64,000 bases of DNA, taken from Verrucomicrobiota bacterium. Lineage in GTDB: Bacteria; Verrucomicrobiota; Verrucomicrobiia; Limisphaerales; CANJSG01. The notes under the pieces were generated by a model. That model ran no database searches. It had not been told where the DNA came from and saw nothing but the letters and a program-made list of their open reading frames with translations. The translations under genes were made by a program, and so were the position numbers. Position 1 is the first letter of the stretch; each line of letters opens with the position of its first letter. Positions 1-64,000 of this stretch are shown in pieces. The stretch is from assembly GCA_038209745.1 (NCBI GenBank), contig JBBQXJ010000012.1, positions 1 through 64,000 of the forward strand, written 5' to 3'.

Positions 1-202
1 CGGTTCGCCGAAACCTTCAGCCCTGCGGCCCCCGCCCGGCCTCGAAGACCCTGCCGCCTCCGCCCGGCAGCCTCCTTTTTGACCCGCCGTCTTCCAGAAA
101 ACCACGACTCCCTCCAACCAAGCCTTTATTCAGCGCTTCCCAAATCCAGATGGCAGAAGTGGCCAACCTCTCAAACCTCGGATCGGAAGTCCGCCTTACG
201 GT

Positions 203-268
203 TCCCACCCACTTCGCATACAGCAATTCCGCCTGCGCGAGGACCGTCTTCACCGCCTCCACCTGCAT
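203..268 (-). pseudogene. 3'-terminal remnant of type I restriction subunit R (HsdR, DUF3387-type C-terminus)
   Basis: Minus strand reads MQVEAVKTVLAQAELLYAKWVG, resembling the HsdR C-terminal motif (..QEEAVKTVLAQAELL..W). The rest of the gene is absent and a REP abuts it. Confidence 0.55.
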
Positions 269-274
269 TGTGAA

Positions 275-360
275 AGCCCCAACGGGGCAAAACAGGCCAG
301 CCCTGGGCAACGCCCCGGGTTCGACGGACGAGAACAAAACAAGCCCTGAAAGGGCGAAAC
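275..360 (+). repeat. Solo REP-like palindromic unit, same family as the flanks of tnpA at 6862
   Basis: AGCCCCAACGGGGC..AGCCCTGGGCAACGCCCCGGG..AGCCCTGAAAGGGCG; the same motifs occur at 6786-6850 and inverted at 7321-7410. Confidence 0.75.
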
Positions 361-402
361 CGGAGCAGGTGGAATTCTGGGAGTGAACCGCAAGCCAACG
401 AG

Positions 403-443
403 AAAAGCCGCAATGACGTGCTTGGCAGTGGTCATTGCGGCTT
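403..443 (-). terminator. Intrinsic terminator-like hairpin
   Basis: 13-bp perfect inverted repeat AAGCCGCAATGAC (405-417) / GTCATTGCGGCTT (431-443), ending in a short T run on the minus strand. Confidence 0.5.
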
Positions 444-1009
444 AAAATCAGTTAAGTCTTCTCCCCCCAGACAGGAGGCTAACTGTTCAAAACTTATCTT
501 CTATCAGTCGTTTCCTTCAATACTAGCGTAGGCCGCCTCTCTGGGGGGAGAAGGCAAAACGCAAATGCTGTGGTGGGTTATTGAGGAACGCTCGAGTCTG
601 TCCGCCCTCGCCTGTCGAGCCGGCGAGAGTTGCGGTGAGGTCGACCGCGTTGTTGGCGGATCTGGCCCGATTGACGCGTTGTTTGCTCCGATGTCGATCG
701 AGAATCCAAGGAAGTGAGTCGAGATCGTCCTGGTGCAGGCGGTCCCCGCACGATTGTCGCCGGATCCGGGCCGATGTCAGTCGATCGGGAGGAAGTTTTC
801 GCGTTGATCGCTCCGGTGTTGCATCAACCTGCTGTCGGGGCTGTCGACAGACGCGCGTTTCTTGTGATGGTTCTCCCTTCTCTCGTCTACATCGGCCCCG
901 GGCAGGCCTAAACTGTCTCCGGGTTTGTCAACACGGCCCGAAAGTCGCCTCACATCGTTCCAATCCACCCCAACACGGCTCCGGGTGAGAGGCACAACCG
1001 GCCATTTCT

Positions 1010-1207
1010 GACGGAACGAAGCAGTGGGGATGGGGGAGAGCGCCCCGCCCAGGGCGCAATGGACCGCGCCCTCGCGGTCCAATGGAGGCGCAGGAAAAGA
1101 TTCACCGCCGGGTGGGTCCGAGGACGCGTCCGTGTCCGGCGCGGGGCGCGCCGGACGGTAGCCGGGGCGGCCGCGATCCCCATTCAGTGCCACTCCAGCG
1201 TTCCAAT
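1010..1207 (+). mobile_element. ~198-bp MITE, copy 1
   Basis: Aligns end to end with the reverse complement of 58992-59188. Imperfect terminal inverted repeats (GGAAC-N3-G(C/G)AGTGG); flanks TCT/TCA. Confidence 0.75.
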
Positions 1208-1210
1208 TCA

Positions 1211-1300
1211 GAGCGCAGCCGCCTTCGGATCTTCCTTCGACTTCTCGACCACGAGGGAGCGGAGCCCGTTGAACGCCTTGCGCATGTCGGGCGGATCCAT
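1211..1300 (-). pseudogene. IS66-family TnpB (Orf2 accessory protein) fragment
   Basis: Reads MDPPDMRKAFNGLRSLVVEKSKEDPKAAAL, matching the IS66 Orf2 N-terminal DMRKxFxGL..EDP motif; cut off by the MITE. Confidence 0.65.
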
Positions 1301-1301
1301 C

Positions 1302-1475
1302 ACGCGGGCCGAAGCAGCAGCGGACTTCTTCGGCGGCGCCGAAGCCTACCACAACCGGGCACAGCGCCACGACGCCCTCGGCTTCATAAATTCCGTCGAC
1401 TTCGAACTTCAACTCAACCAGACCCAACCCCAACTCCCACCCCTCCACGGTATCCACCAATCCGGGTCGGGCCCA
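1302..1475 (+). mobile_element. IS3-family transposase C-terminal remnant plus right end
   Basis: TRAEAAADFFGGAEAYHNRAQRHDALGFINSVDFE resembles the IS3 integrase-core tail (..YIExFYNxxRRHSxLGYxSPxxFE). It is followed by an IS3-like end TCCACCAATCCGGGTCGGGCCCA. Confidence 0.6.
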
Positions 1476-1598
1476 ATCCAAAATACCTGACGTGACTTTG
1501 TCCTGGGCCAGTTCTGCGGTCTGCCAAGCCTCCGGGGTGAACGCCGAGCAATTGCCGTCGCTCTTGGCCGCCATTTCCCAAAAGGTAGAGGCTGACCG

Positions 1599-3143
1599 AT
1601 GACTCCCCTGCTCCAACTCGCCTCCGTCACCAAACACTTCGGCGCCGTCCGCGCGCTCAAGGGCGTGTCGTTCGATCTGCGGGAGGGCGAGGTCCATGCG
1701 TTGCTCGGCGAGAACGGCGCGGGGAAGTCCACTCTGATCAAGGTCATCACCGGCGCGCTTCAACCCGATGGCGGCACCATCCAGGTCGCCGGCGAAACGG
1801 TCAGCAGGCTTACCCCCAGCGCCGCCCACCAGCTCGGCATCGCCTGCATCTACCAGCAACCCGCGCTCTTCCCGGACCTGACCGTCGCCGAGAACATCGG
1901 CCTACGCCTCGAACCGGACACTTCCTTCCGCAAGGTCAACTGGACCGGACGCCGCACCCGCGCCGCCGAACTCCTGCACCGTATCGGCGCCGAGATTTCG
2001 CCCGAAGCCGAGGTGCGTTCACTCTCCATGCCGGAGCAGCAACTGGTCGAGATCGCCTGCGCCCTCGGTTCCGGCGCCCGCATCGTCATCATGGACGAAC
2101 CGACCGCCTCGCTGACCCAGAAAGAGCAGCACCTGCTCTTCGGCGTCGTCCGCGACCTCCGCCAAAACGGCGTCGGCGTCGTCTACATTTCCCACCGCTT
2201 GGAGGAGATTTTCGCTTTGGCCGACCGTGTCACCGTCCTCCGCGACGGCGAAAGCGTCGCCACCCGCGACGTGCGCGTCGCTAGTGGCTCCGGCGCCCCC
2301 GCCAGTCCCCCGACCGATCTCACTGAAGCCGAACTCATCCGCCTCATGGTTGGCCGCGAGGTCGCCGCCATCTATCCGCCCTCCGAAGGCGAGGCTGGCG
2401 ACGTCGTCCTTTCCATCCAAGGTCTCGGCTGCACCGCCAGCGGCGTGAACAATGTCACCCTCGACGTCCGCGCCGGCGAGATTGTCGGCCTCGCCGGATT
2501 GGTCGGAGCCGGCCGCACCGAACTGGCCCGCATCCTCTTCGGCATCACCCCCGCCGACGCCGGCACCATCCGCCTCAGCGGCCAGACCATCACGGTTCAT
2601 TCACCGCAGGAAGCCGTCGCCCACGGCATCGCCTACGTGCCCGAGGATCGCCGCCGCCACGGCGTCATTCTCGAAATGCCCATCGCCGAAAACATGACGA
2701 TGGCCATCCATCGCCGCCTCTTTCCCGGCTCCTGGCTCCGCTTCGGCGCGGAACGGAACCTCGCGCTCGGCTTCATCCGCGATCTCGGCGTGAAAGCCTT
2801 CGGCCCCGAAGCGGCCGGCGGCAGCCTCAGCGGCGGCAACCAGCAGAAAGTCAGCGTCGCCCGTTGGCTCGCCACGAAACCCAAGCTCTTGATCCTCGAC
2901 GAACCGACCCAGGGCGTGGACGTCGGCGCGAAGAGCGAGATCCACAAGATCATCCGCCGCCTCGCCAAAGAAGGCCTCGCCGTCCTGATGATTTCCAGCG
3001 ATCTCCCCGAAGTGCTCGGCATGAGCGACCGCATTGCCGTGATGCGCGGCGGCACGATTGCCGCGATGCTGCCCGGCAAGTCCGACGCCCACACCGTCAT
3101 GGCCGCCGCCCTCGCCCAATCCGAGGCGGAGGCCGCCGCGTGA
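1599..3143 (+). CDS. Sugar (rhamnose-type) ABC transporter ATP-binding protein, two ATPase domains
   Basis: GENGAGKST Walker A, IMDEPT, LSGGNQQK signature, ILDEPT; context of rhaB/rhaM. Confidence 0.92.
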   Translation: MTPLLQLASVTKHFGAVRALKGVSFDLREGEVHALLGENGAGKSTLIKVITGALQPDGGTIQVAGETVSRLTPSAAHQLGIACIYQQPALFPDLTVAENIGLRLEPDTSFRKVNWTGRRTRAAELLHRIGAEISPEAEVRSLSMPEQQLVEIACALGSGARIVIMDEPTASLTQKEQHLLFGVVRDLRQNGVGVVYISHRLEEIFALADRVTVLRDGESVATRDVRVASGSGAPASPPTDLTEAELIRLMVGREVAAIYPPSEGEAGDVVLSIQGLGCTASGVNNVTLDVRAGEIVGLAGLVGAGRTELARILFGITPADAGTIRLSGQTITVHSPQEAVAHGIAYVPEDRRRHGVILEMPIAENMTMAIHRRLFPGSWLRFGAERNLALGFIRDLGVKAFGPEAAGGSLSGGNQQKVSVARWLATKPKLLILDEPTQGVDVGAKSEIHKIIRRLAKEGLAVLMISSDLPEVLGMSDRIAVMRGGTIAAMLPGKSDAHTVMAAALAQSEAEAAA

Positions 3144-4069
3144 AACGCCACTTCCGCGAAATCTCCGTCGCCGGCGCGCTGCTGCTGCTGCTCGGCTTCC
3201 TCGCCGTCTTTGCGCCGTCGTTCTTTCAGCCCCAGCCGCTTCTCTCGTTGCTGACCCGTGAAGCGCCGACGCTCGTCGTCGCCTGCGGCATGGCGATGGT
3301 CATCATCTGCCGCCAGATCGACATCTCCGTCGGCTCCATCTTCGCCGTGTGCAGCACCGCCGCCGGATTGCTGGCCGCCGCGAAGTGGCCGCTGGCCCTG
3401 GTCTTCCCCGCCTCCATGCTGATGGGTGCTCTGATGGGCGCGATCAACGGCGGACTCGTCGCCGGTCTTCGCCTTCCCTCCATCGTGGTCACGCTCGCCA
3501 CGCTGGTGACGTGGCGCGAGGCCTTGCGTTGGATCCGCCAGGGCGAATTCGTGAATCTCCCCGTCGATGTCCAGTGGATGGGCCTGAGCCAAGTCGGCGG
3601 ACAATGGGCGCTGATCGCAATCTCCCTCGCTGTCTTGATCGCCCTCGCCCTCGCGCTGAAGCACCTGTCGAGCGGCCGCTTCATCTACGCCGTCGGCACC
3701 GACGCCGAAGCCGCCCGTCTCGCCGGCATCCGACCGCAGCTCGTGACCTTTCTCGTCTTCGTGTTCCTCGGCGCGCTGACCGGCTTCGCCGCCATGATGA
3801 ACGTCGTCCAGTCCCCGCAGGTCGATCCCAAGTCCGGCACTGGATTGGAGCTGAAGACCATCGCCGCCGTGGTCGTGGGCGGCGTCGCCATCTCCGGCGG
3901 ACGCGGCACTCTCTGGGGCGCCTTCGTCGGCCTGCTGCTGCTCGCCTGCATCAGCCCCGCGCTGACCCATCTCCACATCGAGGCCTATTGGGAAAAGGCC
4001 ATTCAAGGCGCAATCATCCTGCTGGCCGTCGTGGCGGACGGATTGAGAAACCGGAAGGGAAATCGTTAA
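3140..4069 (+). CDS. Sugar ABC transporter permease (RhaP-like)
   Basis: GTG start overlaps the upstream stop (GTGA); IDISVGS, AARLAGI and AAVVVGG motifs. Confidence 0.9.
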   Translation: MKRHFREISVAGALLLLLGFLAVFAPSFFQPQPLLSLLTREAPTLVVACGMAMVIICRQIDISVGSIFAVCSTAAGLLAAAKWPLALVFPASMLMGALMGAINGGLVAGLRLPSIVVTLATLVTWREALRWIRQGEFVNLPVDVQWMGLSQVGGQWALIAISLAVLIALALALKHLSSGRFIYAVGTDAEAARLAGIRPQLVTFLVFVFLGALTGFAAMMNVVQSPQVDPKSGTGLELKTIAAVVVGGVAISGGRGTLWGAFVGLLLLACISPALTHLHIEAYWEKAIQGAIILLAVVADGLRNRKGNR

Positions 4070-4623
4070 TCTGCGCTGATCAATGAGAACTGAAATCTAC
4101 AAAGACGAAGGCTACAAGCTCATGGGAGCTGCGTTCGAGGTCTTCAACGACCGCGGCTACGGAATGGACGAGGAGATCTATCAGGAATGCCTCGAGATCG
4201 AGCTGGAGCTGCGCGGCATTCCGTTTCGATCCAAACAGGAACTGGCCTGCCAATATAAAGGCCGCGAGCTTCGCAAACGCTTCGTCCCGGACCTGTTCGT
4301 AAACGACGCGTTGATCGTCGAACTGAGAGCAGTCAGCCAAATTTGTCCCGAACAGGAAGCCCAACTCATGAACTACCTTAGGATCACCCGGCAACCGGTC
4401 GGCTACCTGATCAACTTCGGCCACAAGGACACGTTGGAATGGAAACGAATCGTCCTTTCCCAGTTCATCCGGCAGGACTGATTTTGAACCGCTAATCTGC
4501 GCTGATCGTCCCAATGAAAACCAAAGTCGTCATGCCCACCCGGTCTCCGGAGTCGTTCGAATTCACCGCTCCGCTCGACTTGGCAGAAAACAGATCAGCG
4601 TCGATCAGCGCAGATTAGCGGTT
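4061..4623. repeat. Direct and inverted 21-22-bp repeats bracketing the GxxExxY gene
   Basis: AACCGCTAATCTGCGCTGATCG at 4487-4508, its perfect inverse at 4602-4623, and a 19/21 direct copy at 4061-4081. Confidence 0.9.
4083..4481 (+). CDS. GxxExxY family protein (PD-(D/E)xK nuclease-like)
   Basis: GMDEEIY motif, PDLFV..IVELRAV, QLMNYL, GYLINFG. Confidence 0.9.
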   Translation: MRTEIYKDEGYKLMGAAFEVFNDRGYGMDEEIYQECLEIELELRGIPFRSKQELACQYKGRELRKRFVPDLFVNDALIVELRAVSQICPEQEAQLMNYLRITRQPVGYLINFGHKDTLEWKRIVLSQFIRQD

Positions 4624-4629
4624 TTTCAC

Positions 4630-5643
4630 ATGTTCTCATCCTCAAAACATAGCGGTTGGAAAACGGTGCTCGTCCGGCACGAGACGATCCTCTTCGTCGT
4701 CCTCGCGCTGGAATGGCTCTGCTTCAGCTCCGTCGGACCGCGTTTCGCCTCGCTCGACAACAGCTTCGACATCCTCCGGCACTCCACCGAAATCGGCCTG
4801 CTGGCGCTGGCCATGACGCCGATCATCCTGACCGGCGGCATCGATCTCTCCGTCGGTTCCCTGCTCGGCTTATGCGCCGTGGTGTTTGGAAAACTCTGGC
4901 GCGACGCCGGCATTCCCCTGCCCGCCGCCGCCGCCATCACCCTCGGCTTCGGCGCGCTGGCCGGCGGACTGAATGCCACGCTGATCACTTGGCTTCGGCT
5001 GCCACCGTTGATCGTCACGCTCGGCACCTACTCGCTCTTCCGCGGATCGGCCGAGGCGCTGACCCACGGCTTCGACACCTTCACCGACTTCCCGGCGTAT
5101 TTCCTCCACCTCGGTCAGGAACGACTGCTCGGTCTGCCGACGCAGGTCTGGGTCTTGATCCTCGTGGCTGTGGGAATCTGGCTGCTGGTTCATCGGACGA
5201 CCTACGGCCGCTCGTTCCGCGCCATTGGCTTCGCCCCGGAAGGCGCCCGCTACGCCGGACTTCCCGTCAAACGCTGCCTGGCCACGGCCTACGTGCTTGC
5301 GGGCTTCGTCGCCGCGCTGGCCGCGATCATCTACACCTCGCGCCTCGGCCAAGCGAAGGCCGACGCCGGCACCGGGTATGAACTCTTCGCCATCACGGCC
5401 GTGGTGCTCGGTGGCACCAGCATCTTTGGCGGCATCGGCACCGTTCATGGAACGCTCCTCGGAGTGGCCGCCATCGCCGTCCTGAGCAACGGCCTCGTCC
5501 ACGCCCGGGCGCCCCGCGAAGTCGCCGGCATGTTGACCGGAGCCCTCTTGATCCTGGCTCTGGTCAGCAGTGCGGTGCCGAAATGGTTCAGCCAATGGCG
5601 CGCCAAACGCCGGTCCGCCGCCGCAAAGCCCGCTTCCACCTGA
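4630..5643 (+). CDS. Sugar ABC transporter permease (RhaQ-like)
   Basis: GGIDLSVGS, ARYAGL, ITAVVLGGTSIFGG motifs; many TM segments. Confidence 0.9.
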   Translation: MFSSSKHSGWKTVLVRHETILFVVLALEWLCFSSVGPRFASLDNSFDILRHSTEIGLLALAMTPIILTGGIDLSVGSLLGLCAVVFGKLWRDAGIPLPAAAAITLGFGALAGGLNATLITWLRLPPLIVTLGTYSLFRGSAEALTHGFDTFTDFPAYFLHLGQERLLGLPTQVWVLILVAVGIWLLVHRTTYGRSFRAIGFAPEGARYAGLPVKRCLATAYVLAGFVAALAAIIYTSRLGQAKADAGTGYELFAITAVVLGGTSIFGGIGTVHGTLLGVAAIAVLSNGLVHARAPREVAGMLTGALLILALVSSAVPKWFSQWRAKRRSAAAKPAST

Positions 5644-5700
5644 CTCCAGGGCTGACAGCAAGGCACCAGAACCTTTAGACCAAACGCACCCAGCACGTTT

Positions 5701-6705
5701 ATGCAAAAACTCATCTCCTTCCTGGTCCTTTGCGGTCTCCTCGCGACCACCGGCTGCAACAAGTCGTCCGAATCCGGCGCCGCTTCCGCTTCCGGCAAGA
5801 AGCTGACTATCGCGCTCATGCCCAAGTCCAAGGGCAACGCCTATTTCATCTCCTGCAAGAAGGGCGCGGAGAAGGCCGCCACCGAGCTCGGCGCCGACCT
5901 CATCTTCGACGGCCCGACCGATCCCGATCCCGCCAAGCAGAACGAGATCATCGAGAACTGGATCACCCTCGGCGTGGACGTCATCGCCGCCGCGTGTGAG
6001 AACAAGGACGGCATCTCCACCGCCCTCCGCAAGGCCCGGCAAAAGGGCATCAAGGTCATTACCTACGATTCCGACGCGCAGACCGACGCCCGTTCGTTCT
6101 TCGTCAATCAAGCTACGCCCGCGGGCATCGGCTACGCCCTCATGGACGAAGCCGCGCGCCTTACCGGCGGCAAGGGCGACTACGCCATCATCACCGCCAG
6201 CCTGACCGCCGCGAACATGAACGAGTGGCAGAAGCACATCGCCGCCCGCAACGCCGAGAAGTATCCCGAGATGAAGAGGGTCGCCCTCCGTCCCTGCGAC
6301 GACCTCAAGGACAAGGCCCAGTCCGAAGCCACCGCCCTCCTCAGCACCTACCCCAATCTCAAGCTCATCATGAACATCTGCTCCCCCGCCGTGCCCGGAG
6401 CCGCCGAAGCCGTCAAGCAAGCCGGCAAGACCGGGATGGTGAAGGTCATCGGCCTCGGTCTGCCCAATGAAAACAAGCGCTACGTCCACGAAGGCGTGAC
6501 CGACAGCGTCATCCTCTGGAACACCGAAGACCTCGGCTACCTCACCGTCCAAGCCGCCGCCGCCCTGGCCAAAGGCACCCTCAAGGTCGGCGAGAAGACC
6601 TTCAAAGCCGGCACACTCGGCGAGTTCCAGATCGAGGGCGACAACATCCTCCTCGGCAAGCCCTTCATCTTCAACAAGGGCAACATCGACCAGTTCAACT
6701 TCTGA
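5701..6705 (+). CDS. Rhamnose-type ABC substrate-binding lipoprotein
   Basis: Lipobox-like ATTGC, PKSKGNAYF, TYDSD, LWN..DLGY, ending NIDQFNF. Confidence 0.88.
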   Translation: MQKLISFLVLCGLLATTGCNKSSESGAASASGKKLTIALMPKSKGNAYFISCKKGAEKAATELGADLIFDGPTDPDPAKQNEIIENWITLGVDVIAAACENKDGISTALRKARQKGIKVITYDSDAQTDARSFFVNQATPAGIGYALMDEAARLTGGKGDYAIITASLTAANMNEWQKHIAARNAEKYPEMKRVALRPCDDLKDKAQSEATALLSTYPNLKLIMNICSPAVPGAAEAVKQAGKTGMVKVIGLGLPNENKRYVHEGVTDSVILWNTEDLGYLTVQAAAALAKGTLKVGEKTFKAGTLGEFQIEGDNILLGKPFIFNKGNIDQFNF

Positions 6706-6861
6706 GTCGGGGCGAGTTGAACCGCAGATCAACGCGGAAGATCGCAGATAAAAGGCAGACCAAGACCAGCGCCGAATCCGCCTCTGCCCAAGGCAACGCT
6801 CTGGGTCCATCGCCCGCCAAACAACCTAAGACCTGAAAGGGCGACCTAACCAAACCTCCTG

Positions 6862-7314
6862 ATGCCCCAGTCTCTCGCCTCGCTCCTGACGCACTTGGTC
6901 TTCAGCACCAAGCACGACGAGCCGTTGATCCACGTCGGCGTCCGGGACGAACTTTACCGCTACGCCGCGACGATCCTTCAGGATCTGGACTCACCTGCCA
7001 TCCTGATCAACTCGGTCGAGGACCACGTCCACGCGCTGTTCGCCCTGTCGAAGAACCACGCGCTGAAGGATGTAGTGGAGAAACTGAAGACCGGGACGTC
7101 CAAGTGGATCAAACGACGCGATCTGATGCTGGCGAACTTCTATTGGCAGGCCGGCTACGGCCCCTTCTCCGTCAGCCAGTCGAACGGGGCGGCGGTAACG
7201 CGCTACATCGCCGGACAAAAGGAACACCACACCAAGGTGTCGTTTCAGGACGAGGTGCGGTTGGTCTTCCGGAAGCACCGGATGGATTTCGATGAACGAT
7301 ATGTGTGGAATTGA
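6862..7314 (+). mobile_element. tnpA: IS200/IS605-family Y1 transposase (RAYT-like TnpA), no tnpB
   Basis: HLVFSTK, HUH motif DHVH, WQAGY, catalytic Y in YIAGQKEHH; flanked by inverted REP units at 6786-6850 and 7321-7410. Confidence 0.88.
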
Positions 7315-7459
7315 ACCTCGGTTAAACCGCCCTTTCACGGCTCGTCCAAAGGCAAACGTGGCGACCCAGGGCGTTGGCCTGGGCTCCATTAAGGCCGGCC
7401 CGTTGGGCCTCGCCACCGGCCGCCTCGCGGCGTGCCTCACAACCTGCCGCCTCACGGTG

Positions 7460-8350
7460 ATGGTCGTTACCCTGCTGATCGGAAGCCTTGGTCCGGCATT
7501 TGCCGAAACCACCGCCAGCCCCTCCACCAACGACTGGCTCTTCATCGACAACGGCGAGGTCCGCCTCGGCGTCATCCGTTCGTCCGGCGCGGGCATCGCG
7601 TGGTTCGCGCCGAGCGGCTCGACCAACAACCTCGTCAACCACTGGGATCGCGGCCGTCTGATCCAGCAGTCCTACTATGGCGACGAAGACGGTTCGCTCT
7701 GGAACAAACAACCTTGGCGCTGGAATCCGGTCCAAGGCGGCGATTGGCAGGGCAAACCCGCCACCGTGCTGGAGCTGACGCACACCACGAATTCGCTCTA
7801 CGCAAAAACCGTCGCCCGCCATTGGGCGTCCGGAGCCGAGTTGACCAACGTCGTCTTCGAGGAATGGATCTCGCTCACCGGACGACTGGCGCAGGTGCGC
7901 TTCCGCATGACCTATTCCGGCACGAATTCCCATGCCTCCCGCGACCACGAAATCCCCGCCGTCTTCGTCGCGCCGGAGCTCGATTCGCTCGTGCTCTATG
8001 AGGGCGACCAGCCCTGGACCGGCGGCGATCTCCACCGCTCCAAGCCCGGTTGGCCCAATGAATCGCGGCGCATGACCGAGCACTGGGCCGCCTACGTCGG
8101 AACCAACGACGTCGGTCTCGGCGTCTGCGTGCCCGTGAGCGACCACCTGACCTGCTACCGCTTCGGCGACGGTCGGCCGGACCACGGATCCTGCTCCTAC
8201 TTCGCCCCGCTCACGAACTTCGCGATCACGCCTGGCAAGATCTTTACCTACGACGTGTACCTCTTCGCCGGCTCGGTTCCCGAAATCCGCCAAACGTTCT
8301 CCACCCGTTCAGGGCTATTGCCGGCCACGGCTCCGGCGGGCGACCATTGA
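7460..8350 (+). CDS. Hypothetical secreted protein (frame open from 7292)
   Basis: Genome-typical codon use, hydrophobic N-terminus ending PAFA, Trp/Tyr-rich body; start uncertain. Confidence 0.7.
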   Translation: MVVTLLIGSLGPAFAETTASPSTNDWLFIDNGEVRLGVIRSSGAGIAWFAPSGSTNNLVNHWDRGRLIQQSYYGDEDGSLWNKQPWRWNPVQGGDWQGKPATVLELTHTTNSLYAKTVARHWASGAELTNVVFEEWISLTGRLAQVRFRMTYSGTNSHASRDHEIPAVFVAPELDSLVLYEGDQPWTGGDLHRSKPGWPNESRRMTEHWAAYVGTNDVGLGVCVPVSDHLTCYRFGDGRPDHGSCSYFAPLTNFAITPGKIFTYDVYLFAGSVPEIRQTFSTRSGLLPATAPAGDH

Positions 8351-8367
8351 CCCGGAAACTGTTGGCA

Positions 8368-9885
8368 ATGCCCGAACAAATCTATCTTGGAATCGACCTC
8401 GGCGCCGAAAGCGGCCGCGTCATGGCCGGCCTTTGGAACGGCTCCGAAATGCGGCTCGACGAGCTGCACCGTTTTCCCAACGTCACCGTCGATCTCGGCG
8501 GCTCGCTCCGCTGGGACCTGCTTCGTCTGTGGAGCGACATCCAGCACGGACTCGCCCTCGCCGCCCGTCGCTACGGCAACGCCATCATCTCCATCGGCGT
8601 CGACACCTGGGCCCTCGACTACGTGCTCCTGTCCAAGTCCGGCGAAATGCTCGGCCAGCCCCACTGCTACCGCGACCACCGGACCCAGGGCGTGATGGAG
8701 GAGGTGCTGCGCTCGGTCGGCCGCGAAGAAGTCTTTGCCCAGAGCGGCCTCCAGTTCCTCCCCTTCAACACGCTCTACCAGCTCGTCGCCCATCAGCGCC
8801 AGAGCCCGGAAACGCTCGCCGCCGCCGAGACGCTCCTGATGATTCCCGACTTCATCAATTGGTGCCTGTCCGGCGCCAAGACGGTCGAGTTCACCAACGC
8901 CACGACGACCCAGTTCTTTCACCCGACCAAGCGCGACTGGTCGCTCGATCTGCTCCATCGCCTCGGACTTCCCACGAAGATCTTCCCGGAGATCATCCTG
9001 CCCGGCTCCATCGTCGGCAGCCTGCGCCAGAGCGTCATCGACCGCACCGGATTGCGTCGCTTGCCGATCATCGCCCCGGCCACGCACGACACCGGTTCCG
9101 CCGTCGCCGCCGTGCCCACGCTGAACACCGGCCGGACGAACTGGGCCTACATCAGCTCCGGCACCTGGTCGCTCATGGGCGTCGAGACCCCATCGGCCGT
9201 CCTCGGTCCCAAGGCGCTCGAGTTCAATGTCACCAACGAAGGCGGCGTCGACGGTACCTATCGGGTGTTGAAGAACATCATGGGCCTCTGGCTCGTGCAG
9301 CGGTGCAAACACTCCTTCGACGCGCGCGGCCTGACCCACGACTACGGCCAGCTCGTCACCTTGGCCGAACAGGCCCAGCCCCTCCGGTCGTTGATCGACC
9401 CCGACGACCGCCGCTTCCTCAGTCCGGCCGACATGCCGAATGCCATCCAGGAATTCTGCCGCGAAACCGGCCAGCCCGTTCCCACGACGGAAGGCCAGCT
9501 CGTCCGCTGCTGCCTCGAAAGCCTCGCGCTGAAATACGCCGTGGTGCTCGACCAGTTGGAACAGCTCACCGGCGAACGCGCCGAGGTCATCCACATCGTG
9601 GGCGGAGGTTCGCGCAACATCCTGCTGAATCTCCTCGCCGCGAACGCCTGCCAGCGCCCCGTTCTCGCCGGCCCGGTCGAGGCCACCGTCCTGGGCAACC
9701 TGCTCGTCCAGGCCCGTGCCGCCGGCGAAGTCGCGTCCCTCGCCGAGATCCGTGAATCGATCTACCACTCCGTCGTCCCGGCGTCGTCCGAGCCCGTGCC
9801 GGCGGAGACCGCGATGTGGCAGCAGGCCCGGCAACGCTTCGCGAAGTTGCTTCAGCCCGCCGGCCCCGACAAAGTCTTCGCGTGA
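8368..9885 (+). CDS. rhaB: Rhamnulokinase (FGGY family)
   Basis: [48 protein letters not shown]. Confidence 0.92.
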
Positions 9886-10199
9886 TCCGCAAAGCCTTTG
9901 TCATGTCCGTCCATCCCGGCCAAGAAGCCGAGTATGGGCGGCGTCACAATCCCGTCTGGCCCGAGCTGGAAGCCGTCCTGAAGGATCACGGCGTGGCCCA
10001 CTACTCCATCTTCCTCCACGCCGAAACCCGCCAGCTCTTCGCCTACGCCGAGATCGAGGACGAAGCCCGTTGGGCCGCCATCGCCCAGACCGGAGTTTGC
10101 CGCAAATGGTGGCACCACATGGCCGACCTGATGCCGGCCCATCCGGACAACAGCCCGGTTTCGGTTGAATTGCAGGAAGTCTTCCACATCGAGAAATGA
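9882..10199 (+). CDS. rhaM: L-rhamnose mutarotase
   Basis: GTG start overlapping the rhaB stop; [35 protein letters not shown]. Confidence 0.92.
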
Positions 10200-10211
10200 G
10201 CCACCGTCTTC

Positions 10212-10426
10212 AATCCCGAGGAGATTGTGTCCCTCAGCCCAAGGTTGCCGCGCAGCGGCTACTCTGGGTCACGATTGGAAACGACCATCAACCCCAACCG
10301 GGTTGCGTCTTTGGTCGGTCGCCAATGGACACAACCCCTTCAAGGTTGGCTCAATCGTGGACCCCGATTCCCGGGGTAGCTCGTGCCTCGCAACCCTGGG
10401 CTAAGTGCGGGGGTCCCGTCGGGATT
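10212..10426. repeat. Inverted REP doublet (REPIN/BIME-like)
   Basis: AATCCC..AGCCCAAGGTTG..GCTACTCTGGG..CAACCCC mirrored by ..GGTTG..CCCGGGGTAGC..CAACCCTGGGCT..GGGATT. Confidence 0.7.
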
Positions 10427-10554
10427 CACCGGAAGGACGAAATTCTCCACGCCGTGTCGGCGGGCCTCTTTGCGCCTCTTGTGCTTCTTTGCGGCCATCG
10501 CCTTCCCCCTTTCTCCCCCGCTCCCCTGCACCCCGTGCTCCGCCCAATCACCCC

Positions 10555-11274
10555 ATGATCGTCTCCCTCTTCATCCCGTGCTTCGTCGACCTGATGTATC
10601 CCAAGGTGGGCATCAGCATCGTCGAAATCCTCGAACGTCTCGGCCACCGCATCGACTACCCGGAAGACCTCACCTGCTGCGGGCAGCCCGCCTTCAACTC
10701 CGGCTTTTGGGACGAAGCCCGCCAGGTCGCCCTGCCCGTCCTGCAACGACTGAAGAACTCCGAGGCCGTCGTCATCGCCTCCGGTTCCTGCGGCGCCATG
10801 CTCAAGGTCTTCTACCCGGAACTCTTCGCCGGCACCCCGCACGCCGCCGCCGCCAAGGAACTCTCGGCCAAGTGCTACGAGTTCTCCGACTTCCTCGTCA
10901 CCAAGCTGGGCGTGACCGACCTCGGCGCCGCCTTCCCGCACAAGGTCACCATCCACGACGGTTGCCACGGCCTGCGTGAACTCGGACTGAAGAAAGGCGC
11001 CCGAGACTTGCTCGGCAAAGTGCGCGGACTCGAACTCGTCGAGATGAAGGAGGCGGAAACCTGCTGCGGTTTCGGAGGCACCTTCGCGGCCAAGTTCCCC
11101 ATGATCTCCACCGCGATGGGCGAGGTGAAATGCGCCTCGGCCTTCGACACCGGAGCCGACTACATCGTGTCGAACGACTCCAGTTGCCTGATGCAGGTCC
11201 AAGGACTGTTGAGCAAACAGGGCAACGGGCTGAAGACGATCCACTTGGCGGAGATCCTGAACTCAAGGGACTGA
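10555..11274 (+). CDS. lutA: Lactate utilization protein A (CCG-domain Fe-S protein, LutA/YkgE)
   Basis: [39 protein letters not shown]. Confidence 0.9.
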
Positions 11275-11314
11275 TGCCGGATGCCGGATTCCAGACAAGA
11301 ACAGAGAACGCGAA

Positions 11315-11770
11315 ATGAGCGCGACCAACTACAACGACGGAGCACGAGACGGCTCGGACGACGCGTTTGTGCTCAATAACGCCACGCCGGCGATGGGCTA
11401 TCGCGCTCTGCAGATTTGGCAGCTCGCAAGGGACACGACCGTGACGGTCCACCGCATGACCTTGGAAAAGCAACCCCGCTTCGAGCTGCACGAAGAAGGC
11501 AGCCAAATACGCCGCTCCGCGAAGTCAGTTCGATCCAACATCGTCGAAGGCTTTGGTCGGCGGCGTTACAAGCAGGATTTCATCGAACACCTCGTCTACG
11601 CCGAAGCCTCCTGCGACGAGATCCGCGACCATCTCGACACCTTGAACGAGACCGCTTCTCTGACCGACAAGCCATTCTACGACGGGTTGGTTCAGCAAGT
11701 GAACGAACTGGCCCGAAAGATCATCCGCTTCATCACCGCCGTGGAACAAAACCACCAGAGCCCGAAATGA
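11315..11770 (+). CDS. Four helix bundle protein (23S rRNA IVP-like family)
   Basis: [36 protein letters not shown]; bracketed by inverted GATGCCG heptamer repeats. Confidence 0.9.
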
Positions 11771-11849
11771 TCGTCACGATTTCATCCTTCGCTTCCTTTC
11801 GCCGCCATCCGGCATCCGGAATCAGGCATCCTGGATCACCCCTTCTCCC

Positions 11850-13244
11850 ATGACCACCGAAGTCCAAGAATTCAAACAGCAGGCCACCAAGGTCGCCGCC
11901 GATCTCCGCCACCGGAAGCACATCCAGACCGCGCTCGGCAAATACGAGGTCGTCCGCGACAAGCGCAAGAACGCCTTCCAGAGCTGGAACGACGCCCGCC
12001 AGATCGCCGCCGAGACCAAGTGGGAGGCCATCAACCACCTCGACGAACACCTCGTCTCCTTCGCCGACAAGCTGGAGGCCCGCGGCACCCATGTCCATTG
12101 GGCCACCACCGCCACCCAGGCCCGCAACATCATCCTCGGCCTCATCCAGGCGAAGGGCGCCAAATCCATCATCAAGTCCAAGGCCATGACCGCCGAGGAG
12201 ATCCACCTCAACCCCGCGCTGGAGAAGGCCGGCTTCGAGGTCGTTGAATCCGATCTCGGCGAATACATCGTCCAGCTCCGCAACGAGCCGCCCTACCACA
12301 TCGTCTTCCCGGCGATGCACCTCGACCGGCACCAGATCAGCGAGCTCTTTGAGAAGCACCTCGGCAGCGCGAAGACCGACAGTCCCGAGGAACTCACCAT
12401 GATCGCCCGGCGCGCCCTCCGGGAAAAATACATCACCGCCGACGTCGGCATCACCGGGGCCAACTTCGCCATCGCCGAGACCGGCATGGTTTCCATCACG
12501 GAAAACGAGGGCAACGCCCGCCTCACCGCCGCGCTGCCCAGGACCATGATCACTCTGCTCGGCATCGAGAAGGTGCTCCCGCGCATGGCCGATCTCGCGC
12601 TTTTCCTGCCCATGCTCGCCACCGCCGGCGCCGGCCAGCAGATCACCGGCTACAACACCATGTATTCCGGCCCGCGCCAGCCCGGCGAAGCCGACGGACC
12701 CGAGGAATACCACGTCGTCCTCATCGACAACCACCGCACCGAGCTCCTGGCCGATCCCGAACAGCGCGACACCCTCCACTGCATCCGTTGCGGCGCCTGC
12801 CTGAACGTCTGCCCCATCTTCAAGAACGTCGGCGGCCACACCTACGGCACCACCTACAGCGGCCCCATCGGCTCCGTCATCACCCCGCACCTGCGCGGGT
12901 TGCAGAACTGGAAACACCTCTCCTTCTCCTCCTCCCTCTGCGGCGCCTGCACCGAAGCCTGCCCGGTGAAGATCAACCTCCACCACCACCTCCTGCACAA
13001 CCGCCGCAACTCGGTGAAACAGGAACCCGACCCGCAGGAACGCGTCGCCTTCAAGCTCTTCGCCTGGGGCATGAACAGCCCCGGTGTCTATGCCGCCGGC
13101 AAGAGCGTCGCCCGCTGGCTCGCCCCGCTGCACAAGCTGGTCATGGGAACCTTCCTCGACCCCGCCAAATCCTGGACCAAGACCCGCGACCTCCCGCCCA
13201 TCGCCGAGACGACCTTCAAGGAATATTGGAAGAACCGGCAGTGA
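11850..13244 (+). CDS. lutB: Lactate utilization protein B (LutB/YkgF)
   Basis: KSKAMTAEEI, ESDLGEYIVQL, ENEGN, CIRCGACLNVCP, SSLCGACTEACPVKI. Confidence 0.92.
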   Translation: MTTEVQEFKQQATKVAADLRHRKHIQTALGKYEVVRDKRKNAFQSWNDARQIAAETKWEAINHLDEHLVSFADKLEARGTHVHWATTATQARNIILGLIQAKGAKSIIKSKAMTAEEIHLNPALEKAGFEVVESDLGEYIVQLRNEPPYHIVFPAMHLDRHQISELFEKHLGSAKTDSPEELTMIARRALREKYITADVGITGANFAIAETGMVSITENEGNARLTAALPRTMITLLGIEKVLPRMADLALFLPMLATAGAGQQITGYNTMYSGPRQPGEADGPEEYHVVLIDNHRTELLADPEQRDTLHCIRCGACLNVCPIFKNVGGHTYGTTYSGPIGSVITPHLRGLQNWKHLSFSSSLCGACTEACPVKINLHHHLLHNRRNSVKQEPDPQERVAFKLFAWGMNSPGVYAAGKSVARWLAPLHKLVMGTFLDPAKSWTKTRDLPPIAETTFKEYWKNRQ

Positions 13245-13294
13245 CCGTGGGGTAGGATTGCAGCCCAGCCGCCCAACTGATTTCTTAACCACAG

Positions 13295-13699
13295 ATGAAC
13301 ACGGATGGACACAGATCAGCCAAGCTTCGCCTGCTTGGGGATTATCGCGGCAACCCGGCTGAACTGTTCGATGGTTTTGAGCCTGATCAGCTACCGTTCA
13401 ATCCAGATGCCTTTGGAATAACCGGCTATGAAACGGTTGATTTGGTGAAGAGCGCATTGTCGGCTCCGCCTCCGGGTTCTTCCGAAAAGGAACTTCTTGA
13501 TACGATCTGTTCGTCTGTTTCACCCAGGGTCCAAGTTTGGAACAAGTCAGCCGGATGCATCGAATCGCGTTCCGGCTACTACGCATTCTCGGCTTCACAA
13601 AGCGACTCGGGACGACTCGCCATCTTGTATTCGTTCTTCGAGGTCTCACCGATGAGGTACCACGCCTACCTGCACGCCATTCTTCAGATCGATTTTTGA
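13295..13699 (+). CDS. Hypothetical protein, atypical composition; ATG lies inside the flanking repeat
   Basis: 134-codon open frame, visibly lower GC than the operon; no recognisable family. Confidence 0.45.
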   Translation: MNTDGHRSAKLRLLGDYRGNPAELFDGFEPDQLPFNPDAFGITGYETVDLVKSALSAPPPGSSEKELLDTICSSVSPRVQVWNKSAGCIESRSGYYAFSASQSDSGRLAILYSFFEVSPMRYHAYLHAILQIDF

Positions 13700-13748
13700 T
13701 GAATCGCCTGAGAGAAACGTAATCGAACTGACTTCATCTCAACCGCAC

Positions 13749-14096
13749 ATGAACACCTTCAACGAAACCTTCGGCTTCATCTTCGCCTTGTGCGCCGGAG
13801 TCATGATCTTGGCCGTCTTCTTCACGGCTCTTGGCTATCTCAAGAGAGGGGTTCGTGGTCCTGGGGTGCTGAAGATGAAGGGCTTTGTCCGGGAGGGTAA
13901 GCGGATCAACGTCCATCTGGCTGGCGGCCGCACCTTGGAAAACTTTCAGTTCGTCGGCTTCACCGAGCAGAACTCAGCCAAAGGAGTGATCCCCTATCAG
14001 TTGGCCAGCATGGCCGTCTTCGAGTGCGAAACGGGATCGAGAGCCATGGTCCGAGCCGATTCGATCCGTATGATCGAGGAAATAGACGCCACCTAA
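13749..14096 (+). CDS. Hypothetical protein with N-terminal TM helix
   Basis: 115 aa; FGFIFALCAGVMILAVFFTALGYL hydrophobic segment followed by a small soluble domain. Confidence 0.65.
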   Translation: MNTFNETFGFIFALCAGVMILAVFFTALGYLKRGVRGPGVLKMKGFVREGKRINVHLAGGRTLENFQFVGFTEQNSAKGVIPYQLASMAVFECETGSRAMVRADSIRMIEEIDAT

Positions 14097-14194
14097 TCGC
14101 TCCGCCTTGTTCCCTATCTGTGTGAATCTGTGTCCATCTGTGGTTGTCCTCTTCCCCCATGACTGAACGCGCTTCAACGCCCCAACCCAAACCA

Positions 14195-14405
14195 GCGGCA
14201 GCCATTAGCTGGAGGTCGAGGAGCGCGTTGCGCGACGACACCTCCGATTCGCCGCCCAAACATTCACGACCCCATCGGGATCGCAGCAGGCCGCCAACCT
14301 CCAATTCCGCTGGCATCCTTTCCGGATGCGTCCCGTGGCTCCGCCCGGTCCGGGCGTGTCGCTCCGCTCAACCCCCGGCCAATCGCTGTCAGCCTTCCAG
14401 GCTGA
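14195..14405. repeat. Degenerate inverted REP doublet
   Basis: GCAGCCATTAGCTGGAGGTCGAGGAGCG..CGACACCTCCG mirrored by CGGGCGTGTCGCTCCGCTCAACCCCCGGCCAATCGCTG; short palindromes GCATCCTTTCCGGATGC and CAGCCTTCCAGGCTG. Confidence 0.6.
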
Positions 14406-14555
14406 AGACAGACCGATCCTTCGTCGTTTCCCATCTGTGTGAATCTGTGTCCATCTGTGGTTTCTCCACTTCCCCGACTGAACGCGTAGCGACTCCCGCT
14501 ACCTTTCCCCGTCTGCGTCCTTCCGCATTTTCCGCGGTTAACTCCCCCTTCTCCC

Positions 14556-15263
14556 ATGACTGAACGCGAAAAAATCCTCGGCCGCATCCGCGAAGCCCTG
14601 ACCCTCTCCGCCCCGCCTCCCGGCGAACACGGACCGGACACCGACGCCCACGGCGGGCACCCGATCCAATTCGCCCCGCGTGCCGCCGCCACCCACGCCC
14701 GCGAGTGGTTGCCCAAGGCCGCGGAGACCTTCGAGGCGCAGGTCGAGCAGTTCCGCGCCTGCTCGGACGATCTCAAGACCGAGTTCATCGTCGCCGATTC
14801 GTTGGCCGACTTGCCCAAGATCCTCGGCGATCTCCGCCAACGCGAAGGCTGGAAGGGAGCCGCCGCGCACAAGGGCGAATTGACCGACGCCGCCGTCCAC
14901 GCCTTGGGCCTGCCCACGCTGACCGTCGACGGCGGCTACGACGTCCACGCGCTGGAGCGTTGCGACGTCGGCATCACCGAATGCGACGCGCTCGTGGCCC
15001 AGACCGGCACGCTCGTCGTCAACTCCCGCACCTCCGGCGGACGCGCCCTGTCCATTCTGCCGCCGCACCACCTGGTCATCGCCCGGCGCGACCAGCTCAT
15101 GGCCGATCTCCCCGCCGCCTTCGAGGCCATCCAGGCCAAATACGCGCCGGACTTTCCCAGCATGATCTCCCTCGTCACCGGCCCCAGCCGCACCGGCGAC
15201 ATCGAGCGCATCCTCGTCCTCGGCGCCCACGGCCCGAAGAAACTGACCGTCGTGCTGGTCTGA
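14556..15263 (+). CDS. lutC: Lactate utilization protein C (LUD domain, LutC/YkgG)
   Basis: VAQTGTL, GRALSILPPHH, VTGPSRTGDIERILVLGAHGP. Confidence 0.9.
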   Translation: MTEREKILGRIREALTLSAPPPGEHGPDTDAHGGHPIQFAPRAAATHAREWLPKAAETFEAQVEQFRACSDDLKTEFIVADSLADLPKILGDLRQREGWKGAAAHKGELTDAAVHALGLPTLTVDGGYDVHALERCDVGITECDALVAQTGTLVVNSRTSGGRALSILPPHHLVIARRDQLMADLPAAFEAIQAKYAPDFPSMISLVTGPSRTGDIERILVLGAHGPKKLTVVLV

Positions 15264-15270
15264 ATGGTCG

Positions 15271-15471
15271 ATCAGCCACAGCACCGTCGCGGTGAGCGTG
15301 CTCCGCGCCGATTGCGCCCAAGCCGATGCTTGGGGCGCGGCTCTCAATGTCCTCGGGGCCGATCACGGACTTGCCGCCGCGGACAAGCTTGGGCTTGCCG
15401 TCCAGTTCACCGTCGAGGATGAAGACGGGGCGCTGTGGCTGGTTCCAAGCCATTGGCGGCCCGCCCGATAA
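15271..15471 (+). pseudogene. 3' remnant of ApbE-family FAD:protein FMN transferase
   Basis: Start-less frame ISHSTVAVSVLRADCAQADAWGAALNVLGADHGLAAADKLGLAVQF..* resembles the ApbE C-terminus (SVSV..AD A(W)ATAL.VLG). Confidence 0.65.
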
Positions 15472-15506
15472 GCGAAACTTCATCCGATTCAACCGCGTCT
15501 ACCCGC

Positions 15507-17765
15507 ATGGTGCGTCTGCTCCGAACACGTCTCTGGATCGTCCCGTTGATCATCGCCGGGCTGGTGGCGGCATTTGGCTGGTGGGGCAACGGCCGGCTCC
15601 GGCAGGTCATCGTCACAGACCTGCAGGGCGACCTTTCGACGGCCATCAATGCCAACGTGACCGCGTTGGAGATCTGGACCACCAACCAGATGAAGCTGGC
15701 CACCGCGCTGGCGGATGAGCCCAGATTCCGCCAGCTCGCCGATCAAACTCTCGAGCAGTTCGCCGCGAATCCCCGGCCAAACCAGGGATCCTCCAGTGCC
15801 GAGGAGTTGGCGACGTATCTCCGTCCGAGACTGAACAAGATCGGCTATGAGATCGCCGAGCTGGTGAGCACGAACTTCTCCTTCGCCGCCAATACGATGA
15901 GCCCGCGCGGCCGGAGCCGCCGCAACTCGACGGTGCTGGACGAGCACATGGCGAAGTTCGCCGAGCTGTTCACCCACGGTGAGCCGATTCTGATCACGCC
16001 GTTCAAACCGAAACGGCCACCGGGGCCCTCTCCGTTTCAAGGACGCCGCGACGGACCGGCGCGCCCCGAAGGAGGACCCGGACGAGGCTTAGACGACCGC
16101 CCACCGTCCCGGCGGACCAATGAGCCGCCCGCCCGGATCGGCGCGGCCCTGAACCGCGCCCGCATGGGCGACCGGACGTTGATGCAGGTCGCGGCGCCGG
16201 TGCGGAACGACGACGGCGTGATCCTTGGGGCGTTGGCCCTGATCATCAATCCGGACGAGGAGTTCACCCGGATCCTGTCGGTCGCCAGGTCGGGTCGCTC
16301 GGGGGAAACGTATGCGTTCGACCAGCACGGTCTGATGATTTCACGCAGCCGTTTCGACGATACGCTCAAGCAGCTTGGGCTCATCGAAAACCGTGCCGGA
16401 GCCAGTTCCGCGCTGAATCTGCGGCTCAGCGATCCAGGCAGGGACTTCCCGACCCGGGTCGAGCCCGAGGAGACCAATTCGATCACGCGCCCCCTGATCC
16501 AACTCGTGTCCTCGGCCTTCGCGACGAACCAAGGTGTGAGCATCTCCGCAGCGCGCGACTACCGCGGAGTGCCCGTGATCGGAGCGTGGCACTGGCTGCC
16601 GCACCTGGGCTTCGGCGTGATCACGCAGATCGACGCGGAGGAGGCCTTCCGCCCGTTGAACGTCCTCAAATCGATCTTCCTGATCCTCGTTCTGCTGTTG
16701 CTGCTGTGTTCCATCGGCATGTTCGTCTTTTCCTATCTCGGCTCGATTTCCAGACGGCGTCTGACCGAGGTGGAGCTGAAGCTGAAACAGCTCGGCCAAT
16801 ACACGCTGGAGGAGAAGATCGGCGAGGGAGGCATGGGCGTCGTCTACCGCGCCCGCCATGCGCTCATGCGCCGCGACACCGCCGTGAAGCTGCTCCCGCC
16901 CGACAAGGCCCATCCCGAGGCCATCGCCCGTTTCGAGCGCGAAGTCTGCCTCACCTGCCAGCTCACCCATCCGAACACCATCCAGGTCTACGACTACGGC
17001 CACACGCCCGAAGGCGTCTTCTACTTCGCCATGGAGTATCTCAACGGCCTGAACCTCCACGATCTGGTCGATCGCTTCGGCCCGCTGCCCGAAGGCCGCG
17101 TGATCCACATCCTGACGCAGGTCTGCGCCTCCCTCGCCGAAGCCCACGCGCTCGGCCTCGTCCACCGCGACATCAAGCCGGCCAATGTCTTCCTCTGCGA
17201 CCGGGGTGGCCTGCCCGATCTCGTGAAGGTGCTGGATTTCGGCCTCGTGCGACAGTTCCTGAAAGCCGATGGCGCCGTGCCCGACGCGACCCCCGAGAGG
17301 GGCGCGGTCGGCACGCCCTCGTTCATGTCTCCGGAGGCGATCCGCGATCCCAACCGCAGCGATCCCCGCAGCGACATCTACGCGATCGGCGCGCTCGGCT
17401 ACTTCCTCCTCACCGCCCACAACGTCTTCGAAGGCGACAATCTCGTCGACCTCTACGCCCGCCACTTGAAGGAGCGCCCAGCCCAGCCCAGCAGCCGCAC
17501 CGACAACAAGATCACGCCCGAGCTCGAACAGATCTTGCTGAAATGCCTGGAGAAAGATCCCGCTAACCGCCCGCCCCACGTCGTCCGTCTGCGCGAACAA
17601 TTTGCGACCAGCCCGGCGGCGGCCGATTGGAGCCCGGTCGCCCGCTCCAGCTGGTGGAACCAATACCATCGCGAAGCCGGCAACGAAGAGGCTTCGCGCC
17701 GCCACCCCACCCCGATCGCCGACGCCACGGTCCTGATCGATTTCGCGACCCGGATCCACGAGTGA
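15507..17765 (+). CDS. Membrane Ser/Thr protein kinase with extracytoplasmic Cache-like sensor
   Basis: Two TM helices; ETYAFD..GLMIS and DYRGVPVIGAW Cache-like motifs; IGEGGMGVVY, HRDIKPAN, DFG, GTPSFMSPE. Confidence 0.9.
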   Translation: MVRLLRTRLWIVPLIIAGLVAAFGWWGNGRLRQVIVTDLQGDLSTAINANVTALEIWTTNQMKLATALADEPRFRQLADQTLEQFAANPRPNQGSSSAEELATYLRPRLNKIGYEIAELVSTNFSFAANTMSPRGRSRRNSTVLDEHMAKFAELFTHGEPILITPFKPKRPPGPSPFQGRRDGPARPEGGPGRGLDDRPPSRRTNEPPARIGAALNRARMGDRTLMQVAAPVRNDDGVILGALALIINPDEEFTRILSVARSGRSGETYAFDQHGLMISRSRFDDTLKQLGLIENRAGASSALNLRLSDPGRDFPTRVEPEETNSITRPLIQLVSSAFATNQGVSISAARDYRGVPVIGAWHWLPHLGFGVITQIDAEEAFRPLNVLKSIFLILVLLLLLCSIGMFVFSYLGSISRRRLTEVELKLKQLGQYTLEEKIGEGGMGVVYRARHALMRRDTAVKLLPPDKAHPEAIARFEREVCLTCQLTHPNTIQVYDYGHTPEGVFYFAMEYLNGLNLHDLVDRFGPLPEGRVIHILTQVCASLAEAHALGLVHRDIKPANVFLCDRGGLPDLVKVLDFGLVRQFLKADGAVPDATPERGAVGTPSFMSPEAIRDPNRSDPRSDIYAIGALGYFLLTAHNVFEGDNLVDLYARHLKERPAQPSSRTDNKITPELEQILLKCLEKDPANRPPHVVRLREQFATSPAAADWSPVARSSWWNQYHREAGNEEASRRHPTPIADATVLIDFATRIHE

Positions 17766-17859
17766 GAGCAAGAGGCGGGGCGACGGCTCCCGCCGAACCG
17801 CCCGGGGACGAACTCCTCTCTTGCATGCGATTCTGGCAACTCCGGAGCGTTCCGGAGTC

Positions 17860-18105
17860 GCCGTGAAGTGCCGAGGACGCGAATATCTGCGGATCATCTA
17901 CGGACCGGAATACACCGCGCCGGAGAAGCTTGAACGCCTCCGTTCGCGCGGCCTGAAGACCAAGCGCTCGCTGGCTCTGCGCGAGTTTGCCCCGGGCATT
18001 GAAGGACTAGGGAGTTTCGTCGCCAAGGGAGCGCTCCGGCGTCTCCATGAATGCGTCTTCGGAGTGCAGGCGTTGGAAAGCGAACCCGTGGACCCCGGAC
18101 TCTAG
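17860..18105 (+). pseudogene. 3' remnant of bacterial polynucleotide kinase-phosphatase (Pnkp ligase domain)
   Basis: AVKCRGREYLRIIYGPEY..KRSLALREFA..HECVFGV.ALESEPVDP.L* matches the conserved Pnkp C-terminus; only ~80 codons remain. Confidence 0.85.
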
Positions 18106-18112
18106 CCGAACG

Positions 18113-20803
18113 TCAGACGATATGCCTGCCGCCGCCGTCGTGACCTTCTCCGTCCAGGTCGATGAGGACGTCGCGTGCCTTGGCGCCGTTGGACGGGCCG
18201 ATGATGCCCATGTCCTCCAACTGGTCCATGATCCGCGCAGCGCGGCCGTAGCCGAGGCCGAGCCGGCGCTGGAGGAGCGAGGTGCTGGCCTTCTGTTCCT
18301 CACGGAGAATCTGGATGCACTTGTCGATGAGCTCCTCGTCCTCGCCGGAGCCTTCCCCGTCGAGATCGAGATCGCGCGAGGGTTTCTGGAGCTGCTTATG
18401 GATCTCCATCTCGTAGCTCGGCTTGCCCTGCTTCGCGATGTGGTCGACGAGCTGCTGGAGCTCTTCGTCGGTGATGAGCACGCCCTGGATGCGGGTGAGC
18501 TTCGCGGAGCCGGGAGGCAGAAAAAGCATGTCGCCCTTGCCCAGCAGCTTGTCCGCGCCCATCTGGTCCAGAATGGTGCGGGAGTCGACCTTGCTGGCGA
18601 CCTGGAAGGCGATGCGCGCGGGGATGTTCGCCTTGATCACGCCGGTGATGACGTCGACGGAAGGACGCTGCGTGGCGACGATGCAGTGGATGCCGGCGGC
18701 GCGGGCCATCTGGGTGATGCGGGCAATGGCCATCTCCACGTCGGCGGGGGCGACCAGCATCAGGTCCGCGAGCTCGTCGATGATGACGACGATGTACGAG
18801 AGCTTGTCGGGAATGACGATGTCCTCGTCGCGGGGGACGACGATCTCCTCGTCGAGCTCGACGGCAAAACCTTCGGAACTGATCTCCACCTTCTCCTTGT
18901 TGGAGGTGAGCAGAAGTTCGGGTTCGGAAACCTTGGGCGGGGGAGGCGTCTTGGGGCGGTCGTTGAACGACTTGATGTTCCGGACCCCCACCTTGGCGAA
19001 GATCTGGTAGCGCTTCTCCATCTCGTTCACCACCCAGCGCAGCGCGAGGACGACCTTCTTGGGATCGGTGACGACGGGGACGACCAAGTGCGGGAGGGCG
19101 TTGTATTGCTGCAGCTCGACGACCTTGGGATCGATCATCACGAAGCGGAGCTGGTCGGGGGCGAAGCGGTAGAGCAACGACGCGATGATGGCGTTGATGC
19201 AGACCGATTTTCCCGAGCCGGTGCTGCCGGCGACCAGCATGTGCGGCATGTCGGAAAGGTCCGCGATGACGGGATGACCGTAGACGTCTTTGCCCAGGGC
19301 GATGGGGAGACGCGCCTTGGACTTGTGCCATTCGTCCGACTCCAACAGATCGCGCATGATGACCTTCGTCTTCACGGCGTTGGCCACTTCGATGCCGACG
19401 GAGGACTTGCCGGGAACAGGCGCCAGGATGTTGATGCGCTCGGCTTTGAGCGCGGCGGCGATGTTGTTCGAGAGGGCGGAGATCTTCTCCAGCTTCACGC
19501 CGGGCGCGGGATGCAGCTCGTAGCGGGTGATGGTGGGGCCGCGGGTGATGTCGCCGAGGGCGACCTCGATGCCGAACTGCGCCAGGGTCTGTTGCATGAG
19601 CCGCGCGTTGGCCAGGAGCAGCTCCTTGCTTTCGCCGGCCTGCACGGTGGTGTCCGGGAAATTGAGAAAATCCACCGTGGGCAGCTCGTAGTTCCCGATC
19701 GAAGGGGTCGCGGCCACGGTGATGCGCTTGGGCTTGCGGGCCGTAAGCCTCGGCTTGGCCGACGAACCGGCGCCACGAGGCGAAGAGTCCCCTTCCCCGT
19801 CTTCGTCGAACATCGGCGCGGCACCTTCATCGTCCGGGTTCCAAGGCGGAGCGCCTTCTTCCGACCGACCCGACACCGGGTCTCCGGTGGCGGCCGCCCG
19901 CACTTCGGCGGCGGGAATGGTTTCCCCTTCTTCCAGCTTGGCGGACCGGTTTTCAGAGCTGCCTTCATCGGATCGCTTACGGGCGAGCGCGGCGGCAGGT
20001 CGGGGCACAGGAATGCTGTGGTCGCGGATGGTCGGCTCGGGCACGGGCTGGAGGTCGGCACCCAATCCGGACCGGGCTTCGTCGGGTTCGGGCTCGGCAT
20101 CTTTGGCGCCCTTCGTCTTGCGGGCGCTCTTTTGCATCTGCTTCTCTAGGTCCTTGGCCTGCTTCTCCAGATCGCGACGGCGACGGGCGAGCTCGCGCTC
20201 TTCGGGAGTGGCTTCGGGATCGATCTTCTCACGGCTGGTAATGGAGTGGATCCAATCACGCAGGTGGAAGTTCGTGAGGAACAGGAGGCTGATCCCGTAG
20301 AGGGTGGCGAGGACGATGATCCCGCCCACCTTGCCGACGGTCATCAGGGAGCCGCCTTTCAGGGAGGTGCCGATGATGCCGCCGGAGCTGGGAGCCCCGA
20401 GGCTGGACCTGATGTTCTGGAGCACGGTCCAGTCGATCTCGAACAGGCTGAGCATTCCCATCGCGCTGGCCAGCAGGCCCAATATCCAGGGCCAGCGTCG
20501 GGTCAACCAGGCGAAGCGCTCAAAGAAGCAACCAAGCGCGGCGGCGAACATCCCGAAGGGTACGAGGAAGCCGACCGCACCGAAGACGTTGAACATCACC
20601 ACGGAGAGCGTCGCTCCGATGGGGCCCACCAGGTTGTGCGGGTTGGCGTTCGGCGTGGAGACGTTGAAGCCCGAATCCGCCTTGTCGTGGGACATGAGGG
20701 CGATCAACAGCAGGAGCCCGAGCGCGATCAGCACGATCCCGACGACTTCGTGCGTTTGGCGCTTGGGTTCCGATTCCACCGTCTTTTCTGCTCCGCGAGG
20801 CAT
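18113..20803 (-). CDS. ftsK: DNA translocase FtsK
   Basis: N-terminal TM domain, PHMLVAGSTGSGKS, IIDELADLM, ATQRPSVD, gamma domain LLQRRLGLGYGRAARIMD. Confidence 0.95.
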   Translation of the reverse strand: MPRGAEKTVESEPKRQTHEVVGIVLIALGLLLLIALMSHDKADSGFNVSTPNANPHNLVGPIGATLSVVMFNVFGAVGFLVPFGMFAAALGCFFERFAWLTRRWPWILGLLASAMGMLSLFEIDWTVLQNIRSSLGAPSSGGIIGTSLKGGSLMTVGKVGGIIVLATLYGISLLFLTNFHLRDWIHSITSREKIDPEATPEERELARRRRDLEKQAKDLEKQMQKSARKTKGAKDAEPEPDEARSGLGADLQPVPEPTIRDHSIPVPRPAAALARKRSDEGSSENRSAKLEEGETIPAAEVRAAATGDPVSGRSEEGAPPWNPDDEGAAPMFDEDGEGDSSPRGAGSSAKPRLTARKPKRITVAATPSIGNYELPTVDFLNFPDTTVQAGESKELLLANARLMQQTLAQFGIEVALGDITRGPTITRYELHPAPGVKLEKISALSNNIAAALKAERINILAPVPGKSSVGIEVANAVKTKVIMRDLLESDEWHKSKARLPIALGKDVYGHPVIADLSDMPHMLVAGSTGSGKSVCINAIIASLLYRFAPDQLRFVMIDPKVVELQQYNALPHLVVPVVTDPKKVVLALRWVVNEMEKRYQIFAKVGVRNIKSFNDRPKTPPPPKVSEPELLLTSNKEKVEISSEGFAVELDEEIVVPRDEDIVIPDKLSYIVVIIDELADLMLVAPADVEMAIARITQMARAAGIHCIVATQRPSVDVITGVIKANIPARIAFQVASKVDSRTILDQMGADKLLGKGDMLFLPPGSAKLTRIQGVLITDEELQQLVDHIAKQGKPSYEMEIHKQLQKPSRDLDLDGEGSGEDEELIDKCIQILREEQKASTSLLQRRLGLGYGRAARIMDQLEDMGIIGPSNGAKARDVLIDLDGEGHDGGGRHIV

Positions 20804-20916
20804 GCCGCGAGCCTAAGAGGGCACGGGGTCGGGTCAAAATGAAACTTCCACGCGTGCAAAGATCGGGCCGAAGATTTCCCCTTCCAGAAGGATCGATCCT
20901 GCCGATGCCATGGAAG

Positions 20917-23793
20917 ATGACCGTTTCTGTGCCCGCCGACGATGCGAGGCGACTGGCTGCCCTTCGCCGGTATGACATCCTCGACACCGGACCGGAGGAG
21001 GCCTTCGACGAAATCACGCGGACCGCCGCGCGGATGTTCGAGGTGCCGATCTCACTGGTCTCGCTCGACGACGGCTGCCGGCATTGGTTCAAGTCGCACA
21101 CTGGATGGGAGCAGACCGAGATCGCCCCGGAAATCTCGTTCTGCAGCCACGCGCTGCTCACGGGTGACATCATGGAAGTCCCGGACGCAACCCTGGACGA
21201 ACGGTTCAGCTCCAATCCATTGGTCAGCGGCGCTTTCGGGGTCCGGTTCTATGCCGGGGCGCCCTTGGTCACCCAAGATGGTTTCCCCGTCGGCACCCTG
21301 TGTCTCGTCGACGTCCGCCCCAAGCTCCTGACCCCACAGGAAAGGGATCTTCTCCGGTTCATGGGGAACCAGGTGGTGGCCCTTCTGGAACTGCGACGAA
21401 AAGCAACCGAGCTCGCTCGTCGCGAGGAACAGCTGGAGAACGCCTTCGACGCGGCAGGACTCGGCGTCTGGGAGTGGGACATCGACTCGGGGACCGTCAA
21501 CTGGTCTTCGCAGGCCAAGACGCTGCTCGGGCTGCCCGCGTCCGACGAATTGTTCTCGCTCGAATCGCTCCGGACCCAGTTTCTCGCCGAAGACGTCGAC
21601 CAGGCGGAGCCGTCTTTCAATGCCTGCATCTCGGGCACGGCGGATCGACTTCGGATCGAGCTGCGGGCCTTCGTCGGTGGCTCGGCGCCGCGCTGGTTTC
21701 AGTTCGAGGGACGAACCCATCGCAACCGGGACTCCGATCGACGCCGCATGACCGGGGTCATCCGCGACGTGACCGCCCAAAAGGCGCGCGACGAGGTGAT
21801 CCGGACGAGCGAACGCCACTTCCGCAGCTACTTCGAGATGCCGCTGGTCGGCTTTGCCGAATCGACACCGGACATGCGCTGGATCGAGGCCAACCCAAGG
21901 TTTTGCGAGATGATGGGCTACACGTGGGACGAGCTCCACGGCCGATCATGGGCGTCGCTGACCCATCCAGAAGATCTCGCCTCCGATCTGGGACCCTTCG
22001 AGGAGGTCATCGCCGGAAGATCGGATGGCTATTCACTCGAGAAACGATACGTCCGGAAGGACGGTTCCATCCTTCACGCCGAGATCTCAGTCCGCTGCCT
22101 GCGCCGGCCCGACGGTTCCGCGGAATCCTTCGCCGCCATGGTGCAGGACATATCGGAGCGCAAACAAACCGAACTGGCCCTGCGCGAAAACGAACGGCGG
22201 CTCTCCCTCATCTTCAACAACGCGACCGATGCAATGGTCTTGATCCGGGTTCAGGCCAAGACGGAATTCCATATCGTATCGGCGAACGCCCGCTTCGTGG
22301 AACGCCTCTCCGGCCAAGCCGGCGATCTCTACGACGAAGACATCGTGGGCCGCCCCGTGACGGAGCTGACCGGATCCATCTTCGGAGTCGACGCCGCCAC
22401 GGGTCGTTCCACGGTGGAGCGGCTGGCCCGCATCGCCGAAGAGTGCGTCCCCGAGACGTTCGAAGAGCGGATCCAAGGGGCCGCGGGGATGCAGTCCGGT
22501 GAAACCGTGCTCACCCCGGTGTCCGATTCATCGGGCCGCTGCGTGTTCATCCTCTATTCGTCCCGCGACATCACCGAGCGGGACCAGGCCCGGGACGAGC
22601 GCGACCTGCTGGAAGCCCAACTCCGCCAAGCCCAAAAAATGGAGGCCATGGGCACCCTTGCCGGCGGCATTGCCCACGATTTCAACAACATCCTCGGCGC
22701 CATCATGGCGTATACCGATCTGGCCTTGATGGACCAAGGCGATCATGCCGCCCAGAAGGAGGACTTCGCGCAGATCATGAAAGGCAGCGACCGGGCCAGG
22801 AAACTCGTCGAGCAGATCCTGTCCTTCAGCCAGCAACAAAAGCAGGAGCGGCGCCCCGTCCGGCTCAAACCCGTGCTCACTGAAGTGTTGCGCCTGCTCC
22901 GTTCCACCCTGCCCGCTTCGGTCAACCTCGACGTCTTGATCCAGCCCGATACGCCCACCGTTCTGGCAGATCCGACCCAGATCCATCAAATCATCATAAA
23001 CCTCTCGACCAACGCCTCCCACGCCATGCGCGGCGAAGGCACGCTGGGCATCAGACTGGAAGGCGTTTGGGTGGACCAGAACACGGCCGCAGACACCCCC
23101 GATCTCCGCGTCGGCCCCTACGCGCTCCTGACCCTCACGGATACCGGTCATGGGATGCCCGCACAGACCATGAAACGGATCTTCGAGCCCTTTTTCACGA
23201 CGAAACCACCGGGCGAAGGCACTGGCCTCGGACTGTCGGTCACCCATGGCATCGTCAAGGAACATGAAGGCGCCATCACCGTCGCCAGCCAACCCGGCCA
23301 CGGAACGACGTTCCGCATCTATTTCCCCGAGCATGCGGTCCCGGCCGCGAACGACCTCTCGGCCCACCCGGCGATCCTTGGCGGCCAAGGAGCACTCGTG
23401 CTGGTGGTGGACGACGAACCCGCCATCTGCCACGCCGTGGGCGGCTCTCTCCAACGCATCGGCTACGAAGTCGCCCTGGCCAACTCCGCCCGTCAGGGCC
23501 TCGAAATTTTCAGCGCGGCCCCGGAAGCGTTCGACGCTGTCATCACGGACCTCAACATGCCGGGCATGACCGGTCCCGACCTCGCGGCAAGATTGTTTGA
23601 AATCCGTCCCGGGATCCCGGTCTTCCTCGCCACCGGATTCAGCGCGCAGTGGAACCAAAAAGCAGCCCTTGAGTTCGGCTTCCGCGACATCCTCCACAAA
23701 CCCGTCTCCATCACGACCCTGGCCCAATCGCTCCATCGCGTGCTCCATCACGACGCTCCCTCCGATCCTGTCCTCGCAGACCCCGTCATCTGA
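20917..23793 (+). CDS. Hybrid histidine kinase, GAF-PAS(x3)-HisKA-HATPase-REC
   Basis: [17 protein letters not shown] repeats, [11 protein letters not shown]-box, GTGLGL, receiver VVDDE..TDLNMP; start could be 20839. Confidence 0.9.
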
Positions 23794-23957
23794 AACGGAC
23801 GGATCCAGCCGGAACGAGGAAGTGACTTCGTCGAACTCGGATCGGGCGGAACGTAAACACCACGATCCTCCGCCTGTGCCCCCAACGGAAGGGTCCGCAC
23901 GACAACCTCCACGAAGCGACCTCCCACCTTGGGGTTCCAATGGCTTCGAGTCCGCGT

Positions 23958-24524
23958 TCAGCGCCGGAGCCGCTTCTTGGTCTCCGCCTGCAAGTCGTCC
24001 AGATCCTCCCGGATCTTGTCCTTGTCCGGCAGGCTCATGCGGTCGATGAAGAGAATCCCGTTCAGATGATCCACCTCGTGCTGGACCGCGCGGCCGAGCA
24101 ATCCCCCGGCGCGAAATTTTACCTCGCGCCCCTCCACGTCGATCGCGGACACCTCCACCGATTCGAGCCGGGTCACGTCCGAATAGATCTCGGGAAAGCT
24201 CAGACAACCTTCGGGACCCTTCGCGGGATTTCCGAACGGGGCCACCTCCGGATTGAGGAGCACCAGCGGCATGTGCTTCTCCGGATCCACCGACTTGCCG
24301 CCGACCTCCATCGTGGAGGGACGGTCGGTCACATCCGTGACGTCGATGACGGTCAACAGGAGCGCCTCACCGACCTGCTGGGCGGCAAGACCGACGCCGT
24401 GCGCGTCATACATCGTCTCGATCATGTCCGCCACGAGGGCCTTGATCCGCGGGGTGATTTCCTCGATCCGCGCCCCTTTCTTGCGCAGGACGGGATGGCC
24501 GTATTTGACGATTGGCAGGATCAT
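23958..24524 (-). CDS. def: Peptide deformylase
   Basis: GVGLAAQQVG, EGCLS, QHEVDHLNG. Confidence 0.95.
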   Translation of the reverse strand: MILPIVKYGHPVLRKKGARIEEITPRIKALVADMIETMYDAHGVGLAAQQVGEALLLTVIDVTDVTDRPSTMEVGGKSVDPEKHMPLVLLNPEVAPFGNPAKGPEGCLSFPEIYSDVTRLESVEVSAIDVEGREVKFRAGGLLGRAVQHEVDHLNGILFIDRMSLPDKDKIREDLDDLQAETKKRLRR

Positions 24525-24534
24525 CGTGTCGCGT

Positions 24535-25674
24535 TCACTCCGTGGGCCAGTTGTTCATCAACGCGGCCAAGTCCGCCACGGTCGGGCTCTGCGCGTTGCG
24601 GACGTAATGCCCGCTGGTGGACACGCCGCAGAGCACGCTGGCTGCATTGTCCAGGCCCAGCAACTTGCCGAGGCAGAAGCCGCTGTTGAAATGGTCGCCC
24701 GCACCGGTCGTGATCCTGGGGTTCTTGCAGGTCGGTCCCTGGACCACGTCCGCCCGGCCGTCGGAAACCGCCAGTGCGAAGGACACCGGATGGACGACGA
24801 GGGTCTCTACCGGCACCCGCTGCTGGATCCGCATCGAAAGATCGGTGAGCCCGTTCCAATCGGTTCCTTTCGACGGAAGCCCCAGCACCTTGGCGATCTC
24901 GTAGGCTTCCTTCTCGTTCAAGCCCAGGATCACGTCGAACTTCTCCTGGAATTTCACGATCAGATCCAACGCACGCTCGATGTCCTTGGCCACCCGCTTC
25001 TCGGGATCGGCCAGGTCGAAGAAGATCCGCCGTTTCGATCCGTCGAGCCCGGGGAAAAGCTCGGAGTCGATGCTGGACCAGATGTCGCTCATGAACGGAA
25101 GCATCGTCCAGTTGACGAAGGCCACGAGGCTCGAAGAACCCAGCTTGGCCGCGAACCTGGCGTGCCCGAACCGCTCGCCGATCGTCGCCCAGTTGATCTC
25201 CTTCAACGACTCGTGCTTGCCCTGCATGATCTTGCCGTCGGCGAACTCGATCGCGTCCGTGTAGCCCGGCTCCGCGATGCTGTGGACCTCGGCGCGCGTG
25301 GCGAAATCCGCGAAAACAGGATGAAGGTTCGGATACCCAAGATTCCCCAGATAGGCCACCTGGAGGCCGAAGCTTGCGAGGGCGTTCGCCATGATCGGAC
25401 CGTTGCCCCCCAGCTTGGGGTTGGGCGCGATGTTCGCGTTCCGCACGAACTCGACGTTCGTGCTCCGGCCGGCCGCCTCGACGAGGCGTTCGCCGTAGGC
25501 CCGGATCGTCGGGATCTCGGTGTATTTCTCGAAGTCGATCCGCTTGTCCACTACGCGGAAGATTTCATCGACGAAGCCATCCAGACCCACGAAGGCGGTC
25601 AGTGCTGGAACCTGGCTGGAGGCGGCTAGAAGGCGCGCGGCTACTCCGCTGCGGAATGTCTGGGAACTCTGCAT
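24535..25674 (-). CDS. PfkB-family carbohydrate kinase-like protein
   Basis: GGNGPIMA N-terminal motif, NEKE, TTGAGDHFNSGF. Confidence 0.75.
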   Translation of the reverse strand: MQSSQTFRSGVAARLLAASSQVPALTAFVGLDGFVDEIFRVVDKRIDFEKYTEIPTIRAYGERLVEAAGRSTNVEFVRNANIAPNPKLGGNGPIMANALASFGLQVAYLGNLGYPNLHPVFADFATRAEVHSIAEPGYTDAIEFADGKIMQGKHESLKEINWATIGERFGHARFAAKLGSSSLVAFVNWTMLPFMSDIWSSIDSELFPGLDGSKRRIFFDLADPEKRVAKDIERALDLIVKFQEKFDVILGLNEKEAYEIAKVLGLPSKGTDWNGLTDLSMRIQQRVPVETLVVHPVSFALAVSDGRADVVQGPTCKNPRITTGAGDHFNSGFCLGKLLGLDNAASVLCGVSTSGHYVRNAQSPTVADLAALMNNWPTE

Positions 25675-25683
25675 GGGATTGGA

Positions 25684-26613
25684 TCAATCAACACTGACAC
25701 CGACGATGCCGAGGATTCGGCCGAGTTCGTCGTCGTCGTGAAATCGGACTTCGAGCGCGCCCTTGCCGGCACGGTAGCGGATGATGACCTTCGTTCCGAA
25801 CCGCTCCTGGAGCTTGCTCTCCAGATCGAGGACGTGCGCGTCGCGCGAGACCGGCTTTCCCGGGCCCTTGGCCGGGGAGGCCGAACTCCGGGGGGTCGAC
25901 CAATGGGCGATCAGGACCTCCGTCTGCCGCACGTTCAACGCCTCCCGCAAAACCTTTTCGGCGGCCAGTTCCTGCTCCGGCCCGGTGGGCAGTCCGAGAA
26001 TGACCTTCGCGTGGCCGACGCTGAGGCGGCCCTGCCGGAGATGCGTCCGAATCGACTCGGGCAGTTTCAGCAGCCGCAGCGCATTGGCCACGGAGGCACG
26101 GCTCTTGCCAACCTTCTGCGCGGCCTGCTCCTGGGTGAGCCCGAACTGCTCGATCAACTGCTGGAAACCCAGCGACTCCTCCAGGGGATTGAGGTTCTCG
26201 CGCTGGAGATTCTCGACGAGCGCAAGTTCCAGAACCGTCGCATCGTCGGCCTCGCGCACGATCACCGGCAGCTCGACCAAGCCCGCCAATTGCGCGGCCC
26301 GCCAACGCCGTTCACCGGCGATGATCTCGAAACCGTCCAGGCTCGTCCGGACGATCAACGGCTGCATCACGCCCTGTTCACGGATGGATGCGGCCAGCTC
26401 TTCCATGGCCGCGGCGGGGAAATCTTTGCGTGGCTGGAACGGGCACGGCCGGAGCTTGATGACCGCGACTCTTTGGACCCGTTCCCCGGCCGGAACGACC
26501 GATCCGGACGCGATCGAAATCGATCCGGGCACGGCGGGAGCCGGCGGCTTCGGCTGGGCGTTTTGCCCACCGAGCAGCGCTCCCAAACCCCGTCCTAGAG
26601 CCGATTTCGACAT
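25684..26613 (-). CDS. parB: Chromosome partitioning protein ParB/Spo0J
   Basis: LGRGLGAL, QPRKDF, AGERRWRAA, ENLQRENL, HTH GKSRASVANALRLL. Confidence 0.93.
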   Translation of the reverse strand: MSKSALGRGLGALLGGQNAQPKPPAPAVPGSISIASGSVVPAGERVQRVAVIKLRPCPFQPRKDFPAAAMEELAASIREQGVMQPLIVRTSLDGFEIIAGERRWRAAQLAGLVELPVIVREADDATVLELALVENLQRENLNPLEESLGFQQLIEQFGLTQEQAAQKVGKSRASVANALRLLKLPESIRTHLRQGRLSVGHAKVILGLPTGPEQELAAEKVLREALNVRQTEVLIAHWSTPRSSASPAKGPGKPVSRDAHVLDLESKLQERFGTKVIIRYRAGKGALEVRFHDDDELGRILGIVGVSVD

Positions 26614-27128
26614 GACGGCCAGACTGCGAAACAGGGTTTCAAAAGTCCAGAATCGGTTTGGAACCAACGCACACACGAGCATCTATGCTGCCGCTCTAAC
26701 AGGGGCGCTTGGCGTGACGCTGACCCTTCAAAAACGACTCGGCGAACCGCGTTTCCTTCTCCGCATCGAACGGGGGGAGCGATTAGGGGCAGCGCGGTTC
26801 TGAACAAGCCGACTAGCTGTGGAGGCACAACCGGCCATTTCAGGCTGACACGGGTGGGATCCACCCGGACATCCTTGCCGGGTGGCGAGGTTTGGCAGGA
26901 AACTCTTTCACCTTCGTCCGGTGCCTCGCGGTCATTTCCAGCGCGTTGCCGTGATGGCACGGTTCCGGTTAAGCACGGGATCGATAGCCTGTTCGTTGTT
27001 CGTTGGCCCAGCCGTGCTGAGCCGGGGAGATGGCGTGAAGTCGTGCCGGCCATTGGACTGGATTCCCGATAACAAACCGCTGTGGGCTTCGCCCGGCGCG
27101 GTCTCGGTAACCCAATGAGGAAAAAATC

Positions 27129-27335
27129 ATGAGCCTGATCAAACTGGGCCTCAACCGCCTGTCCGTGTCCGACAAAACCCAATTCGGCCGCCAAATCGTG
27201 CGGGCGATGACGGCCGCCCGCGCAGCCGGCAAAGCCAGAACGACGGTGCAGGGCGACGCGGCGAAGGAGGTGGACTGGGAGATCGCGCAGCTGGCATCCA
27301 CTCGCCAGTTGCAGCGCCGGAAGGCTTTCCCGTAG
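27129..27335 (+). pseudogene. Probable truncated gene (N-terminus resembling helical-domain + FN3 proteins)
   Basis: GAGG RBS upstream. MSLIKLGLNRLSVSDKTQFGRQIV.AMT resembles the start of that family from memory, with an apparent internal deletion and early end. Confidence 0.4.
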
Positions 27336-27349
27336 TTTCCGCGCGGCGA

Positions 27350-28222
27350 ATGAAGATCTATATCGACGGCCAGTTTTACGACGAAGCGAACGCGAAGATT
27401 TCCGTGTTCGATCATGGACTGCTCTATGGCGACGGCATCTTCGAGGGCATCCGCGCCTACAACGGGCGCGTCTTCAAGCTGAAGGAGCACATCGACCGAC
27501 TCTTTTGTTCCGCCAAAGCCCTCCTTCTCGAAATCCCGCTCTCGCATGCCGAGATTTCCAAGACCGTGGTCGAGACCTGCCGGGTCAACGACCTCCGCGA
27601 CGGCTACATCCGCCTCATAGTCACCCGCGGAGTCGGCACTCTCGGCCTCAATCCCAACCGTTGCAAAAGTCCCTCGGTCATCGTCATCGCCGGAAAGGTC
27701 CAGCTCTACCCCGAGGAAATGTATGAGAAGGGAATGGCCATCGTCACCGTGCCGACCGTGCGCAATCTCCACAGTGCGCTGAACCCGGCCATCAAGTCGC
27801 TCAACTACCTGAACAACATCCTCGCCAAGATCGAAGCCAACAACGCGGGCGTGGAGGAGGCCATCATGCTCAACTCCGAAGGCTTCGTTGCGGAGTGCAC
27901 CGCCGACAACATCTTCATCTTGAAGGACGGGAAGCTCTTCACCCCGCCCCTTTCCGCCGGCGCCCTCTACGGCATCACCCGCGGCACCGTAATCGACCTG
28001 GCCAAGCAGGCTGGCATCGATGTGTCAGAGCCCAATCTGACGCGCTACGACGTCTTCAACGCGGACGAGTGCTTCCTCACCGGCTCCGGGGCCGAGATCA
28101 TCCCGGTGATCAAAGTGGACGGCCGCATCGTGGGAGACGGACATCCCGGTGCGGTGAGCAGGAAGTTGATTGGTGACTACCGCGCCTTGACCCAGAGCAC
28201 TGGGGAGCCGATATACTTCTGA
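27350..28222 (+). CDS. ilvE: Branched-chain amino acid aminotransferase
   Basis: DHGLLYGDGIFEGIR, KSLNY, L.GITR, DECFLTG. Confidence 0.93.
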   Translation: MKIYIDGQFYDEANAKISVFDHGLLYGDGIFEGIRAYNGRVFKLKEHIDRLFCSAKALLLEIPLSHAEISKTVVETCRVNDLRDGYIRLIVTRGVGTLGLNPNRCKSPSVIVIAGKVQLYPEEMYEKGMAIVTVPTVRNLHSALNPAIKSLNYLNNILAKIEANNAGVEEAIMLNSEGFVAECTADNIFILKDGKLFTPPLSAGALYGITRGTVIDLAKQAGIDVSEPNLTRYDVFNADECFLTGSGAEIIPVIKVDGRIVGDGHPGAVSRKLIGDYRALTQSTGEPIYF

Positions 28223-28226
28223 GCTT

Positions 28227-28736
28227 ATGCAGTGCATGGTTTGCAAACAAAACGTCGCCAAGGTGCATCTCACCCAGATCGTCGGGGACAAGATGCAAAA
28301 GGTCGACCTGTGCGAGGCGTGTGCCAAGGAGAAGGGCGTCAATGATCCCGCAGGTTTCTCTTTGGCCGATCTGCTTCTTGGTCTCGGCGCCAGCCAGGAG
28401 ATCGACCAAGGCAGCGAAGGCGCGGAATTGAAGTGTCCCCGCTGTGGCTTTACCCAGGCGGACTTCAAGAAAAACGGCCGGCTGGGCTGTTCCGAGTGCT
28501 ACGTCACCTTCGCGGAAGGCCTGGAGACGCTCCTCAAAACCATGCACAAAGGCACCCATCATGCCGGCAAGGTCCCTGCCGCCCTTCGCCGGAAGGTCGA
28601 CTTTTCCGAGCGCCTGACCTCGCTCGACAAGAAGCTCAAAGACGCCATTCAGAAGGAGGACTACGAGAGCGCTGCCCGCCTTCGGGACGAGATGAACGAA
28701 ATGAAGGAGAAACTGGCCTCCACGGCCGAGACGTGA
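28227..28736 (+). CDS. mcsA: McsA (CxxC motifs + UvrB/C motif)
   Basis: Four CxxC motifs, GRLGCSECY, EDYESAARLRD; upstream of mcsB-clpC. Confidence 0.9.
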   Translation: MQCMVCKQNVAKVHLTQIVGDKMQKVDLCEACAKEKGVNDPAGFSLADLLLGLGASQEIDQGSEGAELKCPRCGFTQADFKKNGRLGCSECYVTFAEGLETLLKTMHKGTHHAGKVPAALRRKVDFSERLTSLDKKLKDAIQKEDYESAARLRDEMNEMKEKLASTAET

Positions 28737-28739
28737 ACC

Positions 28740-29852
28740 ATGGACATCCATACCTTTCTGAGTTCCCCCGCTGATTTCACCCGCCGCACCGGTCCGAACG
28801 ACCGGATCGTTCTCTCGAGCCGCGTCCGACTGGCCCGCAACATCAACGGATTCACCTTTCCCGGTTTTGCCAAAAAAGCCGAGCGCATCCGGGCTCTCGA
28901 AATCCTCCGGCCCGCCGTCGAGTCCGCGCCCCTCATGACCAGCCGGTTCTCCGACTCGATGGAGAATCTTACGGCCCTCGACAAGCAGGTCTTGGTCGAA
29001 CGGCACCTGATCAGCCGGGAGCACGCGGCCAAAAGCCAGGGTTCCGGAATCATCTTCAATCGAACGGAAACCCTCTGTGTCATGATCAACGAGGAGGACC
29101 ACCTGAGAATGCAGGCGCTCCTGCCCGGTCTCCAGCTCCGACAGGCCTGGACGGAAATCGACGCGCTCGATTCCCAGCTCGAAGCCAATCTCGACTACGC
29201 CTTCAACCGGGAATTCGGCTACCTCACCGCCTGCCCCACCAACCTGGGGACCGGTATCCGCGTCAGCGCCATGCTCCACCTGCCCGGCTTGGTCCTCGGA
29301 GAGCAGATCAACCAGATCATCCAGTCGGTCAACAAGCTGGGTCTCGCGGTCCGCGGCCTCTACGGGGAAGGCACCGAAGCGCTGGGAAACATCTTCCAAG
29401 TCTCCAACCAGATGACCCTCGGCGAGACCGAGTTGGACATCGTCGCCCGGCTCGAAAAGGTCCTCGCGCAAATCATCGACCACGAGGAGAACTGCCGGGC
29501 GTCGCTCCTGGAAAAGAAGCCGAAAGTCGTCTTCAACCACATAGGCCGCGCCTACGGAATCCTTTCCAACGCCTATAGCATCTCCTCGAAGGAGACGATG
29601 AACCTCTTGTCGCTGCTCCGGCTCGGCTACGACTACGGGTATTTCCCGACCGCCGAGCGCGCGGTGTTCGACGAGATGTTCATCACCACCCAACCGGCCC
29701 ACCTCCGGAAGAAGTTCTCGGACAAGCTGGATGCGGAGGAACGCGACCTTCATCGCGCCGACATGTTGCGGGAACGGCTTGCTTCCGTTCCCCGCCCAGA
29801 ATGCCGCGGACCCGCCGGTTCAGAAGGCCCGCTGGACAAACCGACCGAGTAA
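28740..29852 (+). CDS. mcsB: Protein arginine kinase McsB
   Basis: SSRVRLARN, NEEDHLR, CPTNLGTG, RGLYGEG, QVSNQ. Confidence 0.93.
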   Translation: MDIHTFLSSPADFTRRTGPNDRIVLSSRVRLARNINGFTFPGFAKKAERIRALEILRPAVESAPLMTSRFSDSMENLTALDKQVLVERHLISREHAAKSQGSGIIFNRTETLCVMINEEDHLRMQALLPGLQLRQAWTEIDALDSQLEANLDYAFNREFGYLTACPTNLGTGIRVSAMLHLPGLVLGEQINQIIQSVNKLGLAVRGLYGEGTEALGNIFQVSNQMTLGETELDIVARLEKVLAQIIDHEENCRASLLEKKPKVVFNHIGRAYGILSNAYSISSKETMNLLSLLRLGYDYGYFPTAERAVFDEMFITTQPAHLRKKFSDKLDAEERDLHRADMLRERLASVPRPECRGPAGSEGPLDKPTE

Positions 29853-29871
29853 ACACAGGTTCAAAAAGAGT

Positions 29872-32376
<2,505 letters not shown>

Positions 32377-32403
32377 TCGGAGCTTCCGATCGAAACTCTC
32401 CAT

Positions 32404-32432
32404 AAGCCGTCCGGATTTCCGGACGGCTTTTT
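32404..32432 (+). terminator. Intrinsic terminator of the ilvE-mcsAB-clpC operon
   Basis: AAGCCGTCCGGA-TT-TCCGGACGGCTTTTT. Confidence 0.8.
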
Positions 32433-32538
32433 CGTTGTTCCAAAAGACACCCGACCCTGGCTGTGCGCTTGACGATGCGTTTGCCCCAAAAGTGGCTTGG
32501 CATCCGCCTTCGACGCTCCATCTTGGAGTCGCCCCACG

Positions 32539-35500
32539 ATGAAAGCCCGGACACCTGGAATCCTTGTTGTAGTTTCGGTCCTGCTGCATGCCGTCTTGTC
32601 CTCGCCCGTGACATTGCGCGCAGCCTCGCCGTCGCCAACCCCGGCCCACGTCGACTTCGCCAAGGAACTCCTTCCGATCTTCGAGGAACGTTGCTTCGAG
32701 TGCCACGGTCCAAAAAAGGAGGAGTCCGCCATGCGGGCCGACAGCCGAGAGTCCCTGCTCAAAGGCGGCGACAACGGCCCGTCCATCGTCCCCGGCAACA
32801 GCGCCAACAGCATTCTGGTCCAGGTGCTGACGGGCACTCATGAGACCATCGCGGCGATGCCGAAAAAGAAGAAGAAGCTCTCGGCCGATCAAATCGCACT
32901 CATCCGTACCTGGATCGATCAAGGCGCCGTCTGGGAAGGCGCCTCCGTCGCTTCAAAGCGTGCCTACGCTACGAACCATTGGGCCTTCATACCTCCTCTC
33001 CGTCCCTCCACACCCACGGTGGCCCGCCGATCGTGGACCCGTGATCCGATCGACGCCTTCGTTGCGGCCCGCCTCGAGAAGGAAGGGCTGAGACCCTCGC
33101 CCGAAGCGGACAAGGCCATCCTGCTCCGCCGACTCAGCCTCGACCTCATCGGTTTGCCGCCGACTCCCGCCGAGCTTGATGCTTTCCTCTCCGACCGATC
33201 CTCCGACGCCTACGAACGCCAAGTCGATCGTCTCCTAGCCTCCCCACACTATGGCGAACGCTGGGGCCGCCATTGGCTGGACGCCGCCCGTTACGCAGAC
33301 ACGGACGGCTACGAAAAGGACAAGACCCGCTTCGTCTGGTTCTACCGCGACTGGGTCGTCAACGCCTTCAACCAGGACATGCCCTACGACCAGTTCATCG
33401 TCCGCCAGATCGCCGGCGACGAACTGCCCAACGCAACCCAGGACGACGTTGTTGCCACCGGTTTTCTGCGCAATTCGATGCTCAACGAAGAAGGAGCCAT
33501 CGACCCGGAGCAGTTCCGCATGGAGGCCATGTTTGACCGCATGGACGCCATCGGGAAAAGCGTGCTCGGCGTCACCATCCAGTGCGCCCAGTGCCACAAC
33601 CACAAGTTTGACCCGATTTCGCAGGAGGAATATTATCGGCTGTTCGCCTTCCTCAACAACGACAACGAATCGTCTCCCGTCGTCTATACCCCCTCTGAGC
33701 AGATGAAGGCGGATGAACTCCGGCGCAAGATCCACGAGATCGAGGCCCGTCTGCAGCACGGCACGCCCGACTGGGAGTCCCGGATGGACGCCTGGGGCAA
33801 TGCCACCCTTGCCGCCCAGCCGAAATGGACGACTGCTGCGATGGAGTTTCAGGGAGAAAAATCGGAACGCTACTTCCTCCAGAACGATGGCTCGTTCCTA
33901 GCACAAGGCTACGCTCCGACCAAGTCCAGCCCCCGCTGGCGCTCTACCAACCAGCTCTCCGAGATCCGCGGTTTCCGACTCGACCTGTTGAACGACGACA
34001 ACCTGCCGCGCAGCGGTCCGGGACGTTCCATCTTTGGCACCGCCGGACTGACTGAATTCGAGGTCGATGTCGCTCCCCTGTCCGATCCGGGTAAACGCAC
34101 TAGGGTCAAGCTCACCAAAGCCGTCGCGGACGTCGAGATGCCGGAGACGCCGCTCCCCGCGACCTATGACGACAAGAGCAACCGCAAGCGCGTCCTCGGC
34201 CCCGCTTCCTACGCGCTCGACGGCAAGGACGAGACCGCATGGAGCTTCGACAACGGGGCGGGTCGAAGAAACCAGCCCCACGCCGTCGTCTTCCAAGCGG
34301 AGACCAACGTCGCCTTCCCGGGCGGCACGGTCGTGGACTTCATCATTCGGGAGAACCACGGCGGCAATAACAGCGACGACAACCAGAACAACAACGTCGG
34401 TCGCTTCCGGATATCCGTTTCCTCCGGGGCCAACGCGGCCGATCAACCCGCCCTTCCCGACCAGGTCCTTGCCGCGCTGAAGACCCCCGCCCGCCAGCGG
34501 ACCCCCGACCAGAAGTCCGTTCTCTTCACCGCGTGGCGCACCACCGTGCCCGAATGGTCCAAGGCGAACGCAGAAATCGACGCGTTGCATCGAGAGTGGC
34601 CCGAAGGCACCACCCAACTCACGCTCACTCCGCGCGAAGGAGGCCGCACCACGTCCATCCTCCGCCGCGGCGATTGGTTGAAGCCCGCCGATCCCGTGAC
34701 CGCCGCCTTTCCCTCCGTCCTCAATCCTCCGCCGGCCAACGCGGGCAATTCCCGCCTGACGCTGGCCAAGTGGCTGGTCGATCGCCAGAGCCCGACCACG
34801 GCCCGCGTCTTCGTGAACCGGATCTGGCAGGCCTATTTCGGCCGGGGCATCGTCAGCACCCCGGAAGACTTCGGCACCCAGTCGCCGCCTCCGAGCCATC
34901 CCGAACTGCTGGACTGGCTCGCCGTCGAGTTCATGGAACACGGCTGGAGCATCAAACACATCCAACGCCTCATCGTCACCTCGGCCACCTATCGCCAATC
35001 GTCCCGGGTTTCCCCCGCGCTGCTGGAACGCGACCCGTTGAACGACCTTCTCGCCCGCTCTTCACGATTCCGGGTCGACAGCGAAATCGTCCGCGACATC
35101 GCCCTCGCCAGCAGCGGGTTGTTGTCCGAAACGCTCGGCGGTCCACCGATCTATCCGCCGATCCCCGAATTCATGAACCAGCCACCCGTCAGCTACGGCC
35201 CCTTCCCCTGGCATGAAGCCCAAGGCAAAGACCGCTACCGACGTGGCCTGTATGTCTTCCGCCGCCGCAACCAACTGCACCCGTCCATGTCGGTCTTCGA
35301 CGCGCCCACGGGCGACTTCTCCTGCGTGCGCCGCTCCCGCTCCGACACGCCGCTCCAGGCGCTCACCACGTTGAACGAAACCATCTTCAACGAAGCGGCC
35401 CGGGCGCTCGCGCTCCGATCCCTGCAATCGGGTGGCACCAGCGATGACGACCGCATCAGCTTCGCCTTCCGTTGTGTCACCAGCCGGGCGCCGTCCCGCA

Positions 35501-35703
35501 CGGAACGCGCGGATCTGCGCCAGTTCCTCGAACGCCAAAAGACCCGGCTCGCCGACGGCTGGCTCGACATCCGCAAGCTTGGCGCCATCGACGGCGACAA
35601 GACCTCGGAGCTTCCTTCTGGCACGACGCCCAACCAGCTCGCCGCCTACACCGCGCTCTCCCGCGTGCTGCTCAACCTCGATGAAACGCTGACTCGAGAA
35701 TAG
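32539..35703 (+). CDS. Planctomycete cytochrome c / DUF1549 / DUF1553 (PSD1) protein
   Basis: CFECHG heme motif, [46 protein letters not shown]. Confidence 0.92.
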
Positions 35704-35705
35704 CC

Positions 35706-37142
35706 ATGAACTGCCAATCCCATCTCCTCCGCGGACAGGACCCACGCTGGGTCACCCGCCGCTGGTTTTTCCAGCAGTGCGCCGTCGGCCTCGGTGCCGT
35801 CGCCTTGAACGCGCTGCTCCAGCAGGACGGACTCGCCCGCGCCGTGGCCGGCACCGATCCAATGGCTCCAAAGAAGCCGCATCACGCCGCCAAAGCCAAA
35901 CGCGTCATCCACCTCTTCATGGGCGGTGGTCCCAGCCATCTGGAGCTCTTCGACAACAAACCCGAGCTGACCAAATGGGACGGCAAGCTGCCGCCCGCCG
36001 AACTGCTGAAAGGCTACCGATCCGCCTTCATCGACCCGAACTCCTCGCTCCTCGGGCCCAAGTTCAAGTTTGCCCGCTACGGCCAATCCGGCGCGGAGGT
36101 GAGCGAACTCCTGCCGCATTTCAGCGGGATCGTGGACGACTGCTGCATCGTGAAGGGGATGGTCAGCGACGCCTTCAACCACGCGCCCGCGCAGCTCTTC
36201 ATGAGCACCGGCTCGCAGATCGCCGGCCGGCCCAGCTTCGGTGCCTGGAGCACCTACGGCCTCGGCAGCGAGACCAAGGATCTGCCCGGCTTCGTCGTGC
36301 TCCAGTCGGGAGCCAAGGGTCCCAGCGGCGGTTCGGCCAACTGGGGTTCAGGCTTCCTGCCCACCGTCCACGCCGGCGTGCCCTTCCGCTCTTCCGGCGA
36401 TCCGGTCATGTATCTGGCCAATCCGTCCGGGGTCGATCCGGAGCTGCAGAAGGATTCCATCGACACCATCAACCGCCTCAACCGCCGCCGCCTCGACGTG
36501 GTCGGCGATCCCGAGATCGCCACCCGGGTCAGCGCCTACGAGATGGCCTACCGCATGCAGACCAGCGCGCCCGAACTCATGGATCTTTCCAAGGAGTCGC
36601 AGGCGACGTTGGACATGTATGGCGCCGTTCCGGGCAAAGCCTCCTTCGCGAACAATTGCCTTCTCGCCCGCCGCCTGATCGAGCGGGGCGTCCGCTTCGT
36701 CGAGCTCTTCCACGAGAGCTGGGACCAGCACGGCGACCTGACCAACGGCCTGAAGAACAACTGCCGCGACACCGACCAGGCCTCCGCTGCACTGGTGAAG
36801 GACCTGAAACAGCGCGGCCTGCTGGAGGACACGCTCGTGATCTGGGGCGGCGAATTTGGACGAACCCCGATGGTCCAGGGCGGCAACGACGGTCGCGACC
36901 ATCATCCCAACGCCTTCACCATGTGGTTCGCCGGCGGCGGCGTGAAACCCGGTCTGACCCTCGGCGAATCCGACGAATTCGGGTTCAACGTGATCAAGGA
37001 CCGGGTCCACGTCCACGACCTGCACGCCACCCTCCTGCACCTCCTCGGCTTCGACCACACCAAGCTCACCTACCGCTTCCAAGGCCGCGACTTCCGCCTG
37101 ACGGACGTGAGCGGCGAAGTGGCGACGAAGATGGTTGCGTAG
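35706..37142 (+). CDS. DUF1501 protein (Tat-like signal, sulfatase-like)
   Basis: [36 protein letters not shown]. Confidence 0.92.
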
Positions 37143-37199
37143 TAAAAATTTTGGGCTTCAAACACCCGTCCATCGGCCGAGGTCGAACCCCACCGTCGT

Positions 37200-38795
37200 T
37201 CACGGCTGCTCCAGCCGGTAGAACCGGGCCCCGTTGCTGATTCCGATGGTTGTCGGATTCGTCGCGCCACTGGCGGCCGTGCTCCAGTTTGCGGTCACGA
37301 GATTGGAGCTGTGTCGCAGCACGAAGCCAGCCGTCGTAGGTGTCCACGAAAGGGTCGCGGTGCCAGCCGTGCCGGGACTGATCGACAGGAGTGGCGGCGC
37401 GTTGGGAATCACATACACCGTGCGTTGGATCATGCCACCGCCGCCCAGGTAGTTCTGGGTTTGGTAGGTCAGCTCGTAGCTGCCCACCGTGTTGGTGTCC
37501 ACCTCCCCGCTGATCGTTACCGCGCCCGGCATCACATCGCTGAGCCCGGCCGGAGCGGTGCTCTGTCCGTAGTCGTTCCGGCCCCACCCGATGATCGTGC
37601 CGTCCAAGGTGCGGGCAAGGCTGTGATAGCCCCCGGCGGCGACGGCCACGACGACCACGTTGGACAACGAAACGGGCACGTTGGTCTGGCCGTCTTTGTT
37701 CAAGCCCCAGGCGACGATCGATCCATCGGCACACAGGGCGAGGTTGTGGTAGAAGCCGGCGGCGATGGCCACGACGTTGGTCAATCCGGGCGGCACGTTG
37801 GTCTGGCCGGAACCGCCCAAGCCCCAAGCCCTGACCGTTCCCTCGGCCGTGAGCGCGAGACCGTGGTTGCGCCCGCTTGCGACGGCCACCGCGTTGGTCA
37901 ACTCGGCCGGGATACGGGTCTGTCCGGCATCGTTCGCACCCCATCCCGTCACGGTGCCGTCCGAGCGCAGCGCGAGGCAATGATACTGGCCCGCCGCCAC
38001 GGCCACGGCGTTCGTCAGGTCGGGGGGAACGGTTGTCTGCTGATAGTTGGTGCTGCCCCACGCCTGAACGGTTCCATCGGCGCGCAGCGCCATGCTGTGG
38101 TATTCGCCCGCCGATACGGCGACGCCATTGGTCAGATCCGGCGGAACGTGGGTCTGGCCTTGAAGTCCCAAACCCCAGGCAAGGACGGCGCCATCGTCCC
38201 TCACGGCCAAGCTGTGGAGAAACCCTCCGGAAACCCCGACGATATTGGTCAGTCCGGGGAAGTTCGTCGCTTGGCCATAGGTGTTGAGGCCTCGGCCCAC
38301 GACGGTGCCATCGGCCTTGACGAAGAGGGTGTGCGAGAAGCCCGCACCCATGACGATCGACGGTGTGGACCCGGAAAGCCCCGCGTCCACATACGGGCGG
38401 CCGAGGATGTTCGTCGTTGGATTCCCGCCCTTGAGAGCGAGAACCGGAGAGATGAAGAACCGGTCCCGGCCGGTGAAACGTCCCGCCTCATTCGTCGCCA
38501 CCGCCCTGAAGTGATAGAGCCGCGCCGGCAGAAGGTCGGTCAATCCGGCTTCGAACAACACCGCTTCGTCCCCCTGCCCCAGCTCGACCGGTGGCGTATT
38601 GGATCCATAGGCGGGTGAGGCACCCCACTCAAACCAAGCGGCCGTTGCGAAGCCCTCCGGCCGGACGCTGCCTCGCAGGACCGCGTTGGTTGCGCCCGGA
38701 GCGGAGGCGGACACCGTCGCGATCTCAGCTCCCCCGGCGGGCCCGCATGCCAGGGCGGCGAGGGCAAAAAGAAGCCGCAGCGTGGAACCGGTCAT
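37200..38795 (-). CDS. Secreted RCC1-repeat protein with FN3-like and DUF5011/Ig-like segments
   Basis: Signal peptide, about seven AG..H.LAL..DGTV..WG repeats, Verrucomicrobia-type C-terminal tail RFYRL. Confidence 0.85.
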   Translation of the reverse strand: MTGSTLRLLFALAALACGPAGGAEIATVSASAPGATNAVLRGSVRPEGFATAAWFEWGASPAYGSNTPPVELGQGDEAVLFEAGLTDLLPARLYHFRAVATNEAGRFTGRDRFFISPVLALKGGNPTTNILGRPYVDAGLSGSTPSIVMGAGFSHTLFVKADGTVVGRGLNTYGQATNFPGLTNIVGVSGGFLHSLAVRDDGAVLAWGLGLQGQTHVPPDLTNGVAVSAGEYHSMALRADGTVQAWGSTNYQQTTVPPDLTNAVAVAAGQYHCLALRSDGTVTGWGANDAGQTRIPAELTNAVAVASGRNHGLALTAEGTVRAWGLGGSGQTNVPPGLTNVVAIAAGFYHNLALCADGSIVAWGLNKDGQTNVPVSLSNVVVVAVAAGGYHSLARTLDGTIIGWGRNDYGQSTAPAGLSDVMPGAVTISGEVDTNTVGSYELTYQTQNYLGGGGMIQRTVYVIPNAPPLLSISPGTAGTATLSWTPTTAGFVLRHSSNLVTANWSTAASGATNPTTIGISNGARFYRLEQP

Positions 38796-38830
38796 TTGTC
38801 CGCCGCGGCTCATCCCGGAACGCCCTCGGC

Positions 38831-39952
38831 TTACTCGGACAGGTTCACCAGTTGGAGCGTGCCGATGCCGCCGGGATTCCAGTTGGTGAAGACGACGAAA
38901 ACCTTCTGCTTGTCGCCCTTGCCGGTGACATACCAGCACGCGTCATGGATGTGCTGGGCGTCCTCGTAGCCGAGGTCTTCCTTCGCCTTGATGGTGGCGA
39001 CCACGGCCCGCTTCTTCAGGTTGATGATGTAGATGGGCCCGGCGCTCTGATTCGCCCCGTCCAGGCAAGGGGCCAACGCGTAGTCGCCCCAGATGTCGAA
39101 GCCACACACGGTGCTGCCGGGAGGCAGTCCATCGATCTCGTCCACCACGCCGTCCTTCAGCGGGAAGCGCTTCATCAGACCCTCGGGCCGGGCGGCCACA
39201 AGCAGCGACTTTTCCTCGGGCCGATAGGTGATCCCGTGGGGTGTCCCGGAGAGAGTTTTTCCGCCATAGAATCGGCCCTGATATTCGAAAGGATCGACGT
39301 TGACCGGCATGAGCCACGCCTGCGCGTATCCATCGGTGAACCAGACTTCCTTGGAGCTGACGAAGGCCGCGTCGGTGGGGGCGAAGTTCTTCTTGAGATT
39401 GTAGGGCGCGCCCTGCGGCACGGACAGCACCTGCGCGTGCTGGAAGGTCGTGTCGGTCAGGTAGAGCTTGCCGGACACGTTGTCGGCGGCGGCCACGAGC
39501 GGCGGCTTGCCCGGGCGTTGGAGGATGTCGGCTCCGTGGACCGTGCCGGCATCGAAGACGGAGTCGCCCTTGATGATCCAGGCGGTCGCCAACTGGTTGG
39601 TATATCCGATCCAGCCCACTCCGACCAACGGCCAGTAGAGATTGCCATTGGCCTTGTCGACAATGAGCGTGTTGTGCGCCTTGGTTCGACTCGGCATGGC
39701 GGCTTCGGGGGTCGGAGTCAGGTCCCGGCGGGCGATGAATTTCCAGTAGCCGCTCCCGCTGACCCTGGTGCCGGGCTCCAGTTTGGTGGACGCCACTTTG
39801 ACCGGGCCGGCCTGTTCGACGATGAAGGGAAAGGCCTTGGCCGTGACGACCGGATGCTCGTGGCCTACGCCCGCGTCATGGGCGCGAAGGGCGGAACCTG
39901 AGGCGGCAAAAACGGCGGCGATGATCAGCGTGCGAAAGCGGGTTGGATTCAT
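38831..39952 (-). CDS. Hypothetical secreted beta-propeller (NHL-like) protein
   Basis: Signal peptide; FAPTD..TDGY, PHGIT and HIHDACW motifs. Confidence 0.7.
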   Translation of the reverse strand: MNPTRFRTLIIAAVFAASGSALRAHDAGVGHEHPVVTAKAFPFIVEQAGPVKVASTKLEPGTRVSGSGYWKFIARRDLTPTPEAAMPSRTKAHNTLIVDKANGNLYWPLVGVGWIGYTNQLATAWIIKGDSVFDAGTVHGADILQRPGKPPLVAAADNVSGKLYLTDTTFQHAQVLSVPQGAPYNLKKNFAPTDAAFVSSKEVWFTDGYAQAWLMPVNVDPFEYQGRFYGGKTLSGTPHGITYRPEEKSLLVAARPEGLMKRFPLKDGVVDEIDGLPPGSTVCGFDIWGDYALAPCLDGANQSAGPIYIINLKKRAVVATIKAKEDLGYEDAQHIHDACWYVTGKGDKQKVFVVFTNWNPGGIGTLQLVNLSE

Positions 39953-40202
39953 GTCGTGGAGGATTGTCGGTGGGCGACTGGACCCTCTCAAATCGATCCA
40001 TCGCTGCCAATGCAAAGTTCCCGGCCACGCGGCCGGGTTGCGCCTTGACAGGGCAAACCGGACCGGCAGCAATCGAATGGGTGTGGACCGAGACCGGAGT
40101 TAGTCCATCCCGTAGCCGGATCGAACTGGACAAGCCCTGTGAACCCGGCCGGATGTCGAGCTTCGACGAGTCAACCAACCCGGCACTGCGGCCCTTCAAA
40201 TC

Positions 40203-42560
40203 ATGAAACCTCCAAGGTGCGCCCTCCTGGCGCGGATTCTCCTGCTGTCCTTCGCTTCCATCGCGGGGAACGCCGCGCATGCCCAATCGATCTACACGCC
40301 GTATGCCTTCACCAACTTCGTCGGCCAACCCGGCGCCATCGGTTCCGCCGACGGAGCCGGAACGGCGGCCGGTTTTAACATTCCCCACAGCCTGGCCGTC
40401 GATTCGTCCGGCAACGTCTATGTCGCCGACACCTTCAACCATTCCATCCGCAAGATAACGCCCGCCGGAGTCTCGACGACGATCGCGGGGAGCCCCGGAA
40501 ACAAGGGCTACGGTGACGGCGTCGGCAACGCGGAAGCGCCGCGTTTCAACAGCCCGATCGGTCTGTCGTCCGACAGCGCCGGAAACATCTACGTCGCCGA
40601 CAACGGAAACCAATCGATCCGAAAGGTCACGCCCACCGGAGTGGTGAGCCTCTTTGCGGGCCAGATCGGGATCAAGGGGAGCCAGAGCGGTCCACGCATC
40701 GGGGCCACCTTCAACAGTCCCAATTCCACTGCGGTGGACAGCGCCGGAAACATCTACGTTTCGGACCTGGTCAACCGGGTCATCCGGAAGATCGAACCTG
40801 ACGGGATTGTCGGCATCTTCGCCGGCACGGTTGGATTGCAGGGCACGAACGATGGCGTGGGTTCCATCGCCAGGTTCACGGCTCCGATGGGTCTGGCCGT
40901 GGACCGCGCGAACAATCTCTACGTGGCCGACCAGGGCGGCGACACGATCCGCAAGATCGCTCCCGGCGGAACGGTGACCACCTTGGCCGGCACGGGCAAG
41001 AAGAGCGGCTCCACCGACGGTGTCGGTGCCGATGCCCGCTTCACCGGCCCCGAAAACCTCGCGGTTGATTCGGCCGGCAACGTCTATGTGTCCGACACGG
41101 GCAACCAGACCATCCGGAAGGTCACACCGGACGGAGTCGTCACCACCTTGGCCGGCTCGCCCGGACTGAAGGGCACCGCCGACGGCACGAACGACGTGGC
41201 GCGCTTCAGCACTCCCCGTGGCATCGTCGTGGACAGGTCGAACATCGTCTTCGTGGCCGATTCGGGCAACTCCGCCATCCGCAAGCTCGTCGTCACCGGC
41301 GGGGACAGAGTCGTCACCACCTTCGCCGGCACTTTGAGCCAGAACGGCAGCGTGGACGCCACGGGCAACGCCGCGCAGTTCCATTTCCCCTATGGCCTGG
41401 CCTTCGACCCCGATGGCAACCTCTATGCCGCTGACCGGAGCAACCAGGACATCCGCAAGATCACGCCGGACGGCATCGTCACGACGTTCGCGGGATTGCC
41501 CGGAGAGGCCGGCAGCGCCGACGGCTCGGGCGGAGGCGCCCAGTTCTACGGCCCGGAGGAACTGAAGGTGGACTCTTCCGGCAACATCTACGTGGTCGAG
41601 TTCTTCAACAACACGGTCCGCAAGATCGCCCCGGTCGGTGCCAACTGGGTCGTCACCACTCTCGCGGGCTGTCCCACTTGTCCGGCCGGAACCAACGACG
41701 GTCCGGGAATCGAGGCGAGGTTCAGCGGTCCATTCGGGCTAACCGTGGACAGCTCGGGCAACGTCTTCGTCGCCGACACCGGGAACCAGACGATCCGCAA
41801 GCTCACGCCGTCGGGCGACGCGTGGACCGTAACGACCTTCGCCGGTGCCCCGAAGGTCGGAGGCGCTTCCGACGGCGTCGGCACAGCGGCACGGTTCGGG
41901 TCGCCGATCGGCCTGGCCGCCGACCGTCACGGCAACATTTTCGTCGTCGATGGATTCAGCGTCCGCATGATCACCTCCGACGCGACGGTCACGACGCTCG
42001 CGGGACACCCCGGAATCGGCAGCGCCGACGGAGACGGGAGCGTCGCCACTTTCTGGGTTCCACGGGGTATCGCGGTCGACGCCGCTGGCAACCTCTTCGT
42101 GGCCGACACCGCGAACCACCTCATCCGCGAGCTCGCCTCCACCGGCGGGGCCTGGAACGTCACGACGCTCGCAGGTAGTCCCGGAATGACCGGCACCAAC
42201 GACGGGGCCGGCTCGGAGGCCCGCTTCAACCAGCCGAGCGGCATCACCGTGGACGCGTTGGGCAACCTCTACGTGGTCGATTCCAACAACCACCGAATCA
42301 CCAAGGGAATCTCGCCCGACGGAGGGATGGGGATCTCGGTCGGGTTCGACAGCGGCGGCGGCGGCTTGTCAGTCGCTGAAGGATCCTTTTCCATGCGCGT
42401 GACGGGGCCGATGACGGGCTCCGTGGTCCTGGAAGCTTCCACCGATCTGGTCCTGTGGCTGCCGATCCAGACCAACTCCCTCTCGGCCCCGCCGGTGACC
42501 CTCTCGGTTCCGATCGAGCGGGGCGCGGACTCGTTCTTCCGGCTAAGGCTCACTCCATAG
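40203..42560 (+). CDS. Secreted NHL-repeat protein
   Basis: About twelve F..P.GLAVD..GN.YVAD..N..IRKI repeats; C-terminal EASTDL..W..FFRL tail. Confidence 0.92.
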   Translation: MKPPRCALLARILLLSFASIAGNAAHAQSIYTPYAFTNFVGQPGAIGSADGAGTAAGFNIPHSLAVDSSGNVYVADTFNHSIRKITPAGVSTTIAGSPGNKGYGDGVGNAEAPRFNSPIGLSSDSAGNIYVADNGNQSIRKVTPTGVVSLFAGQIGIKGSQSGPRIGATFNSPNSTAVDSAGNIYVSDLVNRVIRKIEPDGIVGIFAGTVGLQGTNDGVGSIARFTAPMGLAVDRANNLYVADQGGDTIRKIAPGGTVTTLAGTGKKSGSTDGVGADARFTGPENLAVDSAGNVYVSDTGNQTIRKVTPDGVVTTLAGSPGLKGTADGTNDVARFSTPRGIVVDRSNIVFVADSGNSAIRKLVVTGGDRVVTTFAGTLSQNGSVDATGNAAQFHFPYGLAFDPDGNLYAADRSNQDIRKITPDGIVTTFAGLPGEAGSADGSGGGAQFYGPEELKVDSSGNIYVVEFFNNTVRKIAPVGANWVVTTLAGCPTCPAGTNDGPGIEARFSGPFGLTVDSSGNVFVADTGNQTIRKLTPSGDAWTVTTFAGAPKVGGASDGVGTAARFGSPIGLAADRHGNIFVVDGFSVRMITSDATVTTLAGHPGIGSADGDGSVATFWVPRGIAVDAAGNLFVADTANHLIRELASTGGAWNVTTLAGSPGMTGTNDGAGSEARFNQPSGITVDALGNLYVVDSNNHRITKGISPDGGMGISVGFDSGGGGLSVAEGSFSMRVTGPMTGSVVLEASTDLVLWLPIQTNSLSAPPVTLSVPIERGADSFFRLRLTP

Positions 42561-42573
42561 AGCCTTCTTCGCA

Positions 42574-43461
42574 TCAAGGTGCCTTTGCCTTCGAAGGCAC
42601 AGTGTTGGTGGAAAACTGGACGTAGGCGAAGCACTCGGGGATGTGCGAGTCCCAGACCCCGTGACGGGTCCAAAACCAGCCGCCGGAATCCTTCGCGGGA
42701 AGCGGGGCCTTGTAGGAGTTGAAGCGCGAAAAATCCATCCGCCACACATCGCCTTCCTTCGGCGGGAGCGCGCGTCCATCGGTCGCGAGCCACTTCATGC
42801 TCTTCCACGGAAACGCCAGCTCGACGGTCCAGCCTTGGTCCACGTCGGAGTCGTCGTTGACCGTGCCGTCGAGATGCACCGCGTTCTTCCGTCCGGGAAA
42901 CTCCCACTTGAAATTCCCGACCCGACCGCCCCGCGGATGGTTGGTGAAACCGACGCCGTTGAACGGAACCATCAAGGGTTTGGCGAACCCGGGCATGGCC
43001 GGGAAGCCCGACTTCTCATAGGCGTCGTCCCAGACGAAGGCCACTTCGTAGACGGTGTTGTAGCCGTTGATCTCGAACTCGTAGTAGGCGTCGCGTCCGG
43101 CCACGAAGAACTCCACGTCGTTGTCGTAGTAGATGGGGTCGTTGTGCGTCTTGTATTTGGCGTGGAGCTTCGGCTCCTCCGCCCGGTAGGCCACGTAGAG
43201 GTAGTCGTCGTCCCACAGCACCATCGCCCTCGTGTCGTGGATCGTGGCGTCTCCGGAAATGATGTCCACGAAGCGCGGCGACGTGGGCGCGTTCTGCCAG
43301 TCCGCCTCGTCCAGCTTTCCGTCCACCTTGATCGGATGGTTCACCCGGAGCGCGGTGTAGTGCGCGATCTCGTTGCTCGGACACGGGAAAGCCCAACCGC
43401 CCTCCGCCGCCCGGACGGATTGGACGAGACACAGCGCGACGAGGAGCAGGAAGCGTTTCAT
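42574..43461 (-). CDS. Carbohydrate-binding family 9-like protein
   Basis: IKVDGKLDEADW, WDDDYLYV, YYEFEIN, WTVELAFPW, WRMDFSR. Confidence 0.85.
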   Translation of the reverse strand: MKRFLLLVALCLVQSVRAAEGGWAFPCPSNEIAHYTALRVNHPIKVDGKLDEADWQNAPTSPRFVDIISGDATIHDTRAMVLWDDDYLYVAYRAEEPKLHAKYKTHNDPIYYDNDVEFFVAGRDAYYEFEINGYNTVYEVAFVWDDAYEKSGFPAMPGFAKPLMVPFNGVGFTNHPRGGRVGNFKWEFPGRKNAVHLDGTVNDDSDVDQGWTVELAFPWKSMKWLATDGRALPPKEGDVWRMDFSRFNSYKAPLPAKDSGGWFWTRHGVWDSHIPECFAYVQFSTNTVPSKAKAP

Positions 43462-43478
43462 GACAATGGGCGGTCCGA

Positions 43479-45938
43479 TCAGCGGGTCTGTTTGGCGACG
43501 GTCAACCGGTCGGAGTCTCCGTTCTTCCGGATCGCGATCGAGGCCGCGAAGGCCAGTTCAGGATCGCCCCGGCGCGCCATGGTCTCGCAGAGGATGCGTA
43601 GACTGGGCGCCACCTTGACGGCCGTGGTCGCGCCGTTCAGCTCCACGTCCACGGGCTGGGTGAGATCGACCAACCGCGAATCCAGGAGCACGTCCACCGA
43701 GGCGACGTCGCTGCTGGCGGTCACCACCACGCGATTGTCGCGGCAGCTGGCGAGCACCTGCTTCTTCTTTGCGGGATCGTCCACGTGCAGCCAGAAGAAG
43801 TCGTGGATCACCGGGTCGGTCATCAGCCACGAGAGTTCACGCGGCACGGGGTTGCGCACGGCTGGAGCCATCTCCGGGATCAGATCGCGGTCCGGCAGTC
43901 CGCCGTGGCCGAAGCCCTGCTTGATGTCCACCGTCACCGGGTAAATGTCCTTCCGAGTTCCACGCAGTGTCTCGATCTCCGCGAGGAAGCGTTCGTTGCG
44001 TTCCCTGCGGCCATACATGGTGTCCTTCTCTCCGACCATCACGCTGAAGACCGTGTTCCGCAGGTTCATCGCGGCGGTCTCCCCTTCCGTGGCCGCCGCC
44101 GCCGAAGCGTGGATCGCCGCGAAATGGTCCGGCATCTTCGGCCCGATGGCGTAGGCGCCGTAGCCGCCATGGGAATAGCCCATGATGAAGACCTTGTTCG
44201 GGTCGACATCCGCGAAGAACAGCTCGCTCCGGATCAACTGCCCGATCAACGGATAGACGTAATCGTCGTAGAAGCCGTTCCAGGTGTCGTTCGGCGCCCG
44301 CAGCGCGACATACAGATAGCCGCCGGCTTCCGGATGATCCTTGTAGTAGCGCTGCATGATCTCCCATTGGCTGTCGTTCACCGCCTTCGGCGCGCCGCCA
44401 CCACCGTGCATCGCGATGAAGAGCGACCAGCCATTGGCCGGGCGTTCTCCAATGGTCTTCACGGTGTAGTGACTGAGATACTCGCCGAAGCGGACCTGGT
44501 TCCCGTCGAAATCCGCCTTCTCCGCCGCGTGGATCTTGGCCCCTAGGAACGCCTCCCACACCCCGTGCCGCGCCGCCGGCTCATTTTGCCCGAGCAGCGT
44601 GTCCAGCTTGCCGTCGAACTTCCACTCCGCCCGTCCTGCGGCATCCGCCATGAAATACCCGTTCACCGCCGCCGACAGTTCGCTCAAGGCAGCCGCGGAC
44701 AAGGCCTTCTCGATCTTCTGCGGCACATAGCACGCCATCGATGGCGCTCGGACGACCGGTGTAGGATCCAGCAGCAGCGTCACGACCTGCGACGCGTTGG
44801 TGCCGAATGCGACATCGTCCATCACGATCTTCGCTCCCGAGTCGGCCGTGATCCGGTAGCGATGCGAAGGCGACGCCTTGAACGCGGCGAAATCGTTTTG
44901 GTCGGCCGTCTCGGCCCGGCTGCGATCCACCTGCATCGAGGAAGGATCTCCCAGATCGGCCACGCTCAAGTCCGCGGCCACCCGCTTGCCGCCCGGAGCA
45001 TCCAGCACCTTCACCAGCAGGCGCGGACCCGCCAGCGCCGAGAACTGCGGACGAGCGGCATAGCGTTCGGTCACGTTGACCGCCGGCACCGATTGGTTGC
45101 CAGGCGCCCAGATCAAGGGAAAGGCCACACCCGTCCGCTTGAAGCTCGACGCATAGATCGAGTGCTGCGCCACATCCGCCCGCGCCTCCGAGGCATCGTG
45201 CACGAACCAACCGTGGTCCAACCCCTTCTCATCCGGTTCCGCCGCCCCCGCGAAGTGCCAACCCTCGTCCCAGACTTCCATCCAGGTGTGGTTGCCCCGC
45301 ATGTTCGACCACATCGGCGTGCCCACGACCCGCGCCGGGATCCCGACCGAACGGCATGCGTCCACCAGCAGGATGGAAAGCCCCGTGCAGGTGGCGACAC
45401 CGCTCGACATCGTCTCCGTCGGGTTTTGATCTGGACGCCTGCGGCCGGTGGAATACTTGACCTTGAGGAGGGGAAAGAGCTTTTGGTTCAGCCGATGGGC
45501 CGCTTCGCCCGGCGTCTTGCAGTCGGCGATGAGGGGCAGGCTGATGGCCCTGAGCTTGGTCCGCCATTCGTCCCGCTCCTCGTTCACGCTGGCGTAGGGC
45601 AGCACATCGTTCAGGAAGATCTTGCGCGGCACGGAGTCCTTCCACGGAGCGGCGTCCATCGCCTCGGTCGCGAGGCGGACGTTCGAGACCAGGAAGTCGG
45701 CGCCGAGAGTCCGCGCATCCTCCGCCGGCATGTTTTCGATCAGGAACAGCAGAGACTCCCGATCGGCACCGCGCAAAGTCGCCAGTGCTTTTTCCAACTG
45801 CGGACGGTTCGTTCCCGCATCCGTCATCCGGCTTTCCGCCGTCGCCGTCAACGCCACCGGTTCATCCGACACCGCGCCGCTGCGACACCCGGCCAAAGCG
45901 CCCGCCACGATCAGTAGAAATGCGACTCGCAACAACAT
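43479..45938 (-). CDS. Lipoprotein: transglutaminase-like domain fused to alpha/beta-hydrolase
   Basis: LAGC lipobox; TCTGLSILLVDACRSVGIPAR and NHTW.E.WD triad; HGGGG and GYSHGG nucleophile elbow. Confidence 0.85.
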   Translation of the reverse strand: MLLRVAFLLIVAGALAGCRSGAVSDEPVALTATAESRMTDAGTNRPQLEKALATLRGADRESLLFLIENMPAEDARTLGADFLVSNVRLATEAMDAAPWKDSVPRKIFLNDVLPYASVNEERDEWRTKLRAISLPLIADCKTPGEAAHRLNQKLFPLLKVKYSTGRRRPDQNPTETMSSGVATCTGLSILLVDACRSVGIPARVVGTPMWSNMRGNHTWMEVWDEGWHFAGAAEPDEKGLDHGWFVHDASEARADVAQHSIYASSFKRTGVAFPLIWAPGNQSVPAVNVTERYAARPQFSALAGPRLLVKVLDAPGGKRVAADLSVADLGDPSSMQVDRSRAETADQNDFAAFKASPSHRYRITADSGAKIVMDDVAFGTNASQVVTLLLDPTPVVRAPSMACYVPQKIEKALSAAALSELSAAVNGYFMADAAGRAEWKFDGKLDTLLGQNEPAARHGVWEAFLGAKIHAAEKADFDGNQVRFGEYLSHYTVKTIGERPANGWSLFIAMHGGGGAPKAVNDSQWEIMQRYYKDHPEAGGYLYVALRAPNDTWNGFYDDYVYPLIGQLIRSELFFADVDPNKVFIMGYSHGGYGAYAIGPKMPDHFAAIHASAAAATEGETAAMNLRNTVFSVMVGEKDTMYGRRERNERFLAEIETLRGTRKDIYPVTVDIKQGFGHGGLPDRDLIPEMAPAVRNPVPRELSWLMTDPVIHDFFWLHVDDPAKKKQVLASCRDNRVVVTASSDVASVDVLLDSRLVDLTQPVDVELNGATTAVKVAPSLRILCETMARRGDPELAFAASIAIRKNGDSDRLTVAKQTR

Positions 45939-46140
45939 TTCGAGACCTTGGCGGCAGGTCCGCGAGAACGCATCGCCAAACTGGGACCCGACCAAAATCG
46001 GGGGTCCAACCCGGACCCGCCGACCATCCGGGTTTCTGGAACGCGGCGCCTCCCCGGAATCCCAGGCTCCCCGCCAGTCAACCCGTCCGACACCACGCCG
46101 CTCGTTGACAGGATTCGCCCGGCCGGTCATTCAAGCGCCG

Positions 46141-46782
46141 ATGAATCCTCTCAAATACTGTCTGACCCTGCTGGCCCCGGCACTGCTGCTGGCCGGCTGT
46201 GTTTCGGCCCAGAACTCCGGTCACTGGGTCTCCCTCTTCAACGGCAAGAACCTCGACGGCTGGACCGCCAACGAGAGTCCCGAGACCTTCTCCGTGAAAG
46301 ATGGAGAACTGGTTGTCCGGGGCAACCGCGCCCATCTCTTCTACACCGGTCCGGTCAACGGCGGGAACTTCACCAACTTCGTCATCAAGCTCGAGATCAA
46401 GACCTATCCCAAGGCCAACTCCGGCGTTTATTTCCATACCCAGTTCCAGAAAGACGGCTGGCCAGCCAAGGGCTACGAGATCCAGGTCAACAACTCCCAT
46501 TCCGACCTCAAGCGCACCGCCGGAGTCTACGGCATCGACGACAACTACGACGCCGTCGCCAAGGACGGCGAATGGTTCACCATGGAGATCAAGGTCCAGG
46601 GCAAGCACATCGTCACCATGATCAACGACAAGGTCATCAAGAACTACATCGAACCTGAAGGCGTGAAGCGCCCGGACAGCTTCATCGGCCGGCTGATCAG
46701 CCACGGCACCTTCGCCCTCCAGGGCCATGACCCCGGGAGCGAAGTCCACTACAAGAGCGTCATGGTGCAGGTCCTGCCTTGA
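46141..46782 (+). CDS. DUF1080 / 3-keto-disaccharide hydrolase family lipoprotein
   Basis: LAGC, LFNGKNLDGW, NSGVYF, GYEIQV, ALQGHD. Confidence 0.9.
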   Translation: MNPLKYCLTLLAPALLLAGCVSAQNSGHWVSLFNGKNLDGWTANESPETFSVKDGELVVRGNRAHLFYTGPVNGGNFTNFVIKLEIKTYPKANSGVYFHTQFQKDGWPAKGYEIQVNNSHSDLKRTAGVYGIDDNYDAVAKDGEWFTMEIKVQGKHIVTMINDKVIKNYIEPEGVKRPDSFIGRLISHGTFALQGHDPGSEVHYKSVMVQVLP

Positions 46783-46807
46783 GCAGCACGCCTCCAGGAA
46801 GCCCACG

Positions 46808-46834
46808 AAAAGGCCCGCTTCGGCGGGCTTTTTT
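46808..46834 (+). terminator. Intrinsic terminator
   Basis: GCCCGC-TTCG-GCGGGC followed by TTTTTT. Confidence 0.85.
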
Positions 46835-47090
46835 GTTTGTCCACCTCCGCCTGGCCCACTGGCCGGGCAGGTGGGCGGAGCGATGCTCCCGCGAGCCGCA
46901 CCAAGGTTCCGCTCCCCGAAGCCGGGAATGCGGCGGCTCTCCAATCAATGAAGGTCGGGGAATTTCACCACGCTCTGCGCCGGGAACCCCAAAGGCGTTT
47001 CTTGATTCCGTCCAGGATCGGGCGAGATAGCCGCAAACGGTTCCGCCACTTTCCACTTCGCTCTTCGCCGTTCCGCTCTACCGTTTCGTC

Positions 47091-47957
47091 ATGACGATCA
47101 TCACCGATGAACGCTGTGCCGGATACGGCTCGGCCGGGCATCCTGAGAGGCCTTCCCGCATCACCGGCACTTTGGCTCGGTTGCGTTCCCAGACGGATCT
47201 CCCGCTGGAATGGACCGAACCGGCCGCCGTCGCCGATGAGCAACTGCTCCGCGCCCATTCGGCCGAACACCTCCGGGCCATCGCCGAAGCAAGGGCCGCG
47301 TTCGACGCCGACACGCCGGCCCATCTGGACATCGACGCTCACGCCCGTCGCTCCGTAGGCGGCGCGTTGCGGGCTCTGTCCTTGGCCCGCGAAGGCAAAC
47401 AGTCGTTCAGCCTGTTGCGTCCGCCCGGCCATCATGCCACGCGGACCCAGGCGATGGGGTTCTGCTACTTCAACTCCATCGCCGTGGCCGCGCTCGAAGC
47501 CCTGGCCACGGGCACCAACCGGGTGGCGGTCTTCGACTTCGACGTGCATCACGGGAACGGCACCGAAGCCATCTTGCTGGACCACCCCGGCGCGGTCTTC
47601 CATTCCATCCATCAGAGCCCCTGCTATCCCGGCACCGGCGCGTCGAACCTGGGCCGAAACTGCTTCAACCATCCCGTGCCGCCGCGCTACCCGCGTGACG
47701 ACTACCGCAAGGTCCTGGCCGGAGCGCTGGCCCGAGTGGCGTCGTTCCAGCCCGGCTTGATCGCCGTCTCCGCCGGGTTCGACGCCTACGCCCGCGATCC
47801 CATCGCGCAGGAGACGCTGGAAGCGGAGGATTTCCATTGGCTCGGCGGCGAGATCCGCAAGGTCGGCATTCCCTTCTTCAGCATCCTTGAAGGCGGCTAC
47901 AGCGACGACCTCCCGGAACTGGTCCTCGCGTATCTGACGGGAATCGCTTCCGATTGA
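47091..47957 (+). CDS. Histone deacetylase family protein
   Basis: HPERPSR, RPPGHHA, GFCYFN, DFDVHHGNGT, SAGFD, LEGGY. Confidence 0.93.
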   Translation: MTIITDERCAGYGSAGHPERPSRITGTLARLRSQTDLPLEWTEPAAVADEQLLRAHSAEHLRAIAEARAAFDADTPAHLDIDAHARRSVGGALRALSLAREGKQSFSLLRPPGHHATRTQAMGFCYFNSIAVAALEALATGTNRVAVFDFDVHHGNGTEAILLDHPGAVFHSIHQSPCYPGTGASNLGRNCFNHPVPPRYPRDDYRKVLAGALARVASFQPGLIAVSAGFDAYARDPIAQETLEAEDFHWLGGEIRKVGIPFFSILEGGYSDDLPELVLAYLTGIASD

Positions 47958-48012
47958 CGGACGATGAACAGCCCGATCCATCGAAGCTCGCCGCCCGGAA
48001 ACCACCCACTGG

Positions 48013-48195
48013 ATGAAGGCATATCTGAGCACCATCGGCACGGTCTCCGGCCTGATCACGGCGGCGCCCATCGGGCGGGTTTCCTTGGAAGGAACCCAAC
48101 TGGCGACGGATCCTTTGCTCATCCTGCTAACTCTCTTGTCCGTCGCGCTCTGCGTTTGGGCGTTTTGGCGGCTCAAGCAAGTGCGCCGCATGTGA
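48013..48195 (+). CDS. Small two-TM hypothetical membrane protein, possibly decayed
   Basis: 60 aa, two hydrophobic segments, basic C-terminus. Confidence 0.5.
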   Translation: MKAYLSTIGTVSGLITAAPIGRVSLEGTQLATDPLLILLTLLSVALCVWAFWRLKQVRRM

Positions 48196-48287
48196 TACAG
48201 TGAACCTCCTCGCTCGACGAGACGACGACGGCGACAGTCCGAACGGGCCGGGCGATACCGGCCCCATCTTGGAAGCGAGAAACGACC

Positions 48288-50798
<2,511 letters not shown>

Positions 50799-50826
50799 CC
50801 CCGGTCGGCTCTGCGAAAGAGAACGG

Positions 50827-51762
50827 TCAGCGGAGGTAGTCGAGCAGGGACTGGCTGAGGATCTTGCCGCCGGACTGGAGAGCGGCCTTGTAGGCCGTCT
50901 GGGTCTGGTTGAGCTTCACCAGAGTGTCTGCGAGGTCCGCATCGGCCTCCTTCGACACCAGCTTGGTGAGCGAATCACTCCGTTGCTTGACGATCGCGGT
51001 GGTGGCTTCGAGCCGGGACTGGACGACGCCGTTGGTCCCGATATGGAAAAGAAAGCTGTTCTCGTCTTTCTGAAGGTTGGCCAGGTCCGTCTTGTTGATC
51101 GCGGCGGCGTTCCCGGAGTTGAGATTGTCACGGAGGGAGATGAGGTGCTGGAAGATGTCGGCTCCGGAGGCAGAATCGACAAACAGACCGCGTCCGCCGG
51201 ATCCGGTGCTGTTGGCCCCGATCGTCTGCGAGCTCAGCAGAACTTTTTCGGAGATCTCGCTGGACGGGAGCTCGGTGTTGCCTCCGTAGGACACACCGGT
51301 GATGGAGCCCGAAGCGTCCCGGGTCACGGTAAAGGGTTCCTTGTCCGGAACGGTGCCACCGAAGATGTAGTCGCCGCGGTTCTTCGTGTTGCTGAGCTGC
51401 ACCGCCTGGGCCAGCAGGGAGTCGACCTCGATGCCGAGGGTTTTCAGGGTCTCGGGGGACTTGGTGCCGTCGGCCAGAGTGGCGATCTCGGCGGCCCGGT
51501 CGACGAGGGACTTGCTCTGTTTGATCGCCGTGAACGACGCGGAAGCGAGCTCCTGGTGACGGGAGATATTGCGCTGGTATTGATCGAGAGTCTTGGTCTC
51601 GCCCTGCATGTCGAGCACGCGCCGGACCGATGCCGGGTCGTCCTCGGCATTGGTGATGCGCTGCCCGGTGGCGGTCTCCGCCTGGAAGCCGTTCTGCTGG
51701 GTGTTGAGCCGGCTCAACTGGTCGATCAGCCCATTGGGGAAGGTGTTGAAGGTGACTCGCAT
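50827..51762 (-). CDS. flgL: Flagellar hook-associated protein 3
   Basis: MRVT..TGQRI..DDP, YIFGG, SLLDYLR; follows flgK. Confidence 0.88.
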   Translation of the reverse strand: MRVTFNTFPNGLIDQLSRLNTQQNGFQAETATGQRITNAEDDPASVRRVLDMQGETKTLDQYQRNISRHQELASASFTAIKQSKSLVDRAAEIATLADGTKSPETLKTLGIEVDSLLAQAVQLSNTKNRGDYIFGGTVPDKEPFTVTRDASGSITGVSYGGNTELPSSEISEKVLLSSQTIGANSTGSGGRGLFVDSASGADIFQHLISLRDNLNSGNAAAINKTDLANLQKDENSFLFHIGTNGVVQSRLEATTAIVKQRSDSLTKLVSKEADADLADTLVKLNQTQTAYKAALQSGGKILSQSLLDYLR

Positions 51763-51804
51763 GAGGGTCGGATTGGGGGTTCAACAGGCACCGGTCGGAT
51801 TCGA

Positions 51805-53202
51805 TCACCGTTTCAGGTTCATCACGATGTCGAGCATCTGGTCGATGGTGGAGATCAGCTTGGCGGAGGCCTGGAAGGCTCTCTGGTATTTGATGAGGTC
51901 GGTCATCTCCTCGTCGACGGAGACGCCCATGACGGCGTCGCGCTGGCGCACGAGCATGCTCTGGACGATGTCCTGGTTGCCGATCTGTGTGTTGATCGAC
52001 GAAAGGTCCTGCCCCATGGCGGCGACGGCCTGGTTGTAGGAGCCGGACAAGGTCTGGTCCTTGAGGCCGGCCTGGCTCTCCGAAGCGAGCTGGGCCAACT
52101 GCAGGACGACCTTGTTGTTGCCGGCGGCCCCGGCGGTGTCTGACGCCTGGATGAGACGGGGATCCCCCGCGACCGTGGCATTGACCTTGATGGAAGTGGC
52201 ATCGGTGCCGGTGAAGAGGTTTTCGCCGGTCGAACCGGTGAGGCTGAAGCCGGCCGAGTGGATGGCGTTGACCCGGCTGATCAGCGTGGAGGCGATCTGG
52301 TCGAGGTTGCCCCGGACGGAGGCCAGATCCGTGTCCCGCGAGTCGATGCTGCCGCGGATGGTGCCGCCCGCGGCGTCCAGCGGAGTCTGGGACGTGGTGG
52401 TGCGGAGCAGCAGTTTGCCACCGCCCGAATCGAAGGTTTCGAGCGTGTCGGAAAGGACGGCGCCGCTGATCAGCGTCTGGCCGTCGACGCTGATTTGAAC
52501 GGAGCCGTTCGAGGCCTCGGAGGCGGTGAACTTCAAGAGCGACGCCAGCGACTCCATCTGCGTCTGCCGGACATCGCGCAGGTCGTTGGCGCGCCCGCCC
52601 GCGCCCTGCTCGGTCTTGGTGATCTCGCCGTTGAGCTTGGCGATGTCGGTCAAGATGAGGTTGGCCTTTTTGGTGTCGACGTTGATCGAGTCGTTGAGCC
52701 CGGCCGCCACGTTGTCGAGGCGGGCCCCGACTTGGTTGAACTGGGTCGCCAGATTCTGCGCCTTGAGGATGAGGATCTGGCGTTCCGCAAGGTCGGTGGG
52801 ACTGCTCGAGACGCTCTGGAACGCGGTGAAGAGGCCCGACATTTCCTCGGCGATGCCGTGTTGGCCGCCGGACCCGGCGGTGTCGATCTGCTGCCCGAGG
52901 CTGGCCTGGGCGAATTGGAGTCCCTTTTGCTGGGCGCTGAGCTGACCCTTGATGCTCGCCTCGCTGAGGATCTGGCGATCAAGCACCACGTCGCGGAGCT
53001 GTGCGATGCCGACCCCGTCCGCGCCCGAGCCCTGGGGGCCGAGGGCGGAGGGCACGGTGATGCTGGTCTGGATCTGGACGCGCTGGCGGGCGTAGCCGGG
53101 CGTGTTGACGTTCGCCAGGTTGTTGCCGGCGACTTCGGTCCCCAGCTGCTGGGTAGCCAGCGAGCGGGTTCCCATGTTGAGGGTGCCGAATAGTCCGAGC
53201 AT
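51805..53202 (-). CDS. flgK: Flagellar hook-associated protein 1
   Basis: NNLANVNTPGYARQ, NDLRD.R, GVSVDEEM..YQRAFQASAK. Confidence 0.93.
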   Translation of the reverse strand: MLGLFGTLNMGTRSLATQQLGTEVAGNNLANVNTPGYARQRVQIQTSITVPSALGPQGSGADGVGIAQLRDVVLDRQILSEASIKGQLSAQQKGLQFAQASLGQQIDTAGSGGQHGIAEEMSGLFTAFQSVSSSPTDLAERQILILKAQNLATQFNQVGARLDNVAAGLNDSINVDTKKANLILTDIAKLNGEITKTEQGAGGRANDLRDVRQTQMESLASLLKFTASEASNGSVQISVDGQTLISGAVLSDTLETFDSGGGKLLLRTTTSQTPLDAAGGTIRGSIDSRDTDLASVRGNLDQIASTLISRVNAIHSAGFSLTGSTGENLFTGTDATSIKVNATVAGDPRLIQASDTAGAAGNNKVVLQLAQLASESQAGLKDQTLSGSYNQAVAAMGQDLSSINTQIGNQDIVQSMLVRQRDAVMGVSVDEEMTDLIKYQRAFQASAKLISTIDQMLDIVMNLKR

Positions 53203-53210
53203 GGATTCTA

Positions 53211-53714
53211 TCAGCCGACGGCGTCGTAGAGCGGCCGGAACGCGGGGATTCCGGACGGCAACGAGCCGCGGCCATTATAGGTCTGGGTGTCGTCTCTCGG
53301 GAAAAGGCTCGAGAGGAAACTCTGCATCAGGTCGAGGGAACGGCGCATGAGCAGGTGGTTCTGTCGGCTGCGCTGCTGCACGCGGACGAGGAGCTGGTTG
53401 TTCTCGTCGACGAGAGCCTGCACGAGCGGTCGATAATCGGCGGGCAGCACCGGGACGAGTTCACTGAACGGAGCGTCGGAAGCGCGGCCGACCCACCGGG
53501 CGAACGCGCCGCGACAGGCTTCGCGGCGATTGCGCGCCTGCTCGACGTCACGCATCTGGGTCTGGATCTGCTGGGCTGCGGAGACGACGCCGTCGGACTG
53601 CCGGTTCATGACCGACTCCTGCTGCTGATCCAGCAGCGCGAGGATGCCGCCGTAGGTGGTAAGCTCCTCGCGGAGAGCGCCGACCAGATCGTTGATGGAC
53701 TGCATGGAATTCAT
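53211..53714 (-). CDS. flgN: Flagellar export chaperone FlgN
   Basis: Helical protein with N..L..S and TY..G motifs, directly upstream of flgK. Confidence 0.7.
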   Translation of the reverse strand: MNSMQSINDLVGALREELTTYGGILALLDQQQESVMNRQSDGVVSAAQQIQTQMRDVEQARNRREACRGAFARWVGRASDAPFSELVPVLPADYRPLVQALVDENNQLLVRVQQRSRQNHLLMRRSLDLMQSFLSSLFPRDDTQTYNGRGSLPSGIPAFRPLYDAVG

Positions 53715-54070
53715 TTCTGTGGGTTGCCGGAGGCGGAATCCGCGTGACGGCCGGAATTGGGGATCTGCCGGAGAAGCTGCGCCTGGAGACTGGAGGCGAC
53801 GCCGATGCCGCCACTGTGGGTGATGGAGTCGGCCAGGCGGTCGGTGACCATGTCGGTGTAGGCGCGGGTCTCGGAGGAACCGCCCCCGAGGGCGGGGTCG
53901 GTCATGGGCTGCCGGGCCTCGCGGAGCATCTGGCGGATCATCACCCCTTCGAACTGGCGGGCGAGCTCGGCCACCTTCTGCTGCTCGGTGATCACCGAAC
54001 TGGTGGAAAGCTGCTCGACGGAGAGGTCGGAGGCCCGGACGCCGGAATTGGTTGCACCGATATTCATCAA
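53711..54070 (-). CDS. flgJ: Short FlgJ (rod-binding domain only)
   Basis: ARQFEGVMIRQML..R, LADSI..GGIGVA..L..QL; no muramidase domain. Confidence 0.75.
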   Translation of the reverse strand: MMNIGATNSGVRASDLSVEQLSTSSVITEQQKVAELARQFEGVMIRQMLREARQPMTDPALGGGSSETRAYTDMVTDRLADSITHSGGIGVASSLQAQLLRQIPNSGRHADSASGNPQK

Positions 54071-55173
54071 CGAAGAATCAGCTCAGCTTGAAGTGCGCCA
54101 GCCTGTTTCATGGCCTGAAAGATGGACATCATGTCGCGTGGAGTGACACCCAGGGAGTTCAACGACTGGGCGACCTTTTCCACGGTGGGCATTTCCTGCA
54201 GGGGGATCAGGGCACCCTTTTCCTCATGGAGGGCGGTGTCGGTCTGCTGGGTCACCGTGGTGTTCCCGGTTTTGCTGAAGGCGTTCGGCTGCGAGACGTT
54301 CGCGTTGTTCGCGATGGTGATGGTGATGTTGCCGTGGGAAACGGCGCAGGCCGCGATGCGGATGCGGGCCGTGGCGACGATGGTGCCGGTGCGTTCGTTG
54401 ATGATGATGCGGGCCGGAAGGTCCGACTCGACCTCGACCGCTTCCAGCGCGGCGATGAAGTCCACCGAAGCGGAGCGGAACTCTTCCGGCACTTCGACGC
54501 GCACGGTCGTGGAGTCCAGCGCGCGGGAGATGGCGTTGGTAAACCGCAGGTTGAGCGCCGCGGCCAAGCGGGAGGCCGAGGTGAAGTCGGGTTCGCGGAG
54601 GAGAACGTCGAGAGTGTTGTCATGGACCAGGGTGAACGGGATCTCCCGCTCAACGATGGCCCCGCCGACGATCTGACCGACGGTGGGATGGTTCTTCTGG
54701 ACGGAAGCCACCTCGTTGCCGGCGCTGAAGCCGCCGATCGACATGTTGCCCTGGGCGACGGCGTAGACGACGTCGTCCGCGCCGAACAGGGGGGTCTGGA
54801 GAAGGACACCACCCTGGAGGGTCTTGGCGTCGCCAATGGAGCTGATGGTGACGTCGATCCTGCTCCCCTCTTTCTTGAAGGCGGGGATGTCCGCGGTCAC
54901 GAGCACGAGGGCGACGTTCTTGGAGGAGAGGGCGGCGGGCGGGACCTTGATGCCGCGGCGCTCCAGGGCGCTGGCAAAGGCTTGGAGGGTGTAGAGAGGA
55001 TTCTTGTCGCCATCGCCATTGATGCCGGTGACGAGTCCGATGCCGGTGAGCTGGTTGTCCCGGACGCCGCCGACGACGGCGATGTCCTTCACCCGCGACA
55101 GCAGGGCGGCCCCCGTGGACCAGGGTCCAACAAGGGCGACCACCACAAAACCGACCAGAATCCGGGTCATCAT
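54067..55173 (-). CDS. flgI: Flagellar P-ring protein
   Basis: RVKDI..GVRDNQLTGIGLV, KNVA.V.VTA, INERTGTIV, GALQAEL. Confidence 0.95.
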   Translation of the reverse strand: MMTRILVGFVVVALVGPWSTGAALLSRVKDIAVVGGVRDNQLTGIGLVTGINGDGDKNPLYTLQAFASALERRGIKVPPAALSSKNVALVLVTADIPAFKKEGSRIDVTISSIGDAKTLQGGVLLQTPLFGADDVVYAVAQGNMSIGGFSAGNEVASVQKNHPTVGQIVGGAIVEREIPFTLVHDNTLDVLLREPDFTSASRLAAALNLRFTNAISRALDSTTVRVEVPEEFRSASVDFIAALEAVEVESDLPARIIINERTGTIVATARIRIAACAVSHGNITITIANNANVSQPNAFSKTGNTTVTQQTDTALHEEKGALIPLQEMPTVEKVAQSLNSLGVTPRDMMSIFQAMKQAGALQAELILR

Positions 55174-55182
55174 GTCAGGCGA

Positions 55183-55962
55183 TCAAAACGGGGTGACCTT
55201 GTCCCAGACACGGGTGAGCCATCCCTTGTTCTGCGAATCCGTCACGGTGCCGCTCGACTTGAAGGTGATCGCCGCGTCGGCCACGTCATAGCTCATCACG
55301 GTGTTGACCGAGGTGACGTCCTCGGTGCGGACGACGCCCCGGAGGATGACCTCCTGCTTCTCACCGGAGAACCCGGTGCGCTTGCGGCCCTCGACGATCA
55401 ACACCTTGTTCGGCAGGACGTCCACGACGCGGACGGCGATGCGGGCGGTGATCTGTTCCGAGTTGTTGATCTGGCCGCCACCGTTGTGGTCGACCTTCGC
55501 TCCGTACTTGAGAGCGGGCAGGCTGCCACCCTTGGTCAGGGCTCCGTAGCTGCTCGCCGGGTAGAGGAAGCTGCTGATGCTCGCATCCAGACCGCTGGAC
55601 TTGGAGGTCTTGGTGTTGTTGTTCTTGGAGGCCGAATTGTTCTCCTGAACGATGATCGTCAGGATGTCGCCCACGGCGGTCGCCTTCTTGTCGGCGACCA
55701 ACGGGCGGGCCGTCTCTGATTTCCAAAGCGAATCGGCCGATGCGAGGAACGGCAGGCCGGCGACGAGGGCGACGGCCGCGACCAGCCGCAAAGACTCTTC
55801 CACCGTCTTGCGCGGCCGAAAGCGGACTTCGAGGCGACGCGACTTCTTCACTTCGCTCTCCAACGACTCGTCGGTCTCGGCCGGAGCCGCTCCGCCCTTG
55901 CGGGCTTTCTTCCCCGCCCAGTGGTGGGCGCGTTCAAAGATAAAGGACAATGGTTTGTTCAT
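55183..55962 (-). CDS. flgH: Flagellar L-ring protein (start uncertain)
   Basis: DKKA..VGDILTI.VQE, VVDVLPN..L.VEG, GVVR.ED, GWL.R..D..PF. Confidence 0.88.
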   Translation of the reverse strand: MNKPLSFIFERAHHWAGKKARKGGAAPAETDESLESEVKKSRRLEVRFRPRKTVEESLRLVAAVALVAGLPFLASADSLWKSETARPLVADKKATAVGDILTIIVQENNSASKNNNTKTSKSSGLDASISSFLYPASSYGALTKGGSLPALKYGAKVDHNGGGQINNSEQITARIAVRVVDVLPNKVLIVEGRKRTGFSGEKQEVILRGVVRTEDVTSVNTVMSYDVADAAITFKSSGTVTDSQNKGWLTRVWDKVTPF

Positions 55963-57067
55963 TTTGGACCTTTCCCAGCATTTCCCGTCTTGTTTTTAAG
56001 TTTCTAACCCGGAGGTTCTGGCCGACGACGCCGTCTTCGAGGACCTCCACCTTGATTGAAATAGTCATCGCTCCGTCCGCCACCAGCCCATCGACGATCG
56101 TCCCGCGGGTAACGGCGGGGCGGACCCGCAGGGCCCGGCCGGTGACCAGTTGCCCCCGGCTGACGCTGGTGACGAACTCGAGGGAACCTTTCTCCAACGC
56201 TTCGGGCGTGATGTAGTCGCGGGTGAGGAGAAGATCCCGCCGCTCGGAGCGGACATCGGCGCCGACCAGCGGCTGGCCCTTGACCAGGGTCGATCCCGCC
56301 ACCAGCACGTCGCGCCAGATCTTGGCCTGGACCATCACGGGCCACGTGCCGATCCGGGTCTCGCCGCAATCCACGGCGACGCGGGCGATGAAACTCGATC
56401 CGATACCGTTCAAAGGAAGATCCACCACCCGGAACTTCAGCGGCTCGTCGGGCACGGCGACCGGCTTCCATTGTCCGGTGATCCGGAGCTCCAGTTCACC
56501 GCGGTCGCGGACCTGTTCGCGCTGGAGCGCATCGGTGAGCCATCCGCGGATTTCATCCTCACCTAGTGGGCGGGATTTGCGCTGCACCTTGACGGAGCCC
56601 GCTCCCGTCCAGTTCGTGACCGTGATCCCCGGAGCCTGCTCGCGGAGCAGCGCCTCGATGGCGGTCCGCTCCACGGTGATCATCCGGCCAAATTCCGGCG
56701 AGTCGGCCACCTTCAAACCACCGGAAGGCTCCGAGGCGAGAGAGGGAACGAGGGCACCCAAAAGCACGCCCGAAGAATCCACCTCCACCTCCGCAGCGAC
56801 CTCCAGCGTCCGAGCCGAAAGCCTCGCAGCGACCATGGAGAAGGCGATGGCCAGAAGGCTCATCGCAGAGGCGAAACTGCGCCGCCGCAAATACCCCGAA
56901 CGCCGGGGCTGTTCGGGATTGAAGCTGAACCGCGGGTCCGTGGCGCGGGCCACCGGCGCGTCCGCCGTGGGCGCTCCAGAATCCGGTGCGGTCTGGGCCA
57001 GAGCCGGTTTGGGTCGGTGGGGTTTGCCGGCGATGCGGTGGCGAGTCTTCATGGAGGGGACGATCAT
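55934..57067 (-). CDS. flgA: P-ring formation chaperone FlgA (start uncertain)
   Basis: SAF-like domain, V.RG..V, EDG..GQ.LRVRN..T; lies between flgG and flgH. Confidence 0.85.
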   Translation of the reverse strand: MIVPSMKTRHRIAGKPHRPKPALAQTAPDSGAPTADAPVARATDPRFSFNPEQPRRSGYLRRRSFASAMSLLAIAFSMVAARLSARTLEVAAEVEVDSSGVLLGALVPSLASEPSGGLKVADSPEFGRMITVERTAIEALLREQAPGITVTNWTGAGSVKVQRKSRPLGEDEIRGWLTDALQREQVRDRGELELRITGQWKPVAVPDEPLKFRVVDLPLNGIGSSFIARVAVDCGETRIGTWPVMVQAKIWRDVLVAGSTLVKGQPLVGADVRSERRDLLLTRDYITPEALEKGSLEFVTSVSRGQLVTGRALRVRPAVTRGTIVDGLVADGAMTISIKVEVLEDGVVGQNLRVRNLKTRREMLGKVQNEQTIVLYL

Positions 57068-57843
57068 CGGGTGAGATTGCCGGCGATCTGCAACATCTCG
57101 TCGGCCGCCTTGACCGACTTCGAGTTCACCTCGTAGGCGCGCTGGGCGACGATCATGTTCACCATCTCCTCGACCACCTTGACGTTCGAGAGTTCGAGGT
57201 AGTTCTGCTGGAGAGAACCGAAGCCATTGGCGTCCGGTTTGCCGACGTCCGGAGTTCCAGACGCGCCGGTCGCGGTGAAGAGATTGCCGCCGATGCTCTT
57301 CAAGCCCGAAGGATTGGTGAACCGGGCCAAAGGGATCTCGAAGGTGCTCGTTCCGCTCGGACCGGTCAGGGAAACGGTGCCGCCCGGGGCGATCGAGATA
57401 CCGGTGGTGCCGGCGGGCACGGCTCCGAAGCCCGTAAATTTGAGGCCCTGGCTGGTGACGAACTCACCGCTGCTGTTCAGTTTGAAGGAGCCGTCCCGGG
57501 TGTAGGCCGAGGTGCCGTCGGGCAACTGCACCTCGAAGAACCCGTCGCCGTTGATCGCCACGTCGAGCTTCTCCCCGGTGTTGCTCAGATCGCCTGCCGT
57601 GAAGATCCGGCCGGTGCCGGCGACGCGCGAACCGTGGCCGACCTCGACGCCGGTGGCGAGCTGGGTGTTGTTTCCCTGCTCCGCACCCGCTGCACGCTCG
57701 GTCTGGTAGAGGAGGTCCTGGAACTCGATCTTGTTCTTCTTGAAACCCGTCGTGTTGACGTTCGCCAGGTTGTTCGAGATGACGTCCAGGTTCATCTGCT
57801 GCGACTGCATGCCGGAGGCGGAGGTGTAAAGTGCGCGAATCAT
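57064..57843 (-). CDS. flgG: Flagellar distal rod protein
   Basis: SNNLANVNTTGFKK, FQDLLYQ, YTRDGSF, LELSNV.VVEEMV..QRAYE.NSK. Confidence 0.95.
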   Translation of the reverse strand: MIRALYTSASGMQSQQMNLDVISNNLANVNTTGFKKNKIEFQDLLYQTERAAGAEQGNNTQLATGVEVGHGSRVAGTGRIFTAGDLSNTGEKLDVAINGDGFFEVQLPDGTSAYTRDGSFKLNSSGEFVTSQGLKFTGFGAVPAGTTGISIAPGGTVSLTGPSGTSTFEIPLARFTNPSGLKSIGGNLFTATGASGTPDVGKPDANGFGSLQQNYLELSNVKVVEEMVNMIVAQRAYEVNSKSVKAADEMLQIAGNLTR

Positions 57844-57858
57844 AGGGTCGGATCAGGG

Positions 57859-58596
57859 TTACGAAGCGGGAGAAAGCTGGCTGATCGCGCGCGACATGCG
57901 TTCGTCGCTGATACGGATCACCTTTTGGTTGGCCTCGAAGGAGCGCATGGCCTGGATCATCTCGGCCATCTCGTTGACCACGGAGGTGTTGGAACCCTCC
58001 AGATAGCCCTGGCGCACCGTGGACGTGGAGGGTCGCTCGGTGGCGGAGCCGGCTTCGAAGACGCCGTCCCCGGCCAATGTCAGCTTCGAGACGTCGGCGA
58101 ATTCAACGACCTTGATCTTGCCCTTCTTGTCGGCGCCCTGGCTGACTTCACCGCTGGTGGCGATGGTGAAGGCGCCAGACTTGTTCGGATCCTTCTGGAT
58201 CGCCCCGGTGGTGCCCACCACCTCGTAGCCCTGCTTGGTCATCAGCCGGCCGTCGGGGCTGAAATGGAATTCGCCGTCACGGGTGTATCCCTTGGTGTTG
58301 TCGGGACGGGACACCTCGAAGAATCCGCTGCCTTCAATGGCAACGTCTTCCGGTCCACCCGGCCGGATCGCCCCGGCGGAGAAGTTGTAGGAAGTGACGA
58401 CCTGCGGAGCCGCCATGCTGACCAAGGCGGAACCGTTGTTGGACATCTGGCCGGCCTGACCGGCGACGGACTGGAACGAAACGTCCTGATGCCGGTAACC
58501 GGGCACCGACGCGGCCGCCAGATTCTCGGAGATGACCTCCTGCCATCGACTGTTCGCGTTCATCGCGGCGGCGGCTTGGAAGAGACTTACGTTCAT
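57859..58596 (-). CDS. flgF: Flagellar proximal rod protein FlgF-like
   Basis: ENLA..PGY, YTRDGEF, QGYLEGSN, RSFEANQK. Confidence 0.85.
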   Translation of the reverse strand: MNVSLFQAAAAMNANSRWQEVISENLAAASVPGYRHQDVSFQSVAGQAGQMSNNGSALVSMAAPQVVTSYNFSAGAIRPGGPEDVAIEGSGFFEVSRPDNTKGYTRDGEFHFSPDGRLMTKQGYEVVGTTGAIQKDPNKSGAFTIATSGEVSQGADKKGKIKVVEFADVSKLTLAGDGVFEAGSATERPSTSTVRQGYLEGSNTSVVNEMAEMIQAMRSFEANQKVIRISDERMSRAISQLSPAS

Positions 58597-58610
58597 CGCT
58601 CTCCCTGCCC

Positions 58611-58626
58611 AGCAACGCCGATGCCA
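58611..58626 (-). promoter_or_regulatory. Sigma54 (-24/-12) promoter of the flg operon
   Basis: TGGCATCGGCGTTGCT has exact GG-N10-GC spacing and lies just upstream of the flgF ATG. Confidence 0.8.
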
Positions 58627-58771
58627 TCCGGTATTTCGGCCGCTTTTCCCCTGTTTTGCCCTTTTGAGATCCAACGATGCCGGCAATTGCTTCCCGTCCC
58701 GGACAAATTTGCCGACCTACTGGCAGGTCTTTGGGATAGGCTACCCTCTTGAATCAAGGAGGGTAAACTTC

Positions 58772-59990
58772 GTGACGAAGGCCGATGGCCGCACTTTGAA
58801 GCATAGGACGCTGGAGCTCATCCGTCGGTTGGGCGTGAAGCGGGTAGTGGAAGCGGGCGAGGCCCGAGCGTCGCAGCAAGTTTCTTGGGCTGTGCCGCAC
58901 GAGCATCTACCCTGGGTTGGGAAGATTCAAAGGGGGCGGATGGAACGCGTTGGCGGAAAGCATTGCGGAAGGCCCTTCCTCCAAACTCTCAGCCGGAACA
59001 ATGCAGTGGAGACGCCTGGGACTCCCAGCCGCCCCCGCTGCCGTCCGGCGCGCCCCGAGACTGGCACGAACGCGGTTCGGACACACCAGCCGGCGAATCG
59101 TTTCCTGCGCCTCCTCTGGACCGCGAGGGCGCGATCGACTGCGCCTGGGACGGGCGCGCTCCCCTCATCCCCACTGCAAGGTTCTGGCTCAGAGAAGCAG
59201 CGCCAGCAGGTGGGTCGCTGGATCCTCGGCCAGGATCCACGGCGGCTCGGGTTTGATTTTCGCCTGTGGACCCGGCGAATTATCCATGCATTCGAGAAAC
59301 CGAAGATGGGCATCAAACCCGGGTTGACGGCCGTGGCTCGCTTATTGGCGAGTTTGGACACCACCCCTCAGAACGCCGCTACGCCGGGCCTACGATCGAG
59401 ACCCTCTCGCGGGCGCCCAGCTGGATGGAAGAGCCCTGCCCAAGACTCAGGAAGCGTGCGCGCAAGACGGGGGGCGATGATCCTCGTCCCGGATGAGGCA
59501 GGATTTTAATCCAACCCGCCGTCGGGCCGAACTTACGGGTTCAAGGGAACGACCCAAGTCGTCACAACTTCCGCCCAACGGCAATGCATCCACTTGAACA
59601 GCGCGGTCAATGCGGGAGGCAAGTTCTGGGCGGCAAGGTATGGCGGGAAGCTCAACGCCGGATCGTTCGTCTTGTTTCTCTCGAAATTTATGAAGGGACG
59701 CAATGGAAAGGTCTTCCTGGTAGCGGACGGACATCAGGCCCGCAAAGCCAATGCGGGCAAGGACCGCCTTGCGCCTCTCAACAATCAGTTGGACCTTCAC
59801 GCACTGCCGCCCTCAGCACCCGACTTCAATCCCAACGGGCTCGCGTGGAGACATCTGAAGAGCAACGGAATCTCCAAAAAACCGCGGATGGAAAACGAGC
59901 GGAACAAGACTCCTTCGCAATTTAGAGGGACAAGGATGTGGTCCGCTCCTTCCTCGGAGCCAAAAGCGTAGCAGATGCCACGGACTGATC
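58772..59990 (+). mobile_element. Decayed IS630-family transposase (frameshifts and stops), interrupted by a MITE
   Basis: DGRTLKHRTLELIR.., GGWNAL..KLS|EKQ..DPRRLGFDFRLWT, DEAGF*, SAVNA.G.F, FLVADGH, LPP.APDFNP. Confidence 0.85.
58992..59188 (-). mobile_element. 197-bp MITE, copy 2, with TCA target duplication
   Basis: TIRs GCCGGAACAATGCAGTGG / CCACTGCAAGGTTCTGGC; TCA at 58989-58991 and 59189-59191. Removing it rejoins the IS630 frame as KLSEKQ. Confidence 0.85.
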
Positions 59991-60014
59991 ATGGGGCGAA
60001 CCAAAACGGAAAAG

Positions 60015-60042
60015 TGGCGGGAGTGGCGGGACTCGAACCCGC
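60015..60042 (-). other. tRNA 3'-end fragment (T-arm + acceptor + CCA, Asp-like); probable att scar
   Basis: Minus strand GCGGGTTCGAGTCCCGCCACTCCCGCCA; no D arm or anticodon arm upstream. Confidence 0.75.
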
Positions 60043-60441
60043 CCAATAGTTCTTCGTCTGTTTTCGCATCCGTTCGCATCAGTTTCCTCCAAAACGCTTT
60101 ACTTCGTCTTCCTTGGATCGCCCTCAAATCTCCCTTTGCGCAAGCAAGCGCATCGATCCGAACGAACTCTGTCAGGAATTGTCAGGCAATCCATGCAACT
60201 TCTACGAAGCCCCGGAAGAAGCCCCCTGCTCACCTTGTAAGACCCCCGCAGGGTTCTTGGCTAAGCTTTCAGATCGTTCCGGTGAGATACGATTGAATAA
60301 TTTGGGACGTCTGACGGGTCAGCGTCCGAGGACCGGAAGATTTGCGAGATACTCTGGAATCCGACTCGCCAATCACCCACCCCACCCGAGACTGCAGCCG
60401 GATGTCGTTGAGCAGTTCGGCATCTCCGTCAAAGGGCAATC

Positions 60442-61203
60442 ATGCGCGAAGCACGTCACAACGAACCTTTGCCTGAAAGACCCGGCTGGTTCGCCACCAC
60501 CCATTGGACCGTCGTGCTCCGCGCCAAGTCGGATAACGCGCCCGAGGCTGCCACTGCGCTAAGTTCTCTGTGCGAGACCTACTGGACGCCAGTCTTCGCC
60601 CTCATCAAACGAGGAGGACGTTGTCTAGCTGACACCGAGGATCTCACACAGCAGTTCTTCGCGCGGTTTCTGGCCAAAGAGCAATATCGGCTGGCGATGA
60701 GGGAACGGGGGCGATTCCGCTCCTTTCTCCTGACGGCCGTCAAAAACTTCCTGATCAACGAGCGGGAGCGTGCGTCGGCTCAAAAGAGAGGCGGCGGTCG
60801 CATTCCGGAGTCATTGGATGAGTTGGTCCCCGAGGGCGACCGAGCCCGGATCGAGCCTGCGGATGAGCGCACCGCCGAGCTGCTCTTCGAACAATCCTGG
60901 GCGTTGACGTTGTTGGCAAAAGTGCGCGACCAGCTCGCGAATGAATACTCGGTTGAAGGCAAGGCGGAGCGGTTTGCCGAATTGGAGAAGTTCCTTCCTG
61001 GCGAAGACAGTGCCGACACCTATGCCAAGGCGGCCGCCCGTCTCGGAGTGGCCGAGGGCACGATCAAATCCGACATGCATCGCTTGAAGCGGCGCTACCG
61101 AGAGCTGCTGCGGGCAGAGATCGCCCACACCGTAGAAACCGCGGAGGAGGTGGACGACGAACTGCGCCACCTGATGGCGGTCCTAAGCCAGCCACGAGGA
61201 TGA
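60442..61203 (+). CDS. ECF sigma factor (kinase-associated PVC type)
   Basis: FATTHWTVV, LCETYW.P, EDLTQ.FF, RGRFRSFL, AQKRGGG, HRLKRRY..LR.EIA.TV. Confidence 0.9.
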   Translation: MREARHNEPLPERPGWFATTHWTVVLRAKSDNAPEAATALSSLCETYWTPVFALIKRGGRCLADTEDLTQQFFARFLAKEQYRLAMRERGRFRSFLLTAVKNFLINERERASAQKRGGGRIPESLDELVPEGDRARIEPADERTAELLFEQSWALTLLAKVRDQLANEYSVEGKAERFAELEKFLPGEDSADTYAKAAARLGVAEGTIKSDMHRLKRRYRELLRAEIAHTVETAEEVDDELRHLMAVLSQPRG

Positions 61204-61241
61204 TTCTCCGCGCGCTCCTCGCCGGCACCGCCAACTTTCTT

Positions 61242-61269
61242 TGCAACCATTCAGGCGATTTCCGGCAAT
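61242..61269 (+). promoter_or_regulatory. Possible ECF-type promoter upstream of the kinase
   Basis: TGCAAC-N16-GGCAAT fits the general ECF AAC/-10 layout. Confidence 0.3.
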
Positions 61270-61310
61270 GAAAGGGTGACGGATGCCACGACGGCGTCTC
61301 TCGACCACCT

Positions 61311-64000
61311 ATGAACCGATGTTGCAACCAATGCGGGGACGATCTGATCGATGGCACGGAGGGGCGGCGCTGTCCCAAGTGCATCCTCGCTCTGGCATTG
61401 GAACCGGAGGACGACGAACGGCCATCGTTCCTCGCCATCGGGACTCGCTTCGGCGGCTACGAATTGCTGGAGGAAATTGCCCGGGGAGGCATGGGCGTCG
61501 TCTATAAGGCGAAGCAGGTCGCGTTGAACCGGGTCGTCGCGCTCAAACTCATCCTGTCGGGTCAATTCGCCAGCAAACAGGAGGTGCTGCGGTTCAGGTT
61601 GGAAGCCGAGGCGGCGGCCAACCTGCGGCATCCGAACATCGTCGCGATCTACGAGACCGGTGAGGAACTCGGCCAGCAGTTCTTCTCCATGGAATTCGTG
61701 GAGGGACGGACGCTGACGGACATCGTTCACGACGGCCTGCTTCAGCCGAAGCGCGCCGCGACCTACGCCGAAACGATCGCCCGGGCGATCCAACACGCGC
61801 ACGAACAGGGCACGGTGCATCGGGATCTGAAGCCTTCGAACGTGATGATCGACGTCGCCGGGCAGGTGCGCGTGACCGATTTCGGGCTGGCCAAGCGCCT
61901 TCAAGACGATCCCGAACTCACGGCCACCGGCCAAGTGATGGGGTCCCCGAGCTTCATGCCGCCGGAGCAGTCGTCCGGCGCCCGCTCGGCTTTGGGGCCG
62001 GCTGCCGACGTCTATGGGATCGGCGCGATTCTCTATTATCTGCTCACAGGTCGGCCTCCGTTCCAGGCCGCGACGATGGCGGAAATCGTCCGGCAATTGC
62101 ATGAGCAGGATCCGGTGCCGCCTCGCCTGCTCGTTCCAAACATTGCCCAGGATCTCCAGACGATCGTCCTGAAGTGCCTGGAGAAAGATCCGGCCAAGCG
62201 CTTCGCCACCGCCGCCGAACTGGCCGAAGAACTGGGTCGATTCCTGCGTGATGAACCGGTTCGGGCCCGGCCGGTCGGAGCGCTCGAAAAGGCGTGGCGC
62301 TGGTGTCGGCGCAAGCCGGTCGTGGCGGCTCTGCTGATCGCGCTCGGGCTTGCCCTGCTATCGGGGACCGGAGGCGTGCTCTGGCAGTGGCGTCATGCGA
62401 CGACCAGCGCCCGGGCGCTCCGTCACGGGCTCTACTCGGCGGACATCAACCTGGCATCGCACCTTCGGACCGATCGGGACATAAACCGCGCCGTCGGCCT
62501 GCTCCTGCGGCATGTTCCAAAGCGAGGAGAAGAGGACCTGCGAGGGTTCGAGTGGCGTCTGTTGTGGGAGCAGTGCCAAGGCGAAGAAACGGATTCGATC
62601 ATGGCCCATGACGGGGACGTCGACTCCCTCGCCTTGACCCCGGACGGTGAACACTTCCTGACGACCGGAAGCGACCACACCGCCAAGCTTTGGAACCTCC
62701 GGACGCTGAAGCTGGAGAGAATCTTGAAAACCCTGCCCGGAAAGCCGCCCCTACATTCCGTGGCGGTAAGCGCCGACGGCGGAAAAGCCGCAGTGTGCGA
62801 CGGCCTAACCGTGACCGTATTGGAAACCAAGGGCTGGTCTGAAATCAAAACCCTGGCCGTGCCCACGTTGGCTGTGGCGTTTTCGCCGAAGACCGGTGCG
62901 CTGATGACCAGCGCCGGAGCCGACATCAAGGCGTGGGATCCCAACACCTGGATCGCGCAAACCTTGGTGGACGGCCCTCTGGAACTCTTCGCGTTCAGTC
63001 CGGACGGCCGCTTGCTGGCGGTTGCGCGGGGAGAAGACCTCGAACTGCACGATGGTTCGAACGGCCGACTGCTGGTTCGGTTGCCCGGGAAAATCGAGAA
63101 CCATGCCTATGCCCTGGCCTTTTCGCCCGATGGCCGCTTCGTCGCCGCCGGAGGGATGTATGGCGGCGTGATCGTTTGGGACGTTGCTGCGGAAAAGGTC
63201 GTCGCGAAGGCCAGCGCCCACACCAGCTTCGTGAGCGGCCTCGCCTTCTCCCCGGACGGACGCTGGCTTGCCACCGGCGGAAGCGATCAGTTCCTGACAA
63301 TCGGAAGGGTGTCCGATTGGCACAAGGAAGCGGATCTCTACGGTCACAAAAACGGCGTCTTCGATCTCACCTTCACTCCGGATGGTCGCCGCCTGGTTTC
63401 GGCCAGCCGCGACCACACGGTGAAGTTCTGGAAGGTCCCGGTGGAACCGAACGCCTCGATGTTGGGCGACGCGCAGGCCCTCATCGGGTTCACGGCGGAC
63501 AGCAGGACGGCCGTCACGCTGGACACGGATGCAACCCTCCGGCAGTGGGATGTGGCGTCCCTGGACGAAATCAAACGGAACAAGCTCTCCGCCCAAGTTC
63601 GGGCCACCGCCGGCACCGTCGCGCCTGACGGAAAAACGGTGGCGATCGGCTATGAAGACGGCTTCGTGGAGTTTCGCGATCTGCCGACCTCCGATTTGCT
63701 CCATCGGGGGAACGGCGGGACCAACGCAGTTTGCTTACTGCAGTTTTCTCCCGACGGCAGAGTCGCCGCGGGCACCGGTATTTTCCTGCACGGCCTCCCG
63801 ACCACCAGTGGAATTCTCGGACTCTGGGACGTGGCCACCGGGGACCGGTTGACCAAACTCGAGGAGTCACTGGGCGGTTCGGCCAGCGGGATCTCTTTTT
63901 CCCACGACGGACAATTGATCGCGATCAGCCGGCCCGACCTATCGATCTTGATCTGGGACCGGGTCCGCAACAAACCACTCCGCACGCTCACCGGCCATAC
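61311..64000 (+). CDS. Ser/Thr kinase with N-terminal CxxC..CxxC, TM helix and WD40 repeats (partial, runs off window)
   Basis: Not in the ORF track because no stop is reached. MNRCCNQC..CPKC, IARGGMGVVY, HRDLKPSN, TDFG, then GH..FSPDG..D.T.K.W repeats. Confidence 0.9.
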   Translation, partial: MNRCCNQCGDDLIDGTEGRRCPKCILALALEPEDDERPSFLAIGTRFGGYELLEEIARGGMGVVYKAKQVALNRVVALKLILSGQFASKQEVLRFRLEAEAAANLRHPNIVAIYETGEELGQQFFSMEFVEGRTLTDIVHDGLLQPKRAATYAETIARAIQHAHEQGTVHRDLKPSNVMIDVAGQVRVTDFGLAKRLQDDPELTATGQVMGSPSFMPPEQSSGARSALGPAADVYGIGAILYYLLTGRPPFQAATMAEIVRQLHEQDPVPPRLLVPNIAQDLQTIVLKCLEKDPAKRFATAAELAEELGRFLRDEPVRARPVGALEKAWRWCRRKPVVAALLIALGLALLSGTGGVLWQWRHATTSARALRHGLYSADINLASHLRTDRDINRAVGLLLRHVPKRGEEDLRGFEWRLLWEQCQGEETDSIMAHDGDVDSLALTPDGEHFLTTGSDHTAKLWNLRTLKLERILKTLPGKPPLHSVAVSADGGKAAVCDGLTVTVLETKGWSEIKTLAVPTLAVAFSPKTGALMTSAGADIKAWDPNTWIAQTLVDGPLELFAFSPDGRLLAVARGEDLELHDGSNGRLLVRLPGKIENHAYALAFSPDGRFVAAGGMYGGVIVWDVAAEKVVAKASAHTSFVSGLAFSPDGRWLATGGSDQFLTIGRVSDWHKEADLYGHKNGVFDLTFTPDGRRLVSASRDHTVKFWKVPVEPNASMLGDAQALIGFTADSRTAVTLDTDATLRQWDVASLDEIKRNKLSAQVRATAGTVAPDGKTVAIGYEDGFVEFRDLPTSDLLHRGNGGTNAVCLLQFSPDGRVAAGTGIFLHGLPTTSGILGLWDVATGDRLTKLEESLGGSASGISFSHDGQLIAISRPDLSILIWDRVRNKPLRTLTGH

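Follow-up and report, generated by a model that had tools for sequence, protein, structure and literature searches.

Hairpin-ended small-gene cassettes and other small elements in the gene junctions of a Verrucomicrobiota rha-lut operon

In a stretch of 64,000 nucleotides from a Verrucomicrobiota genome (the whole of the DNA analysed, hereafter the window), the rha-lut sugar-utilisation operon carries small DNA cassettes in five inter-gene junctions, most of them within hairpin-forming arms. We lean towards the reading that these junctions gathered three kinds of small element, of which the hairpin-ended cassette is the main and least-known one. The three components are word-armed hairpin cassettes, a RAYT-like transposase with REP doublets, and relic starts, which are duplicated 5' ends. 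A preliminary description of this DNA had proposed one system; it is instead a mixture, as the tnpA/REP elements are a separate known class and armless genes share the same junctions. A literature search found no paper describing hairpin-bounded cassettes of this kind.

Inserts in the rha-lut operon

Gene calls came from a custom-built caller, checked on the window's Pfam-supported genes only; features lie on the + strand unless marked as unstranded. Together with arm pairing, these calls bore out the five junctions and the arms previously claimed for them, and ORF coordinates agreed with the coupled GTGA junctions (overlaps at 3140-3143 and 9882-9885). All annotated insert genes share the orientation of the operon, none of whose genes is disrupted.

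Between the two permease genes lies a GxxExxY/PDDEXK_3 gene of PD-(D/E)XK fold (4083..4481; Pfam 8e-38; TIGR04256 127.7 bits, cut-off 35). The left-type arm before it (4060..4081, AAATCGTTAATCTGCGCTGATC), first placed at 4061, is indeed present, though degenerate: it is 91% complementary to 4603-4624 over 22 nt, pairs with the right arm in a predicted fold of the whole cassette (P 0.99), and contains the TAA codon (4067-4069) at which the upstream permease gene stops. Behind the gene stands a complete gene-less hairpin with a 93-nt loop (4487..4624, unstranded), whose arms, AACCGCTAATCTGCGCTGATCG and its complement (4487-4508/4602-4623, 22 nt, 100%), belong to a family with members at about 8 further loci, and whose end is separated by 5 nt from the permease-2 start (4630). 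The catalytic motif of the protein reads D..E-L-R, with R in place of K, and its AF2 model (pLDDT 93.9) suggests a fold like those of Cas4, lambda-exonuclease and Hjc-like proteins.

The lutA-lutB junction holds a four-helix cassette (11271..11832), in which heptamer arms (11271-11291 and 11805-11832) surround a 23S_rRNA_IVP gene (11315-11770; TIGR02436 83.4 bits, cut-off 24). Over 19 nt (11271-11289/11807-11825) the arms are 95% complementary, with a predicted pairing of P 0.69, and the left one provides the lutA stop codon. Over the cassettes, arms are thus predicted to pair across their cargo in the mRNA at P 0.69-0.99, in keeping with the earlier proposal that the cargo is folded within an mRNA stem-loop.

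At lutB-lutC, a passenger cassette (13287..14145) consists of CACAGAT-word arms (13287-13316 and 14116-14145) around two ORFs belonging to no family: orf134 (13295-13699), a doubtful gene with homologues in 0/120 other genomes of the order, and orf115 (13749-14096), with homologues of 46-50% identity in 2/120. The left arm pairs with 14116-14145 and also with a second copy of the right arm at 14433-14462 (30 nt, 87%). A third right-type arm (GTCTGCGTCCTTCCGCATTTTCCGCGGTT, 14511..14539) has no left partner and lies 16 nt upstream of the real lutC start (14556); it is kept in three congeners (G001, G003, G004), and its word family is shared with hairpins at C28:42012 and C86:10625.

This junction also contains two relic starts. 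The first (14146..14171, repeat family D15) is a pyrimidine tract followed by ATGACTGAACGCG, which occurs at 14159 and again at the true lutC start, 14556; it is found in G001 and G003 and is degenerate in G004. The second is truncated (GACTGAACGCG, 14476-14486) and forms with the second right-arm copy a unit at 14433..14486 (repeat family D13, 37 nt, 95%). Relic 5' ends adjoin cargo, and REP elements then follow. The lutC copy measures 13 nt; longer ones are found at C2:95882 (121 nt, 97.5%) and C51:26037 (102 nt, 93%), and for lutB in G006 (156 nt). Duplication of the downstream gene's 5' end is real, but the idea that the inserts regenerate the start is disfavoured; such copies are not enriched genome-wide (16 of 1968 spacers, versus 19, 19 and 8 at control offsets). 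Relic starts are better read as a target duplication or a recombination scar than as start regeneration. Similarly, the pyrimidine tract noted before starts exists, but as a genome-wide trait (pyrimidine-rich leaders, CC before ATG); just 13% of the 2914 genes in the genome have an SD-like motif.

The remaining inserts are, for the most part, of another class. A RAYT-like unit (6786..7385) is bounded by REP palindromes (6786-6806 and 7363-7385) and contains a Y1_Tnp gene (6862-7314, 68 bits) between inverted repeats (6829-6851/7320-7342, 23 nt, 78% pairing). It is present in G005 and G001 (76-77% aa identity), which also keep, at the same position, an unpartnered left-type word arm (AACCGCAGATCAACGCGGAAGATCGCAGAT, 6720..6749). 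In G003 tnpA is absent and the gene for the 352-aa 'hypothetical' protein follows straight after the binding-protein gene (TGAgATG); this gene, formerly counted in the tnpA insert, is no part of it. The rhaM-lutA insert (10200..10554) comprises a palindromic doublet (about 10205-10465) and an unpartnered right-type arm (10465-10496, CTCTTTGCGCC..TTTGCGGCC), and at its left edge lies a degenerate repeat of the 5' end of lutA. The junction is empty in G003, G001 and G004 (ATGA overlap), and in G005 has other contents with the same right arm. A REPIN-like doublet (14173..14430, unstranded) lies at lutB-lutC, and its family is also present at the relic-start locus on C51. Both REP doublets of the preliminary description were recovered, but with unequal copy numbers: just one further genomic copy for the former, and about 7 other loci (67-91% identity) for the latter. 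The tnpA gene, REP palindromes and REP doublets are an ordinary, already known RAYT/REP-type system nesting in the same spacers.

Cassettes in relatives, in the genome and across phyla

We compared 9 junctions with those of congeners. Across 5 species of the genus, orthologous junctions are empty, filled, decayed or differently filled, so that the presence/absence variation sought in relatives was found, along with turnover of cargo at identical junctions. The perm1-perm2 junction is filled in the window genome only, GxxExxY being missing there in G001, G003, G005, G013 and G028. At lutA-lutB, the window genome and G003 have an intact four-helix gene, G004 a broken one and G006 a remnant; G005 lacks it, and G001 has another ORF in its place. 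At lutB-lutC the ORF differs in each of 6 genomes (window and 5 congeners), with the right arm kept in 5. Elsewhere, cysH-cysD is empty in 3 genomes, carries a gene-less hairpin in 1 and GxxExxY in 2, and of the E2-lpd junctions 4 are empty, one contains a four-helix gene and one a HicA pair. Where nothing is inserted, coupling is tight (GTGA, ATGA, TGAgATG, TGAccATG or 14-20 nt spacers). The HicA toxin-antitoxin pair and other ORFs found at these junctions in relatives have no arms, and arms are therefore dispensable for gene landing there.

No movement event was seen among the compared genomes. Orthologous cassettes have diverged about as much as their flanking genes, and by this measure of sequence divergence they are long-term residents rather than newcomers. 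Their cargo is under purifying selection: dN/dS is 0.06 and 0.09 in GxxExxY, 0.15-0.18 in tnpA and 0.21 in the four-helix gene, compared with 0.20-0.39 in host genes.

In the window genome, the triple-word arm pattern has 39 matches, compared with 0 in shuffles and 0 in the backwards control. There are 31 AACC..GGTT hairpins, and the arm families of the cassettes form about 30 hairpins that have no gene and whose loops are unique: only 2 pairs of alike loops were found among 24, and, apart from two adjacent hairpins on C32, no identical cassette occurs at two loci. No target-site duplication was detected in 22 of the 31. Unique loops would not be expected from a copy-and-paste element, and they count against a mobile reading. 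As for placement, the neighbouring genes are co-oriented for 25 of the 31 word-armed hairpins and convergent for 1, while 62% of spacers of at least 60 nt are co-oriented; for REP-like elements the figures are 57 co-oriented and 40 convergent among 106 oriented ones (Fisher p 1.3e-4 against hairpins). The suggestion that coupled junctions are targeted does not follow, as the same data equally fit mere tolerance there. Each of the 9 GxxExxY and four-helix genes has co-oriented neighbours on both sides, and against 191 control genes 7 of them rank within the top 2.1% or better by flank inverted-repeat score.

The association of gene and arms extends to many phyla. At 64 of 78 GxxExxY loci, the flank inverted repeats outscore every one of 69 offset controls; arms have a period of 9-10 nt in 54/65 loci and tandem CRC..A. 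words in 72/74. Gene and arm word are inherited jointly: on the protein tree the arm-word core changes 20 times, versus 39.7 when shuffled (0/200 shuffles as low). They also co-occur, with at least 3 arm arrays in 20 of 26 GxxExxY-bearing genomes versus 1 of 9 GxxExxY-free ones, and a Spearman rho of 0.70 between arm count and GxxExxY gene count (p 3e-6; one genome per genus, 35 genera), somewhat inflated by the 2-4 own arms that each GxxExxY gene contributes. In G000, G005, G017 and G024, the commonest genomic word is one found beside a GxxExxY gene. Exceptions exist: G037 (83% complete) lacks GxxExxY despite 21 arm arrays, and G036 and G038 have the gene and no strict-pattern arrays.

Proposed origin of the cassettes and alternatives

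A cassette consists of two inverted arms of tandem short words enclosing a small gene co-transcribed with the operon. The full form, with words of about 10 nt (CRCNRAW, usually ending AACC...GGTT), carries the GxxExxY PD-(D/E)XK-fold gene, and cassettes with 7-8-nt words the four-helix (23S-IVS protein) gene; in our proposal, gene-less hairpins and passenger-ORF cassettes, as at lutB-lutC, may be non-autonomous forms that stand to them as REPs do to RAYT. The GxxExxY nuclease may start recombination by acting on the arms of its own cassette when these form a DNA hairpin or cruciform. Two of the 3 GxxExxY copies here lack one of the canonical catalytic residues (K to R in one copy, PD to AG in the other) despite purifying selection, and we therefore only infer this nuclease action. 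By analogy with the rRNA IVS, the arms may form a long stem in the polycistronic mRNA that RNase III would cut, so that a junction insert would be nearly harmless. Filled alleles could spread among relatives via recombination anchored in flanking genes, and one-sided illegitimate joins might afterwards leave the relic 5' ends.

It is also conceivable, if unlikely, that no dedicated mobile element is involved. Hairpins would then be host RNA or DNA signals, such as intercistronic processing or stability stem-loops or protein-binding arrays, arising and changing in place by slippage and by conversion within a hairpin; the GxxExxY and four-helix proteins would be host-beneficial word binders, and small genes, brought in by generic recombination (illegitimate or homology-facilitated), would persist since junctions are the only neutral places in a genome with 86% coding DNA. 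Hairpins at orthologous sites do stay put while words (CACAGAT, CACGAAT, CACGGAT) and loops change, and the unique loops, the lack of target-site duplication, the age of cassettes relative to flanks, the selection on cargo and the armless occupation of the same junctions by HicA and other ORFs all agree with this. The coding strand is rich in pyrimidines on either outer side of the hairpins, an asymmetry that fits RNA-level selection, and heptamer copy number in the Coxiella IVS varies by slippage (PMC4990558). Against it, the arm word tracks the protein tree across phyla, which calls for horizontal transfer of the gene together with its arms, and one clade with 98% support mixes Verrucomicrobiota, Planctomycetota and Acidobacteriota records. 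Distribution is moreover sporadic (genomes of one order have from 0 to 136 arrays), the GC content of the cargo is below that of the operon (52-58% versus about 66%), and empty alleles work without a hairpin.

Free-standing seg and mob genes sit between phage T4 genes and spread by homing. A comparable spread, in which GxxExxY would cut a relative's empty allele and repair would copy cassette and flank, the arms being secondary, strikes us as improbable. The nuclease fold predicted for the GxxExxY protein and the variable presence of cassettes between conserved genes are compatible with it. At cysH-cysD, filled alleles share the first ~20 nt of cysD (ATGAGCAGCTA..) and empty alleles share ATGAGTTCC.., and the lutB+lutC tree separates the genomes with filled cysD alleles, which looks like co-conversion or allele transfer, although the deep branches of this tree are weakly supported (0.51-0.81). 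However, one protein clade occupies many unrelated junctions, so that a single homing site is lacking; homing also leaves unexplained the near-universal arms (64/78 loci), the gene-less hairpins, and the four-helix cassettes, which have no nuclease.

Integron attC sites have RYYYAAC and GTTRRRY cores. Hairpins acting as attC-like sites for a tyrosine recombinase encoded elsewhere are most improbable. In their favour, the cargo is promoterless, co-oriented and unrelated between genomes, it turns over at one site with one arm kept, the hairpins are imperfect, and some units (4083-4624) are an ORF followed by a single ~140-nt hairpin with AAC..GTT-like ends, but no integron integrase was found in the 92%-complete assembly (best TIGR02249 match 95.6 bits, cut-off 265), cassettes are single and scattered with no array next to an integrase, most loci have arms on both sides of the gene, and by inspection hairpin ends mismatch the cores.

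Relation to known systems

The closest known systems to the hairpin-ended cassettes are the ORF-bearing 23S rRNA IVS and REPIN/RAYT pairs. Homology-facilitated illegitimate recombination, which occurs in natural transformation, would give the order upstream gene, cargo, truncated 5' copy, old spacer and intact gene; it is a general route rather than an element, and covers relic starts and allele replacement, not arms. Like MITE and IS200/IS605-type elements, the hairpins are short non-coding sequences in intergenic DNA that fold on themselves and have conserved termini (AACC..GGTT), but they have no target-site duplication, common internal sequence or transposase of a known family.

In REP/REPIN-RAYT systems, a 'master' protein gene is flanked by palindromes that are also scattered gene-less in intergenic spacers. 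The cassettes too pair a master gene with scattered gene-less repeats, repeat and gene counts covary, and target-site duplication is lacking; the tnpA unit (6786-7385) is itself such a system. The cassette protein, however, is of PD-(D/E)XK or four-helix fold rather than an HUH Y1 transposase, tandem-word arrays make up the arms, the loops of gene-less hairpins are unique where REPIN spacers are conserved, and cassettes lie between co-oriented genes where 40 of the 106 oriented REP-like elements are convergent.

As to the IVS, PMC4990558 describes a 5' arm of three tandem GACAGAT heptamers in Coxiella burnetii, strain-variable in number, with RNase III cutting at the first repeat. IVS and cassettes share a small S23p/four-helix gene between inverted stem-forming arms, tandem-heptamer arms (GACAGAT has the ACAGAT core of the commonest word in the window genome), a GC content below that of the host, a sporadic distribution and a strain-variable repeat number. 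They differ in location, rRNA helix 45 versus protein-coding operon junctions, and in cargo, as cassettes also carry GxxExxY nuclease-fold genes and unrelated ORFs and have many gene-less copies. Excision by RNase III, demonstrated for the IVS in that text, would apply to cassettes by analogy, and the Coxiella ORF seems there to be decaying and unexpressed, in contrast to a cassette cargo under purifying selection (PMC4990558).

Inserts and arms in the rha-lut operon

The operon (1599-15263, + strand) lies on contig C12 of a 4.58 Mb source assembly of 140 contigs (92% complete), and comprises genes for an ABC ATPase, two permeases (perm1 and perm2), a sugar-binding protein, a protein of 330-352 aa and an FGGY kinase (rhaB-like), followed by rhaM, lutA, lutB and lutC. 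Extra DNA is present at five of its junctions. A GxxExxY/PDDEXK_3 gene (4083-4481, +) is inserted between perm1 and perm2, the Y1 transposase gene tnpA (6862-7314, +) between the binding-protein gene and the 352-aa gene, non-coding DNA of 355 bases between rhaM and lutA, a four-helix/23S-IVS-protein gene (11315-11770, +) between lutA and lutB, and 1.3 kb with two ORFs, orf134 (13295-13699) and orf115 (13749-14096), between lutB and lutC. The GC content is 52-58% in the inserted stretches, compared with ~66% in the operon. No homologue of orf134 was found in 120 genomes searched and its coding score is low, so that it may be a non-gene.

The inserts go with arms, i.e. inverted repeats made of tandem words such as CACAGATGAA/CACGGATGGA/CACAGAT and CGCTAATCTG/CGCTGATC (~10 nt), or GATGCCG (7 nt). 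Around and behind the GxxExxY gene, 4060-4081 pairs with 4603-4624 (22 nt, 91% complementary) and 4487-4508 with 4602-4623 (22 nt, 100%). Around tnpA, 6829-6851 pairs with 7320-7342 (23 nt, 78%), and around the four-helix gene, 11271-11289 pairs with 11807-11825 (19 nt, 95%). Between lutB and lutC, 13287-13316 can pair with either 14116-14145 or 14433-14462 (30 nt, 87%). Three further arms (6720-6749, 10465-10496 and 14511-14539) are partnerless. The inserts and arms that the preliminary description had reported at five junctions are thus borne out. In folded whole cassettes (arms and the insert between them), the outer arms were predicted to pair across the cargo with probabilities of 0.69 for the four-helix gene, 0.99 for GxxExxY and 0.89 for the lutB-lutC cargo, on thermodynamics alone, co-transcriptional folding and ribosomes being ignored. 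RNA duplex energies of the 200-nt flanks were uninformative, being dominated by non-specific GC pairing.

The tnpA insert had also been credited with the 352-aa "hypothetical" gene downstream. This gene belongs in fact to the operon of the genus: tnpA is shared by the window genome and two congeners, G005 and G001, while in a third, G003, the junction reads TGAgATG and tnpA is missing. No Pfam or NCBIfam family matches the 330-352-aa protein (7358-8350, ORF from 7292), whose gene lies between those of the sugar-binding protein and the kinase. All congeners seen keep it in the operon, other families lack it there, and its sequence clusters (54-256 members) are unnamed and of Verrucomicrobiota/Planctomycetota; it may be a component of the rhamnose pathway or of uptake that has escaped recognition. 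On the same strand, 3' of lutC, a 776-aa protein (15435-17765) has a weak Cache-like match and a Ser/Thr kinase domain.

Junction states among relatives

We compared the operon with that of five congener species (lutB 89-92% identical at the amino acid level) and of four other families. The perm1-perm2 junction, which holds the GxxExxY cassette in the window genome, is a GTGA overlap in G001, G003 and G005, and is empty as well in two further genomes (G013, G028). The rhaM-lutA junction is an ATGA overlap in G003, G001 and G004; in G005, as in the window genome, it is filled, with different contents but the same right arm. Between lutA and lutB, the four-helix gene is intact in the window genome and G003, and absent in G005. 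In G004 it is interrupted by another palindromic element, the arms being retained; in G006 a 3' remnant of it lies behind a new ORF and a copy, 156 nt long, of the lutB start; and in G001 an unrelated 166-aa ORF without arms replaces it. The lutB-lutC junction, where orf134 and orf115 stand within arms in the window genome, is filled in all five congeners with a different ORF in each: G004 has a DUF7660 protein (1e-19), G001 a DUF3592 protein (29.1 bits, cut-off 25.3), G005 an ORF of 157 aa, G003 one of 143 aa, and G006 a membrane ORF of 131 aa. Five of the six genomes retain the right CACAGAT arm there, and the two genes abut in other families.

Similar variation was found outside the operon. 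At cysH-cysD, the window genome carries a short hairpin and a GxxExxY gene, G006 a GxxExxY gene, and G005 a gene-less CACAGAT hairpin (arms around a short loop); G001, G003 and G004 are empty. The junction between E2 and lpd holds a four-helix gene in the window genome and is empty in four genomes, and G004 has a HicA toxin gene without arms. Between two ABC exporter genes, the four-helix gene of the window genome is missing from G003 and G006, which are empty, and from G001, where the same arms enclose a REP-type element and no gene. The four-helix locus on contig C3 was left out of the comparison, its neighbours belonging to a large paralogous family.

Junctions are thus empty, filled, decayed or replaced in relatives rather than identical, and therefore the core of the finding stands. 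Arms are not required for entry into a junction, as the HicA gene of G004 and the 166-aa ORF of G001 show.

Some details of these loci deserve mention. In G004 (G004:C27:27780-28500, 148-590 of the fetched locus), the HicA gene (Pfam 7e-17) lies 3' of a 74-aa ORF, presumably its antitoxin. The 20-nt "empty" cysH-cysD spacer of G004, G003 and G001 reads CCCGTGGTTAAGGAG.., in which the last six bases of a right arm (GTGGTT) are kept immediately 5' of an AAGGAG Shine-Dalgarno motif; a hairpin may therefore have been lost here and left this footprint, in which case the site is not a virgin one. In all five genomes seen, a hairpin precedes the start codon of a thrS-like gene by 12 nt (C32:44511-45242 in the window genome); the words (CACAGAT, CACGAAT, CACGGAT) and the loop of this hairpin vary by genome, and the flanking gene is 84-90% identical.

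Within the species, strains ~98% alike (contigs of four DNA sequencing runs) keep the GxxExxY, tnpA, rhaM-lutA and four-helix inserts. Most of the contig joints at arms, with sides no longer than 20-34 letters, derive from other repeat copies. One joint, 13250 to 14128, has a side of 44 and is at main-strain depth in run X7; a second runs back from 14287 to 13748 (runs X2 and X7). In the same two runs, read depth is ~8 over orf134 and ~28 elsewhere. It seems that the order or content of the lutB-lutC module differs between strains.

The tnpA unit (6786-7385) has nested inverted repeats and REP palindromes on both sides of the gene. Its product scores 68.4 bits against Pfam Y1_Tnp (cut-off 23), 20.4 against NCBIfam REP_Tyr_transpos (80) and 48.4 against IS200 (55). 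The genome has one other full-length Y1 gene. G005 and G001 have inherited tnpA at the identical site (76-77% amino acid identity). In G005 the third codon is TAA (7040-7048 of the locus), where G001 has CAA; the remainder is 91% identical to the G001 protein with a dN/dS of 0.08, and the gene either was inactivated very recently or starts further downstream. Of the palindromic doublets, 14173-14430 has about seven other loci and 10205-10465 has one. The tnpA unit, which is RAYT-like, and the REP doublets are ordinary elements. The idea of a single junction-insertion system holds in part: insertion at the junctions is dynamic and hairpins wrap most of the cargo, but three element types are mixed.

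Relic starts form another feature of these junctions. Besides the real lutC start ATGACTGAACGCG at 14556 there are two copies, a complete one at 14159 and a truncated one at 14476, the relic being 13 nt long. Elsewhere in the genome, 5'-end copies were found for the genes at C2:95882 (121 nt, 97.5%) and C51:26037 (102 nt, 93%), within C2:94600-96150 and C51:25300-26250, and the lutB relic of G006 is 156 nt long. At the loci of the window genome a low-GC ORF comes first, then the relic, then REP elements and last the intact gene. Such an order would remain after homologous recombination on one side and an illegitimate join on the other, and we infer that the relics arose in this way. Regeneration of the downstream start by insertion, part of the initial proposal, found no support genome-wide: of 1968 spacers, 16 have relic copies, and control offsets give 19, 19 and 8. 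As for the starts themselves, an SD-like motif precedes only 13% of 2914 confident gene starts, and C occupies positions -1 and -2 in 51-52% of gene starts; translation in this genome seems to start largely without Shine-Dalgarno pairing.

Cassette genes, arm words and gene-less hairpins

Among the small gene families of bacteria that lack an explanation, those of GxxExxY and four-helix-bundle proteins are two of the commonest. The window GxxExxY scores 127.7 bits against TIGR04256 (cut-off 35) and 129.8 against Pfam PF13366 (22). No solved structure was found by sequence search of the PDB; the predicted model is confident (pLDDT 93.9), and its matches to Cas4 SSO0001, lambda exonuclease and Hjc (TMq 0.4-0.57) confirm a generic PD-(D/E)XK fold. 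At the positions of the catalytic motif the window copy has D70, E80 and R82, the motif K being changed to R. The C89 copy, at cysH-cysD, has AG where PD is expected, and the C32 copy has an intact motif. The four-helix protein scores 83.4 bits against TIGR02436 (cut-off 24) and 79.9 against PF05635 23S_rRNA_IVP (33.8). Judged from sequence, the cargo genes are under purifying selection, with dN/dS of 0.06 and 0.09 for GxxExxY, 0.21 for the four-helix gene and 0.15-0.18 for tnpA, the host genes having 0.20-0.39 (lutA, read in a wrong frame, is left aside). Literature searches returned nothing on repeats or mobility for GxxExxY, and for PDDEXK_3/PF13366, TIGR02436, TIGR04256 and S23p only PMC3424549 and PMC4990558 were relevant; the former, in its listing of PF13366, gives the function as unknown.

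The genome has 3 PDDEXK_3 genes and 6 IVS-protein genes, and all nine have co-oriented neighbours on both sides. Ranked by flank inverted-repeat score against 191 control genes, seven of the nine fall within the top 2.1%; one other is at 7.3% and one shows no signal. These scores used domain-relative windows, since strict penalties and ORF-based windows lost arms lying inside mis-called ORF ends.

An inverted-repeat scan found 167 elements with both arms intergenic, among which 32 have tandem-word arms after collapsing. The 31 with known neighbours lie between co-oriented genes in 25 cases, divergent in 5 and convergent in 1. For REP-like elements without tandem structure the numbers are 57, 9 and 40 (co-oriented versus convergent, Fisher p 1.3e-4), and for all spacers of at least 60 nt they are 1331, 516 and 313. 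No target-site duplication was detected at the hairpins of AACC..GGTT type (n=31), the flanking direct repeat being missing in 22, and loops are unique, only two pairs being alike among 24. At orthologous hairpins of congeners, loops differ, and even words differ. These hairpins are therefore not copy-and-paste MITEs, which are defined by target-site duplications and copies of the whole element.

The words flanking the three GxxExxY genes (CGCTAAT/CGCTGAT, CACGAAT/CACGGAT and CACAGAT) are those of the three commonest families of gene-less hairpins. For two smaller families, CGCAGAA and GGCCGCAAA, no cognate gene was found in this assembly. We then took 80 public GxxExxY loci from many phyla, 78 of them usable. 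The flank inverted-repeat score exceeds the highest of 69 offset controls at 64 of the 78 (median 24.5 vs 11), the best arm period is 9-10 nt in 54 of 65, and tandem words of CRC..A. type are present at 72 of 74. Loci with like word cores group together on the protein tree (20 changes vs 39.7 when shuffled, with 0 of 200 shuffles as low), a test that near-copies inflate, and host phyla intermingle within protein clades. A strand heuristic for flanking genes ("++" in 45 of 62 foreign loci) was discarded, as it was wrong in 6 of 7 known loci of the window genome (at both flanks in 4).

Triple-word arrays and PF13366 genes vary together in number across 41 genomes of the order. With one genome per genus (35 genera), rho is 0.70 (p 3e-6), the genes' own arms adding to the count; at least three arrays are present in 20 of 26 genomes with GxxExxY and in 1 of 9 without. 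The backwards-pattern control is near zero, and three genomes (G037, G036, G038) are exceptions to the correlation.

A possible cassette class and its relation to known systems

A tentative reading, which we hold as possible rather than probable, would join these observations. GxxExxY nucleases (with ~10-nt words) and four-helix IVS proteins (with 7-8-nt words) might both act in trans within a single class of mobile cassettes with hairpin ends, widespread but undescribed, whose habitat would be the junctions of co-transcribed genes and of which rRNA IVSs would be the subset that landed in rRNA. Insertion would be nearly silent, because the arms would let RNase III remove the insert from the RNA, and gene-less and passenger copies would make up a dispersed platform for cassette exchange, bringing small orphan, toxin-antitoxin-like or immunity-like genes into operons. 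In the window, both protein families and a large set of intergenic tandem-word hairpins are tied to one architecture. This predicts word specificity per protein clade, RNase III cuts at arm stems, and gain or loss at the named junctions in the genus. More generally, tight operon junctions, usually deemed fixed, can exchange small genes quickly, with six ORFs in six species at one of them, and such turnover bears on the annotation of orphan genes and on how operons are read in metagenome-assembled genomes.

Among known systems, the rRNA IVS and REPIN/RAYT pairs come closest. As in the IVS, paired inverted arms enclose an ORF here (predicted pairing probability 0.69-0.99), but all inserts lie between protein-coding genes, none in a 23S or 16S rRNA helix. 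The account of the Coxiella IVS in PMC4990558 describes three tandem GACAGAT heptamers in the 5' arm, their number varying among strains, with RNase III cleaving at the first repeat; the design is the same, and the word nearly that of the commonest arms here. According to the same account, ORF-bearing rRNA IVSs have had no accepted origin since about 1990. The tnpA unit shares with REP/RAYT systems a REP-flanked, low-copy, vertically inherited gene, and its transposase may be of the RAYT type. What is seen of a free-standing homing endonuclease gene is limited to the nuclease fold and to polymorphism in presence. Integron cassettes are set aside: no integron integrase was found in this 92%-complete assembly (best TIGR02249 match 95.6 bits, cut-off 265), and the cassettes are dispersed rather than arrayed. 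The word-armed cassettes thus resemble the IVS in architecture and a REPIN/RAYT pair in genomic distribution, and are a member of neither.

Follow-up and report, generated by a model that had tools for sequence, protein, structure and literature searches.

Integrative elements and prophages use their att core to rebuild the 3' end of a tRNA gene, and genomic islands likewise restore tRNA 3' ends. REP/REPIN doublets consist of a GTAG-headed palindrome, and the RAYT gene associated with them is a Y1 transposase. Free-standing homing endonuclease genes sit between conserved genes of phages. An integron cassette array has intI and attI, attC sites that are conserved in structure and not in sequence, and cassettes in one orientation. 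Gene ends are exchanged in fungal mitochondria, where mORFs replace the C-terminus of genes such as atp6 in Allomyces and atp6, atp9, cox2 and nad3 in Glomus; the mORF brings a foreign gene end, and the native end stays nearby as a duplicate (PMC3630166).

The lutB-lutC junction of the present genome (G000; G001, G003, G004 and G005 are among its congeners) lies in the window, by which the whole stretch of 64,000 nucleotides analysed is meant. Here lutB is not the immediate neighbour of lutC: the two are separated by an insert of 859 bp that is bounded by arms and contains two ORFs. The junction is laid out as follows.

11850..13244, +: lutB (LUD, 4Fe-4S and LutB_C; Pfam)
13287..13317, -: left arm, A type (AACCACAGATGAACACGGATGGACACAGATC), inverted-repeat partner of the downstream right arms
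13295..14096, +: cargo of two ORFs, 13295-13699 (134 aa) and 13749-14096 (115 aa), with no family match
14115..14145, +: right arm A, copy 1
14146..14158, +: C/T-rich leader 1 (GTCCTCTTCCCCC)
14159..14171, +: start copy 1 (ATGACTGAACGCG), stranded; orthologues are ATGACTGAACGCC in G001 and ATGATTGAACGCG in G003
14159..14563, +: ORF of 134 codons from stranded start 1, ending at a TGA 5 nt inside lutC
14183..14405, +: X, a palindromic, dispersed, MITE-like repeat of about 220 nt (BLAST and alignment of copies)
14432..14462, +: right arm A, copy 2
14463..14475, +: C/T-rich leader 2 (TCTCCACTTCCCC)
14476..14486, +: start copy 2 (GACTGAACGCG), AT of the ATG lost, stranded; homologous with its context to the working start unit of G005
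14487..14503, +: small hairpin (TAGCGACTCCCGCTACC), read from the sequence
14511..14539, +: right arm, B type (GTCTGCGTCC TTCCGCATTT TCCGCGGTT), with family members elsewhere in inverted pairs
14540..14555, +: C/T-rich leader 3 (AACTCCCCCTTCTCCC)
14556..15263, +: lutC (LUD domain; Pfam), with the live start ATGACTGAACGCG reading MTER

The preliminary description had reported three copies of the lutC start region, and these are borne out. The first bases of lutC are present at 14159 and at the true start, 14556, as ATGACTGAACGCG (13 nt) and at 14476-14486 as GACTGAACGCG (11 nt), and the longer CCCATGACTGAACGCG is exact at both 14156-14171 and 14553-14568. Each copy is preceded by a repeat arm and then by a C/T-rich leader. 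Copies 1 and 2 are preceded by one and the same 30-mer, ATCTGTGTGAATCTGTGTCCATCTGTGGTT, at 14116 and 14433. The ‘different arm’ that had been noticed before the live start is real; it represents a B subfamily (TCTGCG/TCCGCG) of this repeat, with members scattered over the genome. Each of the three copies stops at nucleotide 13 of lutC, and the DNA on their 3' side is unrelated (CTTCAAC..., TAGCGAC... and AAAAAAT...). The start sequence is native to lutC, because the N-terminus MTER[ED]KILGRIREAL is kept in six congeners and two outgroups. GACTGAACGCG occurs six times in the genome against 3.3 expected, and three of the six lie within 400 nt at this locus. The repeats exceed what chance would give: among 2000 random positions, a repeat of the 40-nt flank within 1.2 kb was found at one for a length of at least 16 nt and at 27 for a length of at least 12 nt.

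X has 15 BLAST hits in the genome, of which 11 copies were aligned; the start sequence is absent before the ten other aligned copies and is not a part of X. The leaders are low-complexity C/T runs whose homology is hard to judge, and genome-wide only 3% of the 2269 ORF starts carry a C/T run of at least 9. A leader borne by the arm was considered and rejected, as a C/T-rich stretch before the ATG is already present in an empty site elsewhere (the C27 operon spacer described below). The hairpin at 14487..14503 probably occupies the place of a larger palindromic repeat of G001 and G004 that likewise ends in ...CTACCTT. The path of the 14159-14563 ORF runs through X, arm 2, start copy 2 and the B arm. 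Over 13000-14800 no Rfam family was found, the sole match being to a snoRNA model (E 0.39).

The comparison with relatives that had been proposed shows a coupled junction outside the genus and a long, variable spacer inside it. In 10 of 10 loci with both genes outside the genus the lutB stop abuts or overlaps the lutC start, whereas inside the genus the spacer measures 678-1311 nt and its cargo differs in each of six species. Start copy 1 and the X behind it are inherited in G000, G001 and G003, and G000 and G001 are collinear through unit 1 and X (79.7% over 301 nt). Pairwise comparison divides the units of arm, leader and start into two groups. The A group holds units 1 and 2 of G000, unit 1 of G001 and G003, and the working units of G005 and G006, mostly 80-88% alike with the truncated G003 unit 1 apart at 59-73%; the B group holds the working units of G000, G001, G003 and G004 (78-91% alike), and A units are 52-70% like B units. 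A live start behind a B-type arm is common to four species. Upstream of arm 2, a stretch of 45 nt aligns with the corresponding 45 nt before the G005 working arm at a score of 12, reached in 0 of 1000 shuffles, while nine other upstream-context pairs scored 1.5 or less. By this sequence match, the start from which lutC works in G005 has copy 2, taken together with the 45 nt ahead of it, as its positional homologue. Unit 2 is absent from G001, G003 and G004, so that a later loss is required, and the local tree is a polytomy, compatible with more than one sequence of events and with either common descent or exchange among lineages. GTGACCG is indeed present at the lutB stop, as the preliminary description had said, but as a relic of the original coupled start it is indistinguishable from chance: when the end of lutB was aligned locally to the beginning of lutC, the scores stayed within those of shuffled sequences in 6 of 6 genomes, the best being those of G004 (269 of 2000 shuffles) and G006 (427 of 2000).

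The arms at the junction, at 13287 (-), 14115 (+), 14432 (+) and, for the B type, 14511 (+), belong to a family defined by three hexamers at 10-nt spacing with a terminal GGTT. There are 61 such arms in the genome against one in a reversed-genome control, and they form 23 inverted pairs; near-identical arms occur in many phyla. Elsewhere, arms occupy short operon spacers, after the stop codon of one gene and before the start codon of the next, and no target duplication accompanies them. At C55, A and B arms are paired in one element that encloses an X copy. The GxxExxY genes of G000 (PF13366, TIGR04256; a PD-(D/E)XK nuclease family) are arm-flanked in 3 of 3 cases, each with its own hexamer type, and all three match PF13366; the A-type gene lies at C32:44671-45009. 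In the cyanobacterium G043, 3 of 3 GxxExxY genes are flanked by two or three imperfect decamer units in inverted order when the flanks are read, and a regular expression for the exact triple gave no match. Full-length members of the arm family carry the small nuclease gene. It is absent from the lutB-lutC spacer, and neither insert (14172-14475, 14487-14555) has a nuclease ORF.

Such elements are present in some related genomes and absent from others at the same point. For example, the C27 operon spacer is empty in three congeners, carries different arm pairs in G000 and G005, an arm with cargo in G001 and a single B arm in G002. Likewise, at a permease junction the genes overlap (GTGA) in three congeners and are separated in G000 by a 560-nt insert holding GxxExxY. 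The two flanks of the C39 arm element lie on different contigs in most congeners. The lutB-lutC junction in this genus may be regarded as a landing pad for arm elements. G005 keeps an A unit at lutC despite also carrying the A-type nuclease locus, and a donor allele with the B unit alone was found in none of the six congeners.

REP/REPIN sequences are similar: like the arms, they are short inverted-repeat doublets scattered through intergenic spacers, with a small nuclease-type gene flanked by a few full-length members and with subfamilies that match gene copies. The arms differ from them in their gene, a PD-(D/E)XK nuclease, in their three decamer units, in being near-identical across phyla and in that arm pairs can enclose cargo ORFs. 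Four Y1_Tnp matches are present in the genome; one of them, at 6880-7218, is found a short way in from a B-type left arm (6720-6748) but is flanked by a different inverted repeat of its own, and the A-type arms flank GxxExxY and not Y1_Tnp. Phage homing genes share with the arm elements the presence or absence, and the different cargo, at the same intergenic point in related genomes, as well as clean junctions without target duplication. Unlike them, most arm copies are gene-less arm pairs, and homing here is putative. An integron array is a poor match, with no intI over the cut-off here and arms conserved in sequence across phyla, and the arm was rejected as an attC site on the same grounds. 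A DnaA box or a response-regulator operator was also considered for the arm and rejected, because arms are paired as inverted repeats, enclose cargo and are linked to a nuclease.

The arm family was found described nowhere in the literature, whether by sequence strings (7-10-mers appeared only in unrelated papers and two 17-18-mers nowhere) or by family name; GxxExxY was found named in only three papers, none of them dealing with repeats, and no function is known for it. The palindrome occurs in four records of a plasmid collection, unannotated in three and marked as a hypothetical protein in one. In metagenomes the pattern GGTTN{10,20}GACTGAACGC gave 119 loci, one with an adjacent arm-like hexamer that is a chance match; the pattern is too weak, and it yielded no additional alleles of the junction. 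By eye, the arm flanks loosely resemble RYYYAAC/GTTRRRY.

The preliminary description had named a lack of other start duplications near these repeats as a refutation, and the outcome spoke against a general property: none of the 59 other arms in the genome has a flank duplication of at least 12 nt, and direct arm-containing repeats within 1.5 kb number only three genome-wide. The start duplication is unique to the lutC locus in this genome. A possible second repeat of an arm and a gene start lies at 4060-4082 and 4483-4528; its arm part of 15-19 nt is clear, and a resemblance (11 of 15) in the ATGA.AAC..AA.TC behind it was spotted post hoc.

The reading that we favour, with a probability of about one half, is that the three copies are the record of two successive rearrangements, each of which broke lutC after base 13, a point 26 nt outside an A-type arm. 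Each pasted piece of DNA would close with an arm and a C/T-rich leader of its own, followed by bases 1-13 of lutC, so that the gene would stay whole and the old start would be left stranded upstream. Start 1 would have been live at first. The arrival of 11 nt, X, spacer, A arm, leader and start would then have made start 2 live, the state still found in G005, and the arrival of the hairpin, B arm, leader and start would have made start 3 live, the state common to G000, G001, G003 and G004. The cause may be a double-strand break beside an arm, about 26 nt outside it in the case of an A arm, after which repair on the lutC side would copy another allele of the hypervariable spacer from a sister or foreign chromosome. 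The copied allele would supply its arm, leader and gene start, and the other side of the break would simply be joined, because the spacer alleles presumably have no homology there. Points that speak against this reading, each described above, are the confinement of the duplication to one locus, the missing donor allele with a B unit alone, the later loss of unit 2 that it demands in three congeners, the low-complexity leaders, the polytomy, and the A unit that G005 retains beside its A-type nuclease locus.

A joint reading goes further and is doubtful: the arm-linked nuclease would itself cut about 26 nt outside the arm, and the stranded starts would not be dead. At an operon junction without spacer, such a cut would fall inside the downstream gene, and repair would import the spacer allele of another strain together with its arm, leader and gene start. 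This would be a bacterial counterpart of endonuclease-driven replacement of gene ends, acting on 5' ends, repeatable, and leaving a stack of dated former starts. Translation would still begin at old start 1, run through the whole insert as a junk ORF and pass to the live lutC start by termination-reinitiation, which would matter in an organism with hardly any Shine-Dalgarno sites. The ORF from the old start is open to the live start in four of the four insert-carrying species (G000, G001, G003 and G004), and on the joint reading the frame would be kept open because ribosomes still load at start 1.

The resemblance of the lutC locus to the mORFs would be one of logic and not of membership. As far as mORFs are described in the source cited above, both cases would involve endonuclease-linked mobile DNA in the end of a gene, with the gene whole and its native end duplicated nearby. 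They differ in that it is the 5' end of lutC that would be replaced, with only 13 nt of coding sequence and in an operon of a bacterial chromosome; in that the lutC inserts are non-autonomous, without a nuclease gene, and would have arrived twice at the same base; and in that the nuclease linked to the arms is of the PD-(D/E)XK type (PF13366), not LAGLIDADG or GIY-YIG.

Local duplication without foreign DNA, through slippage or unequal crossing-over between arms and followed by drift, by the insertion of MITEs and by the change of one arm into a B-type arm, is an unlikely origin of the copies. Units 1 and 2 form a 63-nt direct repeat, 317 nt apart and 85% alike, the repeated and palindromic arms favour misalignment, and A and B arms within single elements mean that the arm types may interconvert. 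Tandem copying would include the neighbours, yet the DNA around each unit is unrelated. Moreover, the likeness of unit 2 to the G005 unit (83%) is on a par with that to its own unit 1 (85%). Its upstream context matches that of G005 at a score reached in 0 of 1000 shuffles, while the score against that of unit 1 was reached in 81 of 1000. The arm and leader of unit 3 differ from those of units 1 and 2 (65%), and its 13-mer is identical.

Site-specific integration is rather improbable. Here the elements would carry an attP-like lutC start, and the core would be duplicated at both junctions. In keeping with it, an identical core of 11-13 nt is present at both insert junctions (14159, 14476 and 14556), the inserted pieces are flanked by these direct copies, and the break point is identical in both events. 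The tRNA-directed elements are also alike in having a short piece of the target gene at both junctions with the gene functional; they differ from the lutC locus, which has no integrase, no defined ends and the 5' end of a protein gene as target, and for which no other copy of a lutC-type element was found. Against integration, no recombinase was found in 13245-14555, where the ORFs 13295-13699, 13749-14096 and 14144-14563 have no Pfam family, and no integron integrase over the cut-off was found genome-wide (best 95.6 bits against 265). The two inserted pieces have no common left end, GACTGAACGCG stands beside no other arm in the genome, and other members of the arm family sit between stop and start codons without a duplicated core. 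The preliminary description had seen serial insertions about 13 nt into lutC, in the manner of integrative elements; the serial displacement at one position is supported, and the analogy is not, given the missing recombinase, the lack of a shared left end and the absence of the start sequence beside any other arm.

An insertion of X or of the hairpin-type repeat in transposon style, with unusually long target-site duplications, is very unlikely. Direct repeats do flank X (63 nt) and the piece of hairpin plus B arm (11-20 nt), but in 7 of 7 other X copies the two 90-nt flanks have at most 8 nt in common, none of the 23 arm pairs has a target duplication, and neither do the filled C27 sites, so that a duplication of fixed length is found for none of the three; in addition, the second insert ends in the other arm type, and the arm therefore cannot belong to the duplicated target.

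An artefact of assembly in a repeat-rich metagenome bin can practically be dismissed on checking contigs from the sequencing runs, for although the 30-mer arms are identical and the Logan contigs end at them (the order across arms resting on the assembly and on the collinear G001 and G003), single contigs run from arm 1 to arm 2 (run X1, in which 83% of the sampled words are present, 14116-14459, 0 differences; a 405-nt contig of run X4 from a variant strain, 14054-14459, 19 differences and one gap), contigs of X2, X3 and X4 begin at 14433/14435, cross copy 2 and the B arm and enter lutC, and a stranded start followed by X lies at the same place in the separately assembled species G001 and G003.

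If the favoured reading is not true, ordinary illegitimate recombination in a repeat-rich spacer has left a scar that is specific to this locus. If it is true, the locus would be a rare datable record of selfish intergenic elements remodelling an operon junction while the downstream gene stays intact, and the cut site relative to the arm would be a testable prediction for an uncharacterised nuclease family. The junction also lends itself as a natural experiment on translational coupling across inserted DNA, since the bacterium is largely without ribosome-binding sites (almost no Shine-Dalgarno).

The start region of lutC lies at the end of a long spacer in the genome under study (G000), where lutB and lutC are not adjacent but 1311 nt apart. 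The relevant features of the window are the following.

10405-11274: lutA
11315-11770: gene of the 23S_rRNA_IVP family (four-helix bundle)
11850-13244: lutB
13287-13317: inverted arm copy that opens the spacer
13295-13699 and 13749-14096: two spacer ORFs without family matches
14116-14145: 30-mer ahead of start copy 1
14156-14171: start copy 1, CCCATGACTGAACGCG
14183-14405: repeat X, a palindromic dispersed repeat of about 220 nt
14433-14462: 30-mer ahead of start copy 2
14476-14486: start copy 2, GACTGAACGCG, with the AT of ATG missing
14511-14539: third arm, GTCTGCGTCCTTCCGCATTTTCCGCGGTT
14553-14568: start copy 3, the live start, again exactly CCCATGACTGAACGCG
14556-15263: lutC

An arm consists of three hexamers at an exact spacing of 10 nt with a GGTT end, (A)TCTGTG NNN(A)TCTGTG NNN(A)TCTGTGGTT, and subfamilies are distinguished by their hexamers, namely TCTGTG (A), TCTGCG/TCCGCG (B, which includes the third arm at lutC), TCAGCG and TTCGTG; the hexamers within one arm are mostly of a single type. 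The preliminary description, according to which the lutC start occurs three times and each time behind an arm, is borne out by the sequence, as is its statement that the first two copies follow identical 30-mers and the third a different arm. A C/T-rich leader of 13, 13 and 16 nt separates the arm from start copies 1, 2 and 3, respectively, and each set of arm, leader and start copy forms a unit (H1 to H3). The 11-mer of the start occurs six times in the 4.58-Mb genome (3.3 expected), three of these at the lutC start region, and among 2000 random positions (40-nt flank, 1.2 kb) a repeat of at least 16 nt was found once and one of at least 12 nt 27 times; hence, the repeats exceed chance. The start sequence is native to lutC, since the N-terminus MTER[ED]KILGRIREAL is common to six congeners and kept with small changes in two outgroups. 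The 23S_rRNA_IVP-family gene lodged between lutA and lutB is another small gene within the lut operon, and no arms were detected beside it.

Logan contigs from four sediment-metagenome runs (X1-X4, unrelated to repeat X) were aligned to 13000-15000. A contig of 344 nt from X1 equals 14116-14459 with no differences, and a 405-nt contig of a variant strain from X4 (19 differences, one gap) covers 14054-14459, holding the cargo end, arm 1, start copy 1, repeat X and arm 2. In X2, X3 and X4, contigs lead from 14433 or 14435 via copy 2 and the B arm into lutC. Contigs end at the identical 30-mers, as is inevitable in k-mer assembly, and therefore do not prove how the pieces are ordered across the arms; this order is supported by the separately assembled congeners G001 and G003, in which arm, leader and start copy (ATGACTGAACGCC / ATGATTGAACGCG) are followed by the same repeat X in the same place. 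Collinearity between G000 and G001 extends over 301 nt (79.7%). With the pieces found in contigs and the first start copy followed by X in two congeners, an assembly artefact, against which the preliminary description had advised a check, is highly improbable, and the threefold start is real and inherited. Other contigs of X2-X4 join 13242 to 13749, and 13250 to 14128, with joined sides of 19-59 nt, which suggests strains in these sediments from which either the first cargo ORF or all of the cargo is missing.

The comparison of lutB-lutC junctions across relatives, which had also been proposed, found abutting genes outside the genus and arm-bearing spacers inside it. Outside the genus, the lutB match ends 3-15 nt from the lutC start in 8 of 10 loci with both genes, and in the remaining two the lutB alignment is a few residues short. 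Within the genus, the spacer measures 678-1311 nt and holds different cargo in every species. The idea that the lutB stop preserves a relic of an original coupled start was not supported on testing.

Layout of the lutB-lutC spacer in G000 and its congeners (P1 and P2, palindromes)
G000: left arm, two ORFs, H1, X, H2, hairpin, H3/lutC
G001: ORF, H1, X, P2, H3/lutC
G003: ORF, partial arm/H1, truncated X, P1, H3/lutC
G004: ORF, X, P2, H3/lutC
G005: left arm, ORF, remnant of X end, spacer, A unit/lutC
G006: ORF, P1, A unit/lutC
G002: lutC elsewhere in the genome, without arms

The A group of units comprises H1 and H2 of G000, H1 of G001 and of G003, and the units of G005 and G006; likeness within it is mostly 80-88%, with the truncated G003 unit apart at 59-73%. 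The B group (H3 of G000, G001, G003 and G004) is 78-91% alike, against 52-70% between A and B units. In G000, the stretch of 45 nt that precedes arm 2 (X end and spacer) matches the 45 nt upstream of the working arm of G005 with a score of 12 (0 of 1000 shuffles), and nine other pairs in the same comparison score at most 1.5. Hence, unit 2 is homologous to a start still used in another species. A local tree of the lutB end and lutC, with (G005,G006), (G001,G004), G000 and G003 as a polytomy, is compatible with the B unit having arisen once, on the branch splitting G005/G006 from the others.

The simplest history would involve two displacements, each after nt 13 of lutC. In the first, 11 nt, X, spacer, A arm, leader and 13 nt would have arrived while H1 was live, making H2 live; G005 would retain this state, H1 and most of X having since been lost through cargo turnover. 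In the second, the hairpin or P2 with B arm, leader and 13 nt would have arrived, making H3 live, and H2 would subsequently have been lost in G001, G003 and G004. A plain tandem duplication of arm, leader and start is argued against, as the units have unrelated neighbouring sequence on both sides, H2 is as near to the units of other species as to its own H1, and the arm and leader of H3 differ although the 13-mer is identical. The preliminary description had proposed serial insertions about 13 nt into lutC, restoring the gene end as integrative elements restore tRNA ends. Its descriptive core, the serial displacement of the lutC start, stands with a probability of about 0.7. The likeness to an integrative element does not, as no recombinase was found among the spacer ORFs, the inserts share no left end, and no further core copy occurs beside any arm.

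Arms were called at 18 or more of 21 fixed positions, which yielded 61 in the genome (31 plus, 30 minus) and one in the reversed-genome control. They form 23 inverted pairs of 86-859 bp end to end, with the GGTT ends outward. No target-site duplication was found at any of these 23 pairs or at the seven other X copies, which argues against transposon-style target duplication. The element at C55:10026-10519 has an A arm on its left, encloses nested repeats, among them an X copy, and ends on its right with a B arm ahead of a gene start, so a single element can be delimited by an A and a B arm. A scan for TCTGTGN4TCTGTGN4TCTGTGGTT in one genome per prokaryote species found at least 126 loci (about 0.3 expected by arithmetic); among the matches listed, near-identical arms occur in Cyanobacteria, Acidobacteriota, Planctomycetota, Verrucomicrobiota, NC10, Chloroflexota and others, and their outward flanks are mostly non-homologous to each other. 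Three cyanobacterial genomes hold 233, 132 and 84 arms (controls 0), mostly solitary as opposed to closely paired. Arm strings returned no relevant paper in the literature searched, and the family seems undescribed in print.

By a crude ORF-based reading, arms lie a few nt past stop codons and, in several cases, 12-13 nt ahead of an ATG. Two operon junctions were compared across the congeners.

C27 operon spacer, empty: G003, G004, G006, 13-14 nt from stop to start
C27 operon spacer, filled: G000, 89-bp pair (C27:8286-8374); G005, 104-bp pair with another core; G001, left arm and about 480 nt of cargo; G002, single B arm
ABC-permease junction (window 4060-4630), empty: G001, G003, G005, genes overlapping at GTGA; G002, genes 6 nt apart
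ABC-permease junction, filled: G000, 560-nt insert with a GxxExxY gene (4083-4481) and a doublet; G006, a different insert of about 600 nt

The C27 element is separated by 6 nt from the stop and by 8-10 nt from the start, and the target is not duplicated; this spacer, empty in three congeners and with four different arm-type inserts in the four other genomes, thus implies repeated acquisition, or exact loss, at a single position. At the permease junction, the upstream permease of G000 is now stopped by a TAA within an arm-like copy. Both loci indicate that the family inserts at operon junctions, is gained and lost at identical positions among close relatives, and may carry cargo ORFs, normally without duplication.

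Several further repeats were observed. An arm pair at C26:15367-15745 surrounds a low-GC (51%) ORF of 95 codons, another cargo cassette. A Y1_Tnp (PF01797) gene (match 6880-7218, reading about 6863-7315) is located immediately inward of a B-type left arm (6720-6748) and has a different inverted repeat of its own on its two sides, CCAAGGCAACGCTCTGGGTC / GACCCAGGGCGTTGGCCTGG. Repeat X, present also on C63, C59, C75, C14, C11, C55 and C4, has hairpin ends of the form CAACCCGAAGGGTTG, and some copies hold an open frame reading ...AAISRGLRSA...RCAQPPANGCQP.... Long tandem arrays that repeat every 15 nt and every 21 nt (21-nt unit, GGTTAAAGCGAACAACGCCCC) occur at C54:271-639 and C54:32155-32496.

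The arms are also associated with a nuclease family. TIGR04256 has three matches in G000, all of them PF13366 PD-(D/E)XK, and all three GxxExxY genes are flanked by arms, each with its own hexamer type.

C32:44671-45009, minus strand: between two 143-bp A-type doublets, 97% alike (C32:44506-45242)
Window 4083-4481: TCAGCG-type arms
C89:17339-17680: TTCGTG-type arms

C32:44506-45242 is likely the autonomous member of the A type, and G005 is the one congener with a match through its GxxExxY gene. The motif CG[TC]TAATCTGCGCTGATC is repeated on either side of the gene at 4083-4481. In one of the cyanobacteria (G043), all three GxxExxY genes have two to three imperfect decamer units, inverted, on either side when the flanks are read by eye; an exact-triple expression found no arms there. 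No description of the association was found in the literature searched, and the papers there that name GxxExxY are, by their titles and abstracts, not on repeats.

The two displaced starts are both part of A units, and in each the break falls 26 nt from GGTT if the missing AT of unit 2 is included, which would best fit a break at a fixed place beside the A arm. The lutC side would then invade another allele of the locus and copy back through start, leader, arm and some spacer, and the opposite side, without homology to that allele, would be end-joined. Homology on both sides would give a clean swap of spacer alleles, which would account for the different cargo in each species. A cognate A-type nuclease gene is present on C32, and its product is hypothesized to make the break. 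Other start duplications near arms, for which a genome-wide search had been suggested, were absent: none of the 59 other arms has a duplicated flank of at least 12 nt, and direct repeats with arm-like sequence within 1.5 kb number three genome-wide (the lutC locus, the C32 nuclease doublets and C56). Hence, the phenomenon is locus-specific in this genome. This may reflect that lutB and lutC ancestrally had no spacer between them, so that a cut at a fixed distance outside the arm would land in the gene. The footprint is best fitted by repeated start displacement at a hot spot that a nuclease-linked repeat family would have made. It is related to known kinds of gene-end duplication. The closest documented logic is that of fungal mitochondria, where mobile endonuclease ORFs bring in a foreign C-terminal piece of the gene on insertion and the native C-terminus persists as a duplicate (PMC3630166).

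The stranded start copy 1 opens a frame through the whole insert in all four insert-bearing species, whose inserts differ.

G000: 134 codons, TGA 5 nt inside lutC
G003: 122 codons, stop as in G000
G001: 155 codons, TAA within GGTTAAC, 16 nt before the ATG
G004: 150 codons, stop as in G001, beginning at an ATG just ahead of X

It is the sole stop-free frame of six across the insert in each species, and dinucleotide shuffles left it open in 296, 104, 473 and 92 of 2000 cases. Three of the seven X copies elsewhere are open in that frame and X is common to the species by descent, so the joint odds are perhaps one in a hundred, which is suggestive of a frame kept open beyond chance. A Shine-Dalgarno signal was found at 13% of 2269 ORF starts, i.e. 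almost none. The open frame in four species and this near-absent signal make it reasonable to predict that the stranded copy would serve termination-reinitiation, from the old start to the live start of lutC.
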